Positions 1 through 64,000 of a stretch of 64,000 nt of DNA are shown here, in pieces. Each line of letters begins with the position of its first letter. Positions within the stretch are counted from its first letter, which is position 1. A model generated the notes under the pieces. That model made no database searches and had not been told where the DNA came from. It saw only the letters and a list, made by a program, of their open reading frames with translations. The stretch lies in IMG/VR virus record IMGVR_UViG_3300023172_003539, positions 1 to 64,000 of that record; one strand, 5' to 3'. Both the position numbers and the translations under genes were made by a program. The DNA comes from a virus (lineage: Duplodnaviria > Caudoviricetes).

Positions 1-453
1 GTTCTTGCTTATTGTAAACCTGGAAAATCAGCATTGGTCAAAAAAAGATTGCTGGATAAGAACATCGATTTCAAAAAAATATTCTTTAAAACTGATCGAT
101 ATATTGTGGACTCTTCGACTGTTGATTACAGTGTCATCACACCAGACGGAAGCACAAAAAATTTCGAATTAAATGAAATAGTAAATGAGGAAGAAATAAA
201 AATCAGATCAAATTCAACAGTATTAAATTATGGTGATCAAGTCACCGCAGATGATTACGTTTCTTTAAAGTACTTGAGTGCTGACACACAACTGCGATCT
301 GCAGATTTTGAGCCTGATTTTTCATTATTACACGACGGAACAAACAAAAAAACCACAATTAAATTTACCAATCCTCCTTCTCCCGCTACTAAAATAAGAG
401 TCGAGAGAAACGGAGATAAATATCTAGCATTTAAAAGAAAAATAAAGGAATAA
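1..453 (+). CDS. C-terminal part of a large virion structural (baseplate-like) protein, 5'-truncated by window edge
   Basis: Frame is open from base 1 (VLAYCKPGKSALVKK...FKTDRYIVD); precedes another structural-looking gene. Confidence 0.5.
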   Translation, partial: VLAYCKPGKSALVKKRLLDKNIDFKKIFFKTDRYIVDSSTVDYSVITPDGSTKNFELNEIVNEEEIKIRSNSTVLNYGDQVTADDYVSLKYLSADTQLRSADFEPDFSLLHDGTNKKTTIKFTNPPSPATKIRVERNGDKYLAFKRKIKE

Positions 454-454
454 C

Positions 455-1033
455 ATGACAAGTGCAATAGTACCAGGTAACATAGACGGCGCATTTCCAG
501 TAGCAGGTCAGGACAACTCATCACAGGGTTTCCGAGACAATTTCACTGCTATCGTTAATAATTTTACAACTGCCTCTTCAGAAATTACATCATTACAAAA
601 CAATAAAGCATCAACCAATGCCGCAACTGATTTCAATGGCAACACAGTAAGCAATGTGAACTTACAGAATACTAAATTCACTGTGGTCGATCATGGACAG
701 ATAACATCTGGTGCCACTGTTACCCTTAACTATCCGAGCGGTCATTATCAACAAATCACAGGCACACTTGGTGATGTGACTTTGGCATTTACTAATATGC
801 CAGGCACTGGTGCTGGAAGAATGATTTTAGACATGACTTACACAGCAAACTCACATTTGTTGTATCTAACATCCTCGATGTTGGTTGCTGACAATGTCAC
901 AGGTTTCAATGCTTCGACCAATGCAATCACAGTTACCACAGCAGGAAGATATCTTTATGAGTTTATATCAATAGATAATTCCAATGCGATACTGATGCAT
1001 CAACTTGGTAAATTATATACCACAACACCTTAA
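455..1033 (+). CDS. Putative virion structural protein
   Basis: Thr/Asn/Gly-rich beta-type composition; N-terminal FPVAGQDNSSQGFRDNF motif typical of large-phage tail/baseplate proteins; AAGGA SD. Confidence 0.6.
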   Translation: MTSAIVPGNIDGAFPVAGQDNSSQGFRDNFTAIVNNFTTASSEITSLQNNKASTNAATDFNGNTVSNVNLQNTKFTVVDHGQITSGATVTLNYPSGHYQQITGTLGDVTLAFTNMPGTGAGRMILDMTYTANSHLLYLTSSMLVADNVTGFNASTNAITVTTAGRYLYEFISIDNSNAILMHQLGKLYTTTP

Positions 1034-1053
1034 TTAAATTAGAAAGGAGTTAA

Positions 1054-1308
1054 ATGTATTTTCATCCTTTGCAAGAAGAAGTTGGTAATTTATCTGAAGA
1101 AGAAATTTCAAAAAGAATTCAAGAGCTCACTAAAAAATCTGTGAGTGCCAGACGATTCAGTCGTAATCCTGATCTATTAAATCAAATCAATTTTGCTTTG
1201 GAAAGTTATAGGACCGAATTGAGAAATAGAAGAATAAAAAATCTTCAAGACAATTTAAAAAAAGCCAGAAATGAACCAGATCTAGGAGAACTGATCAACA
1301 TCGAATAG
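1054..1308 (+). CDS. Hypothetical coiled-coil protein
   Basis: 84-aa ORF with strong AGGAG SD. Confidence 0.7.
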   Translation: MYFHPLQEEVGNLSEEEISKRIQELTKKSVSARRFSRNPDLLNQINFALESYRTELRNRRIKNLQDNLKKARNEPDLGELINIE

Positions 1309-1320
1309 TAAGTAGTGTTG

Positions 1321-1965
1321 ATGAGAAAAAAATCTTTTAGTTGGTCGACAACTTTCAAATCGATACTTATTGTTGACAATGAATTATTCCATAACACCTA
1401 TGATGTCAAATTATCCATAGAACCCATTACCAAAGACCTTGCAGAACAGAGCAGTTATTTTGAAAGACTGAAATATTTGTACACATATATTTTTGCCAAT
1501 ACTGTGGTCACCTACAGGGAAGAAAACCTATACAGAATATTGGAAACCACCACATCAAATAGATTTATTGAATTACCAAGACCTCCCTATGATCAGGTGA
1601 TGAGTGCTGTGTGTTTTAAAAAATCCAACGCAATATTAGATGGTAAAATTATCGTCAAGAGTGTTGAATTATCCAGTTATCAAGGAGATGGTATCAGTTA
1701 TACTGTTGAGGAGGATTCACCAGAATTGGAACTTTTAAATGTTGACAATTGGTTTTCAAACAAGTATAATAAGTTTAATCCATGGTGGTTGAGAGGAGAT
1801 ACTGCAACATATGACAAAGAACTTGGTAAGGGAATATACACAGGTCATTTCCAATGGGACACCGACACAGTCACCGAAAAGAAACACGAAGATAACACAG
1901 ACCATGCCAAAATTTTTAAGTTTAATCCTAGGATCATAGATGGCGGAAAGAATAAAAATAAATGA
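1321..1965 (+). CDS. Hypothetical protein, possible degenerate QueD/PTPS-like T-fold
   Basis: HNTYDVKLSI...YFERLKYLY...ELPRPPYDQ...IVKSVELSS follows the QueD secondary-structure pattern but lacks CxxxHGH; ATG at 1321 is 6 nt after TAAGTA. Confidence 0.45.
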   Translation: MRKKSFSWSTTFKSILIVDNELFHNTYDVKLSIEPITKDLAEQSSYFERLKYLYTYIFANTVVTYREENLYRILETTTSNRFIELPRPPYDQVMSAVCFKKSNAILDGKIIVKSVELSSYQGDGISYTVEEDSPELELLNVDNWFSNKYNKFNPWWLRGDTATYDKELGKGIYTGHFQWDTDTVTEKKHEDNTDHAKIFKFNPRIIDGGKNKNK

Positions 1966-2464
1966 GTATGGTGATTGTATCTACAGCGAAGAAGAGATCA
2001 TCGAACAACTCTACAGCAATCCCCAATTAAATTTTGATAATCTTTTCATAGAAACAGCCAAGCAATACAACGAATCCCTACAAAAAGTCGGAATCAATTT
2101 ACCATTTTTAAGCGAAGGACCTTCGCATTCAGAGACAGCCACAGAGTTTGATCAAAGAATGCAGAAAAATTGGTTCATGCCTCAAGAATATCATGACATA
2201 GATACGTTGGAATACTTGTTGAACAAATGTCAAAACGAGGAAGAAAAAAACAGAGTGAAGATGGAACACGAATTGTTTGAAAAGAAAAACTTCATAAAAG
2301 TCCTACAATTTTTGATATACTTTATAGATACCCTGAGAAAAAATAACATAGTGTGGGGAGTGGGCAGGGGGTCCAGTGTGGCCAGTTTCTGTTTGTTCCT
2401 GATAGGAGTACACAAGATCAATCCCCTGCTGTACAATTTGGATCACCGTGAATTCCTGCGATGA
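1940..2464 (+). CDS. Stand-alone DNA polymerase III alpha (DnaE)-like palm/NTPase fragment
   Basis: WGVGRGSSVASFCLFLIGVHKINPLLYNLDHREFLR matches the DnaE GxGRGSxxGSLxxYxLGITxxDPxxYxLxFERFL motif; only 174 aa. Confidence 0.85.
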   Translation: MAERIKINEYGDCIYSEEEIIEQLYSNPQLNFDNLFIETAKQYNESLQKVGINLPFLSEGPSHSETATEFDQRMQKNWFMPQEYHDIDTLEYLLNKCQNEEEKNRVKMEHELFEKKNFIKVLQFLIYFIDTLRKNNIVWGVGRGSSVASFCLFLIGVHKINPLLYNLDHREFLR

Positions 2465-2477
2465 TAAGTAGTTTAGT

Positions 2478-2825
2478 ATGACACAGATGTCTTGGGAAAA
2501 AATTAAAAATCAAGACGGTGGTAGGTACACTGTCAAACATCATACATTACCAAAAAATGTAAGTTTGTTTCAAACTACTCCTGAAGGTCTTCCATTACAA
2601 GAAAAAATGGACACCTATAAAAATAGAAAAGTAGTAGAGCACACGTATACTAGAAATGTTATTGATGATAATACTATAGAAATTATTGTTGAGGCTTTTT
2701 GGAAGAATAAAGATGATTATAATGAATTTGAACAGTGGTATAAATCTAACTTTAGAGGTATAGTTGATGAATATAATAAAAAAAATAATATTATACATCA
2801 ATATAAAGTAGAGATAATTAAATAG
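2478..2825 (+). CDS. Hypothetical protein, paralog of the N-terminal domain of 3751..4935
   Basis: Shared TPEG, WKNKDxYNEFExWY and EYxKKxNIIHxYxVE segments. Confidence 0.7.
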   Translation: MTQMSWEKIKNQDGGRYTVKHHTLPKNVSLFQTTPEGLPLQEKMDTYKNRKVVEHTYTRNVIDDNTIEIIVEAFWKNKDDYNEFEQWYKSNFRGIVDEYNKKNNIIHQYKVEIIK

Positions 2826-2835
2826 GAGATAACAT

Positions 2836-3267
2836 ATGGCAAGACAAATACAAAAAAGAATGTATAGAACCATGCAAGGTCGTTTGGTCGACATCGAAAA
2901 ATTGAGAATGTCAAACGAATCAGTTCAGGCAGTTGGTAATATGAATGTCAATGCTCGTGGGGATATAGTAGGAGCAGGTGGTAAAATAGTTACTACAAAA
3001 GAACAGATAATGAAACAATATTATGAAACTCCCAAGGGAAGAGCCAGCGAAGAAACAACAGCATCTGTGCAAAACGATAAATCATTAAAAAAATTACAAA
3101 CACAAAATATTGTTATCGAGCAGGCACCGGAAGCAGTTGAAACTCCAGCACCTAAAACAAAAACTATTAGCACATTCAAACCAAAAGTCAAACAAGAAGA
3201 GAAAAAGATAGAAACTGATAGCCAAGAAAAAACAGGTATAGACGCGGCACTTGACGGAATAGAATAA
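2836..3267 (+). CDS. Hypothetical phage protein
   Basis: AGGAG SD; ordered N-terminus (YRTMQG...AVGNMNVNARGD) and low-complexity C-terminus. Confidence 0.7.
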   Translation: MARQIQKRMYRTMQGRLVDIEKLRMSNESVQAVGNMNVNARGDIVGAGGKIVTTKEQIMKQYYETPKGRASEETTASVQNDKSLKKLQTQNIVIEQAPEAVETPAPKTKTISTFKPKVKQEEKKIETDSQEKTGIDAALDGIE

Positions 3268-3279
3268 TTACTCTATAAT
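3251..3279 (+). promoter_or_regulatory. Sigma70-type promoter (groES)
   Basis: TTGACG-N17-TATAAT; ATG 7 nt downstream. Confidence 0.7.
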
Positions 3280-3286
3280 AAGTCAT

Positions 3287-3694
3287 ATGGATATAAGTTC
3301 AGCACAATCAAAAGGTTTTGGTTCACATGGTGGTTCCAAATATACTTTAAAAGACAGAGACATACAACCCCTTCATAAAAGAGTGCTTGTTTCAGATATG
3401 TTCTTTGGAGAAAAGAAAACCAAAGGTGGTATCATACTGATGGACGACGACGGCACAGAATCCGGAATCCATCCCAGATGGTGTAAAGTATATGCTGTGG
3501 GTCCTAAACAGGATGACGTCAAGGTCGGTCAATGGTTGCTCGTGGCCCATGGTAGATGGAGCAGAGCATTGAAAGTCGTCAAGAACGAGCAAGAGCTCGA
3601 TGTGAGAATGATCGACGAAAATGATATACTTTTAGTTTCCGATGAACAACCAAACAACGACGGCGTGGATCTGAGGGCCGGATACAGCAAATAA
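3287..3694 (+). CDS. groES: Co-chaperonin GroES (Cpn10)
   Basis: IQPLHKRVLV...KTKGGIIL...VYAVGP...VKVGQ...MIDENDILLV. Confidence 0.85.
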   Translation: MDISSAQSKGFGSHGGSKYTLKDRDIQPLHKRVLVSDMFFGEKKTKGGIILMDDDGTESGIHPRWCKVYAVGPKQDDVKVGQWLLVAHGRWSRALKVVKNEQELDVRMIDENDILLVSDEQPNNDGVDLRAGYSK

Positions 3695-3750
3695 AACTTA
3701 CATCACGAGATAAGTAATATACATATATATTAAAATAAGGATTAAAAATT

Positions 3751-4935
3751 ATGCCATGGACAGATGATGAACCAAAAACAATAAATTTAAATCATATTGT
3801 AATTTCCGATCATGACGGTTATAGATGGACAACCAAAAAATTCACAAGACCTCGAGGAACACCGGTGTACGCAATGACCCCGGAAGGAATAGAGATCTAT
3901 AATCATATTGAACGTTACAAGGCATTGGGTCATTTGGAATCCCATGTTGAAATTCGTTCTTTACCCGAAGACAGAGAACAATTTGTTTTAAAAAATACCT
4001 GGAAAAATAAAGATTCGTATAATGAATTTGAAGCATGGTACATGGCACCCGATCCAGAAACAGGTTTGTCTATGCAAGATAAAACCAAAGAATACGAAAA
4101 AAAACATAATATAATACACGAATACAATGTTGAAGCATTGAATTCTTCTTCCACTGTCGATGAACATTTACAAAAAAGTTTTGTTGAAAAAATGGCTTTT
4201 AGAAGAAACATACATTTTTTTGATCAGAAAAAAAATCCTGAAAAAACAGTAATTGAAAAAATTTTAAAAGATTCTTTTCATTATGTTCCGATATTACAAT
4301 GTGTGTATCCTTTTCGTGTCAAAATATGGGGACCTGAATATCATGAAATGAAGAAGCAATTAGTGATTAGAAGTGTTTGCGGACCCAACCAAGAGAATTT
4401 CCGTCGTGGTGGAAAGCACCAGGGGGATTGGAAACTGGCCGAAGAAATATATGATAAATGGATCAATCAATGGATAGATACCGGCGAAGAACAGTACTAT
4501 GACGGTTACTATTTCAATCAACAAATAATGGCTCCCTATTTGATTTCATGGCATCCGATGCCTGATCTGCCTACACAAACACAATTGGACAAGGGTTATG
4601 TTGAATCAAGAACTAGCGGACATATGGAAAAGGTCGGTTGTCGACAACACATACAACAGATGACAATCGGCGTGTCCATGCATGGTTATGGAATGAGTTT
4701 ACTGGCGGCAAATTATGGACTTCATGCTTCTTTTACGAGAAACATAATTGTTGATTTTGATACTCCCGAAACATTACCAGAAATGGTGAAACCAATGTTT
4801 ACATCTCCGGATTCTGATTATCATAGAATTCCTTTCGTAATGGGTATTGGGTATAGAGATCCAAGGTTTACTTATTTTGGTGATTCTAATATGGGTAAAA
4901 AACCAACATTTGACGAAATCAATCTTTGGCAATAA
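3751..4935 (+). CDS. Fusion of an unknown ~130-aa domain and a nitroreductase-like domain
   Basis: RRNIHFFD...IEKILKDS...P...PFRV and AANYGLHAS resemble nitroreductase motifs; N-terminal domain paralogous to 2478..2825. Confidence 0.6.
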   Translation: MPWTDDEPKTINLNHIVISDHDGYRWTTKKFTRPRGTPVYAMTPEGIEIYNHIERYKALGHLESHVEIRSLPEDREQFVLKNTWKNKDSYNEFEAWYMAPDPETGLSMQDKTKEYEKKHNIIHEYNVEALNSSSTVDEHLQKSFVEKMAFRRNIHFFDQKKNPEKTVIEKILKDSFHYVPILQCVYPFRVKIWGPEYHEMKKQLVIRSVCGPNQENFRRGGKHQGDWKLAEEIYDKWINQWIDTGEEQYYDGYYFNQQIMAPYLISWHPMPDLPTQTQLDKGYVESRTSGHMEKVGCRQHIQQMTIGVSMHGYGMSLLAANYGLHASFTRNIIVDFDTPETLPEMVKPMFTSPDSDYHRIPFVMGIGYRDPRFTYFGDSNMGKKPTFDEINLWQ

Positions 4936-4986
4936 CAAATATTTTTCTTTACTTTTATTATTTTAATCTATATAATAGTATAGACA

Positions 4987-5913
4987 ATGAAAGAACTTTG
5001 GACCGAAAAATATAGACCTAAACAACTAAAAGAATATGTTGTCAGAGATGAAAATCAAAGAGAACAAATTCAAAGTTGGATCAAAGACGGAGCCATTCCT
5101 CATTTGTTGTTCTCAGGTGCTCCGGGTACGGGCAAGACCACATTGGCCAAGGTGTTGTTCCAGGAACTAAATGTAGATCCATATGACATACTGGAAATCA
5201 ACGCATCTAGAGAAAATTCAGTAGATACCGTCAGAGATAAAATTATAAACTTTGTACAGATCATGCCATTCGGAGCATACAAGTATGTGTTACTCGATGA
5301 GGCAGACTATATTACTCCCAACGGTCAAGCGGCATTGCGTGGCGTGATGGAGATGTATCATACATCGGCAAGATTTGTTTTGACCTGCAACTATCCCAAC
5401 AGGGTGATCCCGGCGCTACATTCAAGATGCCAAGGATTCCATATAGAGACATTAGACAAAAATGAGTTTACTGCTAGAATAGCCGAGATACTGATCGCAG
5501 AAAAAATTGAACCAAACATTGATTTGATAGACACATATGTCAAGGCCACATATCCCGATATGAGAAAATGTATCAATCTTGTGCAGATGAACTCACGTAA
5601 TGGTGTTTTACACGCACCAGATAAATCTGATAAAGGACAGGCTGATTATCGTTTACAAATGGTTGAATTATTTAAACAAGGAAAAATACTAGAAGCACGA
5701 AAACTAGTTTGCTCTCAGGCAAGACCCGAGGAAGTAGAAGAAATATTTAGATGGCTGTATGACAATCTCGATTTGATTTCAAAAGAAGATGATGGACAAG
5801 ACAAAGCAATATTGGCTATAAAACAAGGTCTCGTGGATCATTCGTTTGTTGCAGATCCAGAAATCAATTTAGCCGCAACAATGATAAAACTAGCGAGGAT
5901 ATCAAATGGGTAG
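4987..5913 (+). CDS. Clamp loader AAA+ subunit (RFC small subunit / T4 gp44-like)
   Basis: WTEKYRP, GAPGTGKT, EINAS, LLDEAD, ALHSRC. Confidence 0.95.
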   Translation: MKELWTEKYRPKQLKEYVVRDENQREQIQSWIKDGAIPHLLFSGAPGTGKTTLAKVLFQELNVDPYDILEINASRENSVDTVRDKIINFVQIMPFGAYKYVLLDEADYITPNGQAALRGVMEMYHTSARFVLTCNYPNRVIPALHSRCQGFHIETLDKNEFTARIAEILIAEKIEPNIDLIDTYVKATYPDMRKCINLVQMNSRNGVLHAPDKSDKGQADYRLQMVELFKQGKILEARKLVCSQARPEEVEEIFRWLYDNLDLISKEDDGQDKAILAIKQGLVDHSFVADPEINLAATMIKLARISNG

Positions 5914-6169
5914 TAAAGGAAATAAAAAACGATTTTTCATTGTAAACTATGTAGAAAAACCGGACGGAAAGTTTGATGAATATGTGGAACTGTCAAAAAA
6001 AAACTTAGGCTCGGGAAAAATAGCACAGTCTAGAGTGATCCTCGATTTGATCAATCAAGAAGTTGTCAAAGTGGATTTACCTAACGTACCCAAAGATTTT
6101 CCATTTGATGCACTTTATCAGCACTATAGAAAATGGTATGCTGACGTCATGGACGAATTTGTAAAATAA
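5906..6169 (+). CDS. Hypothetical protein
   Basis: GAGG SD; overlaps clamp loader stop. Confidence 0.65.
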   Translation: MGSKGNKKRFFIVNYVEKPDGKFDEYVELSKKNLGSGKIAQSRVILDLINQEVVKVDLPNVPKDFPFDALYQHYRKWYADVMDEFVK

Positions 6170-6883
6170 TTACTCTCCGTATATTCCTAACACTTCAGAA
6201 ACTGCCGGATGTCTTTGTATGTCCATTTTGCCTAACTCAACGAATTTAACATATTCCGGATTGAAATATCTTTCATAATGGCTTTTAAAATCAACTAATC
6301 CGTTTCCTATCATCCTGTCCGACTGACGAGTATCTCCAGTTATCACCATTTGTGATCCTCTGCCTAATCTTGTCATTAACATTTTCATTTGAGATGGTGT
6401 AGAATTCTGCATCTCATCACCTATAATAAATGCATCTTTAAATGTTCTACCCCTCATGAAGGCCAATGGAGCAATTTCTATTGTTCCTCGTTGCACCATG
6501 TCTTCAACAGTGTTGGGCATGAAATGATTTTCAAAAACATCTAAAATAGGTTTCATCCATGGTTCCATTTTTCTATTGATATCACCCGGTAAAAATCCTA
6601 TTTCCTCATCCACAGACGATGCTGGTCTTGTAACTATAACTTTGTCAATTTCGCCTTTTTGTAGACGTTCTATAGCACGTTCTGTTGCCAACATTGTTTT
6701 TCCTGTACCTGCAGGACCTAATGCTACAATAATCTTGTTTTGGTAATCGTTTAATATGTTCAAGTAGTTCTGCTGACCCGGTGTTTTAGCGGTAGGTCTA
6801 GCCGCAAGTCTTTTTTCTGCGAGATAGTTCATAAAATTAATTGTGTTTGATTGATGTTTTTGTCTTCGATTTTTTCTTGACAT
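6170..6883 (-). CDS. phoH: PhoH family ATPase
   Basis: GPAGTGKT, IGFLPG, FMRGRTF, DEMQN, TGDTRQSD, QRHP; start moved to MSRKNRR, 10 nt after a minus-strand TAAATA. Confidence 0.95.
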   Translation of the reverse strand: MSRKNRRQKHQSNTINFMNYLAEKRLAARPTAKTPGQQNYLNILNDYQNKIIVALGPAGTGKTMLATERAIERLQKGEIDKVIVTRPASSVDEEIGFLPGDINRKMEPWMKPILDVFENHFMPNTVEDMVQRGTIEIAPLAFMRGRTFKDAFIIGDEMQNSTPSQMKMLMTRLGRGSQMVITGDTRQSDRMIGNGLVDFKSHYERYFNPEYVKFVELGKMDIQRHPAVSEVLGIYGE

Positions 6884-6917
6884 TATGTAAAAGTATTTAC
6901 TCATCACACCAAAGTTT

Positions 6918-6935
6918 GATATATACGTATAAATC
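6918..6935. promoter_or_regulatory. Near-palindrome GATATATACGTATAAATC in divergent promoter region
   Basis: 18-bp inverted repeat with 1 mismatch; core ATATACGTATA also occurs at 52411..52421. Confidence 0.4.
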
Positions 6936-6954
6936 TGCCAACTGCTTTTAAGGC

Positions 6955-6960
6955 TAAATA
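6955..6960 (+). promoter_or_regulatory. T4-like late promoter TAAATA
   Basis: TAAATA 6 nt before ATG 6967; the same arrangement recurs before many genes. Confidence 0.6.
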
Positions 6961-6966
6961 TACAAT

Positions 6967-7437
6967 ATGCATGACGTTTTAGACATAGTACGTAATATAC
7001 AGAATCTTTACGCATTATCTCCTAGTCTGGGTATACTGAAAGATTTCGAAAGAGTGATCGACGAATTAGATGTGTACGTGTTCAAGAATTGGGAGGATGG
7101 CGAATTGTTATCAGGACCCAACGACTCAAGACATTTCGTGACCTGTTCGTTCATGTGGCCAGCAGATAAGATGCCAGACCCATCGGGTGGTAAGAGACTG
7201 TTAGACCACGGCTGTAAAGTCACATTCAAAAAAGACATATTATTCAAACCCAGAGTGATAAAAAAACCTGAGGATTACAGACCAGGAACACAAAAAGGCA
7301 AAATAGACGGACATGACATATGGGTGGTTGAAATCAAAATGCCAAAAGAACTGATTGGAAATTTTAAACACGGACAAGATTTAGAAACCACACCATTAGA
7401 TAACCTAGAAGACAAAAATAACGATGCAACAATTTAA
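6967..7437 (+). CDS. Hypothetical phage protein
   Basis: 156-aa ORF after late promoter. Confidence 0.75.
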   Translation: MHDVLDIVRNIQNLYALSPSLGILKDFERVIDELDVYVFKNWEDGELLSGPNDSRHFVTCSFMWPADKMPDPSGGKRLLDHGCKVTFKKDILFKPRVIKKPEDYRPGTQKGKIDGHDIWVVEIKMPKELIGNFKHGQDLETTPLDNLEDKNNDATI

Positions 7438-8167
7438 CGAAGGATTGAAGGCCGGAGATTTGGACGGAATAATCGCTGATACTTTTTCAGTGGATAGATA
7501 TAAATCCAAGATGGGCGAAGACAGAAATATATGTGTACTCGCTTTTGTTTGCTCAGGAGCCGCTGGTGCAAAAGATCTAGAAAGATTTGCAGAAAAAGGT
7601 TATAAGAAAGTTTTAGATGCGGATGCCACTCCAGGCACAATGTCCGATGGAAAACATAGAGTTTTTATAGAACTTGCTAGGGAAGAAAAATTAGATCAAT
7701 ACATAAGCGAGTTTCTAGACGATCTTAAAAAATTAACTAACATAGATGTTTTTAAATTCACATATCACAAACACGACAAGGTGTTTGTTGCCGATAGGAA
7801 GAATTTGGCCGACGTGTTGCCTAGAACTCCTATAGCCTACACACAAAAACTACAAATGCTACAATTGGGAGAAGTAAAAAACTTCTTCGACAAATTCAAC
7901 ATGATGGAATTTAAAATGGATAATAACATAATATCCATTAAAAAAAATAACACACAACAGGAATTAAAATTTGTACTAGAAAGTTATGGCAAAACAAATC
8001 TAGTACTGAACGAAGTCAAGGCTTTTTTAGTGGATGAAAAATCTATGGCTGAATGTATATTTCTTACCAAATACTTCGGACCATATCATATTACCAAAAC
8101 AATGGAAAATAAATTCATATTTTCTAAGGGTGGAGAATCTGCTGTGGTAAGTAAGTACAAATGGTAA
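7424..8167 (+). CDS. Hypothetical phage protein
   Basis: 247-aa ORF overlapping neighbours in operon fashion. Confidence 0.75.
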   Translation: MQQFNEGLKAGDLDGIIADTFSVDRYKSKMGEDRNICVLAFVCSGAAGAKDLERFAEKGYKKVLDADATPGTMSDGKHRVFIELAREEKLDQYISEFLDDLKKLTNIDVFKFTYHKHDKVFVADRKNLADVLPRTPIAYTQKLQMLQLGEVKNFFDKFNMMEFKMDNNIISIKKNNTQQELKFVLESYGKTNLVLNEVKAFLVDEKSMAECIFLTKYFGPYHITKTMENKFIFSKGGESAVVSKYKW

Positions 8168-8625
8168 GATTATCAACAAATTTCACACTACAAGAATTTA
8201 CAAAGAGCCAAACTGCTCTGAGACAGGGTATAGACAACACACCTGGAGAAGAACATCTGGCAAATGCAAAACAACTTTTTGAAAATGTTGTACAAAAGGT
8301 CAGAGATAATTTTGGAGTCACTGTTATTAATTCAGGTTACAGAGGACCAGCATTGAACGAAGCAGTTGGGGGATCAAGCAAGTCACAGCACTGCAAAGGT
8401 GAAGCGGTGGACATAGAATGTCCAGGCACACCCAACTACGATGTGGCCAAGTGGATCGAGGACAATCTAGACTTCGACCAATTGATATTGGAATTCTACA
8501 CACCAGGCATACCAGATTCGGGTTGGGTACACGTATCGTATAAATCAGAAGGCAATAGAAAACAAAGCCTTACTGCCATGAAAGAAAATGGCAAGACTGT
8601 GTACAAGCCTGGTCTAATACAATAA
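8161..8625 (+). CDS. Peptidase M15 family endolysin (Zn D-Ala-D-Ala/L-Ala-D-Glu peptidase fold)
   Basis: SGYR...N..VGG...SQH..GEAVDI...WVHVS. Confidence 0.9.
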   Translation: MVRLSTNFTLQEFTKSQTALRQGIDNTPGEEHLANAKQLFENVVQKVRDNFGVTVINSGYRGPALNEAVGGSSKSQHCKGEAVDIECPGTPNYDVAKWIEDNLDFDQLILEFYTPGIPDSGWVHVSYKSEGNRKQSLTAMKENGKTVYKPGLIQ

Positions 8626-8636
8626 ATACATACATT

Positions 8637-9113
8637 ATGTTTTCAAGCATTAAAATGGCAATCGCAATACTTCTGATAACCGGCGTAGCGGGTGCAGGAG
8701 TGTACGTGATGAAATTAAGAGCTGACAATGCCACATTGAAGGCCAACCAGATTGTGTTGGAACAAAGTGTTGAGTCACAAAAGAAAGTGTTGGAACAACA
8801 GAAAAAAGACTTCCAAGATATTCTCAAGGCCAACAAAGAGCTGACAGGTTTGATTAACAATCTCAAAAAAGATTTGGAAGATTTGGACAAAAGATTCACA
8901 AAGAAAGATAGAGACATCGGCAAACTGGCCATTGAAAGAACAGGAGCCATTGAAAGAATCATCAACAAAGCCACAGACAAAGCGGCAAGATGTATAGAGA
9001 TAGCCTCAGGTGCTCCTCTCACAGAACAGGAAATTAAAGCCACATTGAAGAGCGAGATAAACACTGAATGCCCTTCGATAGCAAACCCCAACTATGTACC
9101 ACACAATGAATAA
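8637..9113 (+). CDS. Putative inner-membrane spanin (Rz-like)
   Basis: N-terminal TM helix followed by long coiled coil and two Cys; directly downstream of endolysin. Confidence 0.65.
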   Translation: MFSSIKMAIAILLITGVAGAGVYVMKLRADNATLKANQIVLEQSVESQKKVLEQQKKDFQDILKANKELTGLINNLKKDLEDLDKRFTKKDRDIGKLAIERTGAIERIINKATDKAARCIEIASGAPLTEQEIKATLKSEINTECPSIANPNYVPHNE

Positions 9114-9255
9114 ACCAGAAGGATACAACGCAGGCAACTTCCAGGAGTACACTTACGAGTGTGAATGGTTGGAGTGTGACTGGAAAATAGTATATGGTAC
9201 CTTCAACCTAGTGACAGCGTTTTGGTATCCATGGATAAGGATCAATTATGAATAA
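9106..9255 (+). CDS. Small hypothetical protein (49 aa, Trp/Tyr-rich), not in ORF track
   Basis: MNKPEGYNAGNFQEYTYECEWLECDWKIVYGTFNLVTAFWYPWIRINYE; overlaps both neighbours by 8 nt. Confidence 0.5.
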   Translation: MNKPEGYNAGNFQEYTYECEWLECDWKIVYGTFNLVTAFWYPWIRINYE

Positions 9256-9616
9256 AATTATCACAGTACTATTGATAGGTTTATTGCTGACTGGTTGTTC
9301 TATAGGTGAAAAACGTTTGAAAGTGTTCACACTGGAAGAACCCAGAGCCAAACTAAATCTCGAAGTACCAACGCCGCTCACCATGGAAAAGATTCGTTGG
9401 ATCATCATCACATCTGAAAATGCTCAAGAAGTGTTTGCCAAACTGGAAGCAGAAGGCATAGATCCTGTGCTGTTTGGGTTAACAGACAAAGACTACCAAG
9501 TGATAGCAAGAAACTTTGCCCAAATACGAGCAAAACTAAAAGAATCAAACGCAATCCTAGAGAAATACAAAGAGTATTACGAACAAGATACCAAGGATCT
9601 CACTCCAGAAAAATAA
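9248..9616 (+). CDS. Putative outer-membrane lipoprotein spanin (Rz1-like)
   Basis: Signal peptide with lipobox LLTGC; lysis-cassette context. Confidence 0.65.
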   Translation: MNKIITVLLIGLLLTGCSIGEKRLKVFTLEEPRAKLNLEVPTPLTMEKIRWIIITSENAQEVFAKLEAEGIDPVLFGLTDKDYQVIARNFAQIRAKLKESNAILEKYKEYYEQDTKDLTPEK

Positions 9617-9658
9617 CAGTAGATTTGGTAAATACACATACTAAATTTAAGGAGATCT

Positions 9659-10243
9659 ATGGAATTTATTATCGCATTAGCAATGAAATTTTGGCAATGG
9701 ACTGTGCTGATAGCAGTGGTTATTGTTGCCGCAATCATCAACAAGTTTGATAAAAAAGCAAAAACAAATTTAAAATTTTCATACAACGAATTACCACACT
9801 TACAACCTTTAAGAATACCTACAAAAGACAAAGGGTTCTGGGGAGCAATCATCATGTGGTTGTTGTCAACACGTAATTGGGAAATCACAAAAGACTGGCA
9901 CTACAATATCGACGGAAAAGACTATGTGATCCCAGCAGGATTCACATTTGACGGAGCCAGCATACCAAAATTCATGAGAACATTTTTCTCACCAGTGGGC
10001 GTACTACTAGTGGGAGGATTGGTACACGACTACGCATACAAGTACAAGACACTTTTAGAAAAAGATAAAAAAACCACAATGGGCGAACTAACACAGAAGA
10101 GAGCGGACGAGATCTTCAGAGATATCAACTGTAATGTGAATGGCTTTTATACCATGAACTATCTTGCTTATTGGTCATTGAGGATCGGCGGTTTTGTTGC
10201 GTGGAACGGTCATAGAAAAAGAAACGCAAAGATAGGGGATTAA
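9659..10243 (+). CDS. DUF1353-like protein with N-terminal TM helix
   Basis: IPAGFTFDGASIP...LVHDYAY...ADEIF. Confidence 0.8.
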   Translation: MEFIIALAMKFWQWTVLIAVVIVAAIINKFDKKAKTNLKFSYNELPHLQPLRIPTKDKGFWGAIIMWLLSTRNWEITKDWHYNIDGKDYVIPAGFTFDGASIPKFMRTFFSPVGVLLVGGLVHDYAYKYKTLLEKDKKTTMGELTQKRADEIFRDINCNVNGFYTMNYLAYWSLRIGGFVAWNGHRKRNAKIGD

Positions 10244-10447
10244 ATGATAAAAAATTTTAAAGATATTGTAATATTACTAATAACATCTGGTGTATTAGTG
10301 TTACTTGGAGTTATCATCATTGGTGACTATGTGGTAGCACTAGAAGAAAACAGACCAGTAGATGAAAGCGTAATTACATTAATGAAAATGTCAGTCACAG
10401 GACTTATTGGTGTTATTGGTGGTTACATTGGTGGAAGTAGAAATTAA
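10244..10447 (+). CDS. Small two-TM membrane protein (holin candidate)
   Basis: Two hydrophobic segments; lysis region. Confidence 0.6.
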   Translation: MIKNFKDIVILLITSGVLVLLGVIIIGDYVVALEENRPVDESVITLMKMSVTGLIGVIGGYIGGSRN

Positions 10448-10460
10448 ATAGGAGACTAAT

Positions 10461-10571
10461 ATGTTTTTAACAATAGGATTTATAGTTGGCTTCATCGCAG
10501 GATGGTGGGTCAATGAGAAAGTGGAAAATTTAGGTGAAAAACTTAATCCCATGAAATGGTTTAAAAAATAA
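10461..10571 (+). CDS. Small membrane peptide (36 aa), not in ORF track
   Basis: AGGAG SD; MFLTIGFIVGFIAGWWVNEKVENLGEKLNPMKWFKK. Confidence 0.6.
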   Translation: MFLTIGFIVGFIAGWWVNEKVENLGEKLNPMKWFKK

Positions 10572-10573
10572 TC

Positions 10574-10909
10574 ATGGAAGACAAAAAAATAGACAAAATA
10601 GTTGTACCTGCTGACAAAGACACAGCAACAAAAAAAGTTTCTGTGGAATTGGAAGTGGATACATCAGTTAAAGATCTAGGACCAAATCCTTTTGCCTGGG
10701 TCATTCATTTGGCAAGAGCCGTTGATGCTTGGAGAATTTTTCCAAGAATATTCATTACAACTTACATCTACCTATTATACAAAGTGGTAATTTGGTATAT
10801 GGAAATGCCAAATCCTACCATGGAACAATCGGGTTTGGTCAGTATCGTTGTAGGTGCAGGTGCGGCTTGGTTTGGTTTATATACCGGTTCTAGAGCAAAA
10901 GGCAAATAA
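10574..10909 (+). CDS. Two-TM membrane protein (holin candidate)
   Basis: DAWRIFPR..TM..PTMEQSGLVSIVVGAGAAWFGLY. Confidence 0.6.
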   Translation: MEDKKIDKIVVPADKDTATKKVSVELEVDTSVKDLGPNPFAWVIHLARAVDAWRIFPRIFITTYIYLLYKVVIWYMEMPNPTMEQSGLVSIVVGAGAAWFGLYTGSRAKGK

Positions 10910-10920
10910 TTACCACTGCG

Positions 10921-10948
10921 TTGACAAACGCAAGATCTAGTATAAAAT
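10921..10948 (+). promoter_or_regulatory. Sigma70-type promoter (dnaJ-def-clpA)
   Basis: TTGACA-N16-TAAAAT; ATG 7 nt downstream. Confidence 0.6.
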
Positions 10949-10955
10949 AATAGTA

Positions 10956-11813
10956 ATGAAGAATTATTACGACACCTTAGGTGTGAATGAAACAGCATCT
11001 GACAACGAAATCAAACAGGCATTTAGAAAACTTGCCGCAAAATATCATCCAGACAAAGGTGGCGATGAAACAAAATTTAAAGAAATCAACGAAGCCTACG
11101 ATACATTAAAAAATACTCAAAAACGTCAAGAATATGATGCTTTGAGAAAATATGGGCAACGATCTTTTGGTTCTGGAGAAGGTTTTAATTTCAATATAAA
11201 CGATATGTTTGACGAAAACATATTCCAGGAATTTTTTTCAGGATTTGGAATGAACCCAGGAAGCCACAGAAGTAGTACCAGAGTTTATAGGAATCAACCT
11301 AGACAAAATAAAAATGTCAATATAAGATTAACTCTCAGTATCAAAGAGGTGTTCCGAGCAACAGATAAAACAATCAGCGTAAGATTACCATCGGGTAGAG
11401 ACGAGATCATAAACATAAAAATACCTGCAGGTTGCCAAAATGGAGTGACTTTTAAATACAGAGGAATGGGCGATGACACAGATAAACATCTTCCACGGGG
11501 CGATCTGTTGGTCACTGTATCTATTTTAGATTCGGATGGATTCACACGTGAAGGAAATGATTTATGGACAGATAAAAATATAGGAGCATTTGACGCCATA
11601 CGAGGTTGTGATTTTAACATACGTTTACTAGACGACTCTATTAAAAGAGTCAAAGTTCCGGCCGGAACACAACCAGGGTCTGTATTACAATTAAAAGGTC
11701 TTGGAATGCCGGTGCATGAAGGATTAAATATAAAGGGTAATGTTTATATCAGAATCAGTATAACAATACCAAAATTGTCAAAAGAAGAATTGAAAAAAAT
11801 AGAGAATTTATAA
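10956..11813 (+). CDS. dnaJ: DnaJ/CbpA-type co-chaperone (no zinc finger)
   Basis: J domain NYYDTLGV...YHPDKGGD...FKEINEAY; G/F-rich linker; C-terminal IPAG/GDL/VPAGTQPG repeats. Confidence 0.92.
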   Translation: MKNYYDTLGVNETASDNEIKQAFRKLAAKYHPDKGGDETKFKEINEAYDTLKNTQKRQEYDALRKYGQRSFGSGEGFNFNINDMFDENIFQEFFSGFGMNPGSHRSSTRVYRNQPRQNKNVNIRLTLSIKEVFRATDKTISVRLPSGRDEIINIKIPAGCQNGVTFKYRGMGDDTDKHLPRGDLLVTVSILDSDGFTREGNDLWTDKNIGAFDAIRGCDFNIRLLDDSIKRVKVPAGTQPGSVLQLKGLGMPVHEGLNIKGNVYIRISITIPKLSKEELKKIENL

Positions 11814-11814
11814 A

Positions 11815-12294
11815 ATGAATATACAAGTCTATACAAATCCATATCCAACATTATACCAAATGAGTTCATCTGTGAACTTTTTCATGCCACCTATGGGATA
11901 TAACGATTGGTCGCAATTTGAAAAAGACTACTTAAATATTATGGTAAGATCAAATGGAATTGGGTTAGCGGCAAATCAAGTGGGAGTGACTCAAAGATTT
12001 TTTGGAATGGGACATTCATCATTTGACGAATTTAAAAAACCTGCTATACTGTATAATGCAAGGCTTATAAAAGCGTCCGAAGAAGTAGAAATAGGTGAAG
12101 AAGGATGTTTAAGTTTTCCGGGTGTGTATTATAATGTATACAGACCAAAACAAATTGAAGTGGAATGGCAAAATATGAAAGGTGAGATGCAAGGGGCAGA
12201 ATTATCAGGGTTAGAGGCCAGATGCTTCCAACACGAGTTAGATCATCTTAACGGAATTACATTTAACCAAGTAGCAGAGGAGAATAATACATAA
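11815..12294 (+). CDS. def: Peptide deformylase
   Basis: GIGLAANQ, EGCLS, QHELDHLNG. Confidence 0.95.
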   Translation: MNIQVYTNPYPTLYQMSSSVNFFMPPMGYNDWSQFEKDYLNIMVRSNGIGLAANQVGVTQRFFGMGHSSFDEFKKPAILYNARLIKASEEVEIGEEGCLSFPGVYYNVYRPKQIEVEWQNMKGEMQGAELSGLEARCFQHELDHLNGITFNQVAEENNT

Positions 12295-14609
12295 TGTTAG
12301 ACGCAAACGATTCGCTAGAAGATATATTTGAACGTTCAGTAGCAGAAGCAGAAAAAAGAAAACACGAGTACGTTACTATAGAACACTTATTATTGGCATT
12401 GGTAACTGACAAAGAAGTTGGTACAGTACTACACGATTTCAAAATAAATGTTGCTGGTTTGATTAGAGATATAGAAAATTATCTCGATACCAAATGTAAT
12501 GATATCATAACAAAATCACCAACTCCCGTACAACCTAGAAAAACTGCATCACTTGAGAGACTAATGAACAGAGCATTCACACAGGCTTTATTCCAAGGAA
12601 GACAAACAGTTACTTCTATAGATGTATTATTGAGTATTTTTTCGGAGAAAAAAAGTTATGGTGCATATTTCTTAAAAACTCACAAAGTCAACAAAGAAGA
12701 TCTTGCTGACTTGATTTCTGCAGAAAATATATTAGACGAGGCATCCATAGGATCGGGTGGGCCAGAACAAAGATTGAGACCAAATCAAGCAGACAAGGTT
12801 TTAAAAAACTATTGTGAGAATCTAAACCAAAAATACTTTGAGAAAAAAATAGATCCTGTTATCGGCAGAGAAGAAGAATTAGAATCACTAAAACAGATAC
12901 TTGCAAGAAGGAATAAAAACAATGTGCTTATAGTGGGCGATCCAGGAGTGGGTAAGACTGCCATCGTGGAAGGTTTGGCTAGAAGAATCGCAAAGAACAA
13001 AGCAGATGTGCCAGAATATCTAAAAGATCATATTGTGTTCAGTTTGGATGTGTCTTCAATGTTGGCGGGTTCTAAGTTCCGAGGTGATTTTGAAGAAAGA
13101 CTTAAACTGGTATTAAATGCACTAGATCAAAAAGGCAAAACAATCTTATTCGTTGATGAAGCACACATGATGGTGGGTGCCGGCACAACAGGACAAGGAG
13201 GAATGGATCTAGCAAACATGATGAAACCTGTTCTTACCAAAGGCAACATTAAAGTGATTGCTTCTACCACTTGGGAAGAATATAGAAAATTCTTCGAAAA
13301 GGATAGAGCATTGATGAGAAGGTTCCAACGGATCCAAGTTGGAGAACCTACAAATGAAACTTGCGTTAAGATTTTAAAAGGCATCAAAACATATTACGAA
13401 CAGCATCACGGATGCATTATCACAGATGAGGCCTGTGAGGATGCTGTGGAATACACACAAAAATTTGTTGCCGATAAAAAATTGCCAGACAAGGCAATAG
13501 ATATAATAGATTCTGCCTGTGCTAGATTGAGACTGAATGGAATAAAAGATGGCAAGATCGATCATGATGAAATTATACACGAAATTAGTAAACAAACTGG
13601 TATCAGCATCGAACAACTATCGCAAAAACAAGCGGTTAACTTGAAAACACTCGAAGAAAAAATGAAATTACAAGTGTTTGGGCAAGACGATGCATTGAAC
13701 ACGGTGATAGATAAAATATTAGTATCAAGGGCAGGTTTAAAATCTTTGAACAAACCTGTTGGTTCTTTTTTATTCTTAGGCCCCACAGGATGTGGTAAAA
13801 CAGAGACCGCGAGACAACTGGCAAAAACACTTGGTACCGAATTGATTAGATTCGACATGTCGGAATATCAAGAGAAACATTCTATATCTAAATTGATTGG
13901 CTCTCCTCCTGGATATGTGGGTTACGAAGACTCTAATATGGGTGGAGGAATACTGATCAATGAGATTGAAAAAAATCCACACGCAGTGGTCCTATTTGAC
14001 GAGATAGAAAAAGCACATAGAGATGTATCAAATATGTTGTTACAAGTCATGGATTACGGTACTGTTACAGGATCCAACGGTAAGAAAGCAGATGCTAGAA
14101 ACATTATACTAATCCTGACCTCAAACCTTGGTGCTGAAGAAATGGAAAAAGCAAGTATAGGTTTTGGCGAAGTTGAAAAAACTGCCGACGAAGACGAAAC
14201 TAAAAAATTCTTTGCTCCTGAATTTAGAAATAGATTAGATGCTATTGTTAAATTTAAAAAACTTCCAAAAGAAGTGATGACCAAAATTGTCAACAAGTTC
14301 TTGTTGGAATTGAACAGTATGACTATTGAAAAGAATGTGGAAGTAAATGCCACACCGGAAGCAATAGAATACCTAATTAAAAAAGGGTTTAATGACAAGT
14401 TGGGGGCGAGACCTTTACAGAGAATCATCGACAATGAGATTAAAAAACCTTTGTCTAAAATGATATTGTTTGGAGATTTATCGAAGGGCGGTAGAGTTGA
14501 AGTGACACTTTCTGAAGACATGATTCCAAAACTTGAAATAAATTTCAAAGCAGTAGAAGTGTTATCGCAATTTAAACCTAAAACTGAAGATGCGAAAACA
14601 TCCAAATAA
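12294..14609 (+). CDS. clpA: ATP-dependent Clp protease ATP-binding subunit ClpA
   Basis: Clp N-domain HEYVTIEHLLLAL; two AAA+ modules (GDPGVGKT, GPTGCGKT); IGF ClpP-docking loop; GARPL; no ClpB M-domain. Confidence 0.93.
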   Translation: MLDANDSLEDIFERSVAEAEKRKHEYVTIEHLLLALVTDKEVGTVLHDFKINVAGLIRDIENYLDTKCNDIITKSPTPVQPRKTASLERLMNRAFTQALFQGRQTVTSIDVLLSIFSEKKSYGAYFLKTHKVNKEDLADLISAENILDEASIGSGGPEQRLRPNQADKVLKNYCENLNQKYFEKKIDPVIGREEELESLKQILARRNKNNVLIVGDPGVGKTAIVEGLARRIAKNKADVPEYLKDHIVFSLDVSSMLAGSKFRGDFEERLKLVLNALDQKGKTILFVDEAHMMVGAGTTGQGGMDLANMMKPVLTKGNIKVIASTTWEEYRKFFEKDRALMRRFQRIQVGEPTNETCVKILKGIKTYYEQHHGCIITDEACEDAVEYTQKFVADKKLPDKAIDIIDSACARLRLNGIKDGKIDHDEIIHEISKQTGISIEQLSQKQAVNLKTLEEKMKLQVFGQDDALNTVIDKILVSRAGLKSLNKPVGSFLFLGPTGCGKTETARQLAKTLGTELIRFDMSEYQEKHSISKLIGSPPGYVGYEDSNMGGGILINEIEKNPHAVVLFDEIEKAHRDVSNMLLQVMDYGTVTGSNGKKADARNIILILTSNLGAEEMEKASIGFGEVEKTADEDETKKFFAPEFRNRLDAIVKFKKLPKEVMTKIVNKFLLELNSMTIEKNVEVNATPEAIEYLIKKGFNDKLGARPLQRIIDNEIKKPLSKMILFGDLSKGGRVEVTLSEDMIPKLEINFKAVEVLSQFKPKTEDAKTSK

Positions 14610-15285
14610 ATTATTTTTCAACAAGTATACTCACAAAGCGTCGTTTAAAACACCGTTCGCCGGATGGATGTATCCTACCACAGACGAACATCTAAGAAAA
14701 ATTGTTACGGATCCTTTTGTTTTTTCTGAAAAAAGTTATCTATACAGGAACATCATGATAGATAAAAAACAAAAAGAACATTTGCGTAGATTGGCAAGTT
14801 TTATTCTCACAAATAGGAACAATATTAAATTTAGACTACAAACATCTGTGTCTTATTTCTATGGTTCTTCGTCTGTTATTAGAGATCTAATATTAGAATT
14901 TTGGGATCATTGGTTCGATATAAAATCCGTAGATAAAAAATATCTCGATCAAGTAGATAAAAATACTATACTGTGTACTAGATTACCACATAAAAAATAT
15001 CAATATCAAGTTCATTTAAAAAAATTTGCTCATCTCAATATGAGTAAAACAAAAAGAGAACAACTGGCATCTTATCTTTTTAGAAGCAAAGACAACACGT
15101 ATGTTTCCGGTAAACATCTCAAAATGTGGTTAATGGGCGACAGTGATTATTCCGAAGGATATTTTTATGTCAAGGATGAAAAATGTTTGACTCCGGTATA
15201 CATGATTGCACAAGAATCAATTGACAAAATAATAAAGTTTGTTACTATTAATAGAAATGACAGAAATAATACAAAAACTAATTGA
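14590..15285 (+). CDS. Hypothetical protein
   Basis: 231-aa ORF, operon-like overlap. Confidence 0.7.
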   Translation: MRKHPNKLFFNKYTHKASFKTPFAGWMYPTTDEHLRKIVTDPFVFSEKSYLYRNIMIDKKQKEHLRRLASFILTNRNNIKFRLQTSVSYFYGSSSVIRDLILEFWDHWFDIKSVDKKYLDQVDKNTILCTRLPHKKYQYQVHLKKFAHLNMSKTKREQLASYLFRSKDNTYVSGKHLKMWLMGDSDYSEGYFYVKDEKCLTPVYMIAQESIDKIIKFVTINRNDRNNTKTN

Positions 15286-15565
15286 TCGTAAAATATTTAA
15301 AGAAGGAACAATGATCGATGCTCCTATATCTAAGATGCAATTTGCTTCTCCGATTGTTTTAAATAAAACTTTAAGAATAAAAGAACTAAAAAAAGATTAT
15401 TGTATCGCAGACGAGGAGTTTGAGATTGAAGCAGAAGTTCCTTACAGAAAAATTTATTATAAAAATATTACAAAAGTAGACGGTATGGATCCAGAAGAAC
15501 TGGCCGCGGTGTATGGTCTTGTTCCCAAGACACCAAGATTCAAAAGAAAAGATCTCGATAAATAA
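15257..15565 (+). CDS. Hypothetical protein
   Basis: Likely start at MTEIIQ; C-terminal VDGMDPEELAAVYGL. Confidence 0.65.
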   Translation: MTEIIQKLIDRKIFKEGTMIDAPISKMQFASPIVLNKTLRIKELKKDYCIADEEFEIEAEVPYRKIYYKNITKVDGMDPEELAAVYGLVPKTPRFKRKDLDK

Positions 15566-15570
15566 TCGTA

Positions 15571-16146
15571 ATGGCACATACAAGTACAACTATATCACCA
15601 CAAAAAACTTTTGTATCGGCGATCACTGTTACCGAAGGTTGTAGATTCACGGCCGCAGACAAAAGAATAAGTGCCGCAACAACAAACTTATCAACTTTAT
15701 CTGTGAGAGATTTAATCACAATTTCAGGAACAAGCAACAACAATGGTAACTTCACAGTTGCTAGTGTCAATTCAGATGGAACTTATATCACAGTTGAAGA
15801 AACAGTTGTTGATGAACTATCAGATGGTTCAACAGATACCGTGATAACATACACAGGATTTGTCACAGACAAATACAAAGGTGATGGTTACTATTCAAAA
15901 TCCGATGGTGTACACACAGCAACATATCACGTACATACATCCTTGTATGGAAAAATTATCATGCAGGGTTCTCTAGCCACAACACCAACCGAAAATGATT
16001 GGTTCAATATTGACTCTACAGCATTCACGGCAGACCAAAGTACAGCAACAGTGGCAAATACATTTACAGGCAATTTTGTCTGGATAAGAGCCAGAGTATA
16101 TGACGTGACAGCCGGTGATATTACCAAAATATTATATAACAATTAA
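15571..16146 (+). CDS. Putative virion structural protein
   Basis: TAAATA 6 nt upstream; Thr-rich beta protein ending FTGNFVWIRA. Confidence 0.6.
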   Translation: MAHTSTTISPQKTFVSAITVTEGCRFTAADKRISAATTNLSTLSVRDLITISGTSNNNGNFTVASVNSDGTYITVEETVVDELSDGSTDTVITYTGFVTDKYKGDGYYSKSDGVHTATYHVHTSLYGKIIMQGSLATTPTENDWFNIDSTAFTADQSTATVANTFTGNFVWIRARVYDVTAGDITKILYNN

Positions 16147-16153
16147 GCCACGG

Positions 16154-16181
16154 TTGACAAAACATTAATATCTTATATACT
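16154..16181 (+). promoter_or_regulatory. Sigma70-type promoter
   Basis: TTGACA-N16-TATACT; ATG 6 nt downstream. Confidence 0.6.
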
Positions 16182-16187
16182 GTAAGT

Positions 16188-16361
16188 ATGAATGATAATA
16201 ATTTAGAATACGAGTATGTGCGTGTAACCCCAGAATCAATGGATGCTCACGTGCAATGTTTAAAAGAAAACGGTTATAACATAAACAAAACATTTACCCT
16301 TTTTTCAAAATATATTTTTGCGTTTTTACTGGGTGGATATTTAATTAAATTAATCAGTTAA
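16188..16361 (+). CDS. Small membrane protein (57 aa), not in ORF track
   Basis: ATG just after promoter; C-terminal hydrophobic helix; TAATG coupling to next gene. Confidence 0.55.
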   Translation: MNDNNLEYEYVRVTPESMDAHVQCLKENGYNINKTFTLFSKYIFAFLLGGYLIKLIS

Positions 16362-16555
16362 TGGACACAGTTGAAATACTTTGTTTGAACAACGACAAAA
16401 GCAAACCAGCAGAGGTTTTGTCCAAGTCGGACAAATACATGAAAGTCGTTTTACAAGGTACTCAGATAACAATAGAACTTTCTAGAACGGACTTAAATAA
16501 ACCATACGTAGGAAGAACAGCAGGATTGGAGTTTTCATACAATGAGCAAAGATAA
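16361..16555 (+). CDS. Hypothetical protein
   Basis: 64-aa ORF, coupled start/stop. Confidence 0.65.
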   Translation: MDTVEILCLNNDKSKPAEVLSKSDKYMKVVLQGTQITIELSRTDLNKPYVGRTAGLEFSYNEQR

Positions 16556-17012
16556 TATAAAATTTTTAGTCACTTTAAATTCAGAATATTGGGATCAACC
16601 ACCGTCAGCAGAATTTCGTATCAATGGTAAAACAGTTTGGGGACCTCAAGAAATTAAAGAAAAAACTGTTGCAGAGTTTGATGTTGATTTTGAAGACGAA
16701 AACGAGTATGTTTTTGAAATGATCAGATCAGGTAAAACTGACAAACAGGTAAAGATAGAGAACAATCAGATAGTCAAAGATCAATTGCTTTCAATTGAGA
16801 ATCTGAACATTGATAATGTTGACTTAGGAAACCTTATATATGAGATAGATTTTTATCCGGAGTATCCAGAAATATGGTATAATCAACAGAAAGAAGAGGG
16901 GAATACACCACAGTCTCCGTTGCGAAATATAACATCGTTTGGTTGGAACGGCACCTGGAAAATAAAATTAACTTCACCCTTCTACCTATGGCTGTTAGAG
17001 AACTTGTATTAG
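16542..17012 (+). CDS. Hypothetical beta-sandwich-like protein
   Basis: 156-aa ORF with GGAG SD. Confidence 0.7.
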   Translation: MSKDNIKFLVTLNSEYWDQPPSAEFRINGKTVWGPQEIKEKTVAEFDVDFEDENEYVFEMIRSGKTDKQVKIENNQIVKDQLLSIENLNIDNVDLGNLIYEIDFYPEYPEIWYNQQKEEGNTPQSPLRNITSFGWNGTWKIKLTSPFYLWLLENLY

Positions 17013-17025
17013 CATAAATACAGGT

Positions 17026-17385
17026 ATGCGAGCAAACCAGTTCATAAAAGAAGAGCATATAGACTCAAATGCAGTTCGAGAATTAGAATTATTCATAATG
17101 AATAATGAGGATCTTTATCGTAGAAGATTCATGCCTATCATACACAACCTAAAAAAGAAGATCTCAAAAAACATATATGACCATGAAAAAGCCAAAACAT
17201 TATGGATGTATTTGATCAATGATGCGGCCAAAGAATATGTAAAAGAATACGGTAACCCCGACGAGGATGTAAAAGATCTTTTCCCCAAAGAAGTCAGAAG
17301 TCGTATTGCAGAAATCATAGCAGATAGAGAATTAGAAAATATTAAACAAGGCGAATACGATGCTACTCAAGGAAATATTTCTTAA
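17026..17385 (+). CDS. Hypothetical protein (candidate head-internal protein)
   Basis: TAAATA 5 nt upstream; N-terminus MRANQFIKEE. Confidence 0.7.
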   Translation: MRANQFIKEEHIDSNAVRELELFIMNNEDLYRRRFMPIIHNLKKKISKNIYDHEKAKTLWMYLINDAAKEYVKEYGNPDEDVKDLFPKEVRSRIAEIIADRELENIKQGEYDATQGNIS

Positions 17386-18553
17386 GGAAGACGATCAATC
17401 AAGTGCCGTATTTGCATTTGGTCGATTCAATCCTCCCACAAAAGGTCACGAAAAATTAATACAAAAGGTTAGATCTGTTGCACAGAAAATGGATGCAAAA
17501 CCATATCTTTTCGTAACACATTCAGTAGATAAAAAAAATCCTCTTTCACATCAAGAAAAAGTTGCTTACATGAAAAGCACAGGACGATTTGATGACATAG
17601 AAATAGGATTCAATGATGTTAAAACCATTGTCCAAGCATTACAAAAGTTAATGAACGAAGGTCGTACTAGAGTTGTCATAGTAGCGGGTTCCGATAGAGT
17701 AGATTATTTCAAAAACTTCCTTAACCAATATAATAAGAAAAACGATAAAGCAGGCAATCTTGTTTTTGATTTTGATTACGTTGATGCTGTGAGCTCAGGA
17801 GAAAGAGATCCCGATGCTGAAGGAGTTACTGGATTTAGTGCATCACAGGCTCGTGAATATGCGGCCAATAACGATTTTGAAAACTTTATAAAAGTTGCAA
17901 TGGACAATGACAATAACACTATTAGAAAACTTTTTACCAAAGTTCAAAGCAAGGTTGGAAAGACGGTTGCAATAAACAACGAAAAGTTGTATAATGAAGA
18001 CGATATGCCAAAATCAAAACCAATAATATATCTGGATATGGACGGTGTGATCGCAGACTTCTTCGGTGGAGTTGAAAAAATGTTTGGAGTAAATCACTGG
18101 AAAGAGCTCACGAGCAAACTGTCTGGTGGAGAGTTAAAACAAGAAGTGATCGATAAAATTACCGGATCGGATTTTTTTGCTACACTACCAAAATTTCCAA
18201 CTGCCGACTCGTTAATTCAACTGATTAAAAGTGCTACAGATGGAAAATTTTCCATACTCACATCACCATTGATAGGTGATCATGAAAACTCGGCTACTCA
18301 GAAAAAAATTTGGATTAGTAAAAACATAGAAAAGCCTGAAGAAGTGATTGTGTCCGGAAGAAAAGAAAAATGGGCAAAACAAAAAGATGGCACGCCAAAT
18401 ATACTGATCGACGACAGACCAGTCAATATCGAAAGATGGAAAGCAAAAGGCGGCTTTGGAATATTGTATCAAGCAAACAGAGACAGCATAATTAAAGTAC
18501 AACAAGAACTCAACAGATATGGAGAAGAAAATGAAGCATCAAGGAATCAATAG
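17360..18553 (+). CDS. Fusion: HIGH-type cytidyltransferase-like domain + HAD 5'(3')-deoxyribonucleotidase-like domain
   Basis: FGRFNPPTKGHEKL, VAGSDR, SASQAR; then YLDMDGVIADF, LTSP, LIDD. Confidence 0.85.
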   Translation: MLLKEIFLKEDDQSSAVFAFGRFNPPTKGHEKLIQKVRSVAQKMDAKPYLFVTHSVDKKNPLSHQEKVAYMKSTGRFDDIEIGFNDVKTIVQALQKLMNEGRTRVVIVAGSDRVDYFKNFLNQYNKKNDKAGNLVFDFDYVDAVSSGERDPDAEGVTGFSASQAREYAANNDFENFIKVAMDNDNNTIRKLFTKVQSKVGKTVAINNEKLYNEDDMPKSKPIIYLDMDGVIADFFGGVEKMFGVNHWKELTSKLSGGELKQEVIDKITGSDFFATLPKFPTADSLIQLIKSATDGKFSILTSPLIGDHENSATQKKIWISKNIEKPEEVIVSGRKEKWAKQKDGTPNILIDDRPVNIERWKAKGGFGILYQANRDSIIKVQQELNRYGEENEASRNQ

Positions 18554-18707
18554 GAATTATTCTGCCGATTACACAGAAAAAACACCACAAGAAAAACAAA
18601 GAGAGTTGGACGAGTTAATGAAAAAATTTTTAGAAAAAGGCGGTAAAGTAGAAAAAGTCAAAGCACACAATCCAACCAAGCAACAATTAAAAGACTGGAC
18701 CATCTAA
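18519..18707 (+). CDS. Small protein resembling the SutA RNA-polymerase-binding helix
   Basis: KQRELDELMKKFLEKGGKVEKV (FLxxGGK motif). Confidence 0.55.
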   Translation: MEKKMKHQGINRNYSADYTEKTPQEKQRELDELMKKFLEKGGKVEKVKAHNPTKQQLKDWTI

Positions 18708-18712
18708 TACTC

Positions 18713-18919
18713 ATGAATATAGACGAACTAAAAAAATTAGCAGGAATTGATAATTCGTCTAATGATAATTCAATGGGTGAAAATCTATCATACGTGGGAA
18801 CGGCCAAAGCACAATACCAAAGAAAACACAATATAAAACCCGGTACTCCGGAATGGTTTAAATTATGGTTTGCACAACCAAGATTAACGGGTGAAAACCC
18901 AATGCCAAAAAATAAATAG
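18713..18919 (+). CDS. Hypothetical protein
   Basis: MNIDELKKLAGI...IKPGTPEWFKLWF. Confidence 0.7.
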   Translation: MNIDELKKLAGIDNSSNDNSMGENLSYVGTAKAQYQRKHNIKPGTPEWFKLWFAQPRLTGENPMPKNK

Positions 18920-18926
18920 TTCTACA

Positions 18927-19364
18927 ATGAATTCAGAAATTAGATTAAAAGCCAAACAGGCATTTGCGGATAGTTTCCTATTCTATCTAAAAGCACATTA
19001 TTTCCATTGGAATGTGGAAGGTAGACATTTTTCACAAGACCACGAATTACTTGGTAAAATTTATGAAGAAGTGTATGGAGCATTAGACAAATTCGCAGAA
19101 GAAATAAGAACACTTGATACGTATGCTCCTGGAATATTCAATCGATTTATGAATCTTTCAAACATAGAACAAAAAGGACAGATACCGTCTGCAGAAGAAA
19201 TGTATTCAGAATTGATGCAAGACAATCAAAAAGTTATTTCTAATCTCACTCTTTTATTCGATATGTTGGAAGATTTAAAACTTTATGGGTTTGCAGATTT
19301 TATCGGTGAAAGAATAGACGCACACAATAAACATCAGTGGATGCTTAGAAGCACACTAAAATAA
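18927..19364 (+). CDS. dps: Dps family DNA-protection/ferroxidase protein
   Basis: KAHYFHWNVEG...HELL..IYEE...DKFAEEIR...HNKHQWML; start after TAAATA. Confidence 0.92.
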   Translation: MNSEIRLKAKQAFADSFLFYLKAHYFHWNVEGRHFSQDHELLGKIYEEVYGALDKFAEEIRTLDTYAPGIFNRFMNLSNIEQKGQIPSAEEMYSELMQDNQKVISNLTLLFDMLEDLKLYGFADFIGERIDAHNKHQWMLRSTLK

Positions 19365-19383
19365 TTCAATAAATACTGCTAAT

Positions 19384-19614
19384 ATGAGAATACACGAGAT
19401 ACTAGCCACGAATTATGTACACCCAGATGTTGAGAAACAGTTAAAGAAAATCGAAAAACGTGCAACAGGAAAACCAAGGATGGGTTATCATTCCATGATG
19501 GCATATCCTTTCAGGGTAAAAGAAGCATGGTCTGACAAATATAAAAAATCAATCAATTGCAACAATCCAAAGGGCTTTTCACAAAAAGCTCATTGTGCCG
19601 GAAGAAAAAAATGA
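19384..19614 (+). CDS. Small modular protein (candidate head-internal protein)
   Basis: MRIHEIL N-terminus; C-terminal module E-AWSDKYKKSINCNNPKGFSQKAHCAGRKK. Confidence 0.7.
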   Translation: MRIHEILATNYVHPDVEKQLKKIEKRATGKPRMGYHSMMAYPFRVKEAWSDKYKKSINCNNPKGFSQKAHCAGRKK

Positions 19615-20144
19615 AAATAAAAGAACTTTTTAAAGATTGGATAATCATGCCCCAAAGTATCAAACCATTAGGACTGATACATAAACCCGGCATCGGTCCC
19701 AATAACAGATTTGATTTTAAAAACAAAGGCAACAACAAAGCCAATGAGGAAGCACCTCCGGGCAGAGAGAAGCAGGTCAAAGCACTCAAGGGCAAAGTGG
19801 ACAATCCATACGCAGTCGCTTGGGCTAGTTACAACAAGAGTAAGAAGAACGAAGATGCCGCAGGTGTGGGCATAATTACAAAACAAAATACCACTAAGGA
19901 TGTCAAACCCGGGGACGAATATAAAAATGTCAAGAAGTTGCACATGGAATGGCAAGAGTTTTCTGAAAATTTTGCAGATAAAAAAATTAAAGGCAAGAGC
20001 AGACCGGGTAGAGTTAAAAAAGCAGGTGCCAGTTGTAAAGGTAGTGTGAGTAGTTTGAGAAGCAAAGCCAAGAAGTACGGCGGTGAAAAGGGTAAGATGT
20101 ATCACTGGTGTGCCAACATGAAGTCAGGTCGTAAAAAGAAATAA
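19611..20144 (+). CDS. Basic modular protein (candidate head-internal polyprotein)
   Basis: MKIKELF start; several short modules separated by NE/ME/SE sites. Confidence 0.7.
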   Translation: MKIKELFKDWIIMPQSIKPLGLIHKPGIGPNNRFDFKNKGNNKANEEAPPGREKQVKALKGKVDNPYAVAWASYNKSKKNEDAAGVGIITKQNTTKDVKPGDEYKNVKKLHMEWQEFSENFADKKIKGKSRPGRVKKAGASCKGSVSSLRSKAKKYGGEKGKMYHWCANMKSGRKKK

Positions 20145-20155
20145 TAAGTATCTGT

Positions 20156-20539
20156 ATGGTTAAGCAGATCACAACTAAAAACAAACAATCTTGGGGTTAT
20201 CACTACATGGTCGATTGTTCAGGTTGTAATGACAACATATCAGATAAAAAACAAATTTCAATTTTTGTAAAAGAATTAATTAAAAAAATAAAAATGAAAG
20301 CTCATGGTAAACCCACTATAGAATATCTTTTACCAGGCCATAAGAATGAGGGTTATAGTATGTTGCAGTTGATACACACCTCAAATCTAGCGGCACATTT
20401 TATGAGCAAAAGCAAAACTGCTTATTTCGACGTTTTCAGTTGCAAAAAATTTGATACAAAAATCGTTGATTTAACTGTAAAAAAATATTTTGCTCCAAAA
20501 AAAACCAAATCAAAATTTTTAACTCGACAAGCACCATGA
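20156..20539 (+). CDS. Pyruvoyl-dependent S-adenosylmethionine decarboxylase (SpeD)-like protein
   Basis: WGYHYMVDCSGC...GYS..QLIHTSNLAAHF...YFDVFSCKKFD. Confidence 0.8.
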   Translation: MVKQITTKNKQSWGYHYMVDCSGCNDNISDKKQISIFVKELIKKIKMKAHGKPTIEYLLPGHKNEGYSMLQLIHTSNLAAHFMSKSKTAYFDVFSCKKFDTKIVDLTVKKYFAPKKTKSKFLTRQAP

Positions 20540-21183
20540 AGTACGTTTTAATTTTATCATTCAGAGCACAAATTTACAGGTACGAACCCAGAGTTAGAGT
20601 ATACTTCAGAGACTCTATGATAGATGAATTTCATGTGTCTGAACATAAATTTGATGATCCAAAAAAACCAAAAATACTTTCGTACATCGTTGAAGTACCC
20701 AAAGATCTCCAAGAAACGGAAATAAAATTAAAAATTTTAAATCATGACAACAACTGGACCAACGGATTCATGACCAAAGATACCAATATCTGGTTGGAAG
20801 ATATACATTTTTTTCCTGAACCCCAAATGGATAACCTCTATCAATTCCATTGGTTTGCCAATAAAGGAGATTCCATTCATGAAAGATTTGAAAATATGAG
20901 AGTTAAATTAAGAGGTCATAATAATTCCGATGACAAAAACGGACTGTTTAATTTGATTGAATACGTGTCGTTTCATCGTATAGAAGGATTGCATAAGGGT
21001 GAAGAAGTTAAAGAAATAAGACATCTTAAATTTGGAGGTAGCGGCTATTATTCTGTCAAATTATATAAAAAATATGGAATGTTGATACCTAAAAATATGA
21101 AATATCCTCGAAAATTCTGGATTAGAAGGCCCGCATTCATACAAAAAGTGTATGAAGGTTACAAAAACTTATTCGATATCTAA
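20536..21183 (+). CDS. Hypothetical protein
   Basis: 215-aa ORF, ATGA overlap. Confidence 0.7.
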   Translation: MKYVLILSFRAQIYRYEPRVRVYFRDSMIDEFHVSEHKFDDPKKPKILSYIVEVPKDLQETEIKLKILNHDNNWTNGFMTKDTNIWLEDIHFFPEPQMDNLYQFHWFANKGDSIHERFENMRVKLRGHNNSDDKNGLFNLIEYVSFHRIEGLHKGEEVKEIRHLKFGGSGYYSVKLYKKYGMLIPKNMKYPRKFWIRRPAFIQKVYEGYKNLFDI

Positions 21184-21199
21184 ATAAATACTACTAATC

Positions 21200-21454
21200 A
21201 TGAGAATCAAAGAAGTTTTAATAAAAGAAACAGCGACAGCAGGTGCAACATCATCTGGTAATATTGCTTCTGTTGTATCTCCACATATAGCGATCGGACC
21301 CGATAGATTTAAAAAATCATACACAGGAACACCGGGAGTTTCGGGAACCAAGGCACCTAACCTTCCAAAAATCAAGAAACAAACTCCCAAAGATAATGCA
21401 CTGGACATGACCGGTACATCCTTGTTTGGAGGACCAGGAGTGGTGAGAAGATAA
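21200..21454 (+). CDS. Hypothetical protein (candidate head-internal protein)
   Basis: TAAATA upstream; MRIKEVLIKE-TATAGATSSGNIA. Confidence 0.7.
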   Translation: MRIKEVLIKETATAGATSSGNIASVVSPHIAIGPDRFKKSYTGTPGVSGTKAPNLPKIKKQTPKDNALDMTGTSLFGGPGVVRR

Positions 21455-21618
21455 TGAGTGATATTTTATTGTTAAAAAAAGAATGGATATTGACTTGTCA
21501 AAATTGCGGACATGACTGTCATTGTGGAGGATCTTGTATGCAAGACTTACACGACGGAGATATGAAACCGGTCACTATCGAATGCTGTAAACACTGTAGG
21601 CACAAAGATGAAAATTAA
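21454..21618 (+). CDS. Cys/His-rich metallothionein-like peptide (54 aa), not in ORF track
   Basis: CQNCGHDCHCGGSC...CCKHCRH, 8 Cys and 5 His; TAATG coupling. Confidence 0.65.
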   Translation: MSDILLLKKEWILTCQNCGHDCHCGGSCMQDLHDGDMKPVTIECCKHCRHKDEN

Positions 21619-22039
21619 TGAAGTCATAAACGAAGGCGCTTCCATGATGCCTTACTACAAAGATCCAAAAGACAAAGAACAGAGAATTTGGACTTTTCCA
21701 GATAAATGGCAGAATGATGAGGAGTTAGACACTCCTTATATGAGCAATGCCAGTATGAGAATTTTTTTGAACACGTTGGGATATGATCCAGATTTTGAAG
21801 ACATGCCTCCTGTTCCAGCAAAAGAATTTATTGCCAGAACAACACAATGGCTTCAAAAGAATATTGGCAAACCATCACCAGAAGAGCCAACAACAGTTGA
21901 CCAAAATCCAGGAGGTCCTACAATGTACAGTGGCGGTAGGCCGGAAGGATACATGAATCAACAAGTGAAGTACCATAACGAGTTGGCAAGAAAAATAATT
22001 CAAAAATATCCAGAGGTGACACACTTTGGATTTAACTAA
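21608..22039 (+). CDS. Hypothetical protein (candidate head-internal protein)
   Basis: MKINEVINE N-terminus. Confidence 0.7.
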   Translation: MKINEVINEGASMMPYYKDPKDKEQRIWTFPDKWQNDEELDTPYMSNASMRIFLNTLGYDPDFEDMPPVPAKEFIARTTQWLQKNIGKPSPEEPTTVDQNPGGPTMYSGGRPEGYMNQQVKYHNELARKIIQKYPEVTHFGFN

Positions 22040-22050
22040 TAAATATTGAT

Positions 22051-23391
22051 ATGAAAATAAACGAATTGAACACTCCTGTACTGCCTGACACATACGAAGC
22101 AAGTATGTTCTTGAACCAAACTATCAGGGCAGGAAAGTATGCCATAAAAATTCATAACATGATCGACAACGACCAGGAGATGGAAAGTTGGGTGGCAAAA
22201 AAATTAGATCTAGCCAGTTCATACATATCATCCGTAGGACACTATCTAGAAGGTCAGGAAATGTCCGAAGATGCCGGCGAAGGACACATGGCCAAGAGCC
22301 AAATGTACAAGATTGCAAAATATTGTTTAAAAATTTCAACTTTAGTTAAACCGGGTGATGACATAGAGGCATGGGTACAAACCAAAATGAATCGTGCTGT
22401 GGATATGTTGGATGCTGTTTACCACTATGAGGATTACCAAAGGTTGAATCCTTACAGAGAGCAATTGGAACAAAATGTATTACAAAAGCATTCACAAGTG
22501 ATTCAAAAAAACATCGATGAAATCTTATCAAAAGAAACTCCAGCCGATGATATAGAGACCAAACCTGGTATGTTAAACATCTTAAAGAAAAGAGTACAAG
22601 AAGTTGAAAAGAAAATGTGTCGAGAAAAAACAGAAGCAATCAGCAAAGAAGGAATACAACAAGGTTTTGCTGTGAGATATGAACGTGATGGAAAAAGATT
22701 AGCACAGGCATACAAAAACAAAGATGATGCTAAAAAGAGGGCATCGGAATTAAAAAATACAACCGGTGTGAAAGATATCTCAATCACACAACATACATTT
22801 GCTTTCAAAGAAAACGATATGCTAGATGAAGGCATCAAAGATTGGATGAAAAAATTAGCGGCCGCTGGAATAATTGTTGGTGCTGTTGCGGGCATGGGTT
22901 CAATCAATAATGCGATTGATAACAGTGTACCTGCGATCCAGGCCATGAACACAGCATACGAAATGGCCGTCGATGCTGGAAATGACGATTTGGCAAAAAT
23001 GATCAAAACAGATATATCAGATGCCAAAGTTAGATTGAGCTCGGGCAAGGACTTGAATCACATAAAATACCTACAAGACAAGTATTCAAAATTCATGAGT
23101 ACAGAATCGGTAAATGAATATTCCATGGCAAAAAATAAAATTGATTTGATAAAACAAAAACAAGACAAAGAAGCATATCAAGATAAAGTACAAACGTTAC
23201 AACAAATACAAAATGATCCAAATACAAATAAAGACGAATTATTAAAAAAGATGTTGGTGAAAAGAAAAGAGAAATTAGCAACCACAGGTGAATCAAAAAC
23301 AGTGCTTTATACCAATAGATTAGTGGATATGATGGGTAAAAAACTAGGAGAAACCTGGACATTTGCTTTCAAAAACAGTCTAAAATCATAA
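22051..23391 (+). CDS. Multi-module protein with tandemly duplicated helical domain
   Basis: MKINELN start; two copies of E..M...Q.....KY..KI......E.WV..K...A......V.HY. Confidence 0.75.
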   Translation: MKINELNTPVLPDTYEASMFLNQTIRAGKYAIKIHNMIDNDQEMESWVAKKLDLASSYISSVGHYLEGQEMSEDAGEGHMAKSQMYKIAKYCLKISTLVKPGDDIEAWVQTKMNRAVDMLDAVYHYEDYQRLNPYREQLEQNVLQKHSQVIQKNIDEILSKETPADDIETKPGMLNILKKRVQEVEKKMCREKTEAISKEGIQQGFAVRYERDGKRLAQAYKNKDDAKKRASELKNTTGVKDISITQHTFAFKENDMLDEGIKDWMKKLAAAGIIVGAVAGMGSINNAIDNSVPAIQAMNTAYEMAVDAGNDDLAKMIKTDISDAKVRLSSGKDLNHIKYLQDKYSKFMSTESVNEYSMAKNKIDLIKQKQDKEAYQDKVQTLQQIQNDPNTNKDELLKKMLVKRKEKLATTGESKTVLYTNRLVDMMGKKLGETWTFAFKNSLKS

Positions 23392-23421
23392 AACAATAAT
23401 ATAAATAATAGCATAACTCAA

Positions 23422-23429
23422 TATAAATA
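23422..23429 (+). promoter_or_regulatory. T4 consensus late promoter TATAAATA
   Basis: Exact T4 late -10 consensus 6 nt before ATG 23436. Confidence 0.7.
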
Positions 23430-23435
23430 GTTCAT

Positions 23436-24464
23436 ATGGCAAAAAAACATCACAGTGATTGGTTAGATATAGTTGAAAGACTTAAGGAATTGAGCAACAT
23501 ATCTCCTGAACAAGAACGACAACAACTGTTGGAAGCGGCAAAGCAAGAACCAAGAATATTAGATGACAAAGATGTGAGTTTGGCCGACATTGCTAAATTG
23601 GCCGGGATCAAGGAATACACAGAACCAAAAGTTTCCAAAGAAGCAGAAAAATTAATAGAGTCGATTGTTAACGATCAACCGACTAAAGAATCTATAATAA
23701 CAAAAGCAATAAAAGAATCAGACACCGATACTTCTATTTCAACCAAGATTAAAAAAGAAGTTACAGAAGATTCAAAGAGACTTGACAAGATTGCTGAGTT
23801 GGAGGCACAACTGGCAGAACTAAAAGCAGAACAAAAAAATGAGCAAACTCATGATGCTGAATCTTTCAAAAAAATTATTTCTGCAGAAATTGAAGAATAT
23901 ATTAAAAATGCCGACGAAAATCAATTGTCAGAACTATACAACAGCATTTCCGACAATGAAGCAGTTTACAACGAAGAACAAAAAACTATTCTAATCAAGA
24001 CTGCTGAAACTAAAGAAATTATAGCAGACGCTGAGAAAAACGAAGAAAAAGTTGTACAAGAAATCGATAACGATAAAGAGATAGAAGAGATGGAAGCAGA
24101 ACCGGCAAAATGCACACACTGTGACGGAACAGGTAAACACGGAGAAGATGACTGTGAAGTGTGTGGTGGTTCAGGAATAATAAGAGAAGCAGGTTACGAA
24201 GGACAAAGTGACCCACACGCACACGAAATTACTTTAGCAGGTGATTACAATCAAGAAAATGCTGTAAGTGACGAAGACGCTATGAGAATTCAATCAATGT
24301 TAAAAAAAGCAGGTATTGATGCTGAAGTACATCCAAGCGAACAAGCACATAATAAAATTCATGTTCATACCATGGCAAGTAAAGACGCTGTATTAGACGT
24401 GTTAGGTGATGGCATTGACGAGCAGGTGAGTTACAAAGACGAGTTGTCCGAAAACAAAAAATAA
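23436..24464 (+). CDS. Acidic coiled-coil protein (prohead core/scaffold-like) with CxxCxGxG zinc finger
   Basis: Glu-rich with many [IL]xE sites; LAGI motif; CTHCDGTG...CEVCGGSG. Confidence 0.65.
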   Translation: MAKKHHSDWLDIVERLKELSNISPEQERQQLLEAAKQEPRILDDKDVSLADIAKLAGIKEYTEPKVSKEAEKLIESIVNDQPTKESIITKAIKESDTDTSISTKIKKEVTEDSKRLDKIAELEAQLAELKAEQKNEQTHDAESFKKIISAEIEEYIKNADENQLSELYNSISDNEAVYNEEQKTILIKTAETKEIIADAEKNEEKVVQEIDNDKEIEEMEAEPAKCTHCDGTGKHGEDDCEVCGGSGIIREAGYEGQSDPHAHEITLAGDYNQENAVSDEDAMRIQSMLKKAGIDAEVHPSEQAHNKIHVHTMASKDAVLDVLGDGIDEQVSYKDELSENKK

Positions 24465-24494
24465 AACTTTCTTCTTTTTTCATCAAATATTAGA

Positions 24495-24653
24495 ATGAAA
24501 AAAAGAAACAAAAAAACACACAATAAAAATTATAAAGAACAAACCACATTCGATCCTAAAATACATATAAGAACGGGTAGCGGATACCACATGAAGCACA
24601 ATGCTCCTGCTGGTAACATGAGTGGTTCTCAGTTGAAGCATATACTGAAATAG
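24495..24653 (+). CDS. Small basic hypothetical protein (52 aa), not in ORF track
   Basis: MKKRNKKTHNKNYKEQTTFDPKIHIRTGSGYHMKH...; fills the gap co-directionally. Confidence 0.45.
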   Translation: MKKRNKKTHNKNYKEQTTFDPKIHIRTGSGYHMKHNAPAGNMSGSQLKHILK

Positions 24654-24667
24654 ATAAATATCAGTAT

Positions 24668-25462
24668 ATGAGTAATATACCAATATTTTCTTACAAACAA
24701 TACCTAGACGACATGAGTCGTATGACTCAGACAGGCACCATTGATGCTGGGCAACAAGCAGAAGCACCTGTGTCCGCAGGCTCTAGAGGATTAAAAAAAA
24801 CAAAAGAATTTATAAAAGATCCAACACAAATGAAGATGGGAGAATCGATCACTATGGAAGACATGAAAAATTTAATAAACAGAATAGATGGGTTGAACGT
24901 GCCAACAAACGAGATCAACGAACTGGCGGATGACGACAAGATTGAATTCACAAAGGTGATGCTGGACATATCACAGATCAAGGACAGGGTCGAAGCACTG
25001 TCAGTGGACGAGGAAGCCAAGAAATCTGCCATACAGTCACTGACCAACGCAGAGGAGGCCCTAGTGGCCCTGGACGAAAGTGAATACGATCCATTCCCAG
25101 AAGAGGACGAGATGACGTTCGAGGACGATGATGCGTTCTTTGAAGCATTCGGTTACCTAGGCTTTCCAGAAGACGAAACGGAACTGTTCGACGCAGAATA
25201 CAGAGGCAGAAAAGTACCACTGAACAAACCCATGCGTGGTGATATTAAAAAATTCAAAGTTTATGTGAAAGATCCCAAATCTGGAAACGTGAAGAAAGTT
25301 AATTTCGGACATGGTGGAAGTTCAGCGAGGAAAGCCGGACAGAAAACCATGAAGATTAGAAAGTCTAATCCAAAGGCGAGAAAAAGTTTTAGGGCGAGAC
25401 ACAACTGTGCTAACCCAGGACCGAAAACCAAAGCAAGATATTGGTCATGTAGGAAGTGGTAA
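24668..25462 (+). CDS. Modular protein with acidic N-region and basic C-terminal domain (DUF6321-like)
   Basis: AEYRGRKVPLNKP...KKFKVYVKD...VNFG...RKSFRARHNC...ARYWSCRKW; TAAATA 7 nt upstream. Confidence 0.75.
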   Translation: MSNIPIFSYKQYLDDMSRMTQTGTIDAGQQAEAPVSAGSRGLKKTKEFIKDPTQMKMGESITMEDMKNLINRIDGLNVPTNEINELADDDKIEFTKVMLDISQIKDRVEALSVDEEAKKSAIQSLTNAEEALVALDESEYDPFPEEDEMTFEDDDAFFEAFGYLGFPEDETELFDAEYRGRKVPLNKPMRGDIKKFKVYVKDPKSGNVKKVNFGHGGSSARKAGQKTMKIRKSNPKARKSFRARHNCANPGPKTKARYWSCRKW

Positions 25463-25463
25463 T

Positions 25464-25616
25464 ATGAGAATATACGAAGTTACAGAAAAACACCTACCAG
25501 AAGAGAAACAAAAAGGCGTTGACGGCAAGGCTTGTTGGAAAGGCTACAAGAGAATGGGCACAAAGAAAAAAGGTGGCAAGACTGTAGACAACTGCGTTCC
25601 AATTAAGAAAAAATAA
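25464..25616 (+). CDS. Small basic protein with CWKGY...NCV motif
   Basis: MRIYEVTE start; CWKGYKRMGTKKKGGKTVDNCVP. Confidence 0.7.
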   Translation: MRIYEVTEKHLPEEKQKGVDGKACWKGYKRMGTKKKGGKTVDNCVPIKKK

Positions 25617-26218
25617 TGAAATTTATTATTATAAACGGAACACTTAAACCAAGTACAGAATCAAACACTTCAGTTGTTTGTGAAATGGTCAAAGTAGGTT
25701 TTGAAAAGTTAGGCCACGAGTGTGAAATCGTTAACATGGCAGAGTTAAACTATAAAAATACCACAGAAGATCACGACGACGACTTACGTCCGATAATCCA
25801 CAAAATGATACAACCTGAAATGAGTGGAATTATTATTGCCACACCTATTTGGTGGGGTATGTTCAGTAGTCATACACAGGCATTGATAGAAAGATTAGAC
25901 TATATTGATACGTGGAGTTTGGATAACAACCATTACAAACCCATGATGGGCAAAGTGTTTGGCAGTATTGTTTCGGGAGGAGTTGATGGTTGGCAACATA
26001 TCACAGGTACCTTATACAGTTTTGCATCAAACTTATCTTTGACTACACCACCTTTGTGTAATATAGAATCAGAAGCACAGGGTAGAAATAACATACTGAA
26101 GGATTCCGAAACTATCGGTATGGTCAAAAGTTTGGTCAACAACATGATAGTCTGGGCAGAAGCCATGCAAAAAGGCGAAACTGCCAAAAAAGGTCGTCAC
26201 AAAGGAAACGTAGAGTAA
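25616..26218 (+). CDS. Flavodoxin-like NAD(P)H-dependent FMN reductase
   Basis: IINGTLK...SNT, IATPIWWG, LIERLD, GKVFG. Confidence 0.85.
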   Translation: MKFIIINGTLKPSTESNTSVVCEMVKVGFEKLGHECEIVNMAELNYKNTTEDHDDDLRPIIHKMIQPEMSGIIIATPIWWGMFSSHTQALIERLDYIDTWSLDNNHYKPMMGKVFGSIVSGGVDGWQHITGTLYSFASNLSLTTPPLCNIESEAQGRNNILKDSETIGMVKSLVNNMIVWAEAMQKGETAKKGRHKGNVE

Positions 26219-26286
26219 TGTATAAATTAATTTTCTGGATGTTAATTATATCAACAGCGGTATATTGTGGTATCTACATTTGGTAA
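26218..26286 (+). CDS. Possible 22-aa single-TM micropeptide
   Basis: MYKLIFWMLIISTAVYCGIYIW; TAATG coupling. Confidence 0.35.
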   Translation: MYKLIFWMLIISTAVYCGIYIW

Positions 26287-26294
26287 TATGAAAT

Positions 26295-26963
26295 ATGCAA
26301 ACTCTAAAACTCATAGAAAATAGATCTCCGTACTTTATCAAATTCGAGATACCTAATTTAGAAGACATTAAGAAACGTGTAGTGCAAAGTCTTGCAATAA
26401 AAACAGCGACTATGAAAAAAGACGACGGTAACTTGTCTAAAACATACAATCACGTTAATCTAGATCCTATAGACGGACAGAAAATAATAGATATGTTTCC
26501 ATTATCTAAACTGTATAACTTTGATGCCAACAGAGTGGCGCTGTTCATAACTCCTGCTTACGGAGGAGGAGGAGTACACAAAGATGGTCCCGTCCTAGAA
26601 AAAGGCAGAGCGGGTCCACATAATATAAGTTTCAACATACCTATCAAGATATCTGATGATAAATGTGTTACAAAATGGTACGATGATCAAACCTTTGAAA
26701 AAGAAAAAATACAGCACAGTAGATATTCTCGTAATGTATTTTTAGATTTTACCAATACTGATAAATTTGAGGCAAAGGCACAAACCATAATGGATCCCAA
26801 TAATGTTCTTTTCATGACCACTGAACAATGGCATAGTTTTTATAACAATAGTAGACACACAAGGATAGTTTTAACACTTAGATTGGCTAGACAAGAAAGA
26901 AAGAATCATTCTTTTGTTTCGATGGCGAATAACTTAATAGATAACAACTACCTGGTAAATTAA
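26295..26963 (+). CDS. Putative 2OG-Fe(II)/cupin-fold oxygenase
   Basis: HKD...SFNIPI...WHS..N...RIVLTLR (HxD...H...R pattern). Confidence 0.6.
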   Translation: MQTLKLIENRSPYFIKFEIPNLEDIKKRVVQSLAIKTATMKKDDGNLSKTYNHVNLDPIDGQKIIDMFPLSKLYNFDANRVALFITPAYGGGGVHKDGPVLEKGRAGPHNISFNIPIKISDDKCVTKWYDDQTFEKEKIQHSRYSRNVFLDFTNTDKFEAKAQTIMDPNNVLFMTTEQWHSFYNNSRHTRIVLTLRLARQERKNHSFVSMANNLIDNNYLVN

Positions 26964-27035
26964 TACAACCGATTATAATCAGTTGATCTATTTAAAAATC
27001 TAATGTATAATAAACGATTAACAAAGGAGACATAT

Positions 27036-27293
27036 ATGTCAGGTAAAAATTTTAATGACGCAGAAAAACAAAAAATAATACAAATCATAAGAGAAGGTTC
27101 TCAGGTGCTGGGAGAGATTGATGATCTCAAAGGCGGATTGAGAGACACAGTCAAGGCCATAGCAGAAGAATTAGAAATCAAACCAGGATTAATCAATAAG
27201 GCAATTACCATTGCACACAAAGATTCTTACAAAACTGTGACAGATGATATGGACATGGTTGATTCTATATTAGCGGCCGCTGGAAAAATCTAG
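27036..27293 (+). CDS. T4 DsbA-like double-stranded DNA-binding protein
   Basis: AGGAG SD before MSGKNF; helical EIDDLKGGLRDTVKAIAEELEIKPGLINKAI. Confidence 0.6.
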   Translation: MSGKNFNDAEKQKIIQIIREGSQVLGEIDDLKGGLRDTVKAIAEELEIKPGLINKAITIAHKDSYKTVTDDMDMVDSILAAAGKI

Positions 27294-27577
27294 TGTATGG
27301 TGATATCAAAAAATTCTGGATAAAAAGTTATCAATCAGATAATGTAGCCTTTTACTTTGAATTAATAAGTTTTATTTTCACTGTTGGAGCAAGTTTAACT
27401 TTGGCAATAACAGCCGATAATCCTGATCTGACCGTCATATATCCTGCATTTTTTGTTGGTGCCACAACTCAATGTTATGCCGCTTACAGAAGAGGAGCCG
27501 CATTCGTAATGGTGCTCACAGGATATTTTTCGATCATAAACATATATGGGTTTGGTGTTGCAAGTTATTGGTGGTAA
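27293..27577 (+). CDS. Small three-TM membrane protein
   Basis: Three hydrophobic segments. Confidence 0.65.
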   Translation: MYGDIKKFWIKSYQSDNVAFYFELISFIFTVGASLTLAITADNPDLTVIYPAFFVGATTQCYAAYRRGAAFVMVLTGYFSIINIYGFGVASYWW

Positions 27578-27580
27578 AAA

Positions 27581-30241
27581 ATGAGTTATATTGATGCATA
27601 TTACAAGAGAGATCAAGACAAAGTTTTTGTTGTCGAAAGAAACAAAAATGGAGAAAGAAAATTTGTAGAATATGATGCCAGATACGTATTTTATTATCCC
27701 GATAACAAAGGAAAACACAGAAGCATATTTGGTGAACCTTTACAAAAAGTTCAATCCAACACATATAGCAATTTCATAAAAGAACAACGTATAAGATCAA
27801 ATAAAAAACTTTATGAGCAGGATATTAATCCTGTGTTCCGTTGTCTCGAAGAGAATTATCTAGGCAAAGATGCTCCCAATCTAAATGTAGTATTTTTTGA
27901 TATTGAGGTAGACTTTGATCCTGAACGAGGATATTCTACCACGGATGATCCATTTATGCCTATAACAGCAATTACTTGTTATTTGAATTGGACCGATCAA
28001 TTAGTCACTTTTGCTGTACCACCTAAAAAATTGGGTTTTGAAAATGCCAAATTACAAGTAGAACGTTTCAGCAACGTGATGTTGTTTGAAAAAGAAAAAG
28101 ATATGCTTGATGCTTTTTTAACATTGATCGAAGAAGCAGATATATTATCAGGATGGAACTCGGAGGGATACGATATACCCTATACCGTAGGCAGAATACA
28201 AAAAGTGTTAAGTTCCGATGACACAAGGCGTTTATGTTTTTGGGGTGAGAAACCCAGAAAAAGAACCTTTGAAAAATATGGCAGAGAACAGATCAGTTAC
28301 GACTTAATTGGAAGAGTACATTTAGATTTACTTGAACTATATAGAAAATACACTTATGAGGAAAGACATTCGTATAGATTAGATGCCATAGGCGAGCATG
28401 AACTAGGAGAAAGAAAAACTGTGTACGAAGGATCACTAGATGCTCTGTATAATAACGATTTTGGATTGTTCATAGAATATAATAGACAAGACACGGCACT
28501 GCTGGCCAAACTTGAGAAGAAATTGAAGTTCATAGAACTGGCGAATGAGATCGCACACCAAAACACTGTTTTACTTCAAACAACAATGGGTGCAGTGGCG
28601 GTCACAGAACAGGCTATTGTGAATGAAGCACATCGAAGAGGAATGATTGTTCCGGGTAGAGTCAAAAGACAAGAAGGAGAGTCGACCCAGGCCGCAGGAG
28701 CATATGTGGCAACACCTAAAAAAGGATTGCATGATTGGATAGGAAGTTGTGATATAAACAGTCTATATCCTAGCGTGATTCGTGCATTGAACATGGGACC
28801 TGAATCTATTGTGGGACAAATACGTCCAATTATAACATCAGCAGAAATTAACAGAGCAATACATCAGAAGAAATCATTCGCATCGGCATGGGATAATCAA
28901 TTTGGTTCATGGGAGTATCAAGCAGTGATGAAACAAGATCGTGGTGTAGAAATTACAGTGGACTGGGAAGACGACACATCAGTCAAAATGTCCGCGGCAC
29001 AATTATACGAAATAATTTTTAATAGTAATAATCAATGGATGCTGTCTGCCAATGGTACGATTTTTACATACGAGTTTGAAGCCATCATTCCAGGACTATT
29101 GAAACGTTGGTATGCTGAAAGAAAAGAGATGCAACGCAAAATGCACGATGCCGGAGACAACGATATTGAACGAGAATTTTGGGACAAAAGACAACTGGTT
29201 AAAAAAATTAACTTGAACAGTTTGTATGGTGCAATCTTAAATCCAGGTTGCAGGTTCTTTGACATACGTATCGGACAATCTGTGACACTGACAGGCAGAT
29301 GTATCACAAAACACATGGCGGCAAAAACTAATGAAATTATAACGGGCGAGTATGATCACAAAGGAGATTCTATCATATATGGTGATACAGATTCTGTGTA
29401 TTTTTCTGCTTATAAGCCATTACAGAAAGAAATAACAGCAGGACAAATCCCATGGGAAAAAGAAAACGTTATTGCTTTATATGATAAAATATCATCTGAG
29501 GTGAATTCATCTTTTGCTGGATTCATGACCAAAGCATTTCATTGTCCAAAAAGCAGAGGAGAAGTCATAGCGGCAGGACGAGAACTTGTTGCGAGCAAAG
29601 GACTTTTTATCACAAAGAAAAGATATGCAGTTCTATATTTTGATAAAGAAGGACAAAGAACAGATACCGAAGGTAGCATGGGTAAAATGAAGGCAATGGG
29701 TCTTGATCTAAAAAGATCAGACACACCTGTATTTGTACAAGATTTTTTGAGTGAATTGTTGATGATGGTATTAACAAATAAAACCGAAGAAGATGTTCTC
29801 AAAAGAATATCAGAATTTAGGGCTGAATTCAAATCAAGACCCGGTTGGGAGAAGGGTTCTCCAAAAAGAGCCAATAAGATAACAGAATATCTCGGAAAAG
29901 AAAACAAACAAGGTCGTGCCAATATGCCAGGTCATGTTCGTGCCAGCATCAACTGGAATAAATGTAGAGAACTATACGGAGACAAATATTCTATGCCTAT
30001 CACAGATGGTGCAAAAGTAATTGTATGTAAATTAAAAAACAATCCATTAGATTATACTTCCATAGCATATCCAGTGGACGAGTTACGTATTCCAAAATGG
30101 TTCCAAGAATTACCATTTGATTCTGAAGCGATGGAATCTACCATCGTTGATCAAAAAATAGATAATCTAATAGGAGTATTAAATTGGGACGTACAATCGA
30201 CAGAAACAACCAATACGTTTAACAAACTTTTTGAATTTTAG
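27581..30241 (+). CDS. Family B DNA polymerase (T4 gp43-like)
   Basis: Exo FDIEV, GWNSEGYDIPY, YNRQD; pol DINSLYPS, KINLNSLYG, YGDTDS, KKRYA. Confidence 0.98.
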   Translation: MSYIDAYYKRDQDKVFVVERNKNGERKFVEYDARYVFYYPDNKGKHRSIFGEPLQKVQSNTYSNFIKEQRIRSNKKLYEQDINPVFRCLEENYLGKDAPNLNVVFFDIEVDFDPERGYSTTDDPFMPITAITCYLNWTDQLVTFAVPPKKLGFENAKLQVERFSNVMLFEKEKDMLDAFLTLIEEADILSGWNSEGYDIPYTVGRIQKVLSSDDTRRLCFWGEKPRKRTFEKYGREQISYDLIGRVHLDLLELYRKYTYEERHSYRLDAIGEHELGERKTVYEGSLDALYNNDFGLFIEYNRQDTALLAKLEKKLKFIELANEIAHQNTVLLQTTMGAVAVTEQAIVNEAHRRGMIVPGRVKRQEGESTQAAGAYVATPKKGLHDWIGSCDINSLYPSVIRALNMGPESIVGQIRPIITSAEINRAIHQKKSFASAWDNQFGSWEYQAVMKQDRGVEITVDWEDDTSVKMSAAQLYEIIFNSNNQWMLSANGTIFTYEFEAIIPGLLKRWYAERKEMQRKMHDAGDNDIEREFWDKRQLVKKINLNSLYGAILNPGCRFFDIRIGQSVTLTGRCITKHMAAKTNEIITGEYDHKGDSIIYGDTDSVYFSAYKPLQKEITAGQIPWEKENVIALYDKISSEVNSSFAGFMTKAFHCPKSRGEVIAAGRELVASKGLFITKKRYAVLYFDKEGQRTDTEGSMGKMKAMGLDLKRSDTPVFVQDFLSELLMMVLTNKTEEDVLKRISEFRAEFKSRPGWEKGSPKRANKITEYLGKENKQGRANMPGHVRASINWNKCRELYGDKYSMPITDGAKVIVCKLKNNPLDYTSIAYPVDELRIPKWFQELPFDSEAMESTIVDQKIDNLIGVLNWDVQSTETTNTFNKLFEF

Positions 30242-30253
30242 TAAATAACATAT

Positions 30254-31069
30254 ATGTTAAGCATCGAAGAAATTAAATTACTCATAGAAAAACTTAAAAA
30301 AATAAAAGGTACAGATTTCCAAAAAATACTTGATGATAATTTATCAATATTGGAAAACCTGGCTGAATCTGTCGACATCAATAATCAACAGGAAATAAAT
30401 CGACTAGACAAAACCAAAGAATGGTATGCTAAAGATTTAGATTTCACATATGAAAGAAAAGATCAGTTTGATGAAATGTTAACTAAAAAAGTCGAAGATA
30501 AGATCAAGATGTTTGCAAAAACTGGTGCTCAATCTATTCTTTATAATAGTTTAGAAATAGGCCCGGGATATGGAAGATTCAGTAGATTTTTCTTACCATG
30601 GAGATTAAATTATTATCTAGATCTGTTACCGCATTGTCAAGAAAAAATAAAAGCACTTTTTAAACCACAACAACACAAACTGATAAAATTTTATACAACC
30701 AACAGAACCAGTTGTCCAGAAATTGACGACAACGCAGTAAATTTTGTCTTCAGTTGGAACACATTTACTTTTTTTACTCAAGAACATATAAAAGAATATC
30801 TAACAGACATCAATAGAGTATTGTTACCAGGCGGATATGGATTTATACACTATGCAGATTGTCATTACGATTTCGATCTTCATGAAGCAAAACGTGGATA
30901 CTGGAATTATAATACCAAAACATCAATGAAAGAGATCACAGAAAGTTGTGGATATGAAGTAATTGAAATGGATCAATTTCGTCCTGGTGCCAACTATATA
31001 ATTTTCAAAAAACCTGGTAATAAAAATCCAGTATTATATAGTGCTTTAGAATTACCTGTAGAAAAATAA
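30254..31069 (+). CDS. Class I SAM-dependent methyltransferase
   Basis: LEIGPGYGRF, FVFSWNTF, RVLLPGG; TAAATA 6 nt upstream. Confidence 0.85.
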   Translation: MLSIEEIKLLIEKLKKIKGTDFQKILDDNLSILENLAESVDINNQQEINRLDKTKEWYAKDLDFTYERKDQFDEMLTKKVEDKIKMFAKTGAQSILYNSLEIGPGYGRFSRFFLPWRLNYYLDLLPHCQEKIKALFKPQQHKLIKFYTTNRTSCPEIDDNAVNFVFSWNTFTFFTQEHIKEYLTDINRVLLPGGYGFIHYADCHYDFDLHEAKRGYWNYNTKTSMKEITESCGYEVIEMDQFRPGANYIIFKKPGNKNPVLYSALELPVEK

Positions 31070-31078
31070 ATTAAACAT

Positions 31079-31107
31079 TTGACTTTAATCTAAATAATCT
31101 ATATAAT
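31079..31107 (+). promoter_or_regulatory. Sigma70-type promoter (clamp-dpdA operon)
   Basis: TTGACT-N17-TATAAT. Confidence 0.7.
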
Positions 31108-31116
31108 AGTTTTATT

Positions 31117-31854
31117 ATGATAGATATCTTAAAAGACATAGTCAAACACACACACGGTTTAGGCTTTCTAGACCTTGTTAAAATTACAGGCAACGAATCT
31201 GAAACAACAATAGATTCTATGGCTGAAGACAGATCAGTGATCTTGCAAGGATCTTTTCACAAACCACAAGCAGAAATGACGGGTACTTTTGGTATGCCTC
31301 AGTTGAACAAACTGGACATACACTTGAAGTGTCCTGAGTATAAAGACAAAGCAAACATCACTGTAATCACAGGTACTAGAAATGGTGCAGAAACTCCTAC
31401 AGGTATTCATTTTGAAAATGAAAAAGGAGATTTTAAAAACGATTACAGATTTATGAATGCTGAAATTATCAACGAAAAACTTAAAACTGTAAAATTTAAA
31501 GGTGTTAAGTGGAATGTTGAAATTGAGCCTACTGTGGCCAGTGTACAAAGATTTAACTTCCAGGCAACTGCAAATACAGAACACAATACATTTGTTGTGA
31601 GAACCGAAGATGGAAAACTTATTTTCACTTTTGGTGATCAAGCATCACACGGTGGAGAATTTGTATTCGCTGATAATGTATCAGGTAGTCTTAACAAAGG
31701 GTGGAGTTGGCCGGTAGCACAGGTATTACAGATATTGAAATTATCAGATTCGGCAAAAGTTACTTTACACTTCTCTAATGAGGGTGCGATGCAGGTCACT
31801 GTTGACTCTGGACTTGGAAAATATCAATATATCATACCAGCACAGGCACAATAA
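31117..31854 (+). CDS. Putative DNA polymerase sliding clamp (gp45/PCNA-like)
   Basis: 245 aa with alternating beta/alpha pattern ending in YQYIIPA (PCNA-like terminal strand); next to polB; clamp loader is in the window. Confidence 0.7.
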   Translation: MIDILKDIVKHTHGLGFLDLVKITGNESETTIDSMAEDRSVILQGSFHKPQAEMTGTFGMPQLNKLDIHLKCPEYKDKANITVITGTRNGAETPTGIHFENEKGDFKNDYRFMNAEIINEKLKTVKFKGVKWNVEIEPTVASVQRFNFQATANTEHNTFVVRTEDGKLIFTFGDQASHGGEFVFADNVSGSLNKGWSWPVAQVLQILKLSDSAKVTLHFSNEGAMQVTVDSGLGKYQYIIPAQAQ

Positions 31855-33302
31855 TGACTGAACAAAATAACAGGCAGGAACATTTAGGAGAATTGAGTCG
31901 AGACTTCGCAGTGTTCTTGCCTGCTATATCAAATTTTTATAATACCTTTATTAGCAAACAAAGAGTCACAGAAGGTACACATATTCCCAAAGAAAGAATA
32001 CCTGTTGGATTTGAAAATGGTGTGGAAGGACTAAACTTTATAAATCCAGAAAAAGGTATGTTCACTTATCCTACAGCATTATACTCGGCGGGTCATGCTT
32101 GTCTAGACATGGACAAAGTGGGAGATCGAGATCATATGTTTGTAAACAGGGATCGTAAATTCAGCACCATAGTGGGAGATTCGGGTGGATATCAAATTGG
32201 TCGAGGCGTAATACAATTTGATTGGAAAGATTTTGAAGGTAACAAGGCCAACAAAGTTAGAAGTGATATATTAAATTGGTTAGAACTCACATCAGACTGG
32301 GCAATGACTTTGGATGTTCCAACTTGGGCGGCAGATGATTTAAATTCACCTAAAACAGGATTAAAAAGTTTTCGAGATACACTAGACGGAACAATCTATA
32401 ATAACAATTTTTTTCAAAAGAACAGATTGGGTCAAACTAAATTTTTAAATGTACTACAAGGCGACGACTGGGAAACAGCACAAACTTGGTACGATGCCGT
32501 AAAAGATTTTGAATTCGAAGGATGGGCAATGGGCGGTATCAATATGTGTGATATGGAAGTCATGTTGAAGCGTTTGATCATAATGAGAGATGAGAAAAAA
32601 CTGGACGGTAAAGACTGGATGCACGTACTGGGTACATCGCAACTGGATTGGGCTTGTTATCTAACACAAATACAAAGACAAGTTAGAAAATATATTAATC
32701 CTAATTTTACAATAAGTTTTGATTCAGCATCCGCTTTCTTATCAACAGCGAATGGATTAGTTTACACTCATAATGTGTTCACACCATCTAGATGGTCATT
32801 TATAATGGACAAGGCACCGGATGATAAAAGATTAAAGAATTCAAAAATACCTTTTCCTTTCCAAAGTGCTATTGGTAATAGACTTACCATGGGAGATGTC
32901 TGTTGGTACGGAGAGGGAGATCTAAATAAAAACAACAAAGAAGGTAAAACTTCGTGGGACTCTTTTTCATATGTATTAATGATGGCTCACAATGTGTATA
33001 ATCAAATTAGAGCAGTACAGGTTGCCAACGACATGAACGATATAGAAAGTGTCGTGCATAGACCAGAAGTAAAACACTGGCGTAAAACCAAAGCATCAGA
33101 TACCACAGACGAGCATAGTGTTTATGTTCCTAGAAATATATTATATTTCAATACATTTGTTGAAGAAGTATTCACCAGCGAAAAACCAATGGAATTAATA
33201 GAAAATGCGAGAAGTTATCTTGCAGATATAAGAGGAACAAGATGGGCAAGAGCCACAGGTGGTGGTAAAGGTAAAAACAATTTTAGTTCATTATTTGAAT
33301 AG
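31854..33302 (+). CDS. dpdA: TGT-fold transglycosylase, DpdA-like (7-deazaguanine insertion into DNA)
   Basis: DSGGYQ, LDVP, NVLQG, GWAMGG, HVLG, SFDSAS; near folE/queE/yhhQ and coupled to the clamp gene. Confidence 0.75.
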   Translation: MTEQNNRQEHLGELSRDFAVFLPAISNFYNTFISKQRVTEGTHIPKERIPVGFENGVEGLNFINPEKGMFTYPTALYSAGHACLDMDKVGDRDHMFVNRDRKFSTIVGDSGGYQIGRGVIQFDWKDFEGNKANKVRSDILNWLELTSDWAMTLDVPTWAADDLNSPKTGLKSFRDTLDGTIYNNNFFQKNRLGQTKFLNVLQGDDWETAQTWYDAVKDFEFEGWAMGGINMCDMEVMLKRLIIMRDEKKLDGKDWMHVLGTSQLDWACYLTQIQRQVRKYINPNFTISFDSASAFLSTANGLVYTHNVFTPSRWSFIMDKAPDDKRLKNSKIPFPFQSAIGNRLTMGDVCWYGEGDLNKNNKEGKTSWDSFSYVLMMAHNVYNQIRAVQVANDMNDIESVVHRPEVKHWRKTKASDTTDEHSVYVPRNILYFNTFVEEVFTSEKPMELIENARSYLADIRGTRWARATGGGKGKNNFSSLFE

Positions 33303-33310
33303 GAGGAAAC

Positions 33311-33505
33311 ATGGCAAAAAAAAGTAAAAAAATAAAAAAACTTCAAGATCATCATTCTTATCTAGATCGAAAGGTAAAAGAACTTACCGAAGAAAGAAAA
33401 AAAGATCGTAGTGATGAAAGCAAAACATTATTAATAAGATTAAAAAAAACCAAACTTGCTTTAAAAGATGCCATCACGAGAGCCTCAAAAGCATTGACAA
33501 ATTAG
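33311..33505 (+). CDS. DUF465/YdcH-like coiled-coil protein
   Basis: LQDHHSYLDRKV...LKKTKLALKDAI; AGGAGG SD. Confidence 0.7.
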   Translation: MAKKSKKIKKLQDHHSYLDRKVKELTEERKKDRSDESKTLLIRLKKTKLALKDAITRASKALTN

Positions 33506-33522
33506 TCATACAGTAATATAAT
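33494..33522 (+). promoter_or_regulatory. Sigma70-type promoter
   Basis: Perfect TTGACA-N17-TATAAT; ATG 6 nt downstream. Confidence 0.8.
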
Positions 33523-33528
33523 ATAAAG

Positions 33529-34080
33529 ATGCAAAGAGATTATAAAAATGGACAAAGTGAGAGTGTAGGTATTTTTTCAGGTATCGAAATAGAACACACA
33601 CAGGCCTATGGTTTACAAACATTATTTTTAGCACGTAATGATCTTTCATACGACGAGATCAAGACATACGCAGAAAAAGTAAATGCCAAAGCAATTTACT
33701 ATGGAGCAAATAGAACATATATGCACAATCATGGAATGCAACTAGCACAGATGAAACGATTAATCGATGACGGTTATTTTGTGACAGTTGATTATCCTCA
33801 TGATATCCACAAAGAAGTAAAAGAAAAATTTAAGATATTGTGGAACAACGAAAAGTTTATTCCTTTTTGTTCAATAATATTTCCAAATTCCGAAGATGAT
33901 GATCAACTTTGCATCAAAGTCGATGACGTTGACTTTAATAAGACCAATCCTGGAGTCTGGAGCATGAGCATGAATCATTTTAAACAGACCGCAGGATTTA
34001 CGTCATGGAACGAATACAAACAAGATGAACCAATAGAGGAGAACAAATGGATACTGAGCACCAACATGATCAAGCACTAA
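33529..34080 (+). CDS. Hypothetical protein in the deazaguanine cluster
   Basis: 183-aa ORF between dpdA-like and dpdL-like genes. Confidence 0.75.
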   Translation: MQRDYKNGQSESVGIFSGIEIEHTQAYGLQTLFLARNDLSYDEIKTYAEKVNAKAIYYGANRTYMHNHGMQLAQMKRLIDDGYFVTVDYPHDIHKEVKEKFKILWNNEKFIPFCSIIFPNSEDDDQLCIKVDDVDFNKTNPGVWSMSMNHFKQTAGFTSWNEYKQDEPIEENKWILSTNMIKH

Positions 34081-34469
34081 AAGAACAGGCCAACAAGGCT
34101 AGTAAAATGATATGGGTAACCTTTCAAAAAGAAGGTATGCACAAATACCCAGCGGCACTTACTGATCCCAAATTAGCAACAGGTGACGAATATGATGTCA
34201 GTTTTCTAGGACATCCACATAGACACATATTTCATTTCAAAGTAGCCATAGAGGTGTTCCATGATGACAGGGATATAGAATTCATACAGTTCAAGAGATG
34301 GTTGTTGAATCTGTACAAGGAAGGCACATTACAGAACGACTTTAAGAGTTGTGAGATGATGAGCGATGATTTATATGTAGAAATAGCAAAGAAATATCCA
34401 GGAAGACGTATCGAAATAGACGTGTCAGAAGATGGAGAGAATGGATCACACGCAGTCTATGACAAGTAA
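34047..34469 (+). CDS. QueD-like T-fold protein with LxxxHRHxF motif (DpdL-like CDG decarboxylase)
   Basis: EGMH...FLGHPHRHIFHF...DRDIEFI..K...SCE...VSEDGENG; lacks the QueD CxxxHGH. Confidence 0.7.
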   Translation: MDTEHQHDQALKEQANKASKMIWVTFQKEGMHKYPAALTDPKLATGDEYDVSFLGHPHRHIFHFKVAIEVFHDDRDIEFIQFKRWLLNLYKEGTLQNDFKSCEMMSDDLYVEIAKKYPGRRIEIDVSEDGENGSHAVYDK

Positions 34470-35400
34470 GCACACAAAAGTTTTGATTATAGGTTCTGGT
34501 CCTGCAGGATACACTGCGGCAATATATGCCTCTAGAGCAATGTTAAAACCAATTTTAGTACAAGGCACTCAACCCGGTGGACAATTGACTATAACCACAG
34601 ATGTTGAAAACTATCCGGGTTTCGGAGACGTTATACAAGGACCATGGTTAATGGAACAAATGGAAAAACAAGCACGTGCAGTTGGAACAGATATTATTTT
34701 CGATATGATCAATAAGGTAGATTTCAGTAAAAAACCTTTCGAAGCAGTGGGAGATAGTGGAACAATTTATACGGCAGATTCTGTGATCATATCAACAGGT
34801 GCTCAAGCGAGATGGTTGGGTTTAGAAAAAGAAAAAAAATTTTCGGGTTTTGGTGTAAGTGCCTGTGCCACGTGTGATGGATTCTTTTTCAAGGATAAAG
34901 AAGTTGCTGTTGTTGGTGGAGGAAATAGTGCAGTTGAAGAAGCATTGTACCTATCACACATAGCCAGCAAGGTGCATCTGATACATCGAAGAGATAGCCT
35001 AAGAGCAGAAAAAATAGCACAAGATAGATTGTTTGCAAATGAAAAAATTAATGTGGTATGGAACTCTAGAGTTAAGGACATCATAGGAACGGATGATCCT
35101 ATAAATGTCACGGGAATAAAACTCGAGAACACAAAAGATGGCACAGAGTCCACAATGAACATCGACGGTTTATTTGTGGCCATAGGACATGATCCAGCAA
35201 CAAAACTTTTTAAAGAACAAATTAACATGGATGATGAGGGTTATATCATAACCAAACCCGATTCAACTGCTACTAACATACCGGGAATTTATGCGGCGGG
35301 CGATGTCAAGGACAAAACATACAGACAGGCAGTCACAGCGGCGGGCATGGGTTGTATGGCGGCCTTGGAAGCAGAAAAATTTGTGGCAGGAAATTCATGA
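34459..35400 (+). CDS. trxB: Thioredoxin-disulfide reductase
   Basis: GSGPAG, GGQL...VENYPG, CATCDG, GGGNSA, AGDV...QAVTAAGMG. Confidence 0.96.
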   Translation: MTSKHTKVLIIGSGPAGYTAAIYASRAMLKPILVQGTQPGGQLTITTDVENYPGFGDVIQGPWLMEQMEKQARAVGTDIIFDMINKVDFSKKPFEAVGDSGTIYTADSVIISTGAQARWLGLEKEKKFSGFGVSACATCDGFFFKDKEVAVVGGGNSAVEEALYLSHIASKVHLIHRRDSLRAEKIAQDRLFANEKINVVWNSRVKDIIGTDDPINVTGIKLENTKDGTESTMNIDGLFVAIGHDPATKLFKEQINMDDEGYIITKPDSTATNIPGIYAAGDVKDKTYRQAVTAAGMGCMAALEAEKFVAGNS

Positions 35401-35717
35401 AAGAAATCAGCATAAAAGAAAAGAGAGTAACAACAAGACAAGAAAATCTACCCATAGAGGGTGGTGGCTTGAATGCTTCATACACGACAGTGGACGCAGT
35501 GGCCAATATATGTACCACCGCTGGAAACCTAGGCATGAAGTATGGCAAAGACTTCATCTGGTCACATACCGATTACGATGACGACATGGACGAGTGTATC
35601 ACTCTGTTGGTAAAGGAAGACAAATACGAGTCATTCCTGCACCTGGCCCTACAGAATGAACACAGAATCAAACACACATTTACGGGTCAAATAAAACTTA
35701 CAAAGGAGAGAAAATAA
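35397..35717 (+). CDS. Hypothetical protein
   Basis: ATGA overlap with trxB stop; start MKEISIKE. Confidence 0.65.
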   Translation: MKEISIKEKRVTTRQENLPIEGGGLNASYTTVDAVANICTTAGNLGMKYGKDFIWSHTDYDDDMDECITLLVKEDKYESFLHLALQNEHRIKHTFTGQIKLTKERK

Positions 35718-35718
35718 A

Positions 35719-36264
35719 ATGAAAGGTTTAAAAATACCTAAAGTAACATTCAGAGTCAGAGAAGGTGATTCTGTTTTAGAAGAAGGCTGTTCGTTTGACG
35801 AAGGAAAATGGATAGACAAAACAACTGATGACTATTTCAAAGGAAAAAGAGTGGTATTGTTCAGTTTACCTGGTGCATTTACACCCACTTGTACATCAAC
35901 ACAACTTCCGGGATTCGAAGAGAACTATGATAAAATCAAAGGTTTAGGAATCGATGAAGTGTATTGCTGTTCAGTCAATGATACATTTGTAATGAATGCA
36001 TGGGCAGAAGTGCTTAAAATTAAAAATGTAAAAGTTATTCCAGATGGATCTGGTAACTTTACAAGATTTATGGGTATGCTTATTGGTAAAAATCATTTAG
36101 GTTTTGGAAGCAGAAGTTGGAGATACATGGCAGTAATCAATGATGGCACAGTTGAGGCATGGTGGCAAGAACCAGGAATCAACAACGACGGTTCGGATAA
36201 TGATCCATATGTTGAGTCCACACCTGAAAATATGTTAAAGTATCTAGAACAAAACAATGGCTAA
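35719..36264 (+). CDS. Peroxiredoxin (Prx5/redoxin family)
   Basis: LPGAFTPTC, SVNDTFVMNAW, PDGSG, RSWRY. Confidence 0.93.
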   Translation: MKGLKIPKVTFRVREGDSVLEEGCSFDEGKWIDKTTDDYFKGKRVVLFSLPGAFTPTCTSTQLPGFEENYDKIKGLGIDEVYCCSVNDTFVMNAWAEVLKIKNVKVIPDGSGNFTRFMGMLIGKNHLGFGSRSWRYMAVINDGTVEAWWQEPGINNDGSDNDPYVESTPENMLKYLEQNNG

Positions 36265-36445
36265 TTGGGACGGTAAATCTAGACCAACTAATGAATCATA
36301 CCGCAAGAATTACGATGACATTTTTAAAAAGAAATCTTGTCCTTGCGGTAGATCACCAACTGGTAAATGTATCGGCTGGCACGGATTGACAGAAAGCGAG
36401 TATCAAGTTAAACTACAAGAGTGGAATAATAAAAATGAATATTAG
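36257..36445 (+). CDS. Small protein with CDGSH-like Fe-S/Zn motif
   Basis: CPCGRSPTGKCIGWH. Confidence 0.65.
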   Translation: MANWDGKSRPTNESYRKNYDDIFKKKSCPCGRSPTGKCIGWHGLTESEYQVKLQEWNNKNEY

Positions 36446-36788
36446 ATTAATGTTTGAGCCTGAACCAAAAGTAAAATGCAACGTGGATGCTATGTTCCGA
36501 TGTTATGCTGAAAATTATCTAAGTGATTATCCAGAATTCCAATGGGGTGGTTACATTGTGATGAATGTGTTTGAAATGAAATACAACGATAATGCGGCGG
36601 GAGAACCTTTGTATCAATTTGTTGCTTCTAATGTTGATGATAAATTGTTGCAAAATATTCAAGATTATGTGAATCAAAATCCAATGCACGGTTATTACAC
36701 ACACATACACTATTCTAAGAATGGTGAAAACGAGCAATCAGTGATGCCACTAGAAGGCACACCTTATATTAGAGGAGAAGGCATATAA
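36435..36788 (+). CDS. Hypothetical protein
   Basis: 117-aa ORF with overlapping starts/stops. Confidence 0.6.
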   Translation: MNIRLMFEPEPKVKCNVDAMFRCYAENYLSDYPEFQWGGYIVMNVFEMKYNDNAAGEPLYQFVASNVDDKLLQNIQDYVNQNPMHGYYTHIHYSKNGENEQSVMPLEGTPYIRGEGI

Positions 36789-37957
36789 TGAAAATATTTT
36801 ACATGGGTCTAGAACCATACGAAGGCAGATATACTCTACAACTACAAGAGTGGACTGAACGTGTGTATAAAAAAAGAGGTATAGACTATGTGGTTGTGCC
36901 AGGCACCACAATAGACGATACAAAAGCAATCAGTGTTGGACAAGTGCTTGACGCACACGGCAGATCATATTTTGGCATGAGCCAGATGATGAATCTTGTA
37001 CAGATGATGCGTAATGGTAGTGTCACAAGTAAAGACATTGTGTTCTTTGAAGACATGTTCCAACCAGGTATGGAGTCACTACCTTACATATTACACCAAG
37101 TGGAAGAAAAACACAGACCAACAATATACCTAAGATGTTTGGCACAAGCGATCGACCCAGATGACTTCGTACACGTGTGGGGCATGAGCAAGTGGATGAG
37201 TATGTACGAACAGATGTGTAATGAAATTCCTAATGTTCACATATTGGCCACCAATGAAGAAATGGTGGCACATATGCGTATAGCAAATTGGCGAGCACCC
37301 ATCTATAACATCTCGGGTTTGAGTTTTGGAAAACAAGAAGTGCTATCAAGAGTCAAATCAATAAAGCCTTTTGATCAAAGAGCAAAAAGAGTTTGTTTTG
37401 CGGCTAGATTTGATCAAGAAAAACAGCCAGACTTTTATATGGATCTGGCAACTAGAGTCAGAAAGCAAGATCCATCTGTTGAGTTTGCAGTTTTCTCAGG
37501 AGGACCTTTAAGAAGTAATAATGAAAAATACCTTACAAGAGCAAGAGAACTTGAATCCAAAGGAGATTTAAAAATTTACGAAAATTTGAAAAAAGATCAA
37601 TATTATGAACTGTTAGCAGATTCAAGAGTGCTGTTTAATTGTGCATTGCAGGACTGGGTATCAAACACAGTGTCAGAAGCAGACACATTAGGTTGCAACG
37701 TATTATTTCCAGCATACAGATCATTTCCAGAAACGTTTTCTAATGACAGGGATAGATTGTATATCCCATGGAGCCAAGAGGACGCATACCAAAAATTAAA
37801 TATTTTATTAATGAGGCCTCATAACAATATTGGCAAACTGTCAGATTGGACCGACGGAACAATCGATAGAATGATCGATATCATGACCGGAAAAGGCGAG
37901 CAATGGAGAAGAGATGGAAAACATTACAGAGACTGGGTCTCAGAATCTAAATATTAA
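36788..37957 (+). CDS. GT-B (GT4-like) glycosyltransferase
   Basis: VCFAARFDQEKQP, YYELLADSRVLF...QDWVSNTVSEADTLGC..LFP...SFPE. Confidence 0.85.
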   Translation: MKIFYMGLEPYEGRYTLQLQEWTERVYKKRGIDYVVVPGTTIDDTKAISVGQVLDAHGRSYFGMSQMMNLVQMMRNGSVTSKDIVFFEDMFQPGMESLPYILHQVEEKHRPTIYLRCLAQAIDPDDFVHVWGMSKWMSMYEQMCNEIPNVHILATNEEMVAHMRIANWRAPIYNISGLSFGKQEVLSRVKSIKPFDQRAKRVCFAARFDQEKQPDFYMDLATRVRKQDPSVEFAVFSGGPLRSNNEKYLTRARELESKGDLKIYENLKKDQYYELLADSRVLFNCALQDWVSNTVSEADTLGCNVLFPAYRSFPETFSNDRDRLYIPWSQEDAYQKLNILLMRPHNNIGKLSDWTDGTIDRMIDIMTGKGEQWRRDGKHYRDWVSESKY

Positions 37958-38954
37958 AGGAACTAATAAATCTGTATTAGTGGTCGGTGGTGCCGGATAC
38001 ATTGGTTCTCACACAGCAAAAGAATTAAAGAAAAACGGATACACTCCTGTTGTTGTAGATAGAGACATCACTTCCAAGCCATGGGCAACTCAATATGGTC
38101 CAGCCTATGAGTTAAATCTTCCACAAAACATCGAAACCATAGATGAGATTGTTAAAAGACACAACATTGACAGTTGTATACACTTTGCGGCTCACACTAA
38201 AGTTGGTGAAAGTGTAGCCGACCCATCAAAGTATTATATTAATAATGTACTAATGACGTTTAGATTAATTGAAAAATTAAAATCACTTGACGTAAACACA
38301 TTTGTTTTTAGTTCTAGTGCCGCTGTCTACGGAGTACCAGAAAATGGAACTGCATACGATACGCAAGAAAAACTACTTCCTATCAATCCATATGGTAGAT
38401 CAAAACTAATGATTGAACATATATTACAGGACTATCATCGTGCGTATGGATTTGCCAGTGTAAGTTTACGATATTTCAATGCCGCGGGTGCAGATGCTGA
38501 AGCAGAAATTGGAGAATTAAGAGAAGATGAATCACATATTATACCACTTGCCATCGAAGCAGGAAAAAATGTAAAAGAATTTAGATTATTCGGGACAGAT
38601 TTTGATACACCCGACGGAACCTGCGTCAGGGATTATGTACACGTAACAGATCTTGCTCACGGACACGTGCTGGCTTTACAAAAAGCTCATAAAGAAAAAA
38701 TATGTGCAAGTTATAATTTAGGATCTGGTATTCCAACCAGCAACAGAGAACTTCTAAATACTGTACAAAAATTTACAGGTGCTATGAAAATAAAAGAAGA
38801 AAATAGAAGACCGGGTGATCCTCCTGTGCTGGTAGCAGATATTTCTAGAACTACCAAAGAATTAAATTGGAAACCTACACAAAGTTCTATTGACAACATA
38901 GTAGGAACTGCTGTAAAATGGTACAATAAGATAAATCAAAAAAAGATAAATTAA
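37914..38954 (+). CDS. galE: UDP-glucose 4-epimerase
   Basis: GGAGYIGSH, HFAA..VGESV, SSSAAVYG, YGRSK, LRYFNAAGA, DGTCVRDYVHV. Confidence 0.95.
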   Translation: MENITETGSQNLNIKGTNKSVLVVGGAGYIGSHTAKELKKNGYTPVVVDRDITSKPWATQYGPAYELNLPQNIETIDEIVKRHNIDSCIHFAAHTKVGESVADPSKYYINNVLMTFRLIEKLKSLDVNTFVFSSSAAVYGVPENGTAYDTQEKLLPINPYGRSKLMIEHILQDYHRAYGFASVSLRYFNAAGADAEAEIGELREDESHIIPLAIEAGKNVKEFRLFGTDFDTPDGTCVRDYVHVTDLAHGHVLALQKAHKEKICASYNLGSGIPTSNRELLNTVQKFTGAMKIKEENRRPGDPPVLVADISRTTKELNWKPTQSSIDNIVGTAVKWYNKINQKKIN

Positions 38955-38955
38955 A

Positions 38956-39684
38956 ATGGATGAAAATATATTAAAAGATAGTTGGTTACCACCAAAACCC
39001 GTTAGCGAAGAAATCAAAGAAAGAATTAAAAAGGCCGGAAAAAGATTTTATGCGGCTGATAATATTAGCGAATTTATTGAATCGGGTGAAAAAGAAAAAT
39101 TAATTGACGAGTTGCAACAAAAATTCGAATCTGTTTTGGACAGTTTAATCATTGACAGGGAAAACGATCCCAACAGCAACGGTACAGGTAGAAGACTTGC
39201 TAAAATGTATGTTAATGAGATAATGTCTGGTAGATATTATCCAAAACCAGATGTGACAGCATTTCCAAACGAGGACGGAAGATATGATCAATTAATTGTG
39301 GTAAGAGCAGATATTAAAAGTATGTGTTCTCATCATCACCAACCGGTAACGGGAGTTTGTTATATCGGTTGTTTACCTGGCAAAAAACTGATAGGATTAA
39401 GCAAATACACAAGGATAGCACAGCATTTAGGACATAGAGGTCATTTACAAGAAGAATTAACGGAAATGATTGCCTATGAAATCACGAAACTAACCGACAG
39501 TCCGGCTGTGGGAGTTTATATACGAGCAAGACACGGCTGTTGTGAAAATAGAGGAATCAGAAGTGCCAACTCAAGCACACAGACCACAGTGTTAAAAGGA
39601 TTATTGAAAAATGATCCAGCACTGAAAAACGAATTTATGCACAATATACAATTACAAGAAACACAGTGTGGACCAATTGGGTAA
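38956..39684 (+). CDS. folE: GTP cyclohydrolase I
   Basis: SMCSHH, IGLSKYTR, LQEELT, HGC...RG. Confidence 0.95.
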   Translation: MDENILKDSWLPPKPVSEEIKERIKKAGKRFYAADNISEFIESGEKEKLIDELQQKFESVLDSLIIDRENDPNSNGTGRRLAKMYVNEIMSGRYYPKPDVTAFPNEDGRYDQLIVVRADIKSMCSHHHQPVTGVCYIGCLPGKKLIGLSKYTRIAQHLGHRGHLQEELTEMIAYEITKLTDSPAVGVYIRARHGCCENRGIRSANSSTQTTVLKGLLKNDPALKNEFMHNIQLQETQCGPIG

Positions 39685-39934
39685 AAAAAAGAAAACAAAA
39701 GAAAAACTAACATCAGACGGAATATGGTCTTATTCTGGAGATTATGGAGATCTTAATGTAGGAACATTATCCGAGTCAATGTCTGTTGATTTTGGTGATT
39801 TACACACACAACTGAATCTAGATTTTGATGATGAAAAATTAAAAAACAAATATCCTGCATTAAAAGATGCATGGGAACACTATAATAATGTATTAGATAT
39901 GTGTAGAGCAAAGGAAAAAGAAGATGAGAATTGA
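39668..39934 (+). CDS. Hypothetical protein
   Basis: 88-aa ORF; KYPALKDAWEHY. Confidence 0.6.
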   Translation: MDQLGKKKKTKEKLTSDGIWSYSGDYGDLNVGTLSESMSVDFGDLHTQLNLDFDDEKLKNKYPALKDAWEHYNNVLDMCRAKEKEDEN

Positions 39935-40982
39935 TTATAACATACATTTAGATTATTCGGATGTGTTATTACAACCAAAAAGATCTACGTTGAGTTCAAG
40001 ACGTGATGTAGATATATTGAGAGAATTTAAATTTAGAAATAGTGGCAAGACACTTTCATATGTGCCCATCATGGCATCAAACATGGATGGTGTTGGCACG
40101 TTTTCTATGGCAAGAGTGCTACAAGAATTTAAAATGTTGACTGTGATCAGGAAACACTATACCCTGGATGATTGGAAACAAGCCGCAGGCACAGGACTTA
40201 AATTCAAATATGTATCTGCCTGTGTTGGAACAGGTGCCATATGGGACGAGAACGCACAGGACTATCAAACACTCAAACAGGTAATGAGTGCATTTCCAGA
40301 CATACCTTGTATCACAATTGATGTTGCCAATGCTTATCATGAATCATTTGTGGACTTTGTTGATAGAATTAGAACAGAATATCCAGACAAAGTGATCATA
40401 GCAGGCAATGTGGTTACACCAAACATGACAGAAGAATTAATTATCAAAGGTGCTGATGTGGTCAAAGTTGGAATAGGTCCAGGCTCGGTTTGTACCACAA
40501 GAACACAAACAGGTGTAGGTGTTCCACAATTTTCAGCAATCATGGAATGTTCAGATGCCGCAAATGGAGTTGGTGGACACATCATTGCTGACGGTGGTTG
40601 TACACAACCAGGCGATGTTGCCAAAGCATTGGGCGGAGGTGCTCATTTTGTGATGTTGGGTGGAATGTTGGCAGGACACGATGAAGGTGAAACAGAATTA
40701 AGAGATGGCAAGAGATATTTTTACGGAATGAGTTCTCAAACAGCATTGGACACACACGGACAAAGAAAAGATGGATACAGAGGCACAGAAGGTAAAACCG
40801 TTGTATTGGATGACAAAGGTCCGGTCAAAGACACTGTGGAACAGATACTGGGCGGAGTGAGAAGCACCTGCACTTACATTGGAGCAAGAAGAATTAAAGA
40901 TATGCCCAAGGCGGCACATTTTGTTAGAGTTAATAATGTGATCAATAGAGTTTATGACAGATACGAAACTGACAACAAGTAA
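39924..40982 (+). CDS. guaC: GMP reductase
   Basis: PKRSTLSSR, SNMDGVG, IDVANAY, KVGIGPGSVCTTR, ADGG, FYGMSS; no CBS domains. Confidence 0.93.
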   Translation: MRIDYNIHLDYSDVLLQPKRSTLSSRRDVDILREFKFRNSGKTLSYVPIMASNMDGVGTFSMARVLQEFKMLTVIRKHYTLDDWKQAAGTGLKFKYVSACVGTGAIWDENAQDYQTLKQVMSAFPDIPCITIDVANAYHESFVDFVDRIRTEYPDKVIIAGNVVTPNMTEELIIKGADVVKVGIGPGSVCTTRTQTGVGVPQFSAIMECSDAANGVGGHIIADGGCTQPGDVAKALGGGAHFVMLGGMLAGHDEGETELRDGKRYFYGMSSQTALDTHGQRKDGYRGTEGKTVVLDDKGPVKDTVEQILGGVRSTCTYIGARRIKDMPKAAHFVRVNNVINRVYDRYETDNK

Positions 40983-41424
40983 ATTATACTTCACAAATAT
41001 ACAAATGAGGAATGCTCTCATTCAGATCGAAGACAAAATGGTTCACACTCCGTGGATGCCTACAGTGATTATGGGTATCAACAGAGGAGGTTGTATTCCT
41101 GGTGTATATTTGTCTCATAGATTAAAAGTTGCACACGAAGTACTTGATATTAGATTGAGAGATCATAAAAGCACACCTAACTTAAACAATCTAAAATCAA
41201 ATCATGAACAAGGTCATAGAATATTAATCATAGACGACATCAATGACAGCGGAGCAACATTTCAATACATCATTGACAACTTCGGAAAACATGACAACAT
41301 AAAATTTGCTTCTCTAATCAATAATAAACCATCACCGGTAAAAATGGATTTTCATGGTTACGATATTGATAAGGATACCAATCCACAATGGGTAGTATTT
41401 CCATGGGAAGAATGGGACAAGTAA
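40954..41424 (+). CDS. Purine phosphoribosyltransferase (Gpt/XGPRT-like)
   Basis: GINRGG, ILIIDDINDSGAT, WVVFPWE. Confidence 0.88.
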   Translation: MTDTKLTTSKLYFTNIQMRNALIQIEDKMVHTPWMPTVIMGINRGGCIPGVYLSHRLKVAHEVLDIRLRDHKSTPNLNNLKSNHEQGHRILIIDDINDSGATFQYIIDNFGKHDNIKFASLINNKPSPVKMDFHGYDIDKDTNPQWVVFPWEEWDK

Positions 41425-41498
41425 CGTCAAAGTTGTATTGACAACATCATATAAAAACTGTTAAAATATTGAACATTAACTAACCTATAGGAGGCTTA

Positions 41499-42146
41499 AT
41501 GTTTAAATCACTACTAGCAGGTGTAGATAAGACACTTGTAAGAAATCTAGTAATTCTACACACACTCGTTATCGCTGTGTCGAACTATCTAGTCACGATC
41601 AGATTTGATTTATTCCCCGGTGCGGATCTTCCATTATTTGGATCGTTTCCATTAGCGGCGGCGGCATTCACATTTCCGATTGTTGTAGTAGCAACTGACT
41701 TGACTGTAAGGTTGGTCGGCAAGGAAGCGGGAAGGGCCGTTGTAGCAATGGCGATCATTCCGGCTATCGTGGCATCAGTACTGGTACTGTTGGCACTGGG
41801 TGATCCACACGCATACAGAGTTGGATTCGCATCAGGTACAGCATACGCGATCGGTACCATGCTGGACGTGTACGTCTTCCAAGCGATCAGAGAAAGATCT
41901 GACAACTGGTGGGCGGCACCGGCACTTTCGACCATCGCGGCAAACATAATCGATACATACTCATTCTTTTATGTTGCGTTCGCAGGATCCCTCGACGCAG
42001 AGGGCAAACTGAGTTGGATTGGTGCCAACTGGCATATCGTTGCACAGAACAACACATTGACCAAGATTGTGGTTGGCTTGATAGTATTCTTACCAGCATA
42101 TGGTATACTATTGAACAGACTGCAAGTTATAGGCAAGAAAAAATAA
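41499..42146 (+). CDS. yhhQ: Queuosine-precursor (preQ0/preQ1) transporter, YhhQ/VUT family
   Basis: AVSNYLV, FTFPIVVVATDLTVRLVG...R, LDVYVFQ..R..WWAAP..ST..NIIDT..F..AF; AGGAGG SD. Confidence 0.9.
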   Translation: MFKSLLAGVDKTLVRNLVILHTLVIAVSNYLVTIRFDLFPGADLPLFGSFPLAAAAFTFPIVVVATDLTVRLVGKEAGRAVVAMAIIPAIVASVLVLLALGDPHAYRVGFASGTAYAIGTMLDVYVFQAIRERSDNWWAAPALSTIAANIIDTYSFFYVAFAGSLDAEGKLSWIGANWHIVAQNNTLTKIVVGLIVFLPAYGILLNRLQVIGKKK

Positions 42147-42152
42147 TCTCTA

Positions 42153-42174
42153 GGGGGGAGTTTTTTCTCCCCCC
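42153..42174. terminator. GC-rich hairpin after yhhQ (probable terminator)
   Basis: GGGGGGAG-TTTTTT-CTCCCCCC, 8-bp stem; no clear U-tract on the plus strand. Confidence 0.5.
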
Positions 42175-42175
42175 A

Positions 42176-42204
42176 TTGACTATGAAATTAAATAATGTTA
42201 TAAT
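42176..42204 (+). promoter_or_regulatory. Sigma70-type promoter with extended -10
   Basis: TTGACT-N17-TATAAT preceded by TG; ATG 6 nt downstream. Confidence 0.75.
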
Positions 42205-42210
42205 TGTATT

Positions 42211-42594
42211 ATGAAAGCAGGAAAAATTTGGGGAAACACGGAACTTGTACACGCAAATGGTGTGTTAGAATTCCATAGAATAGAATATAAAAAAGGCGGT
42301 GTTTGTTCTAAACATCTGCACGAATACAAATGGAACGGTTTTTTTGTTGAATCAGGAAAAATGAAAATTCGTGTATGGCAAAAAGATTACGATCTAGTAG
42401 ATGAAACAATATTAAATGCAGGAGACTTTACAAGAGTCAAACCTGGACTGTATCACTCATTCGAAGGTCTAGAAGACGGAGTTGCATTTGAACTGTACTG
42501 GGCGGAATTCAATCACAACGATATAAAAAGAGAATCAGTCGGTCATATCAAAACTGATAACGTAGTACGTTTGGACAAAAAGAAAGGGAAATAA
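42211..42594 (+). CDS. Cupin domain protein
   Basis: SKHLH...FFVESG...LNAGD...PGLYHSF. Confidence 0.85.
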   Translation: MKAGKIWGNTELVHANGVLEFHRIEYKKGGVCSKHLHEYKWNGFFVESGKMKIRVWQKDYDLVDETILNAGDFTRVKPGLYHSFEGLEDGVAFELYWAEFNHNDIKRESVGHIKTDNVVRLDKKKGK

Positions 42595-43616
42595 TGATCC
42601 CTATCAAAGGTTATGCAACCTTTCATCCTTTAAAACATTGTTTAATTGGGAAAAATTTTTCAAGCAACTTCTTTGAAAAAATTACAAAAAATACAAAAGT
42701 TTCTGATCCATTAAAAAAAATCGCCGATGAAACAGAAGAAGACTATCAAATACTCGAAAAACTTTTAAAAGATGCCGGTGTTGAAACACACAGACCAGAA
42801 TTTGACGAATCGTTGTATGACGGTAACTTTCATGGTAGACCTCCTGTGTGTCCTAGAGATCATTTTGGAGTGATCGGAGAAACTTTTTATGCCACACAAC
42901 CCACTAGTTTTTATTCTCATACATTAAAACAGATTGATCCAAAATCATTATTTTTACAAAACTGGGATTATGAAACAGCCATAGTTAGCACAGCAAATAT
43001 TTGTAGAGTCGGAAAAGACATATTCTGGGATAGAAAGATTACAAAATTATGGGATGGCACAGGAACAGAACAACAATGTATGGATCGTATCAATCAAATA
43101 AAAGAAAAATGGATCAATGAAGGATTTCGTGTACATGAATCAGACAGAGGATATCACTCGGACGGTGCTTTTTGTGTGGTCAAACCGGGCTGTATAGTAT
43201 CCTTGTTTGATGTACAGGATTATAAAACAGAATTTCCCAATTGGGACGTATTATATCTACCAGACCAATCATGGGACAAAATGAGTTCTTTTTTAAAAAT
43301 GAAAGAAAAGGTTGGAGGGAGATGGTGGTTAAAAGGAGAAGAACACAACAATCAATTAATAGAATTTGTCAATACTTGGCTAGATAAGTGGGTGGGTTTT
43401 GTTGAGGAAACTGTGTTTGATGTTAATATGTTATCTATCGATGAAAACACAATAATCTGTAACAATTATAACAAAGAAGTTTTTGAACATTTTAAAAAAC
43501 ACAAAATAGAACCAATCATATTTAATTTTAGACATCGATATTTTTGGGACGGTGGTGTACATTGTATCACACAAGATTTATACAGAGAAGGAACACAGGA
43601 GGATTATCTTGGCTGA
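42594..43616 (+). CDS. Amidinotransferase (pentein) family protein
   Basis: PRD, HSDG, FDVNML, GGVHCIT (Asp/His/Cys triad present). Confidence 0.85.
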   Translation: MIPIKGYATFHPLKHCLIGKNFSSNFFEKITKNTKVSDPLKKIADETEEDYQILEKLLKDAGVETHRPEFDESLYDGNFHGRPPVCPRDHFGVIGETFYATQPTSFYSHTLKQIDPKSLFLQNWDYETAIVSTANICRVGKDIFWDRKITKLWDGTGTEQQCMDRINQIKEKWINEGFRVHESDRGYHSDGAFCVVKPGCIVSLFDVQDYKTEFPNWDVLYLPDQSWDKMSSFLKMKEKVGGRWWLKGEEHNNQLIEFVNTWLDKWVGFVEETVFDVNMLSIDENTIICNNYNKEVFEHFKKHKIEPIIFNFRHRYFWDGGVHCITQDLYREGTQEDYLG

Positions 43617-43956
43617 CATATATCATATTTTCGCGGATCATAACAAAAATGTAGATGCCAAAGAATTTGCAAAAAAAATGAGAATTTTTTTAGACAAATT
43701 AGTAGAAATGAAAAGGATGAAAAGTTATCGTTTGACAAGAGCAAAATTGGGATTCCGTTCAATGAATTTACCAGAATTCCATGTGATGATGGAATTTGAC
43801 AATATGCAACAACTCGATGATGCCATGACCTCGGTAATACGCAACGAAGAAAGTATCGACGAATCACACGTGGCATTTAATCAATTAGTAGACACGGAAA
43901 CAATACAACATTTTTTGTATAGAGATTTTCCAGACGGAGTTGACCAATCTAAATAA
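43609..43956 (+). CDS. Dimeric alpha-beta barrel protein (DUF6614-like)
   Basis: AGGAGG SD before TTG; RLTRAKLGF...PEFHVMMEF...LYRDFPD. Confidence 0.65.
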   Translation: MADIYHIFADHNKNVDAKEFAKKMRIFLDKLVEMKRMKSYRLTRAKLGFRSMNLPEFHVMMEFDNMQQLDDAMTSVIRNEESIDESHVAFNQLVDTETIQHFLYRDFPDGVDQSK

Positions 43957-43968
43957 ACATAGTATTAT
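43940..43968 (+). promoter_or_regulatory. Sigma70-type promoter (queE)
   Basis: TTGACC-N17-TATTAT; ATG 6 nt downstream. Confidence 0.6.
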
Positions 43969-43974
43969 TATATA

Positions 43975-44868
43975 ATGGAAAAAAAATATTATTATTCAGA
44001 GATATTCTATTCGATACAAGGCGAAGGACATTATACCGGTATTCCCACTGCTTGGATACGTTTCTTCTTGTGTAATCTACAGTGCAACGGATTTGGACAA
44101 TTAAATCCAACCAATCCAGACACTTATGAATTGCCATTTGAAGAGTTTGATGTTTCTACTGTGACAAGAGTAGAGGATTTACCTGTATGGAATAAAGGAT
44201 GTGATTCGTCATACACTTGGGCAAAAAAATATAAACATTTAATGGGTCAGGCTACTGCATCGGAACTAGCAGACAAAGTCATTGATATATTAAAAAATGA
44301 TTCTAATCCAACAGGATCGTTTCTGCATCCTGTGTCTAGGCAACAACAACATCTTTGTATCACAGGTGGGGAACCACTTATGCCTCAGTCTCAAAAAGCA
44401 TTTATAGAAGTCTACAAAGAACTAGTGAAAAGAAATAACATACCGGAATCTATTACATTTGAAACTAACGGCACACAAAAACTCACAGATGAATTTAAAG
44501 AACTTGTTAGAACTATAGATACAGAGATATTTTTTTCAATATCACCTAAACTATGGACCGTAGCCGGAGAAAAACGAGAAAAAGCAATAAGGCCTGATAT
44601 AGTTAAGGAATACAGAGAATTATCATTACAAGGACAACTAAAATTTGTTCTAGGCAACAAAGACGAACAATGGAATGAAATGGAAGAGGTTCTGAAACTG
44701 TTTAGGTCGACAGGTATCGATTATCCTGTATGGATCATGCCAGTGGGTGCTAGGGAAGAAGAACAGTCAGCAACAGCAGGTGAAGTGGCAAAAAGAGCCT
44801 TCCAGAGAGGATATAATGTGGCGGCAAGAGTACACGTTCACTTGTTTGGTAATGCTATTGGAACATAA
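43975..44868 (+). CDS. queE: 7-carboxy-7-deazaguanine synthase (radical SAM)
   Basis: EIFYSIQGEG..TG.P..WIR...CNLQC...CDS, ITGGEP, ETNGT, SISPK, RVHV. Confidence 0.92.
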   Translation: MEKKYYYSEIFYSIQGEGHYTGIPTAWIRFFLCNLQCNGFGQLNPTNPDTYELPFEEFDVSTVTRVEDLPVWNKGCDSSYTWAKKYKHLMGQATASELADKVIDILKNDSNPTGSFLHPVSRQQQHLCITGGEPLMPQSQKAFIEVYKELVKRNNIPESITFETNGTQKLTDEFKELVRTIDTEIFFSISPKLWTVAGEKREKAIRPDIVKEYRELSLQGQLKFVLGNKDEQWNEMEEVLKLFRSTGIDYPVWIMPVGAREEEQSATAGEVAKRAFQRGYNVAARVHVHLFGNAIGT

Positions 44869-44869
44869 T

Positions 44870-44898
44870 TTGACAATAAACAAAAAAATATATATAAT
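44870..44898 (+). promoter_or_regulatory. Sigma70-type promoter
   Basis: Perfect TTGACA-N17-TATAAT; ATG 6 nt downstream. Confidence 0.8.
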
Positions 44899-44904
44899 AT
44901 AGAT

Positions 44905-45222
44905 ATGAAAGTTAAAAAAACTACAAAAAGTAAAAAAACTAAAAAAGACAAAAACAAAAGCGAAGAACCATGGGTCAAAGTATTGAACATGAATGTCAAT
45001 CCGGAGAATCCCAAGAATGGTTTTTTCGAGTTGGATTGGAATGACGAATTTGTGAATATGTTGAAGCAGAATGGTTACACAGGAGAATCACAGGAAGAGA
45101 TAGTAGATCGTTGGTTTCAATCTCTTTGTAGAACAATCGGCAATGAACAAGGTATGGATATTACCGGAGCCGGATATGTTCAGATCAACAGACGAGACGA
45201 CGGCAAAACCGAAGTATCGTAA
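44905..45222 (+). CDS. Hypothetical phage protein
   Basis: EPWVKVL...NGFFELDWNDEF...IVDRWF. Confidence 0.75.
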   Translation: MKVKKTTKSKKTKKDKNKSEEPWVKVLNMNVNPENPKNGFFELDWNDEFVNMLKQNGYTGESQEEIVDRWFQSLCRTIGNEQGMDITGAGYVQINRRDDGKTEVS

Positions 45223-45223
45223 A

Positions 45224-46168
45224 GTGGATCCACAAGTTTATATCTTTAATAGTGCAGGGTGTCATGGTCATTATTTGACATATCTAATTGATCGTCTGAG
45301 TAGGAAAACACCGGAACTGAAAGAACTTCCATTTAATAGTTTAGGAAACTCCCATCTCAAAGTAAATTACTCAGGATTTTCTCAATTTGTTGATTCTCAT
45401 AAACACACCGCGGCTATCGGTCTTTTAAATCAAAATATAATAAAACTTGTTTTTACAAATGATGTACTGTATTATGAACGGGCGGCCATGAACAGAGCCG
45501 AGGATTCGGATAGAGATATCAACAACATAAACAAAGACATATCGTTTTTAAAACAATACAACTTAGAATTTTATAACAAGATTCGTGAACTGTACTCTAT
45601 AAAAAATGACAACGTGCCCAAATGGATGTTGCGTGACGCATTCAAAATAGGATTCTTGGATTGGAAAAATCAGGGTAGTGTGAAAAGAGATAGAGAACAA
45701 ATCATATGGATGAATGAAAATTTCAAAAATAACAAATTGCACTTTACCCACGTGAATGTATTTTTTAGTTACGAATCTTTAAAAACAGAATTAGAAGAAC
45801 TAGATAAAAAATTTGATTTAGATTTAAATTTTGAGGAATTAGAAATGCTCTACAACGAGTTTTCAAAGAGAAATAAAATATTACATTCACATAGAAATAC
45901 GGACATGGTGTTAAATGCTGTACGTGATCACAAAGATATTTCCATTCCAAATTTGGATATAATACAACAGGCCTATGTTTATGCCCAACTAGAAAAATTA
46001 CATAGATTTATAGTGATGCCAATGACTGACTATTTTTTTACGACTACCGGTGAAATATTGGATTTTGTAAATCTATATCCCCAACACTATAAAGCAATGA
46101 ACCCTAATTTACCAACATTCAATAACATACCCAATCCGTTCTTTTTACATAGACAGAATAAAAAATAA
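45224..46168 (+). CDS. Hypothetical protein
   Basis: Likely GTG start just after the upstream stop; ~314 aa. Confidence 0.65.
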   Translation: MDPQVYIFNSAGCHGHYLTYLIDRLSRKTPELKELPFNSLGNSHLKVNYSGFSQFVDSHKHTAAIGLLNQNIIKLVFTNDVLYYERAAMNRAEDSDRDINNINKDISFLKQYNLEFYNKIRELYSIKNDNVPKWMLRDAFKIGFLDWKNQGSVKRDREQIIWMNENFKNNKLHFTHVNVFFSYESLKTELEELDKKFDLDLNFEELEMLYNEFSKRNKILHSHRNTDMVLNAVRDHKDISIPNLDIIQQAYVYAQLEKLHRFIVMPMTDYFFTTTGEILDFVNLYPQHYKAMNPNLPTFNNIPNPFFLHRQNKK

Positions 46169-46178
46169 ATGTTATAAT
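46150..46178 (+). promoter_or_regulatory. Sigma70-type promoter with extended -10 (rnh)
   Basis: TAGACA-N17-TATAAT preceded by TG; ATG 6 nt downstream. Confidence 0.7.
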
Positions 46179-46184
46179 ACTATT

Positions 46185-47171
46185 ATGACTCACATATTAG
46201 TAGACACTGCCAATACTTTCTTTAGAGCTCGACACGTTTTCCGTGGAGATACTTCTGAGAAAATTGGTATGGCTATACATATCACATTAAATTCTATCAA
46301 AAAAGCATGGAATGATTTTGATGGTTCTCATCTTATATTTTGTCTGGAAGGACGTAGTTGGCGTAAAGATTATTATCCTCCATACAAAAGAAATAGAAAA
46401 GAAACAGTGGATGCGATGTCTCCTACCGAACAAGAAGAAAATAAAGTGTTCTGGGAATGTTATGATGATTTTTGTGACTTCATAAAAACAAAAACAAATG
46501 CAACTGTTTTACAAAACTCACAAGTAGAAGCCGACGACTTGATTGCTAGATGGATTGATAGAAATCCTGATAAAAAATGTGTCATAATTAGTACCGACAA
46601 AGATCTAAACCAATTGGTAAATCAAAATGTTTCTCAATATAACGGTATCACTGAAGAAACTATGAAGATAGACGGTGTGTTTGATAAAAAAGGAAATCCA
46701 ATTATTGACAAGAAAACAAAACAACCCAAAAAATTAGACGAAAAAGAATGGATGCTATTTCAGAAGGCAATGAGAGGTGACCCATCGGACAATATTTTTT
46801 CAGCATATCCTGGTGTGCGTACCAAAGGAACAAAAAACAAAATTGGATTAACGGAAGCATTCGCGGACAGAGAAGCAAAAGGTTATACTTGGAATAATCT
46901 AATGTTAAGCAAATGGGTGGATGCGGACGGCAAAGAACACAGGGTGTTAGACGATTACACAAGGAATATGCAACTAGTGGACCTACACGCACAACCTGAA
47001 AACATAATACAAGAATTAGATCAAACAATAGATCAGGCCAGAGCAGATAATAAACAAATTTCACAAGTAGGAGTACGATTTATGAAATTTTGTGCCAAAT
47101 ACGACCTACAAAAAATTACAGAACAAGCACAATTATATGTAGAACCCTTCAACGCGGTGCTCAATGAATAA
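46185..47171 (+). CDS. rnh: T4 RNase H-like 5'-3' exonuclease (FEN family)
   Basis: LVDTAN, SWRKDYYPPYKRNR, EADDLIA, ISTDKD, GDPSDNI. Confidence 0.93.
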   Translation: MTHILVDTANTFFRARHVFRGDTSEKIGMAIHITLNSIKKAWNDFDGSHLIFCLEGRSWRKDYYPPYKRNRKETVDAMSPTEQEENKVFWECYDDFCDFIKTKTNATVLQNSQVEADDLIARWIDRNPDKKCVIISTDKDLNQLVNQNVSQYNGITEETMKIDGVFDKKGNPIIDKKTKQPKKLDEKEWMLFQKAMRGDPSDNIFSAYPGVRTKGTKNKIGLTEAFADREAKGYTWNNLMLSKWVDADGKEHRVLDDYTRNMQLVDLHAQPENIIQELDQTIDQARADNKQISQVGVRFMKFCAKYDLQKITEQAQLYVEPFNAVLNE

Positions 47172-47577
47172 TCTATATCTTTTTCCTGCATTGCTATTTC
47201 CGGTCATACCGTTGATGATGATCAGTTTTGGAAATAGATATACTGCTATGTCCACTCTAATCAGAAAATTACACGACGATTTTATAAAACAGAAAAAGAA
47301 ATTATCAAAAAAGTCCAAGGAACGTACATTGGCCGAAATAAAAATACTCACGACCAGATTAAAAATTAATCGTTATGTACAAACCCTGGGAGGATTGGCA
47401 CTTGCTCTCAATCTCTTGGCTATTTTTTGTTTATATAAACAAAATGATGAGATGTTCTATTGGGTTTTTGGCACAGCATTAGGATTTTTTACAGTGTCGA
47501 TACTGTTATTTGTGGCAGAATTACAGGTTTCTGTACTTGCTTTGAAAAAACATCTTGAAGATTTGGGAGATTTATAG
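47164..47577 (+). CDS. DUF2721-like membrane protein
   Basis: PALLFP.I.L....GNRY...IRKLH...E...S..AL..HL; three TM helices. Confidence 0.75.
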   Translation: MNNLYLFPALLFPVIPLMMISFGNRYTAMSTLIRKLHDDFIKQKKKLSKKSKERTLAEIKILTTRLKINRYVQTLGGLALALNLLAIFCLYKQNDEMFYWVFGTALGFFTVSILLFVAELQVSVLALKKHLEDLGDL

Positions 47578-47589
47578 TAAAATATCTTT

Positions 47590-48102
47590 ATGTCAATTAA
47601 TGCAAAAACACTGATAAAAGACAAATTTTGGATCGTGGAAAGCAACGGTCACAAATTGGGCACTTTACAAAAAGAAGACACCAATGGTTGGATATTTCTA
47701 GGTAAAAATCAAGGAAAGGAAGTATTTCATACAAAAGATAGTTTATATAAAAAATTTGGTGAAAAACTTTTTTCCAGTGACATAACAATACCTAGTGATG
47801 TTGAACCCGAGAACACTGACACAAATTGGGAAGTACACGGATTTCCTGTAAATCAAAAACCTTTCAACCCAATATTTGACGTGCAAAAAAAATTACCAAT
47901 ATATACAAAAGCAAAAAAAAGTAAAAGCCAATTTTGTGCAGGGTACTACATAATAGACTTTCCTAAAGGATGGCGTAAAGCATACTGTCCAAAATTGATT
48001 ACATTGCAAAGATATGATTATAAAGGACCTATAAAAACAAAAATTGAGATGCAACAGATTTTGAACAATGCAATCAAAGAGAACATATCAGCCAATATTT
48101 GA
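47590..48102 (+). CDS. Hypothetical phage protein
   Basis: KFWIVE...LPIYTK..KSKS..CAGYY...CPKLITL.RY.Y.GP. Confidence 0.75.
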   Translation: MSINAKTLIKDKFWIVESNGHKLGTLQKEDTNGWIFLGKNQGKEVFHTKDSLYKKFGEKLFSSDITIPSDVEPENTDTNWEVHGFPVNQKPFNPIFDVQKKLPIYTKAKKSKSQFCAGYYIIDFPKGWRKAYCPKLITLQRYDYKGPIKTKIEMQQILNNAIKENISANI

Positions 48103-48682
48103 TTTTGAATCTGCCCTAGCAGATTACACAGGTGCTCCTTATGTGGTGGCCACCGATGGATGTACACACTCCATAATGCTCGCAATGAAATTGTATGGTG
48201 TTAAAAAATGTGAGTGTACAGCATTTACATATCTTTCAGTTATACAAGCATTACAACACATCCACGTGGACTACACACTGACAGACGAACAATGGATCGG
48301 AGAATATCAATTCCATTCCACTAACATATGGGATTCTGCTAGAAAATTAGAACCGAAGATGTATAGAAAAAATCAAATACAATGTTTGAGTTTTGGAATA
48401 AACAAACCGATGAGTATAGGAAAAGTTGGTGCTATCTTGCTAGATGATGAAAAAGCATATGTAGAATTGAGTAAGATGAGAGCCGATGGCAGAGATTTGA
48501 AAACTTATCCATTGACAGGAGCAACCGAGTGGAGTGAACAACAACAATTTAAAAACGGTTATCATTTTTGTCCCACACTGGATGATTGCACACGTGGGAT
48601 AGAAATGCTCAAGTCACACAAACCAGAAAGTCAACAAATAATATATCCCGACTGCCGAAAATTAGTGATAAGTACAGAATAA
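48068..48682 (+). CDS. Short DegT/DnrJ-like PLP-dependent aminotransferase
   Basis: FESALADYTGAPY.VA...CT, TYLSV, DSA, SFG..K....GAIL. Confidence 0.75.
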   Translation: MQSKRTYQPIFDFESALADYTGAPYVVATDGCTHSIMLAMKLYGVKKCECTAFTYLSVIQALQHIHVDYTLTDEQWIGEYQFHSTNIWDSARKLEPKMYRKNQIQCLSFGINKPMSIGKVGAILLDDEKAYVELSKMRADGRDLKTYPLTGATEWSEQQQFKNGYHFCPTLDDCTRGIEMLKSHKPESQQIIYPDCRKLVISTE

Positions 48683-48683
48683 T

Positions 48684-48926
48684 ATGTCCAAAATACAAAC
48701 ACAACCCATTGAAGAATTTATCAGTAGAGTCAAGAGCTCCAAACAAAGACAAGAAAAAATGCTGTCTCTGTCCCTACAGGATGCCGAACGTTTATCTAAC
48801 AGTTTAAGCCAGGTCATGACACGACTTGTTTCTGTACAAGAAGAGATAATCGAAGCATTAAAGACAGCCAAAGAAGCACAAACCGTTTCAATTGAGATGG
48901 ACGGCGGAACTTTCGATAACAAATAA
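48684..48926 (+). CDS. Hypothetical protein
   Basis: TAAGTA upstream; ends MDGGTF. Confidence 0.7.
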   Translation: MSKIQTQPIEEFISRVKSSKQRQEKMLSLSLQDAERLSNSLSQVMTRLVSVQEEIIEALKTAKEAQTVSIEMDGGTFDNK

Positions 48927-48978
48927 GCATCTATCAACAATCTACCCTTCATAGTTTCTGGTAAATACAGTTACTATT

Positions 48979-49266
48979 ATGAGCAGACCAAAACCCACAG
49001 TGCTGTTAACCATCAGCAATAAAGAGACCTACAAGCAGGAAGAAGTCCTTGCGGCAGAGGGCATATGGGCAGTGTTTTACGATGGCAAACCAATCAATCT
49101 AAAGTCCAGCAGTTTGGTATCCAACTACCCAGGTCCCAAGTACAAAAAGGTAAGTTTTTCCAATCCGGGTCATGCAGAGAACTTGGCAAAAAAGTTGAAC
49201 GCACAGCATAAAACCGACAAGTTTGGTGTGTATCTATTAAAGACCGGCGAAATATTCAAACGATAA
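48979..49266 (+). CDS. Hypothetical phage protein
   Basis: MSRPKP...GPKYKKVSFSNPGHA. Confidence 0.75.
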   Translation: MSRPKPTVLLTISNKETYKQEEVLAAEGIWAVFYDGKPINLKSSSLVSNYPGPKYKKVSFSNPGHAENLAKKLNAQHKTDKFGVYLLKTGEIFKR

Positions 49267-49274
49267 TTAAGTGT

Positions 49275-49670
49275 ATGGACACTAAGACTGCCTACACTCG
49301 CACATTCATGGAACTATTGAAATTGCCCATGCACGATGAGAGTGTGAAAAATCATTACTACACCTGGTGGCAAAATGTGAGAGAATCCTATCAAGCACGA
49401 TCTTTGAGGCTCACCAAAGAAGGTTTAAAAATGCTGGAAAAATTAGACATCAAAACCTACACCATCAAATTCCCCGACAAGATCATATTCACACCACAGA
49501 CCTATCTTTGGTTGGATGAATTCGTAGATTGTCCATATTTTGTTGACAAGAAACAAATACACGTGACCATGGAAAAAATGGCTTTACAACTGATGATGTT
49601 CGCTGGAGATATCACCAAATATGGTCTTGCCCGTGCAATGAGCAAGATTGACGATCAAAAAAGCCAGTAA
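49275..49670 (+). CDS. Hypothetical phage protein
   Basis: SLRLTKEG...LDEFVDCPYF. Confidence 0.7.
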   Translation: MDTKTAYTRTFMELLKLPMHDESVKNHYYTWWQNVRESYQARSLRLTKEGLKMLEKLDIKTYTIKFPDKIIFTPQTYLWLDEFVDCPYFVDKKQIHVTMEKMALQLMMFAGDITKYGLARAMSKIDDQKSQ

Positions 49671-49689
49671 AACTGCGACTTCTGTGCGG

Positions 49690-49717
49690 TTGACCTATAT
49701 TATATTTCTGTTATAAT
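49690..49717 (+). promoter_or_regulatory. Sigma70-type promoter (moxR-vwa)
   Basis: TTGACC-N16-TATAAT with extended TG; leadered mRNA with AGGAG SD. Confidence 0.65.
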
Positions 49718-49751
49718 GATACTATACAACATTTAAACAGGAGTGTACTAA

Positions 49752-50861
49752 ATGGTAAGAGCAAATAAAAACAACAAAGAAGCAACAATAGGCAGTCAGA
49801 ATAGAACTGTCACACCAAACGAGGCAAAAGCGGCATTGTCGCATTGTTTGAAATTACAAAGACCCCTAATGATGTGGGGTGCACCGGGTATTGGTAAATC
49901 AGATATCGTTAAACAGATAGGCGAAGAACAAGACAGGCAAGTAATAGATATCAGATTACCATTATGGGAACCCACAGACATCAAAGGTATTCCTTATTAT
50001 AATCAAAAAGAAAATAACATGGTTTGGGCATCACCGGCAGAATTGCCCACTGATCCTAAATCTAAAGCAATCATATTTTTAGATGAGTTGAACTCGGCGG
50101 CGCCGGCTGTACAGGCGGCGGCCTATCAATTGATCTTGAACAGAAGAGTAGGACAATACAAGTTACCGGATGGCGTTGCCATAGTTGCCGCGGGTAACAG
50201 AGACGCAGACAAGGGTGTCACATACAGGATGCCGGCTCCGTTGGCCAACAGATTCGTACACGTTGAATTGAGAGTCGACTATGACGACTGGATGACATGG
50301 GCTACAAACAACACTGTTCATCCTGATGTTGTTGGTTATGTGACTTTCGCAAAACAAGATTTATATGACTTTGACCCTAAAGGAGCATCGCGATCATTTG
50401 CTACACCTAGGAGTTGGAGTTTTGTATCAGAACTTCTATCTGATGACCTGCCTGAAAGTACGCTCACTGACCTCGTTGCAGGCGCAGTAGGAGAAGGGTT
50501 GGCCGTGAAATTTATGAATCATCGTAAAATCAGCGGCCAACTACCTAATCCGTCAGATATATTATCAGGTAAAGTAAAAGACTTAAAATGCAAAGAAGTT
50601 TCAGCAATGTATTCTTTGACTGTGAGTTTGTGTTATGAATTAAGACAGGCACACGAAAAGAAAGACAAGAACTGGAACGAACTAGCAGATAGATTTTTCA
50701 ACTATATGATGGACAACTTTGAAACTGAGTTGGTTGTTATGGGTGCCAAGATTGCACTGACAAACTATCAATTGCCATTCGATCCTAGCAAGTTGAAATC
50801 ATTCGATAGGTTCCATAAGAAGTTTGGCAAATATGTCATAACTGCTATGGAGTCTAAATAA
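49752..50861 (+). CDS. MoxR-like AAA+ ATPase
   Basis: GAPGIGKS, FLDELN, AAGNR, LANRF, TPRSW. Confidence 0.9.
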   Translation: MVRANKNNKEATIGSQNRTVTPNEAKAALSHCLKLQRPLMMWGAPGIGKSDIVKQIGEEQDRQVIDIRLPLWEPTDIKGIPYYNQKENNMVWASPAELPTDPKSKAIIFLDELNSAAPAVQAAAYQLILNRRVGQYKLPDGVAIVAAGNRDADKGVTYRMPAPLANRFVHVELRVDYDDWMTWATNNTVHPDVVGYVTFAKQDLYDFDPKGASRSFATPRSWSFVSELLSDDLPESTLTDLVAGAVGEGLAVKFMNHRKISGQLPNPSDILSGKVKDLKCKEVSAMYSLTVSLCYELRQAHEKKDKNWNELADRFFNYMMDNFETELVVMGAKIALTNYQLPFDPSKLKSFDRFHKKFGKYVITAMESK

Positions 50862-52093
50862 TGTCAGACGCAAGAATCATAGACAAACTGGTAACGGCAA
50901 GAATCGCTCTGTTATTGAAACAACCATTTTTTGGTAATCTTGCCACTAGACTAAAGATAGTCAATGCCGATGACTGGTGCCCGACAGCGGCCACAGATGG
51001 TAGATACTTCTACTATAACACTAAATTTATTGATTCGTTGACTCCCAGAGAAACTGAATTTTTGTTTGGTCATGAGGTACTTCACTGTGTGTTTGATCAT
51101 TTTCAATCAAGAGCACAAAAAAGAGATCCTCAAATTTGGAATATCGCGGCGGATTATGCCGTGAACCAAATTTTAGTTGAAAGTCATATTGGTGAGATGC
51201 CCAAAGACACCAAAGGTAAAGACAAAGGATTCCAAGACGACAAGTACAAGGATTGGCCAGCAGAAAAAATCTACGACGAAATATACAAAAAAGCCAAAAA
51301 GAACGGCAAAAAAATGTTGGAAGAATTAGGACAGTTGTTGGATGAACACATAGACTGGAACAAGGATTCTACCGACGGACCTGGAAAAGAAAACAAAGAC
51401 AGCAAAGGCAAAGGCAAAGCACCAAAATATACCAAGGAAGAATTGAAAAAAATCAAAGACGAAATCAAAGAAGCAATGGTGTCGGCCGCACAGTCAACAG
51501 GTACAGGTAATCTACCAGGTGCTTTGCAAAGGTTAATAAAAAATCTTACAGAACCCAAGATGGACTGGAGAGAGATTATACAACAACAGATCGTTAGCAC
51601 TATGAAATCCGATTACACATTCATGAAGCCCAGTAGAAGAAGTTGGCATATGGATGCCGTATTGCCGGGTATGTTAAACACCGATAAGATAGATATATGT
51701 TTGGCCATTGATGCTTCTGGTTCAATATCAGAAGAACAATGTAAAGAATTTTTATCTGAAGTAAAAGGTATAATGGATCAATACAAAGATTTTACAATAC
51801 ATCTTTGGACATTTGACACAGAAGTTTTCAATCCAAAAGTGTTCACTCCGGATAATGCAGACGAGATTGAAGATTATGTGTTAGGCTCTGGAGGTGGTAC
51901 GGAGTTTGAATGTAATTGGAGATATATGAAGGATGAAGGTATAGAACCAAAAAAATTTATCATGTTCACGGACGGTTGGCCATTTGATAGTTGGGGCGAC
52001 GAAGACTACTGTGATACAGTATTTTTGATCAACAATCCATATGAGAAAAATATCGAGGCTCCTTTCGGACTAACGGTACAATACAATAATTAA
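50861..52093 (+). CDS. Metallopeptidase-like (HExxH) + VWA domain protein (DUF2201-like)
   Basis: TAATDG, HEVLH, WNIAADY, IDASGSI (MIDAS), GGGTEF, FTDG. Confidence 0.9.
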   Translation: MSDARIIDKLVTARIALLLKQPFFGNLATRLKIVNADDWCPTAATDGRYFYYNTKFIDSLTPRETEFLFGHEVLHCVFDHFQSRAQKRDPQIWNIAADYAVNQILVESHIGEMPKDTKGKDKGFQDDKYKDWPAEKIYDEIYKKAKKNGKKMLEELGQLLDEHIDWNKDSTDGPGKENKDSKGKGKAPKYTKEELKKIKDEIKEAMVSAAQSTGTGNLPGALQRLIKNLTEPKMDWREIIQQQIVSTMKSDYTFMKPSRRSWHMDAVLPGMLNTDKIDICLAIDASGSISEEQCKEFLSEVKGIMDQYKDFTIHLWTFDTEVFNPKVFTPDNADEIEDYVLGSGGGTEFECNWRYMKDEGIEPKKFIMFTDGWPFDSWGDEDYCDTVFLINNPYEKNIEAPFGLTVQYNN

Positions 52094-52100
52094 TGGAAAA

Positions 52101-52364
52101 ATGAGGATTAATCCAAAAAATTTTCATCAAAGAAAACTAGATAAAATACCACCGTATTTTGTCACATTAAAAATGGATTGGAAAAACGAAGGACAATTGG
52201 AGTTTTTATCTAGATGGATTTACCAAAATTGTTTTGGTCGATTTGCTTTCAGTGACATATCCGATTATGAAAATTCAAAAGATGAAGTGAAACATCGTAC
52301 ATTGGTTGGTTTTGAAGAACCAAGCGATCTTACCTTATTTGCCTTAAGTGGTAAAAGCTCGTAA
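52101..52364 (+). CDS. Hypothetical protein
   Basis: WI...GRF...VGFEEPSDLTLF. Confidence 0.7.
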   Translation: MRINPKNFHQRKLDKIPPYFVTLKMDWKNEGQLEFLSRWIYQNCFGRFAFSDISDYENSKDEVKHRTLVGFEEPSDLTLFALSGKSS

Positions 52365-52400
52365 AAAATTTTTCTAACACCGTTGACAGTCATAATTACA

Positions 52401-52442
52401 TAATAGTATAATATACGTATATTATAATATTAATTGCAATTA
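52401..52442. repeat. Adjacent palindromes over a sigma70 promoter
   Basis: TATAATATACGTATATTATA (52407..52426) is a perfect 20-bp palindrome extending to 32 bp with 1 mismatch; TAATTGCAATTA (52431..52442) is a perfect 12-bp palindrome; TTGACA at 52383. Confidence 0.6.
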
Positions 52443-52455
52443 TTAGGAGAATCAA

Positions 52456-52770
52456 ATGGCAAGCAAGAAAAAAGAGAAAAAAGAATCAGTAAAAAAAACA
52501 GCGACGGCTGAAACAACTACTGCTTCTGCAACTCCACAAACAGGACAACAACCTGGTAGTGATTTATCAATATCAGATCTCAAAAACATATCAACTATAA
52601 TTGATGTGGCTTCTACAAGAGGCGCATTTAGAGCCAATGAGATGGCTACTGTGGGAGTTATGTTTAACAAGTTATCGGCCTTTTTGGCTAAAGTCGCACC
52701 CGAACAAAAACCTGATGTAAATCAACAGGTAGAACAAAATGCGACTGAATCCACAGGTGCAAAAAAATAG
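52456..52770 (+). CDS. Hypothetical protein
   Basis: AGGAG SD; LSISDL...IIDVASTRGAFRANEM..VG..FNKL. Confidence 0.75.
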   Translation: MASKKKEKKESVKKTATAETTTASATPQTGQQPGSDLSISDLKNISTIIDVASTRGAFRANEMATVGVMFNKLSAFLAKVAPEQKPDVNQQVEQNATESTGAKK

Positions 52771-52779
52771 GAGAAACAA

Positions 52780-53298
52780 ATGGTACAACCAATGATGCCT
52801 TTAGATGTTAACGACACTGCAAAAACAGTAGAGGCCAATAGACGTAAGATCAAACATATTGGAAAATTAAAAGACGGTGGTGCACCAGTAGCCATTGTGT
52901 TTAGAACTGTTCCTGGTGAACCTAAAAATTGTCTAGTCGTTGGAACAAAATTTCTAGACACAAACTATCAGGATACATTCATGAAGGCCTTGGAAAGTTT
53001 TGAAGGACAAAATGCTTTCGAATTAGGACATCATTTAATGAAATCTAGATTTTCAGACGGTGTTGAAATTTTACCATTTTTACATAGAAATAATTTTCTT
53101 AAAAAATTTTCAACTGATCAAATAATAGTTACATTTGGTTCGGGAAATTCAGACGAAATTATTCTCTCTGATTTAAATGAACAAATTGCTAAACAAAAAG
53201 GTATCTCTGTAGACGAACTTTCATTATTAGATCAACCTAAAACTTCCGAAAAATCTACAGATGAAACAAAAAAGAAAACAACAAAATCCAAGAAATAA
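52780..53298 (+). CDS. Hypothetical phage protein
   Basis: AGGAG SD; KHIG...VFRTVPGEP..CLVV. Confidence 0.75.
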   Translation: MVQPMMPLDVNDTAKTVEANRRKIKHIGKLKDGGAPVAIVFRTVPGEPKNCLVVGTKFLDTNYQDTFMKALESFEGQNAFELGHHLMKSRFSDGVEILPFLHRNNFLKKFSTDQIIVTFGSGNSDEIILSDLNEQIAKQKGISVDELSLLDQPKTSEKSTDETKKKTTKSKK

Positions 53299-53620
53299 TC
53301 GTACTTGGGTTCAACTCACACAAGAATTTGTTAAGGAATGGCCCGAGGTATTAGACGGGCTATCCTTTACAAACTTGCCAATTCGTTACGTGAAATGGTG
53401 TGATATCATTTTAAGAAATAGAGTAACTATACACGTTGATGTACAGAAAGATTTAAAAATTAAATCACAGACCCATGTTGCGAATGCTCTAAGAAAATAT
53501 ATAAACGACAATTATAACAACATACAAACTGTCGATTTAAAATTTGATGTTCCGAGATTAAAACAAGATATGGAATCTAAAACATCAAAATTAATGAAAA
53601 AAACATTTAAAGAAAATTAA
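53261..53620 (+). CDS. Hypothetical phage protein
   Basis: WPEVL...LPIRY; last plus-strand gene before convergent junction. Confidence 0.7.
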   Translation: MKQKRKQQNPRNNRTWVQLTQEFVKEWPEVLDGLSFTNLPIRYVKWCDIILRNRVTIHVDVQKDLKIKSQTHVANALRKYINDNYNNIQTVDLKFDVPRLKQDMESKTSKLMKKTFKEN

Positions 53621-54922
53621 TTAGTTGTATCTTTTTTTATAAAAGACATCAACATAGTCCCATTCATAACTCTTAAAAATAACATCAAAATTATAATCAT
53701 GAGATTGTACAAATTGTAAGGCATCTTCTCTTGCGGCATTCACATATGAAGCACCCGGAACAATATCCAAGTCTGACCATTTTTTCAGTATAAAGTTATT
53801 CTCAACTGTTGGTTTTAGTTTTTTATTATAAAGCAACTTGACTATTTCGCGAAAAGCAGTTCTATAACATACTTGTGGATCGGTATAAAAAGTTGTCTCT
53901 GCACTCAATAAAGAAATATGGTCGTGCTTCTGTGATAGTGTAAAGTCCAGACCTTTGCCGTCATTTTCTAATGTAAGTTTTTTATTATAAAGTATGATTG
54001 CTTGATGTCCGTAAGTGTAATTGATCACAGGATTAAAACAATCAAAAATATAATGTCTTGGAGATTTCAATGTGTCTGGCACAAAATCAAAAGCAAAATC
54101 CTTGTTTACTTTTAGTTTGGCAAAAACGGCATAGAAATATTCTGTTTCACTTGCTCGTGCGGCAGTTTGGTAGGCTTCCTTACGACCTTTGACTCCTTCG
54201 ATTATGTGAAGTTTGTTTGGTTTTTTCTTTAGATGTTGTTTTAAAAACATCAAATTTTCTTGTGCCTGCGGTTCTCCGTTGTGTATATAACAAATATCAA
54301 AATTTAATTTTTCACTGGGATTATCCATCAACAATGTGGGAGAATATTCGTACAACTCTTCTTTCATATCAAATCTCGGTACCAATAAATTTAAACGATT
54401 CTTGTCCAACACATATAACTTTTGATCTTCCCAAAAACTTGGTATTATGCTATGCTGTTTTTTGAAATAATAATTTGCATATCTTGTTTTTTGATTTTTT
54501 ATTTGTTCTGTCAAATTATCAAATGTAAATTTAAATGACGGCCATTCGTTGTATTCAAAATTGGTATCATGATAGTTTATATCCTTATAATCTCTCAAAA
54601 ACTTTATATGATTCATTTGAGATTTAAATTCGTTAGTGGGCAACAACATTATATCTCCCTCTCTCTGTGATTGAGTATTCCATACATGAATTTGTTTTTG
54701 TTGGTGTTGATCGGGAATAAAATTAAAATCAAAATGTTGTAAATTTACAAGATCACTTGTTAACCAAAAAAAATCAGTTTTTACACCATCAACAAAACTT
54801 TTAAGGATGTCAAAGTAACTTCCTACAAACGGAGTCGAAAGAGCATAAGGAAATTTATTGAATAAAAACTCCTTGTTTTTTTGATCTTTTTGAAAATCGA
54901 CAATTACACAATCAAATGCCAT
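53621..54922 (-). CDS. Glycosyltransferase-like protein with duplicated GT-A-like domains
   Basis: KTDFFW...FDFNFIPD...IHVW and ETEYFY...FAFDFVPD...HYIF repeats; NPV..TYGH; RTAFRE. Confidence 0.55.
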   Translation of the reverse strand: MAFDCVIVDFQKDQKNKEFLFNKFPYALSTPFVGSYFDILKSFVDGVKTDFFWLTSDLVNLQHFDFNFIPDQHQQKQIHVWNTQSQREGDIMLLPTNEFKSQMNHIKFLRDYKDINYHDTNFEYNEWPSFKFTFDNLTEQIKNQKTRYANYYFKKQHSIIPSFWEDQKLYVLDKNRLNLLVPRFDMKEELYEYSPTLLMDNPSEKLNFDICYIHNGEPQAQENLMFLKQHLKKKPNKLHIIEGVKGRKEAYQTAARASETEYFYAVFAKLKVNKDFAFDFVPDTLKSPRHYIFDCFNPVINYTYGHQAIILYNKKLTLENDGKGLDFTLSQKHDHISLLSAETTFYTDPQVCYRTAFREIVKLLYNKKLKPTVENNFILKKWSDLDIVPGASYVNAAREDALQFVQSHDYNFDVIFKSYEWDYVDVFYKKRYN

Positions 54923-55982
54923 TGAATTCTTTTATCCTTTTACAAATATAATCAATTTCACTATCGGTTAGGTATGGATAGATCGGTAAACTTAATGCAC
55001 GTTTACAAATTTTTTCAGCATTTGGATAAGACGTAAGCCAACCGTGGTTCAAGGTTTTTGAATAGTGTATTTTTGTTTCTATCCCGTGCTCCTTGAGATA
55101 CTTTTGTAAATCATCTCTTTTTTCATGTAGCAACACCAGTTTATGATAACTGCTTATAGTGTTATTTTTAGATTTTATAAATGATTCAGTAGGTAGATTT
55201 TTAAAATACCTTTTGGCCACTTTTTCTCTCATACTTTGCAATGAATCAAACTTATCTAATAAAAAATTTAATTGTGCTGAATGATCTTCTGGAATCACAC
55301 TGTTGTAACCATAATCCATGTTGTTGTGTAAGCCGTGTCTTCTTAAACTGATCAAGTTTTCGTATACCTGTAAAGAATCGGTTAATATCATGCCGCCTGA
55401 TCCAAAGCAAGGCATATTCTTCATAGGATCAAAACTAAAGATCGATATGTCACCCAGTGTTCCAGATGGAATTTTTTTAAACCAGTTTCCTAAATATGCC
55501 CCTTGTGACTGTGCGGCATCCTCTATGAGAAATATTTTATTATCTTCGCAATATTCTTTTAATCGATTGTAGTCCGCTACATTGCCATATAAATTTACGT
55601 AAAGTATGGCATTTGGTTTAGTCTGTAAATTTATACTACCAATATTTCCAATGTCGTCCACATCAACAAAACGTATTTTTGCACCTAACCTTTTGATTGC
55701 TCCCGCGGTGGCCACGTAACTTAATGCCGGACACACTATGGTCGACGATCTGTTTAGTCCCAGTGCCTTCATTGAAAAGTACAGTCCGTCTGTGGCTGAT
55801 CCCACTCCGACCGCATATTTTCTTTTATATTTTTTGCAAATGTTATTTTCTAATTTTTTTAGTTCTGCACCTAACAACACATTTCCAGAGCTCCATACTT
55901 TTTTCGCTCTACGAGTCAGTCTCCACGAGTATGCATCATACAATCTGTCGACACCGTTAAATTTTATTTTGTAACCACTCAT
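54912..55982 (-). CDS. DegT/DnrJ/EryC1/StrS sugar aminotransferase
   Basis: GSATDGL, YVATA, EDAAQSQGA, SFDPMKNM..GSGG, LSLPIYP. Confidence 0.93.
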   Translation of the reverse strand: MSGYKIKFNGVDRLYDAYSWRLTRRAKKVWSSGNVLLGAELKKLENNICKKYKRKYAVGVGSATDGLYFSMKALGLNRSSTIVCPALSYVATAGAIKRLGAKIRFVDVDDIGNIGSINLQTKPNAILYVNLYGNVADYNRLKEYCEDNKIFLIEDAAQSQGAYLGNWFKKIPSGTLGDISIFSFDPMKNMPCFGSGGMILTDSLQVYENLISLRRHGLHNNMDYGYNSVIPEDHSAQLNFLLDKFDSLQSMREKVAKRYFKNLPTESFIKSKNNTISSYHKLVLLHEKRDDLQKYLKEHGIETKIHYSKTLNHGWLTSYPNAEKICKRALSLPIYPYLTDSEIDYICKRIKEFNGI

Positions 55983-56901
55983 AATAGTATTCTAGTCCTT
56001 GATCAAAAGTTGTTTCTGGTTGATAATTCAATAATTTTTTGGCTCTGGATATATCCAATGTTCCTCTACGAGGATAAAGTTTATGAGCACCTGTATCAAC
56101 TATATCACTCTTACTGCCTGTGAGTTCTATGATCTTTTCTGCCGCCACACGTAATGATGTGGCATTGCCCGCAGTAATATTGAAACTTTGATTGGCTTCG
56201 TCTGATAATGTTGCTTTTATGATACCTTCTGCTGTGTCATTGATATAAGTAAAATCTACTTTGTTGTCACCATCGTGTACTTCTATTGTTTCGTTATTCA
56301 TTGCTTTCTGGAAAAATTTACTTAATACCCTGTCTTCCATGTCTCCTGGACCATAGACTCCGCTCGGTCTTACTATTGCATAATTTATTTTATGTTGAGC
56401 GTGATAATGTTTGACGAATCGTTCCGCAGTTAATTTAGATTCTCCATATAAATTGTTCGGTTTGGTATCTGCGTCTTCTTTGGTTCCATCGGAGAAGTGT
56501 CCGTATATCATTGACGAACTAACAAACACAAACTTTTTCACAGGCATATATTGGCAATGAGAAAGAAGATTTACTGTTCCTCCTATAATATTTTGTACTC
56601 CCACCCACGGATTATTGTTTACTATTTTTGCTCTAGGATATGATGCTAGGTGTATCACATAATCTGGTCTATTTTTAAAAGCAGACAATACATCATCTTG
56701 TTTTGTTACATCTCCGTTTTTACAATAAACGTTTTTCCAGTTTCTCTGTCTCCAAGAATATAATTTTTCGAGATCTTTTTCCGAAATCACTCCATATGTT
56801 TCTTTATTATCCATTACTATAACACTATGATTCATTTCAATTAATCTTTCAACAATCCTAGATCCTATAAAACCATAACCTCCTGTGACTAAAATTCTCA
56901 T
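55957..56901 (-). CDS. NAD-dependent nucleotide-sugar epimerase/dehydratase
   Basis: TGGYGFIGS, SSSMIYG, YGESK, RP..VYGP. Confidence 0.93.
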   Translation of the reverse strand: MRILVTGGYGFIGSRIVERLIEMNHSVIVMDNKETYGVISEKDLEKLYSWRQRNWKNVYCKNGDVTKQDDVLSAFKNRPDYVIHLASYPRAKIVNNNPWVGVQNIIGGTVNLLSHCQYMPVKKFVFVSSSMIYGHFSDGTKEDADTKPNNLYGESKLTAERFVKHYHAQHKINYAIVRPSGVYGPGDMEDRVLSKFFQKAMNNETIEVHDGDNKVDFTYINDTAEGIIKATLSDEANQSFNITAGNATSLRVAAEKIIELTGSKSDIVDTGAHKLYPRRGTLDISRAKKLLNYQPETTFDQGLEYYYEWLQNKI

Positions 56902-58385
56902 AAAACTTTTACTCCATATTTGTTGGTAAATGCTTTACCATCATCTTTGTCATTTACTATAGGTTGTCCTTTTATATTCAAACTGGTGTTAAGCAGTATA
57001 GGGCAACCTGTTTTCTTTTTCCATTGCGTAAGCAATTCATAAAAACCTGGATTGTCTGCTTTAGACACTGTTTGAACCCTACTCGTGTTATCGTAGTGTA
57101 TTATGGCAGGAAAGTCTTTACCATGCGTACAAACCGCTGTGTGTTGCATATAAGGGGTGTTTTTAACACCTTTAGGTAGGGTAAAATACTCGTTCACATC
57201 CTCTTCTAATATGGCTGGTGCGAATGGTCTAAACTTCTGTCTTTTTTTAATACCATTTACCAAATCCTTGATTTTTGATCCTCTAGGATCAGCAAGTAAT
57301 GATCTATTACCAAGTGCTCTTGGTCCAAACTCCGCCCGACCATTGGCCACTCCCACCATTTTATTTTCCAACAATTCCTTTATGAGAGCATCCACAGGAT
57401 ATTCACCCTCTATGTTCGTGCCCAAAAATGGATGTTTCCAATTTAGGTGTCTGTGCATCGAAGCGGCTATACAACCCAACGAACTACCCGCATCTCCGGG
57501 ATTGGGCATGATCCATGATTTATCGTATATTTTCTTGTTCATTAAAATTGCATTGGCCACACAATTCAATGCCACGCCTCCACCATAACATAAATTACGA
57601 CTTTCACCATATTTGCTCACAGCACGTTGTCCGTCTGGTATGTAAGTCGTACTCCATTGCCATATATGAGTGAGTGCTTCTTGTATGACTTTTTGAATGG
57701 ATGCGGCAAGATCCATGGGATCCGCTTCCGGTAACCAATTTCCTATTCCTCTGTGTAAATTTCTTTTTAATTCCAGAGTTCGATAATCCAACAATTCATT
57801 GTAGATATTATCTCGGTACTTTGGTGTTCCGTATGCTGACATTCCCATCAATATGTATTCTTCCTCTGCGGGTTTCAATCCAACTCTTTGTGTAAAAGCA
57901 GAATATAAGATTCCCAGTGAATGAGGATATTCCATGCTTTCCAGTTTTTCTATTTCGTTGCCTTTGGCTTTCCATATAGTCATAGTTTCCCATTCTCCTA
58001 TGGCATCCACACACAACACCATGGAATCTGTAAAGGGCGATGTGAAAAAACTTCCGGCCGCATGCGAATGATGATGATCTACATACTGGTCAATTTTGAT
58101 TCCAAACTGTTTTAAATGTTCCGATGGCAGATTCTGTGTTGTAAAAACTTCCGACCATTGTCCCGCTCTAATCTGTCGTCTCTTTTTTAACCATGGTTTT
58201 TCATAATACACCACTTTGTCAAAAGGACCATAACTCATTGCCTCGTTCACTATCCCCCAGTTCAGGTGATGATCATTTTTTATCTTGCTGTATCTCTCGC
58301 TATGTGCGGCCCATAGAATATCTCGGCCGTCAACCACAGCCATGGCGGCATCATGATTCATACAATTTATTCCTAATATTCTCAT
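56898..58385 (-). CDS. Carbamoyltransferase (NodU/CmcH/TobZ family)
   Basis: HDAA, HHHSHAA, DAIGE, SLG, MGMSAYG, GGVALNC, GDAG, EFGPRALGNRS, FRPFAP, SRVQTV, LNTSLN. Confidence 0.96.
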   Translation of the reverse strand: MRILGINCMNHDAAMAVVDGRDILWAAHSERYSKIKNDHHLNWGIVNEAMSYGPFDKVVYYEKPWLKKRRQIRAGQWSEVFTTQNLPSEHLKQFGIKIDQYVDHHHSHAAGSFFTSPFTDSMVLCVDAIGEWETMTIWKAKGNEIEKLESMEYPHSLGILYSAFTQRVGLKPAEEEYILMGMSAYGTPKYRDNIYNELLDYRTLELKRNLHRGIGNWLPEADPMDLAASIQKVIQEALTHIWQWSTTYIPDGQRAVSKYGESRNLCYGGGVALNCVANAILMNKKIYDKSWIMPNPGDAGSSLGCIAASMHRHLNWKHPFLGTNIEGEYPVDALIKELLENKMVGVANGRAEFGPRALGNRSLLADPRGSKIKDLVNGIKKRQKFRPFAPAILEEDVNEYFTLPKGVKNTPYMQHTAVCTHGKDFPAIIHYDNTSRVQTVSKADNPGFYELLTQWKKKTGCPILLNTSLNIKGQPIVNDKDDGKAFTNKYGVKVL

Positions 58386-58765
58386 AAAGATTCTATATAT
58401 TTTTTTAATTCTTTATCCTGTACATCGGTAGGTATTTCATTTTTGTAAAATATCCTATAACTATCACTGCCATATTTTCCTATTCCGTGTAGATCCGACG
58501 CATCTTCACCATTCCAGTTTAAAAATTGCTCGCTCATTTTTCTCAATCTTTCCGATCTCACACGCCACATTCCCAAAGGTTTTAATAATTTTTGCTGTGC
58601 TGATAATCTACCTTTGAGATAACTTTTGGCATTCGGATATCGTTTGAATAATTCACTTAAAACACGTTTGGCTTGTTTTCTGTAAGTTTGATTGAGGCAG
58701 ATAACACCCACCATGTGTTGCCATTTGTTTTTGACCTGCTGTTGTACCATTAGATCTTCTCTCAT
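58382..58765 (-). CDS. MBD4-like HhH mismatch DNA glycosylase
   Basis: LNQT...LLKPLG...LHGIGKYGSDSYRIF...DKELKKY, close to the MBD4 catalytic domain pattern. Confidence 0.85.
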   Translation of the reverse strand: MREDLMVQQQVKNKWQHMVGVICLNQTYRKQAKRVLSELFKRYPNAKSYLKGRLSAQQKLLKPLGMWRVRSERLRKMSEQFLNWNGEDASDLHGIGKYGSDSYRIFYKNEIPTDVQDKELKKYIESL

Positions 58766-59127
58766 ATCAGTTCTCCACGATCACGCATCTGTTGTCTTAT
58801 ATTTGTTGCGGATATCTTTTGAGTTTCTTCATCTAACACTATTTCTTCTATTTTGTAACCCACACCCCTGCCATAACATATGTTTGTTATGTTGGGTACT
58901 AGTATCACTTTGAACTGCCCTTCAAACTTGGGATTGAGCCTTTCCTCAATATTTTTCTTAACAGTTTCAAAATCAAATGGATTGTCATCAACACCTTGCA
59001 CATCTCTGACCATTATCAATACCTGCCCTGTTTTTTTGTGTATCTCCTGGAACAATTTATAGTGCCCGTCATGGAACGGTTGCCATCTTCCTAGCATTTG
59101 TGCTGTTGGTTTTTTATTGTCCCACAT
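58762..59127 (-). CDS. HIGH-motif nucleotidyltransferase (cytidyltransferase-like)
   Basis: LGRWQPFHDGH...ISATNIR. Confidence 0.8.
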   Translation of the reverse strand: MWDNKKPTAQMLGRWQPFHDGHYKLFQEIHKKTGQVLIMVRDVQGVDDNPFDFETVKKNIEERLNPKFEGQFKVILVPNITNICYGRGVGYKIEEIVLDEETQKISATNIRQQMRDRGELI

Positions 59128-59551
59128 TTTTCTTCTCCCATATTATATCTCGTATTTCCTGTGTTATCAAAAATGCCCAAGTCTCAGCATCTTTTGATGT
59201 ACATCTAAAATCAAACGTTGTCGGTGGCTGAAAAAGTTTGTTGGTGTCCTCAAATCTACCCTCTTTGATTGTGTCCATCCATATCAGATAATCTGCTTTG
59301 AATTGTGCTCTTGTTTCTTCAGTGGGGCAAACAAAATCAGCGATCACAACTCTGCCTTTGTCTAACGCCTCTTCGGCGTACGTCCACATCCTCAGTGCTT
59401 GTCTCTTTCTGCCTTCGTCTGAGAAATCCCAATCATTGCATTCTTCTCTTATCTTGTCAGCATTTAGCCATACAGCATTCAACCTTGGTGCTATCATTTT
59501 TGCCAATGTAGTTTTGCCCGATCCGGGTAGTCCCATTATCAATATTTTCAT
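59114..59551 (-). CDS. Adenylylsulfate kinase-like P-loop kinase
   Basis: GLPGSGKTT, NADKIR, DFSDEGRKRQ, FVCP. Confidence 0.8.
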   Translation of the reverse strand: MKILIMGLPGSGKTTLAKMIAPRLNAVWLNADKIREECNDWDFSDEGRKRQALRMWTYAEEALDKGRVVIADFVCPTEETRAQFKADYLIWMDTIKEGRFEDTNKLFQPPTTFDFRCTSKDAETWAFLITQEIRDIIWEKKNVGQ

Positions 59552-60111
59552 TTTAGTTTAAAAAACCCTTTCGCTCTTTCTAAATACTTGTTCCATTGTT
59601 CCAGTGTAATGTCATATTCAAAATTTTGTGTTGTGTCGTTGCGTTGTAATAGTTTTGCTCCGTTCTTTATATGAAACCTTTCGGCCATTTCTGTCAAAGG
59701 ACTTAAAGTGACTAATCTTTCTATGTGTTGTTCTCTTTTAAATTTTTTAAAAATTTCGTTTAATATGTGTTTTCCGCCACCTTTCATTTTGGCCCAAACT
59801 GTATAAGCAACTGCTATTTTTCCCACTATGCCTGCCCGCAACACCGACGGACCGGCCGCATCACGACTCAACATATCTAGTTCTTCGACTGTTGTGGGGA
59901 TTTCATTTGTGAATGCTATGCATATGATTGCCATGATATCACCATTTTTGTTTTTGAGTCCATAAATTTTTCTTCCGTAGATAGTACGAAATGTGAGAGA
60001 CAATTCCGGTCTCACCGGATCCTCTGTTATATCTATATCATTCATTTCGATCAAATTAAATTTAGAATTCTTTCGAAAAATATTGTTTATTTTTTCTTTT
60101 AATTTTTCCAT
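59548..60111 (-). CDS. Hypothetical protein, possible GNAT fold
   Basis: AVAYTVW...GGGK...VTLSP...A.RFH.KNG. Confidence 0.6.
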   Translation of the reverse strand: MEKLKEKINNIFRKNSKFNLIEMNDIDITEDPVRPELSLTFRTIYGRKIYGLKNKNGDIMAIICIAFTNEIPTTVEELDMLSRDAAGPSVLRAGIVGKIAVAYTVWAKMKGGGKHILNEIFKKFKREQHIERLVTLSPLTEMAERFHIKNGAKLLQRNDTTQNFEYDITLEQWNKYLERAKGFFKLK

Positions 60112-60761
60112 TTTGTAAAAACTACTTCTTTTTTTCTTGATCTTCCAAATTCTTTATATCCCACACTGTCTAAAAACTCTATTATTTGTTTTCCTTTTCT
60201 TCTTTGTGCTTCATTTTTATGTTCTATTTCCACGTTCAATACACAGTCATTATTTCGTAGTGTTTCTTCGCCGCCTAATAAGATGTCGTATTCACTGCCT
60301 TGTGTATCAATCTTTATTAGATCAACATCGGTAAATTTAAAATCATCTAATTTTTTTACTTGTAATTCAGATTTATCAACATTATCTTCAAATATTTGAT
60401 CTCTAAAAAAACTATGTCCTCCTGATGTTGTAGGACTGATATAAAATTCTTTGACTTCTTCTTTACTACCTAAACCAACTTCATGTAAAGTGAAGTTTTT
60501 ATAGGTTTTTAAATTTTCTTTAAGACATTTAATATTTGACGGATCCGGTTCAAAAATTATCACTTCATTGAACTTATTACAAAAATCTTTGCTCCAAAAT
60601 CCAATATTGCCACCTATATCAATTGCTTTTCGAAATTGTTTTACTCTGGCCAATGCATATTCTCGTTGAAGGCGTTGATACGTTGTTTCATTGTTGATAC
60701 GCATCCATTCTTCATAATGAACATCATAGTCTGGCAAAAACCAATTGTGTACTGTTTTCAT
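60099..60761 (-). CDS. FkbM family methyltransferase
   Basis: IDIGGNIG, FEP, LDD, IKIDTQGSE. Confidence 0.9.
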   Translation of the reverse strand: MKTVHNWFLPDYDVHYEEWMRINNETTYQRLQREYALARVKQFRKAIDIGGNIGFWSKDFCNKFNEVIIFEPDPSNIKCLKENLKTYKNFTLHEVGLGSKEEVKEFYISPTTSGGHSFFRDQIFEDNVDKSELQVKKLDDFKFTDVDLIKIDTQGSEYDILLGGEETLRNNDCVLNVEIEHKNEAQRRKGKQIIEFLDSVGYKEFGRSRKKEVVFTKWKN

Positions 60762-60762
60762 T

Positions 60763-60867
60763 TTACTTGTAAATAAAAGGGTCTTTTTTCTTTAATTCTT
60801 TTAGTCTTTTTCTATAAGCAATTTGTTGCTTTACTTTATCAATCAAAGACCTAATCCATTTGATCAT
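60763..60867 (-). CDS. 34-aa basic amphipathic peptide ending DPFIYK, not in ORF track
   Basis: MIKWIRSLIDKVKQQIAYRKRLKELKKKDPFIYK; AGGAG SD; overlaps the SGNH gene end and abuts the FkbM start. Confidence 0.75.
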   Translation of the reverse strand: MIKWIRSLIDKVKQQIAYRKRLKELKKKDPFIYK

Positions 60868-61660
60868 TTTTTTCTCCTATTATTTTTTTAAATTCGGGTA
60901 ACATTAACATTATAGCATCTTTATGTGCTTGGTCAAGCGGATGAGTTGATGCTCTCGGATAGTCATTTAAAAGTGCCCATTGGTTAAATCCCATATGCCT
61001 GTCTCCAAAAGTGAACCATTTGGTAAAATCTATTTCTTTTAAAAGATTTTTTAATAATTTGTCGTTTTGGTATAATAATTCAAATTCTTCCCAGAATAAT
61101 GTGTTATCGGCGAGTGTAAACATAAATGGTATTTTCTTTTTTTCTAATATATTTTGTAACCAAACGATGCTTTTCCAACTTAGATATGTTTCATGATAAC
61201 GATTTGCCGCATTCTTATAAAGTGAATCGGCAAATGCTGTGACTTTCGCATCAGAAAACTCTTTTCTTCTTTTTTTAAAATCTCGTATTACTGAATCATT
61301 ACCTATCAAAGTTTTTAATACTTCTGCTTCGTTTTCTGTACAGTCCCAGGGGGTTATAGTGGCCCAACGAGTATCTTCTAATATGTTATGTCTAGGCATC
61401 GCCCAATCATAACGTGAAGGAAAAGTCCACATGACAGTCACAGCAACCTTTCTGTTATCGTTGTCCGAAACTGCGTTGAACACCCTTCTGGCTATACCGG
61501 AGTTCCCTAACCCTCCTTTTGCCGAATTGACAAAATCCATGCCTGTTTGTTGTGACAACAATGCCGCCCATGACATTTTTGAAGGATTGATACCATCGTC
61601 GTCAGATAATTCGTTACCAAATGTAAAACTACAACCACCTGCTACCAATACGTCACTCAT
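60851..61660 (-). CDS. SGNH/GDSL-like hydrolase/transferase
   Basis: Block I GCSFTFG, block II NSAKGG.GN, block V THP...H. Confidence 0.75.
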   Translation of the reverse strand: MSDVLVAGGCSFTFGNELSDDDGINPSKMSWAALLSQQTGMDFVNSAKGGLGNSGIARRVFNAVSDNDNRKVAVTVMWTFPSRYDWAMPRHNILEDTRWATITPWDCTENEAEVLKTLIGNDSVIRDFKKRRKEFSDAKVTAFADSLYKNAANRYHETYLSWKSIVWLQNILEKKKIPFMFTLADNTLFWEEFELLYQNDKLLKNLLKEIDFTKWFTFGDRHMGFNQWALLNDYPRASTHPLDQAHKDAIMLMLPEFKKIIGEKNDQMD

Positions 61661-62852
61661 AAATCTTTAATAGATTATTTAAATCCTTAAAAGTTTCTCC
61701 AAAATTTTCTTTCCTGACGGAATCGATTGATTTTATTTTTTCAGTTAATGCTTTTTTCCAATCCTTAATCTTGTAGTCAGGTTCTCCGTTAATATAGTCA
61801 ATAGCCGTCTGTATTTCTTGTTGGTATATTTCAGTTTTTCTAAGTTTGTCAATTATCTGTTGCTTGAGCTCTCTAGGAATCTGTTGTATATCAAACTCCA
61901 CAGGATGATGCAATATGTTTATGTACCAAAAATCTGGATTCCATTCTTTTACTTTATGTGCTAACTCGTCAATGTTCCATATGTTAAAAAAATTTAGAGT
62001 TGTGCATATCTGCGTAGAAAGATTTTTTAATCCTGAATTTAAAAATCGATTTATGTTTGAATCAACTTCTGTCCATACAGCAGGATGTCTTTGATACTCA
62101 AAACGTTTTTCAATATCGTCAATGCTGAATGCTATTTCTACCCTTTTAAAATGTGGCCAAATGTCTTTTACTGCTTCTTCCGGATACTGTGTACCATTGG
62201 TGTTGTAATGAACTTCTATTTTATCTGCCACTCCTGCTTCCACACACTTACGTAAAATTGAAAATTGCTCTTTTATCATTAATGGCTCTCCGCCCGTGAT
62301 CTCAAAAAATCTTATCGAGTCTATGTGCTTCTCTAGATCTTCATAAAATTTGTTAGGCTGTCTTGGCCATAATCCATCTCGATTGAATTTTTTCCAATAG
62401 TCTTTTCTGTTTGGGTCTATCCTGATCATGTCGTTCGTCCATTGAGAACTTGAGTGAGGCGAACATATTCTACATTTTAGATTACAAATATTCCCTAACT
62501 TTAAATCAATAAATCTAGGCGAAACTATATTTTTTTGTATATGAGTTTGACCTATTACTCCTGCCTTTAACCACATATGTTGTCTCTTTGAAGTTTTACC
62601 TACTGCTTCTTCTTTCCAACAACTGCTACAACTACTGGGTTTTTCTCCATTTAAAAATTGTTTTCTCAAATCATCCATGGCATCGGAATTCATTACTTCC
62701 GATATCGAATGTTCCGTTGTATTGTATTTTTTCCCGGAAGTGTCTTTTAATTCTTCCCTATACAAACAGCAAGGCTTGTACCTGCCATCGGGCCTAGTTT
62801 CTAAACTAGTCCATGGAAGATGACACATATTACTTTTTAAATATTTTTCCAC
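61653..62852 (-). CDS. Radical SAM protein with N-terminal twitch/SPASM-like Cys cluster
   Basis: CHLPW...PCC...CSSCW; CNLKCRIC; GGEP; YNTNGT; SID. Confidence 0.9.
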   Translation of the reverse strand: MEKYLKSNMCHLPWTSLETRPDGRYKPCCLYREELKDTSGKKYNTTEHSISEVMNSDAMDDLRKQFLNGEKPSSCSSCWKEEAVGKTSKRQHMWLKAGVIGQTHIQKNIVSPRFIDLKLGNICNLKCRICSPHSSSQWTNDMIRIDPNRKDYWKKFNRDGLWPRQPNKFYEDLEKHIDSIRFFEITGGEPLMIKEQFSILRKCVEAGVADKIEVHYNTNGTQYPEEAVKDIWPHFKRVEIAFSIDDIEKRFEYQRHPAVWTEVDSNINRFLNSGLKNLSTQICTTLNFFNIWNIDELAHKVKEWNPDFWYINILHHPVEFDIQQIPRELKQQIIDKLRKTEIYQQEIQTAIDYINGEPDYKIKDWKKALTEKIKSIDSVRKENFGETFKDLNNLLKIYE

Positions 62853-64000
62853 CAGTCTAATATCCTTTTATCTTTTTCAAGTATTTTTGTTATGTCTTGA
62901 TTCCTTAATTTATCGATTGATTCTTGTCTGCTCTTACCACTCTTTTTTCCCCTGAAAGCATCAAATCCCAAAAACATATCATCGATATTTTCTCTCATCT
63001 TTAAATTTTTGAGAGTGTCTATCAATGCCTGTTGTTTTCTGTTTGCCTTTGGTTCCATGTATTCTAATGCTTCATCTATAATTTCGCACATGAGTTCTCT
63101 AGGCAATGCCAACGGACTCAACACAGCCGATGCACTAAAAGTGAACATCACTTTGGTCAATATTTCTACATCTAATTCCTGGCTCAGATCAAACATATTT
63201 TTTAATTCTAATAATCCTGGCATTGTGATTGTGAAATCTAATCTCATTTCCCTTGATGTTTTTGCTACCGCCAATCCTTTTTTAAAATTACCTAACCATT
63301 CTTTGTAATTCAATCCATCACGTATGTATTCTCCCACATCTCCTGTTCCGTCGATCGAAGCACATATTTGCCAATCCTGAAACTGTGGCAACAACTTAAA
63401 AAGATCAATATTCTTAAATGTTGTTCTACTTAAATTGGTATTATATCTAACATAAACATCCTTTGAAAATCCCAAATCAATTATCCTTTGCATACTGTTC
63501 CAGTGTATTTCCCACATCAACGGTTCTCCGCCACACCAATATATTTCTTTTATTTTTTTTGTTTCTATCGCATCAGTAAACTCTTGTACTATTTGTGTGT
63601 CTTGAAAATTTTTAATTTGTTCACGCAACGGAGAAGCCATCCATGGTTGAGAATCTTCGTTCCATGTTTTGTTTTTCCTCGACTCGGCTTCCCAACTGGA
63701 ACTCAACATATCTCCGCACATTCTACATTTGAAATTACATAGATTATTAAATCTATAATCAAAACTTATCGTAGGCATTGTGGTTGCTCCGTTTTCGTCT
63801 GTGCTTTCAAATGCTTCGTCTATTTTATTAGCAAAGAGTTTGTTCCAATAAGATCTATAGACATTTGTATTCAACAGTTTATGATCACATACCTGGCATT
63901 CGGATAATTCTTCTCCGGCTAGCATTCTTCGTCTCACAGAACGCATATGTTCTGAATTCCAATGTTCTTCTAACGTTAGAGGTTTATACTCATTGGCATC
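62837..64000 (-). CDS. Radical SAM protein with twitch-like domain, 5'-truncated by window edge
   Basis: Frame open to base 64000; CQVC; CNFKCRMC; GGEP; YNTN; SIDG; YIRDG. Confidence 0.9.
   Translation of the reverse strand, partial: DANEYKPLTLEEHWNSEHMRSVRRRMLAGEELSECQVCDHKLLNTNVYRSYWNKLFANKIDEAFESTDENGATTMPTISFDYRFNNLCNFKCRMCGDMLSSSWEAESRKNKTWNEDSQPWMASPLREQIKNFQDTQIVQEFTDAIETKKIKEIYWCGGEPLMWEIHWNSMQRIIDLGFSKDVYVRYNTNLSRTTFKNIDLFKLLPQFQDWQICASIDGTGDVGEYIRDGLNYKEWLGNFKKGLAVAKTSREMRLDFTITMPGLLELKNMFDLSQELDVEILTKVMFTFSASAVLSPLALPRELMCEIIDEALEYMEPKANRKQQALIDTLKNLKMRENIDDMFLGFDAFRGKKSGKSRQESIDKLRNQDITKILEKDKRILDWWKNI

Follow-up and report, generated by a model that had tools for sequence, protein, structure and literature searches.

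In an uncultured marine phage, a DpdA3-type enzyme and a DNA polymerase were found to end in a common short peptide, with a gene of sliding-clamp fold between them, a sequence arrangement that probably links DpdA3-based modification of the DNA to its replication. The best explanation, to which we assign a probability of about 0.7, is that the DpdA3 tail docks on the PCNA-like clamp and that guanine is swapped near the fork. We infer the contact between peptide and clamp, sliding along the DNA and the timing of modification by analogy with phage T4; two folds, a terminal motif, its conservation, its near-restriction to two proteins, co-variation of the tails and linker disorder are direct results of the analysis. 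All features described below lie on the + strand of the window, the 64,000-nucleotide stretch that was analyzed (IMG/VR record IMGVR_UViG_3300023172_003539, positions 1 to 64,000).

Polymerase, Sliding Clamp and Clamp Loader

The 886-aa product of 27581..30241 is a family-B (T4 gp43-like) DNA polymerase, with matches to Pfam DNA_pol_B (1.2e-35), to an exonuclease domain (5.6e-20) and to phrog_262 (4.6e-198). A hydrophobic-acidic peptide, N-x-F-x-x-L-F-E-F, occupies its terminal ten residues (about 30209-30238). The tail N-x-F-x-x-L-F-E that the initial annotation had assigned to both this polymerase and the 482-aa protein encoded at 31854..33302 is present in the window translations of both, residue for residue as quoted there. 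A Gly/Lys-rich stretch precedes the motif in the 482-aa protein, and this linker (residues 465-476) together with the terminal motif makes up a candidate clamp-docking tail (33246..33302). In DpdA3, the motif is usually without the aromatic residue that closes the polymerase tail.

The 245-aa product of 31117..31854, previously proposed to be a sliding clamp, gave a high-confidence AlphaFold2 monomer model (pLDDT 92.5, pTM 0.88) that matched PCNA and phage sliding clamps. A Foldseek search of the PDB returned at least 500 matches at E<=0.001, PCNA throughout among the matches listed, the best of which was aligned over the whole length (E 4.2e-12, TM 0.72/0.69). A BFVD search added viral PCNAs and sliding clamps of the T4 type (about 1e-8), and hhalign comparison with a gp45 alignment gave 72% (alignment A3) and 33.5% (A8), in the same register in both. 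Based on this model, the gene is predicted to encode a two-domain PCNA-like sliding-clamp protomer. Two points weigh against the docking explanation: no sequence match to the clamp family was found in Pfam, NCBIfam or the PDB, and virion mass spectrometry led to the annotation of the PA5oct homolog as a structural protein.

The clamp gene comes after the polymerase in Phosso, Atu_ph07, GAP32 and SCTP-2 as well, and a gp45 profile search of five related jumbo-phage records, run without a positive control, found no further clamp. The window also encodes a T4 gp44/RFC-like clamp-loader ATPase (4987..5913; phrog_168, 2.8e-76; Pfam AAA and DNA_pol3_delta2), orthologs of which occur in 5/5 related jumbo-phage records. 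TAATG holds both the stop codon of the clamp gene and the start codon of the overlapping 482-aa gene, in agreement with the coupling noted earlier.

Proposed Tethering of DpdA3 to the Clamp

The folded TGT body ends near residue 460, and in the proposed mechanism the disordered Gly/Lys linker would then present a short hydrophobic-acidic peptide whose pattern matches the C-terminus of the phage’s family-B polymerase. Judged from the T4 case, this tail would most likely bind the hydrophobic pocket of the PCNA-like clamp, whose gene lies just upstream and is translationally coupled to that of DpdA3. The gp44-like loader would put the clamp on at primer ends, the clamp could keep DpdA3 on fresh duplex and let the enzyme slide, and guanines would be swapped close behind the fork.

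The precedent that had been invoked for such an arrangement is documented, as polymerase-like clamp-binding tails occur on other T4 proteins: the C-termini of gp43, gp55 and gp33 are clamp-binding and interchangeable, and sit on a variable linker (PMC2988020). The gp43 and gp55 tails have one common core, and gp55 continues for four residues beyond the epitope. Clients of the T4/RB69 gp45 clamp likewise have, at or near the C-terminus, a hydrophobic-acidic peptide that closely resembles the tail of their polymerase and is attached by a flexible linker, and the polymerase here is also gp43-like. However, the non-polymerase clients in T4 are transcription factors, whereas the candidate client here is a DNA base-exchange enzyme. 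The clamp here also ranks nearer to PCNA than to gp45 by fold (Foldseek).

A more demanding version, in which long-form DpdA3 enzymes are true clamp clients that ride the PCNA-like clamp behind the fork and swap every guanine processively, falls slightly short of even odds. Here the second acidic C-terminal motif of most relatives would be a dock for a further replisome protein. If true, long-form DpdA3 enzymes would be two-handed replisome components, complete replacement by a base-exchange enzyme acting after synthesis would be explained, and phage DNA-hypermodification enzymes more broadly might use the clamp as a toolbelt.

The common peptide might instead dock on another replisome partner (a single-strand-binding protein, the helicase/primase or the clamp loader), with recruitment to the fork but without sliding. 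A motif alone does not identify its receptor, and a further partner is suggested by the second acidic motif in most DpdA3 relatives; in addition, the gp43 tail can use more than one gp45 site, and the clamp loader shares that face (PMC2988020). We nevertheless regard this as unlikely, since the equivalent polymerase tail binds the clamp in the only family studied (PMC2988020), the clamp fold was confirmed by Foldseek of the model, and the clamp gene lies upstream of dpdA3, on the same strand and at a distance of at most 2.5 kb, in 101/109 cases, overlapping it here. Less probable again is a regulatory role, in which the tail binds the clamp and either pauses or ends synthesis by competing with the polymerase, or marks clamps left on finished DNA. 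Such a role would fit the competition of one clamp’s clients for the same pocket (PMC2988020), and the DpdA3 motif, usually without the final aromatic, may bind more weakly; the complete modification of DpdA3 genomes (PMC10516641), however, is a better fit to a scanning enzyme than to a switch.

Conservation, Specificity and Co-variation of the Tails

A functionless by-product of low-complexity, fast-evolving C-termini is a further, very improbable reading of the likeness to the polymerase. The motif is short, which counts against the clamp-docking reading, and loose L-F patterns arise by chance, but conservation of L480 and F481 reaches at least 90% within an otherwise variable linker (alignment of 26 homologs), and the motif is kept in several lineages, down to about 35% identity. 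In the model of the 482-aa protein, pLDDT falls below 50 at residues 465-476, the means of successive 10-residue blocks from residue 461 are 50, 48, and 57, and the linker is predicted to be disordered.

Among complete distinct DpdA3 ORFs from related loci, [F/Y]-x-x-[L/M/I/F]-F was found within the last 60 residues in 72/109 and [L/M/F]-F in 97/109. The corresponding polymerase C-termini carry [L/M/F]-F within the last 6 residues in all 96 distinct sequences, and [F/Y]-x-x-[L/M/I/F]-F within the last 12 in 92 of them. As expected, the tail is conserved in orthologs, and it tracks the cognate polymerase tail, but it is not terminal in most relatives. More than four further residues follow the strict motif in 61 of the 72 DpdA3 homologs that have it, usually as an acidic extension, which in most relatives is about 25 residues long.

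We scanned the last 45 residues of 1420 complete ORFs (>=80 aa) from 83 related loci for F-x-x-[L/M]-F-[D/E/S/T/G]. The motif was present in 127 ORFs, comprising 75 polymerases, 45 DpdA3 homologs and 7 others, so that the resemblance exceeds chance and the tail is nearly restricted to the polymerase and DpdA3 in these gene neighborhoods (120/127), although the 7 ORFs outside both families show that loose L-F patterns can arise by chance. In the phage’s own record (83.6 kb), a looser pattern on the coding strand selected the polymerase, the 482-aa protein, a 215-aa ORF (20536-21183) and ORFs of 95 and 51 aa; the remaining listed matches fall on the strand opposite the genes. In a 353-kb relative (99% complete, 429 ORFs), the pattern anchored at the very C-terminus selected, apart from the polymerase, one DNA methyltransferase and nothing else; DpdA3 has its own subterminal copy of the motif. 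Also in keeping with a chance origin, a looser 30-residue pattern matched 13 other ORFs scattered over this genome, and the methyltransferase tail of one genome is missing in an 80%-identical relative.

Against such an origin, the tails of cognate pairs change together. In Vibrio phage 2.275.O, neither the polymerase tail nor the DpdA3 tail has the first Phe, and Trp is the last residue of each; at another locus (L164), Phe-Phe replaces the Leu-Phe core in both tails, and the last four residues are identical. When the similarity of cognate polymerase and DpdA3 tails from 135 loci was compared with 20000 shuffles, lineage relatedness being partly controlled, cognate similarity was reached by 10, 186, and 286 shuffles with 25, 15, and 7 lineage representatives, respectively. 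Cognate tails are thus more alike than shuffled ones, with kinship partly controlled. The likeness is poor in some lineages: with 7 representatives, the rank of the cognate pair was 5th of 7 for locus L128 and 6th of 7 for Phosso, and the DpdA3 tails of loci L129 and L130 have no clear L-F core. In the wider family, a loose L-F motif was found in the last 45 residues of only 40/110 full-length cluster representatives.

Identity of the Transglycosylase and the Inserted Base

The TGT fold first read from 31854..33302 is borne out by a model of the 482-aa product (pLDDT 91.8, pTM 0.91), by catalytic motifs and by an ortholog listed as a DpdA3, a DNA enzyme. The best 50 PDB matches of the model in Foldseek were all tRNA-guanine transglycosylases (E about 1e-8, probability 1.00; TM 0.5-0.56, normalized by target length), with no solved DpdA structure among them. 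Alignment of the family profile with E. coli Tgt (hhalign, 83.6%, E 8.1e-6) placed D-S-G-G-[Y/F]-Q and two catalytic/base-binding Asp residues at the E. coli positions. Across 68 family sequences, no substitution occurs at S78, D109, S110, G112, P156, H257, or D290, and conservation is at least 90% at G111 and D154. The 482-aa protein had no Pfam match (TGT PF01702, DpdA PF23859), and Pfam TGT matched only weakly in 3/68 family members (best E 0.0045). This test is insensitive to phage DpdAs, because a PF01702 search of five phage records found nothing even in one with a listed DpdA2.

The PA5oct protein QCG76197.1 is an ortholog of the 482-aa protein (39.7% identity over 99% of its length). 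It stands under DpdA3 in Hutinet et al. (2023; PMC10516641), and the enzyme class is therefore already known; the accession was not found in the available text of the psiBLAST sheet of that study. From this sequence evidence, the 482-aa protein is a predicted long-form DpdA3-type transglycosylase that would swap guanine in phage dsDNA for a 7-deazaguanine base. Action on host or phage tRNA rather than on DNA is highly improbable: tRNA enzymes do make up all the best 50 structural matches, to the exclusion of any solved DpdA, but the gene lies inside the replication module and encodes a polymerase-type tail, the PA5oct ortholog is classed as DpdA3 beside DpdL, FolE, QueD and QueE, and viruses with these pathways have 7-deazaguanines in their DNA (PMC10516641).

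Alongside DpdL, the window encodes enzymes of the pathway to 7-carboxy-7-deazaguanine. They comprise GTP cyclohydrolase I (FolE), the first step (38956..39684; Pfam GTP_cyclohydroI, 4.4e-38), and a QueE-like radical-SAM enzyme, the 7-carboxy-7-deazaguanine synthase (43975..44868; phrog_2076, 4.1e-54; 34% identity to PA5oct QueE). The DpdL homolog, a predicted 7-carboxy-7-deazaguanine decarboxylase (34047..34469), showed 56% identity to PA5oct QCG76199.1 and 46% to Ahp1 QIW86898.1 in tblastn, both of which are listed as DpdL (PMC10516641). A YhhQ/Vut_1-type transporter for 7-deazaguanine precursors (41499..42146; Pfam Vut_1, 1.7e-20) has 38% identity to its Vibrio phage 2.275.O homolog. A Pfam scan of the 84 window ORFs, which come from a partial genome, gave no match to QueC. 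With FolE, QueE and DpdL present and QueC not found, we infer that the inserted base is probably 7-deazaguanine itself, giving 2'-deoxy-7-deazaguanine as the product.

Comparison With Known Systems and Implications

The window shares the TGT fold, catalytic motifs, FolE, QueE and DpdL with the described DpdA3 subfamily (PMC10516641). The long form differs in length (480-600 aa here, 259-290 aa in the phiST and Ahp1 prototypes) and has, in addition, a helical region towards the C-terminus, a disordered linker and the polymerase-like tail, of which the available text of Hutinet et al. (2023; PMC10516641) makes no mention. A long-form family HMM (HMMER) matched neither of the Ahp1 and CPt10 records (0/2), and hhalign of the long-form family against Ahp1 DpdA3 gave a weak 1.25% over 56 columns around the catalytic Asp. 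The short DpdA3 (290 aa) of Ahp1, a T4-like phage, is without such a tail, and tethering is therefore no general requirement of DpdA3.

The coupling had been thought undescribed, and in the literature searched we found no publication linking DpdA or 7-deazaguanine to a clamp. Relative to the literature searched, the polymerase-like tail on DpdA3 is new; the enzyme family itself is already named. Hutinet et al. (2023; PMC10516641) conclude that DpdA enzymes insert every 7-deazaguanine mark in DNA post-replication; in their account, DpdA3 phages replace all guanine whereas other DpdAs replace 0.1-30%, and DpdA3 could not be made functional in the authors’ E. coli test system. A clamp-docking tail would offer an answer to complete replacement over genomes of hundreds of kilobases, since tethering may provide processive access to new DNA. 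The enzyme may also need its own clamp and loader, a possible answer to the failure in E. coli, and co-expression of clamp and loader would be a practical rule for reconstituting such systems.

In bacterial Dpd, a TGT-family enzyme likewise puts 7-deazaguanine into DNA; this bDpdA acts with the DpdB ATPase (PMC10164549) and modifies <0.1% of guanines (PMC10516641). No DpdB is evident here, and the proposed helper is the sliding clamp. If true, this would be the first described case, in the literature searched, of a DNA-modifying base-exchange enzyme acting as a clamp client, and a phage counterpart to eukaryotic clamp-coupled maintenance methylation. DNMT1 is recruited to PCNA via a PIP box, a DNA modifier on the replication clamp that marks new DNA early. 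That system differs in being eukaryotic and experimentally established, in adding a methyl group where the enzyme here would exchange the base, and in using another motif.

A SAM-dependent methyltransferase-like gene between the polymerase and the clamp (30254..31069; Pfam Methyltransf_25, 3.4e-07, and Methyltransf_11, 4.6e-07) lies outside the tail story. The C-terminus of its translated product is without the L-F motif, and in relatives at 50-65% identity the polymerase and clamp genes adjoin, with no such insert.

Gene order and the shared C-terminal tail

The window belongs to an 83.6-kb record from an uncultured, very abundant marine phage with jumbo-phage kin. Translation of its replication region gave four genes on the plus strand, encoding a family-B polymerase (27581-30241, 886 aa), a SAM-methyltransferase-like protein (30254-31069, 271 aa), the sliding clamp (31117-31854, 245 aa) and DpdA3 (31854-33302, 482 aa). 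The C-termini of the polymerase and the 482-aa protein read as quoted in the initial annotation, both fitting N-x-F-x-x-L-F-E, with a Gly/Lys-rich stretch preceding the motif in the 482-aa protein where a Gly-rich linker had been noted. The TAATG junction noted initially was also confirmed, with the 245-aa and 482-aa genes sharing it as their overlap.

The order polymerase then clamp recurs in Phosso, Atu_ph07, GAP32 and SCTP-2. Related viral contigs yielded 109 distinct DpdA3 ORFs that are complete, and 101 of these have a clamp gene no more than 2.5 kb upstream in the same orientation. The methyltransferase-like gene between polymerase and clamp was seen in the window's clade only; in relatives of 50-65% identity the two genes are adjacent without it. 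Several relatives do not have the polymerase gene in one piece: a homing-endonuclease gene interrupts it in PA5oct (L001:617-5843), and in four further related loci (L031, L053, L092 and L157) the best match spans only the N-terminal 520-606 residues.

Identification of the sliding clamp

Sequence comparison revealed very little about the 245-aa protein, and its identity was therefore left to the fold. There was no Pfam match at E<=0.01 (none at E<=10 for 12 family members), no NCBIfam match for seven family members and no match in a PDB profile search, and the PHROG match was to a family of unknown function. An hhalign comparison gave 0.6% against the single T4 gp45 sequence; against a T4 gp45-family alignment, two different alignments of the 245-aa family gave 72% and 33.5% in the same full-length register; language-model features placed the protein with gp45 and PCNA clusters (0.93-0.94). 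With 19 sequences of identity down to 30% as input, AlphaFold2 produced a model with a mean pLDDT of 92.5 and a pTM of 0.88. Foldseek returned at least 500 PDB matches at E<=0.001, and among the matches listed all were PCNA, the best covering the whole chain (E 4.2e-12, TM 0.72/0.69). Searched against a viral structure library, the model matched viral PCNAs and T4-type sliding clamps. This predicted fold and its PCNA matches identify the product of 31117-31854 as a sliding clamp, which settles an assignment that had been put forward as putative.

A gp44/RFC-like clamp loader, identified by a PHROG match, is encoded at 4987-5913 (plus strand), with an orthologue in 5/5 related jumbo-phage records. 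Existing annotations of the clamp homologues vary: those of PAC2 and Phosso carry the labels PCNA and beta sliding clamp, whereas that of PA5oct (L001:5924-6670) is called a 'structural protein' on the basis of virion mass spectrometry. A locus scan with the Vibrio phage clamp as query found no relatives.

The DpdA3 enzyme and its pathway

The DpdA-like label given initially to the 482-aa protein was right, as judged by its TGT fold, its catalytic motifs and a listed PA5oct orthologue. The predicted model (pLDDT 91.8, pTM 0.91) had tRNA-guanine transglycosylases as all of its best 50 Foldseek PDB matches, and 36 of the 38 weak matches in a PDB profile search were TGT. The family profile aligned with E. 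coli Tgt over 176 columns (83.6%, E 8.1e-6), with D-S-G-G-[Y/F]-Q and two catalytic or base-binding Asp residues in the same register, and S78, D109, S110, G112, P156, H257 and D290 were invariant among 68 homologues. The PA5oct orthologue, QCG76197.1, shares 39.7% identity across 99% of the length and is entered as DpdA3, together with FolE, QueD, QueE and DpdL, in Supplementary Data S1 of Hutinet 2023 (PMC10516641). The enzyme as such is thus already known, as a member of the named DpdA3 family. In contrast to the long form encoded here, the DpdA3 of Ahp1 has 290 aa and lacks a polymerase-like tail, and the long-form profile does not find it. When viral contigs were scanned with a family alignment for short, tail-less members, no true ones emerged; most matches belonged to the abundant clade already seen, and a few represented new lineages. 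A locus scan with the family representative P0280 found no relatives.

A DpdL homologue (34047-34469, plus strand; 56% identity to PA5oct DpdL) and genes for FolE, QueE and a YhhQ-type transporter also lie within the window, and from this gene content the DpdA3 product in DNA is predicted to be 2'-deoxy-7-deazaguanine. Among the deazaguanine genes, 34432-36264 and 39924-41424 contain thioredoxin reductase, peroxiredoxin, GMP reductase and phosphoribosyltransferase genes, suggesting that the pathway is backed by purine salvage and redox functions. Between DpdL and FolE (36788-38954) lie a group-1 glycosyltransferase gene and a UDP-glucose-4-epimerase-like gene; a related glycosyltransferase-like gene directly follows DpdA3 in PA5oct.

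Conservation, position and specificity of the tail

Residues 465-476 of DpdA3 have pLDDT values below 50 in the predicted model, so the motif lies outside the folded body, on a flexible linker. L480 and F481 were at least 90% conserved in an alignment of 26 homologues, although the surrounding linker was variable. The tail proved to be conserved in orthologues: the strict motif, [F/Y]-x-x-[L/M/I/F]-F within the last 60 residues, was present in 72 of the 109 DpdA3 ORFs and the looser [L/M/F]-F in 97 of them, and all 96 distinct polymerase C-termini carried [L/M/F]-F among their final six residues.

The terminal position of the motif given in the initial annotation holds only for the clade of the window itself, whose members share at least 82% identity. 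Further residues follow the strict motif in 61 of the 72 homologues, and a typical relative continues for about 25 residues in an acidic extension that ends in [D/E]3-x-L-x-x-L-E, an acidic run leading into L-x-x-L-E, as at L016:6553-8190, in L021 and L028, and in PA5oct (L001:7007-8629). Within these neighborhoods the second acidic motif was confined to DpdA3 (40/40 occurrences), and the window's own clade has lost the extension. The T4 record shows a single hydrophobic-acidic core in both gp43 and gp55, at the very C-terminus of gp43 but with four further residues behind it in gp55; the subterminal motif of most DpdA3 relatives resembles the latter arrangement.

Across 83 loci, a differently defined strict form, F-x-x-[L/M]-F-[D/E/S/T/G] within the last 45 residues, occurred in 127 of 1420 complete ORFs, comprising 75 polymerases, 45 DpdA3 and 7 others. 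In a 353-kb relative (99% complete, 429 ORFs) the end-anchored pattern was found only in the polymerase and one DNA methyltransferase; the DpdA3 copy begins some 30 residues before the C-terminus, and 13 other ORFs match a looser tail pattern. The methyltransferase (L178:3015-3881; DNA N6/N4-methyltransferase, Pfam 1.7e-29) ends in a basic linker followed by the same kind of L-F-E tail. It was not counted as support, since the only relative found (80% identity) is without the tail; the gene was absent from five partial related genomes. Within the window, a 215-aa ORF (20536-21183) ends in an L-F-D-type tail and is a candidate third carrier; it had no family match, and the only relative found was 96% identical. 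The RNase H/5'-3' exonuclease (46185-47171) has its own, different C-terminal motif, strongly conserved across relatives.

Co-variation of the polymerase and DpdA3 tails

The tails of the two proteins vary together in several lineages. Vibrio phage 2.275.O has no first Phe in either tail, and Trp is the last residue of both; in locus L164 Phe-Phe replaces Leu-Phe in both, with the last four residues identical; and in the clade represented by P0256 (37-40% identity) the same L-F-D-F type core ends both proteins. An automated test on 135 loci scored the last 12 residues of each polymerase against the last 45 of DpdA3, with each lineage, delimited at 70, 60 or 50% identity, entering once (n = 25, 15 and 7). 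Of 20000 shuffles, 10, 186 and 286, respectively, scored as well as or better than the cognate pairs, with relatedness only partly controlled. This test supersedes a permutation of seven hand-picked lineage pairs (98/5040). The cognate pairs of locus L128 and Phosso ranked low, and the DpdA3 tails of L129 and L130 had no clear core.

A possible clamp-tethered transglycosylase

DpdA3 is a known enzyme family and its tail a known kind of clamp-client motif; their combination, a DpdA3 with a polymerase-like, putative clamp-client tail, has strong comparative support from these sequences and is undescribed in the literature searched. According to a review (PMC2988020), gp43, gp55 and gp33 all end in closely similar clamp-binding motifs that can be swapped for one another and are attached through a variable linker; a crystal structure of the RB69 clamp has the C-terminal 11-mer of the polymerase in the clamp's hydrophobic patch. 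By analogy, we infer DpdA3-clamp binding, sliding and the timing of modification as follows. The loader would place the PCNA-like clamp on primer ends, the DpdA3 tail would dock in the client pocket, and the clamp would carry DpdA3 along the new duplex, where guanines would be exchanged for 7-deazaguanine supplied by FolE, QueD, QueE and DpdL.

The initial annotation regarded such a coupling as not known to have been described, and no paper linking DpdA to a clamp was found in the literature searched, although the supplement of Hutinet 2023 (PMC10516641) may hold a remark on one. Works containing both deazaguanine and clamp terms, judged by titles and abstract openings, dealt with other subjects, one reviewing the replisome and the other concerning a polymerase of Plasmodium. 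Hutinet 2023 (PMC10516641) reports complete guanine replacement in DpdA3 phages and failure of DpdA3 alone in E. coli. If correct, clamp docking would account for the former and perhaps for the latter.

In Cellulophaga phage phiSM (L110:5850-6932), a DpdA1/QueC/QueD/QueE cluster adjoins a gene annotated as a DNA polymerase processivity factor, so that an association of clamp genes with deazaguanine clusters may extend beyond the long-form DpdA3.

Follow-up and report, generated by a model that had tools for sequence, protein, structure and literature searches.

Positions 60763..60867 (minus strand) of the window, as the whole analysed stretch of 64,000 nucleotides of viral DNA is called here, are a genuine gene under strong selection at the protein level. 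It encodes a microprotein of 34 amino acids (MIKWIRSLIDKVKQQIAYRKRLKELKKKDPFIYK), the working part of which is best read as its C-terminal D-P-F-I-Y(-K) tail, and the gene is linked physically, and in many cases by translational coupling, to genes for NodU-type carbamoyltransferases. We tentatively propose, giving it slightly less than an even chance, that the tail is a carbamoyl acceptor and the peptide the dedicated partner of a NodU/TobZ-type carbamoyltransferase.

The gene for the Tyr-tailed peptide

The start codon of the peptide gene (60865-60867) lies 17 nt within the 3′ end of the gene for a protein of 269 amino acids (60851..61660, minus strand) and is preceded at a distance of 6 nt by the ribosome-binding site AGGAG (60874..60878, minus strand). 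GGAG-type sites 5′ of the ATG are also seen in aligned relatives. One nucleotide past the stop codon (TAAaATG) begins the gene for an FkbM-family methyltransferase (60099..60761, minus strand). In the sequence, an N-terminal part that is hydrophobic/aromatic is followed by a basic, helix-like middle and by the tail D-P-F-I-Y-K, ahead of which there are 12 Lys/Arg residues; no membrane-spanning hydrophobic run was seen in the peptide when its sequence was read by eye. The source of the DNA is a marine phage, and the peptide gene is hidden from annotation.

An earlier note on this DNA had described an unannotated peptide that ends in PFIYK and overlaps the end of an SGNH-fold gene, and its relatives bear this out. 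All 28 viral loci that were retrieved via the SGNH gene alone (proteins 54–62% identical) carry the peptide, ending in DPFIYK. Among 22 distinct DNA versions of the peptide gene, all but one of the last 17 residues are invariant; 13 of these 16 positions use at least two synonymous codons. A contig of 331 nt from a metatranscriptome library matches positions 60543-60873 with 0 mismatches and spans the peptide gene and the start of the next gene, which is weak evidence because such libraries can contain DNA.

The peptide family

The peptide belongs to an unannotated family of tiny, basic proteins with 364 cluster representatives in a profile search, nearly all of them unnamed, and with more than 119 viral loci. 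Its members are marked by D-P-[F/Y]-x-Y at the C-terminus, after which there is at most one, variable, residue. Among the best 149 of the 364 representatives, DP[FYWLM]xY is retained in 137, and the Tyr is followed by K in about 100, by nothing in 14 and by H, D, E, R, F or N in others. Because the residue that follows the Tyr is variable or missing, the Tyr rather than the last Lys is the constrained residue. Loss of this Tyr would have spoken against the earlier note; it is kept and is the best-conserved feature of the large family. The N-terminal half of the peptide varies, with a Trp/Lys pattern that is conserved within subfamilies, and some loci have two paralogous peptides.

An identical KKDPFIYK end is present on Cys/His-rich proteins of 82–89 amino acids and on other small proteins encoded in podovirus-like structural modules. 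In the five podovirus-like records bearing such proteins (one 94% complete, four 34–59%), no carbamoyltransferase (0/5) and, by profile, no member of the SGNH family (0/5) was found. Since these records have the tail and lack a carbamoyltransferase, the tail can exist without a phage-encoded enzyme. Naturally occurring fusions between the peptide and an enzyme were looked for and not found, which is weak evidence.

Linkage to carbamoyltransferases

The carbamoyltransferase of the window (495 amino acids; 56898..58385, minus strand) is of the NodU/CmcH/TobZ type (PHROG 1601), with a Kae1-like N-terminal domain containing HHxSH and a YrdC-like C-terminal domain, for which the Pfam scores (Carbam_trans_N, 150.6 bits; Carbam_trans_C, 179 bits) are both above the cut-offs. 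Judged from an alignment of 39 sequences, in which H104, H105, S107, H108, D127, G297, D298 and the GPRALGNRS block are invariant, the enzyme keeps its catalytic motifs including the metal-binding HHxSH. Its gene follows that of the peptide at a distance of 2.4 kb and five genes downstream. From 53621 to 64000 every gene is encoded on the minus strand and adjoins or overlaps its neighbour, and the sole terminator-like site falls within a gene; this arrangement fits the earlier placement of the peptide and the carbamoyltransferase in the same operon.

Neighbourhoods were compared in 51 distinct motif-seeded loci, namely those in which the peptide is flanked by 1.5 kb or more on either side. A carbamoyltransferase, the strongest neighbour, is found within 2 kb of the peptide in 37 of them; neither a carbamoyltransferase nor an SGNH gene is that close in 13. 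Among 94 distinct loci the carbamoyltransferase starts within 30 nt of the peptide stop in 21, of which 18 have an ATGA overlap. The linkage is found in very different contexts: a glycan-type cluster as in the window versus the order primase-peptide-DUF2061-carbamoyltransferase-helicase. Many of the linked carbamoyltransferases in the latter context are short and lack the adenylate-forming C domain, and so they cannot make carbamoyl-AMP themselves. Not every carbamoyltransferase has a peptide: of 80 close loci of the enzyme, 34 are without one within 4 kb, and no other small, basic ORF ending in Tyr was found there either. When 43 peptide-linked and 24 peptide-free distinct carbamoyltransferases were aligned, no column separated the groups (90% vs 15%).

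The surrounding gene cluster

Nucleotide-sugar enzymes abound in the cluster, which adjoins tail-fibre genes; all genes given here are on the minus strand. Upstream of the 269-aa gene are those for a radical SAM protein with an N-terminal twitch/SPASM domain (NF033640; 61653..62852), which is one of five tandem paralogues, and for a second N-twitch paralogue (62837..64000) that continues past the window end. Downstream of the methyltransferase gene follows that for a GNAT-fold protein of 187 amino acids (59548..60111), which is closest to malonyl-CoA decarboxylase and to the CurA loading-domain type. The GNAT-fold gene is directly 3′ of the peptide in many relatives and is present in 21 of 46 peptide-bearing versus 0 of 34 other carbamoyltransferase loci. 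Next come, by Pfam/PHROG, an APS-kinase-like P-loop kinase (59114..59551) and a cytidylyl/adenylyltransferase-like protein with an HxGH motif (58762..59127), and a 127-aa protein with a weak HhH-GPD-like match (58382..58765; 29.5 bits). Beyond the carbamoyltransferase, Pfam identifies an NAD-dependent sugar epimerase/dehydratase (55957..56901) and a sugar aminotransferase of the DegT/DnrJ/EryC1 type (54912..55982). The last gene (53621..54922) encodes a member of a virus-only family of 433 amino acids with a weak lead to GT-A glycosyltransferases, which co-travels with the peptide (34/46 peptide-bearing vs 2/34 other carbamoyltransferase loci). The same record also encodes an Asp/Asn β-hydroxylase-type oxygenase, about 14 kb upstream (L230:12769-13443).

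For the 269-aa protein neither Pfam nor PHROG gives a match, and its model (pLDDT 82) resembles GDSL/TesA/CE2 structures (Foldseek E 5e-5), with Z scores of 15.8 and 15.6 against 1z8h and 1u8u (VIA: Z 15.8, rmsd 2.8 over 165 residues). Ser11, which lies within GGCSFT, His240 and His246 are invariant in 24 sequences, Gly50 and Asn53 are at least 90% conserved, and the catalytic Ser and His are invariant also when distant paralogues are included. The SGNH fold with Ser/His catalytic residues, which had been claimed before, is thus confirmed. With the TesA of Escherichia coli and CE2 esterases the protein shares the fold (Z 15–16, about 165–170 residues aligned) and the Ser/Gly/Asn/His blocks; it differs from them in its low identity (about 12–13%), in the lack of a Pfam match, in a helical insert of about 90 residues (approximately residues 84–175) and at the position three residues ahead of His240, where Asp (DxxH) is replaced by Ala in the window and by Gly, Ala or Val in close relatives (alignment A1). 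The protein may use a Ser-His dyad or recruit an Asp from another position. The protein starts MSDVLVAGGCSF, in which no signal peptide was seen by eye.

Proposed carbamoylation of the tail

Since the family usually adjoins a carbamoyl-adding enzyme, the peptide probably receives or carries carbamoyl. In the mechanism that we propose, the carbamoyltransferase would make carbamoyl-AMP out of ATP and carbamoyl phosphate and would place the carbamoyl on the peptide tail, at the hydroxyl of Tyr33. In clusters like that of the window, the SGNH-fold serine enzyme, the GNAT-like protein and methyltransferases may process the carbamoyl-Tyr tail further; such tailoring enzymes could remove it, trim it or pass it on. 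The binding of peptide and enzyme, the Tyr as the source of the acceptor atom, and all downstream steps are what we infer.

HypF carbamoylates the C-terminal Cys of HypE. There, too, a YrdC/Kae1-type carbamoyltransferase modifies a side chain in the flexible C-terminal tail of its partner. HypE, however, is an enzyme of 300 amino acids with a Cys as acceptor, and a hydrogenase context is lacking here.

Ribosomal peptides are also carbamoylated. The NodU-like StdF carbamoylates a residue within a conserved C-terminal motif of such a peptide (PMC13174530), and CgnI acts likewise in the crocagin pathway, in which the putative esterase CgnD functions as leader protease (PMC10070186). The crocagin (CgnA/CgnD/CgnI/CgnL) and std (StdA/StdF) systems combine a short ribosomal peptide having a conserved, aromatic-containing C-terminal motif with a NodU-type carbamoyltransferase, and an esterase-like protein and a methyltransferase share the cluster; the window has all four gene kinds, as at most candidate counterparts of the Cgn proteins. 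The family described here differs in that it is viral, its tail is very uniform and its neighbours are sugar enzymes. By Pfam, counterparts of the peptide-binding proteins CgnB/CgnE and of the dioxygenase CgnC were not found in the window, and no YcaO or MNIO genes were seen. CgnD is not within the 50 best structural matches of the SGNH model, which excludes nothing.

If the tail is carbamoylated, gene callers have overlooked a widespread virus-encoded system for peptide modification or carriage, and the "Nol-like carbamoyltransferase" genes, supposed auxiliary metabolic genes of marine phages, would have a function.

Alternative explanations

A special case of this proposal is the full relay of the earlier note, in which Tyr33 would be loaded, Ser11 of the SGNH protein would take over the carbamoyl, and a glycan or another acceptor from the sugar enzymes would receive it. 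We consider it rather unlikely, and both the carbamoyl loading of the Tyr and the hand-over to the SGNH serine are things that we purely infer. The model for it is the acyl-Tyr shuttle with the motif FXYXXF (DltX/DltB/DltD, PatA/PatB), in which acyl-Tyr peptides serve SGNH transferases as donors (PMC12148441). The likeness lies in the following: a C-terminal F-x-Y, the core of the motif, with a conserved Tyr; a microprotein in the case of DltX; and an SGNH-fold serine enzyme encoded alongside. To this extent the DltX-like FIY motif that had been noticed earlier stands. The rest of the motif does not, since the tail ends at the Tyr or one residue on and xxF is missing in nearly all members, a single one ending with the complete motif (DPFIYKNF). 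Different from DltX and Pat are also the strongly basic stretch ahead of the tail, the lack of a membrane helix, an SGNH protein without signal peptide, and the proposed group, which would be carbamoyl from a soluble ATP-dependent enzyme and not acyl from a thioester. Neither MBOAT nor AT3 was found among the 13 cluster proteins (Pfam) or in further ORFs scanned. With MBOAT, membrane helix and signal peptide absent, the membrane-crossing rationale for a shuttle is gone; all parts appear to be cytoplasmic, and it would be enough if the carbamoyltransferase transferred the group directly. The slow turnover of carbamoyl-serine enzymes also counts against a relay.

The genomic evidence on the relay is divided. 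SGNH-fold genes stand beside the peptide in several unrelated orders, for example SGNH-peptide, carbamoyltransferase-peptide-SGNH (L108), peptide followed by three SGNH genes (L039), and two SGNH genes, peptide and carbamoyltransferase (L044). Among loci seeded on the carbamoyltransferase, 36 of the 46 that have the peptide also contain the SGNH family, compared with 1 of the 34 that lack the peptide; this, the invariant catalytic Ser and His, and the abundance of sugar enzymes beside tail-fibre genes speak for the relay. However, correction for shared descent leaves 5 independent contrasts, of which 2.2 go the same way, 0.2 the opposite way and 2.7 show no difference (p ~0.5), and the profile detects the SGNH family in only one of five long primase-helicase-type records (24–67% complete) and in none of the podovirus-like ones. 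The co-occurrence on which the relay was to rest is found for the carbamoyltransferase, near the peptide in most well-flanked loci, but for an SGNH gene within 2 kb in only 16 of the 51, and many carbamoyltransferase loci lack the peptide. A broader form is likewise doubtful: a soluble, MBOAT-free relay in which the carbamoyltransferase would load the penultimate Tyr as an aryl carbamate, one or more SGNH paralogues would unload it to different acceptors (modified sugars, virion glycans, the host envelope), and the tail would be a portable module acquired by other phage proteins too. If the tail is carbamoylated at all, the recently described acyl-Tyr chemistry would no longer be confined to MBOAT systems of the membrane but would include a new group and a soluble, ATP-dependent enzyme; even with the relay wrong, a well-defined, strongly constrained microprotein family deserves annotation.

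Alternatively, the peptide could be an unmodified, non-covalent accessory that activates or plugs the carbamoyltransferase or tethers it at the membrane or beside the DUF2061 protein, which we regard as quite improbable. The 18 ATGA overlaps fit it, translational coupling being typical for fixed-ratio subunits, as do the two-helix DUF2061 membrane protein often encoded between peptide and enzyme, the hydrophobic/amphipathic N-terminal half and strongly basic middle of the peptide, and the lack of a substrate-pocket signature distinguishing enzymes with and without peptide. Yet the best-conserved part is a short Tyr-ending tail and no interface-sized surface, and unrelated Cys-rich proteins of phages without carbamoyltransferase bear the same tail.

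These Cys/His-rich and other small KKDPFIYK proteins, the records of which contained neither enzyme, and the 13 well-flanked loci without either would agree with a tail that is a portable C-terminal tag for another reader, for example a factor of the host or a component of the virion or of assembly, the adjacency to the carbamoyltransferase being operon history. We give this little probability: there is no known candidate reader, the adjacency is found again, with stop and start codons that overlap, in two or more unrelated genome contexts, and four of the five enzyme-less records are incomplete by two-fifths or more.

That the ORF is a regulatory leader (ribosome arrest or coupling), the last 17 residues of which act in the exit tunnel and set translation of the next gene, is hardly credible, although conservation is focused on these residues, in many loci the next gene begins at the stop or a few nt away from it and lacks a Shine-Dalgarno sequence of its own, and known arrest peptides are similarly short (24–34 amino acids), since the downstream gene varies (carbamoyltransferase, GNAT-like, FkbM, kinase, DUF2061 or SGNH), the tail also occurs on longer proteins, paralogous peptides can share a locus, and the N-terminal Trp/Lys pattern is conserved within subfamilies as well.

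The peptide gene and its cluster

From 53621 to 64000 all genes lie on the minus strand and neighbours abut or overlap. First in the order of transcription are two radical SAM proteins whose N-terminal domain is of the twitch/SPASM type (NF033640). They are followed by a 269-aa protein without a family match (60851..61660), a 34-aa ORF (60763..60867), an FkbM methyltransferase, a 187-aa protein of no clear family by sequence, a P-loop kinase, a cytidylyltransferase-like protein, a small HhH-GPD-like protein, a carbamoyltransferase (56898..58385; Carbam_trans_N 150.6 bits, Carbam_trans_C 179 bits), an NAD-dependent epimerase, a DegT aminotransferase and finally a 433-aa protein of a virus-only family.

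The 34-aa ORF, which ends in DPFIYK, was picked out as an unannotated peptide in the earlier note, whose coordinates proved exact. Its ATG lies 17 nt inside the 3' end of the 269-aa gene, with AGGAG 6 nt upstream. When relatives were sought in viral contigs with the 269-aa protein, not the peptide, as query, 28 loci with proteins 54–62% identical were found in addition to one identical locus. All 28 carry a small ORF with the DPFIYK end, which bears out that the peptide gene is real. It comes directly after the 269-aa gene in 24; in the other four it is 0.8–1.2 kb more distant and the next gene is the 187-aa one. When the 22 distinct DNA versions are compared, 16 of the 17 C-terminal residues (YRKR-L-KELKKKDPFIYK) never vary, and 13 of these 16 are encoded by two or more synonymous codons (for example, six for Leu25 and three each for Arg19 and Pro30). 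Such synonymous variation at invariant residues indicates that selection acts on the protein and not on DNA or RNA, so that, judged from its codons, the peptide is under protein-level selection. Positions 60543-60873 are matched without a single mismatch by a 331-nt contig of a metatranscriptome library; this is weak evidence that the region is transcribed, because DNA can occur in such libraries.

The codon of the tail Tyr is TAC in 79 and TAT in 12 of 91 distinct loci found by the coding pattern of the tail (among the matches listed), opposite to the bias of the neighbouring genes, in which 70% of the Tyr codons are TAT. At the tail, TAT-AAA-TA would spell TATAAATA, which we take to be the T4 late-promoter consensus, and the excess of TAC may be simple avoidance of creating it. 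The best sigma-70-like match of a 10.5-kb scan (60909-60936, minus strand; TTGACC, 16 nt, TG-TATAAT; 11 of 12 positions) lies inside the 269-aa gene, 42 nt upstream of the peptide ATG; the scan gave 42 such sites in total versus 42.9 expected from shuffling, and thus no excess.

The peptide family

An exact scan of viral contigs with the coding pattern of KKDPFIYK found at least 119 stretches, and a profile of 39 peptides, run against 1.84 billion proteins, matched 364 cluster representatives (E <= 0.001); almost all are 29–75 aa long. The tail Tyr, on which the earlier note had built its proposal, is conserved: DP[FYWLM]xY is kept in 137 of the best 149 of the 364 representatives, those that could be fetched. 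In the same 149 the next residue is K in about 100, missing in 14 and elsewhere H, D, E, R, F or N, counts that take in a few members running on past the tail. It follows that the core under constraint is D-P-[F/Y]-x-Y with a free residue after the Tyr, which suggests that the functional residue is the Tyr and not the terminal Lys. The sequence of the N-terminal half is highly variable, although the start remains hydrophobic and rich in Trp and the middle strongly basic.

Some loci carry second, paralogous peptides (L160:550-648, L166:1338-1475, L173:2044-2229) that end in DPYVYK, DPYEYK or DPYLYR; in L160 a 397-aa class I SAM methyltransferase (L160:635-1825) comes between the second peptide and the canonical one, which stands last. 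In the sources the family goes by no name other than "hypothetical protein", and it has no Pfam domain. Profile matches that continue beyond the tail (KQ..., KW...) appear to be due to gene callers that apply another code and read through the stop, not to fusions, and among longer proteins eight fusion candidates were found, none significant. In prokaryote genome bins 10 of 28 matches are real small ORFs. A bacterial origin of these is not favoured; since one such contig (183 kb, binned as Haliscomenobacter) also carries a T4-type major capsid gene, we read them as phage contigs. A member on a Pelagibacterales-binned contig (L257:1869-2033; L270:7959-8123) ends in DPFIYKNF, with two SGNH-like genes 1.5–3.5 kb upstream; the 11 kb of contig covered contain no carbamoyltransferase.

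Against a phage collection, the 34-aa peptide found no match with tblastn, the likely cause being a short, low-complexity query. The primase-peptide-carbamoyltransferase locus L041 found none with blastn and its short carbamoyltransferase only three distant records with tblastn, so that no cultured phage carrying the peptide could be named. Full-text literature searches with the tail motif led to unrelated papers, and those on the DltX/acyl shuttle, cyanophage or NodU carbamoyltransferases and crocagin gave no description of the family in the main texts.

Linkage to the carbamoyltransferase

Among the matches listed, 51 distinct loci found by the tail pattern have flanks of 1.5 kb or more on each side. 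In 37 of them a carbamoyltransferase is no more than 2 kb from the peptide, and in 16 an SGNH-like gene is as close, 15 of the 16 having the carbamoyltransferase as well; in 13 neither is nearby. Of the three-gene association expected in the earlier note, the pairing of peptide and carbamoyltransferase thus stands, whereas the SGNH gene joins it in a minority of loci. In 21 of 94 distinct loci (among the matches listed) the carbamoyltransferase begins no more than 30 nt from the peptide stop, 18 times with an ATGA overlap; it is further off in 31 and absent from the available flank, often only 300 nt, in 42.

The linkage occurs in two unrelated settings, namely the sugar-enzyme cluster of the window and a replication module with the order Toprim primase, peptide, DUF2061 membrane protein, carbamoyltransferase and helicase. 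In the replication setting many of the carbamoyltransferases are short, with the Kae1-like domain and its HHxSH and NPGD motifs but no adenylate-forming domain. Examples of 313–339 aa between primase and helicase, all without the YrdC-like domain, are found in L041, L033, L044, L050, L064 and L101; such enzymes would need carbamoyl-AMP or a related adenylate from outside. The enzyme of the window has kept both its metal-binding and its adenylate-site motifs. The DUF2061 protein, a small two-helix membrane protein, often lies between peptide and carbamoyltransferase (L036:1626-1874, minus strand; L050:2024-2257) and is also found beside carbamoyltransferases without the peptide (e.g., L213:1430-1663).

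There is also counter-evidence. Among the best 80 of 596 viral relatives of the carbamoyltransferase 46 have the peptide within 4 kb and 34 do not. The 34 peptide-free loci have no other Tyr-ended basic small ORF (three candidates were spurious), and in an alignment of 43 peptide-linked and 24 peptide-free enzymes no column separates the groups. There is no PFIY-type small ORF within 5 kb of the Nol-like carbamoyltransferase of P-SSM2. Co-folding of carbamoyltransferase (alignment A2) and peptide (A3) gave scores of 0.02 and 0.23, where the mark is 0.32, and is counted neither way.

The SGNH protein and other neighbours

The assignment of the 269-aa protein to the SGNH fold with catalytic Ser and His, as the earlier note had it, holds up. 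Its model (pLDDT 82) matches GDSL lipases, TesA and CE2 esterases (Foldseek E 5e-5), with VIA giving Z 15.8 and 15.6 over about 165 residues at about 3 Å. Ser11 (in GGCSFT; GDS in some relatives) and His240 are invariant and Gly50 and Asn53 nearly so in 24 sequences including paralogues only 22–25% identical. The position three residues before the His is not an Asp, and the protein lacks a signal peptide. The gene order varies: carbamoyltransferase-peptide-SGNH in L108, SGNH-SGNH-peptide-carbamoyltransferase in L044, and the peptide followed by three SGNH genes in L039.

Within the best 80 of the 596 relatives, the SGNH family is found in 36 of 46 peptide-bearing versus 1 of 34 peptide-free loci, the 433-aa family in 34 versus 2 and the 187-aa protein in 21 versus none. 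The 187-aa protein is predicted to have a GNAT fold (pLDDT 81) that most resembles malonyl-CoA decarboxylase and the loading domain of CurA. The peptide-bearing loci are mostly close kin, the peptide needing only five changes on the carbamoyltransferase tree. In the independent contrasts SGNH agrees with the peptide in 2.2, opposes it in 0.2 and shows no difference in 2.7; the test (also applied to radical SAM and the 433-aa family) has only five contrasts where at least six informative ones are needed, and is underpowered and cannot reach significance. An SGNH profile match was found in only one of five long records of the primase-helicase type (24–67% complete). Maturation of the peptide by radical SAM enzymes is not favoured, these being non-discriminating (36 of 46 versus 24 of 34) and absent from the primase-helicase context.

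Possible functions of the tail

The reading that we tentatively prefer, at somewhat short of even chances, is that the tail is the carbamoyl acceptor of the linked carbamoyltransferase. The enzyme would place a carbamoyl group on the tail, most likely on the Tyr hydroxyl, and the modified peptide would then either relay the group to the SGNH serine or be trimmed or tailored as a product. The relay, which is what the earlier note had proposed, we consider unlikely taken by itself; the remainder of our confidence in the acceptor role goes to the modified peptide as the predicted product. The finding would belong with tyrosine-tail carriers or with carbamoylated ribosomal peptides, the chemistry being predicted in either case.

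Both have partial precedents. In the published shuttle an MBOAT acylates the Tyr of an FXYXXF motif and an SGNH transferase unloads it outside the membrane (PMC12148441). The likeness claimed in the earlier note extends to F-x-Y; the rest of the motif is missing from the phage tail save in the one member that ends in FIYKNF, which has the complete pattern. Moreover, the phage parts all look cytoplasmic, which removes the usual need for a shuttle. NodU-like enzymes, on the other hand, act on conserved C-terminal motifs of ribosomal peptides, for example StdF on a Lys (PMC13174530) and CgnI in the crocagin pathway, which also has an esterase-like leader protease and a methyltransferase (PMC10070186).

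Two other roles are improbable to about the same degree. The peptide could be a non-covalent accessory or membrane tether of the carbamoyltransferase, a role for which its hydrophobic start and basic middle would be suited; it is the tail Tyr that is most strictly kept. Alternatively, the tail could be a portable tag read by another factor. Indeed, among the matches listed, five podovirus-like records, one of them 94% complete, encode proteins with an identical KKDPFIYK end, and none of the five has a carbamoyltransferase or the window's SGNH family, which also speaks against the acceptor role; a tag has to be set beside the close linkage to the carbamoyltransferase in the other loci. The tail-bearing proteins include some in podovirus-like capsid modules that are Cys/His-rich and 82–89 aa long, with the core CGH.SHC..KC.DC.CEHCNC (L032:1758-2027, L068:1779-2027; also L030, L049, L080 and L117). 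That the ORF is a leader or arrest peptide is very improbable.

Further observations on the record

The record is an 83.6-kb viral contig with an estimated completeness of 23%. Upstream of the cluster it holds three more radical SAM paralogues, unassigned ORFs and several tail-fibre genes. The radical SAM proteins with the N-terminal twitch/SPASM domain form five tandem paralogues (61653-64000 of the window and, in the upstream locus L230, L230:1-5794, which is G000 63001-68794), an array that is found upstream of the SGNH gene in all related loci and has, between its members, a second small protein with a GDS motif (199 aa; L230:3762-4361). About 14 kb upstream lies a gene for a 2OG oxygenase of the Asp/Asn beta-hydroxylase type (L230:12769-13443; PF05118, 40.6 bits), a protein-hydroxylating family that could matter if the Asp or Pro of the peptide were modified. 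Among the tail-fibre genes a 471-aa protein (L230:13436-14851) has long Gly-rich repeats followed by what reads in sequence as a Cys-led, Hint/intein-like segment.
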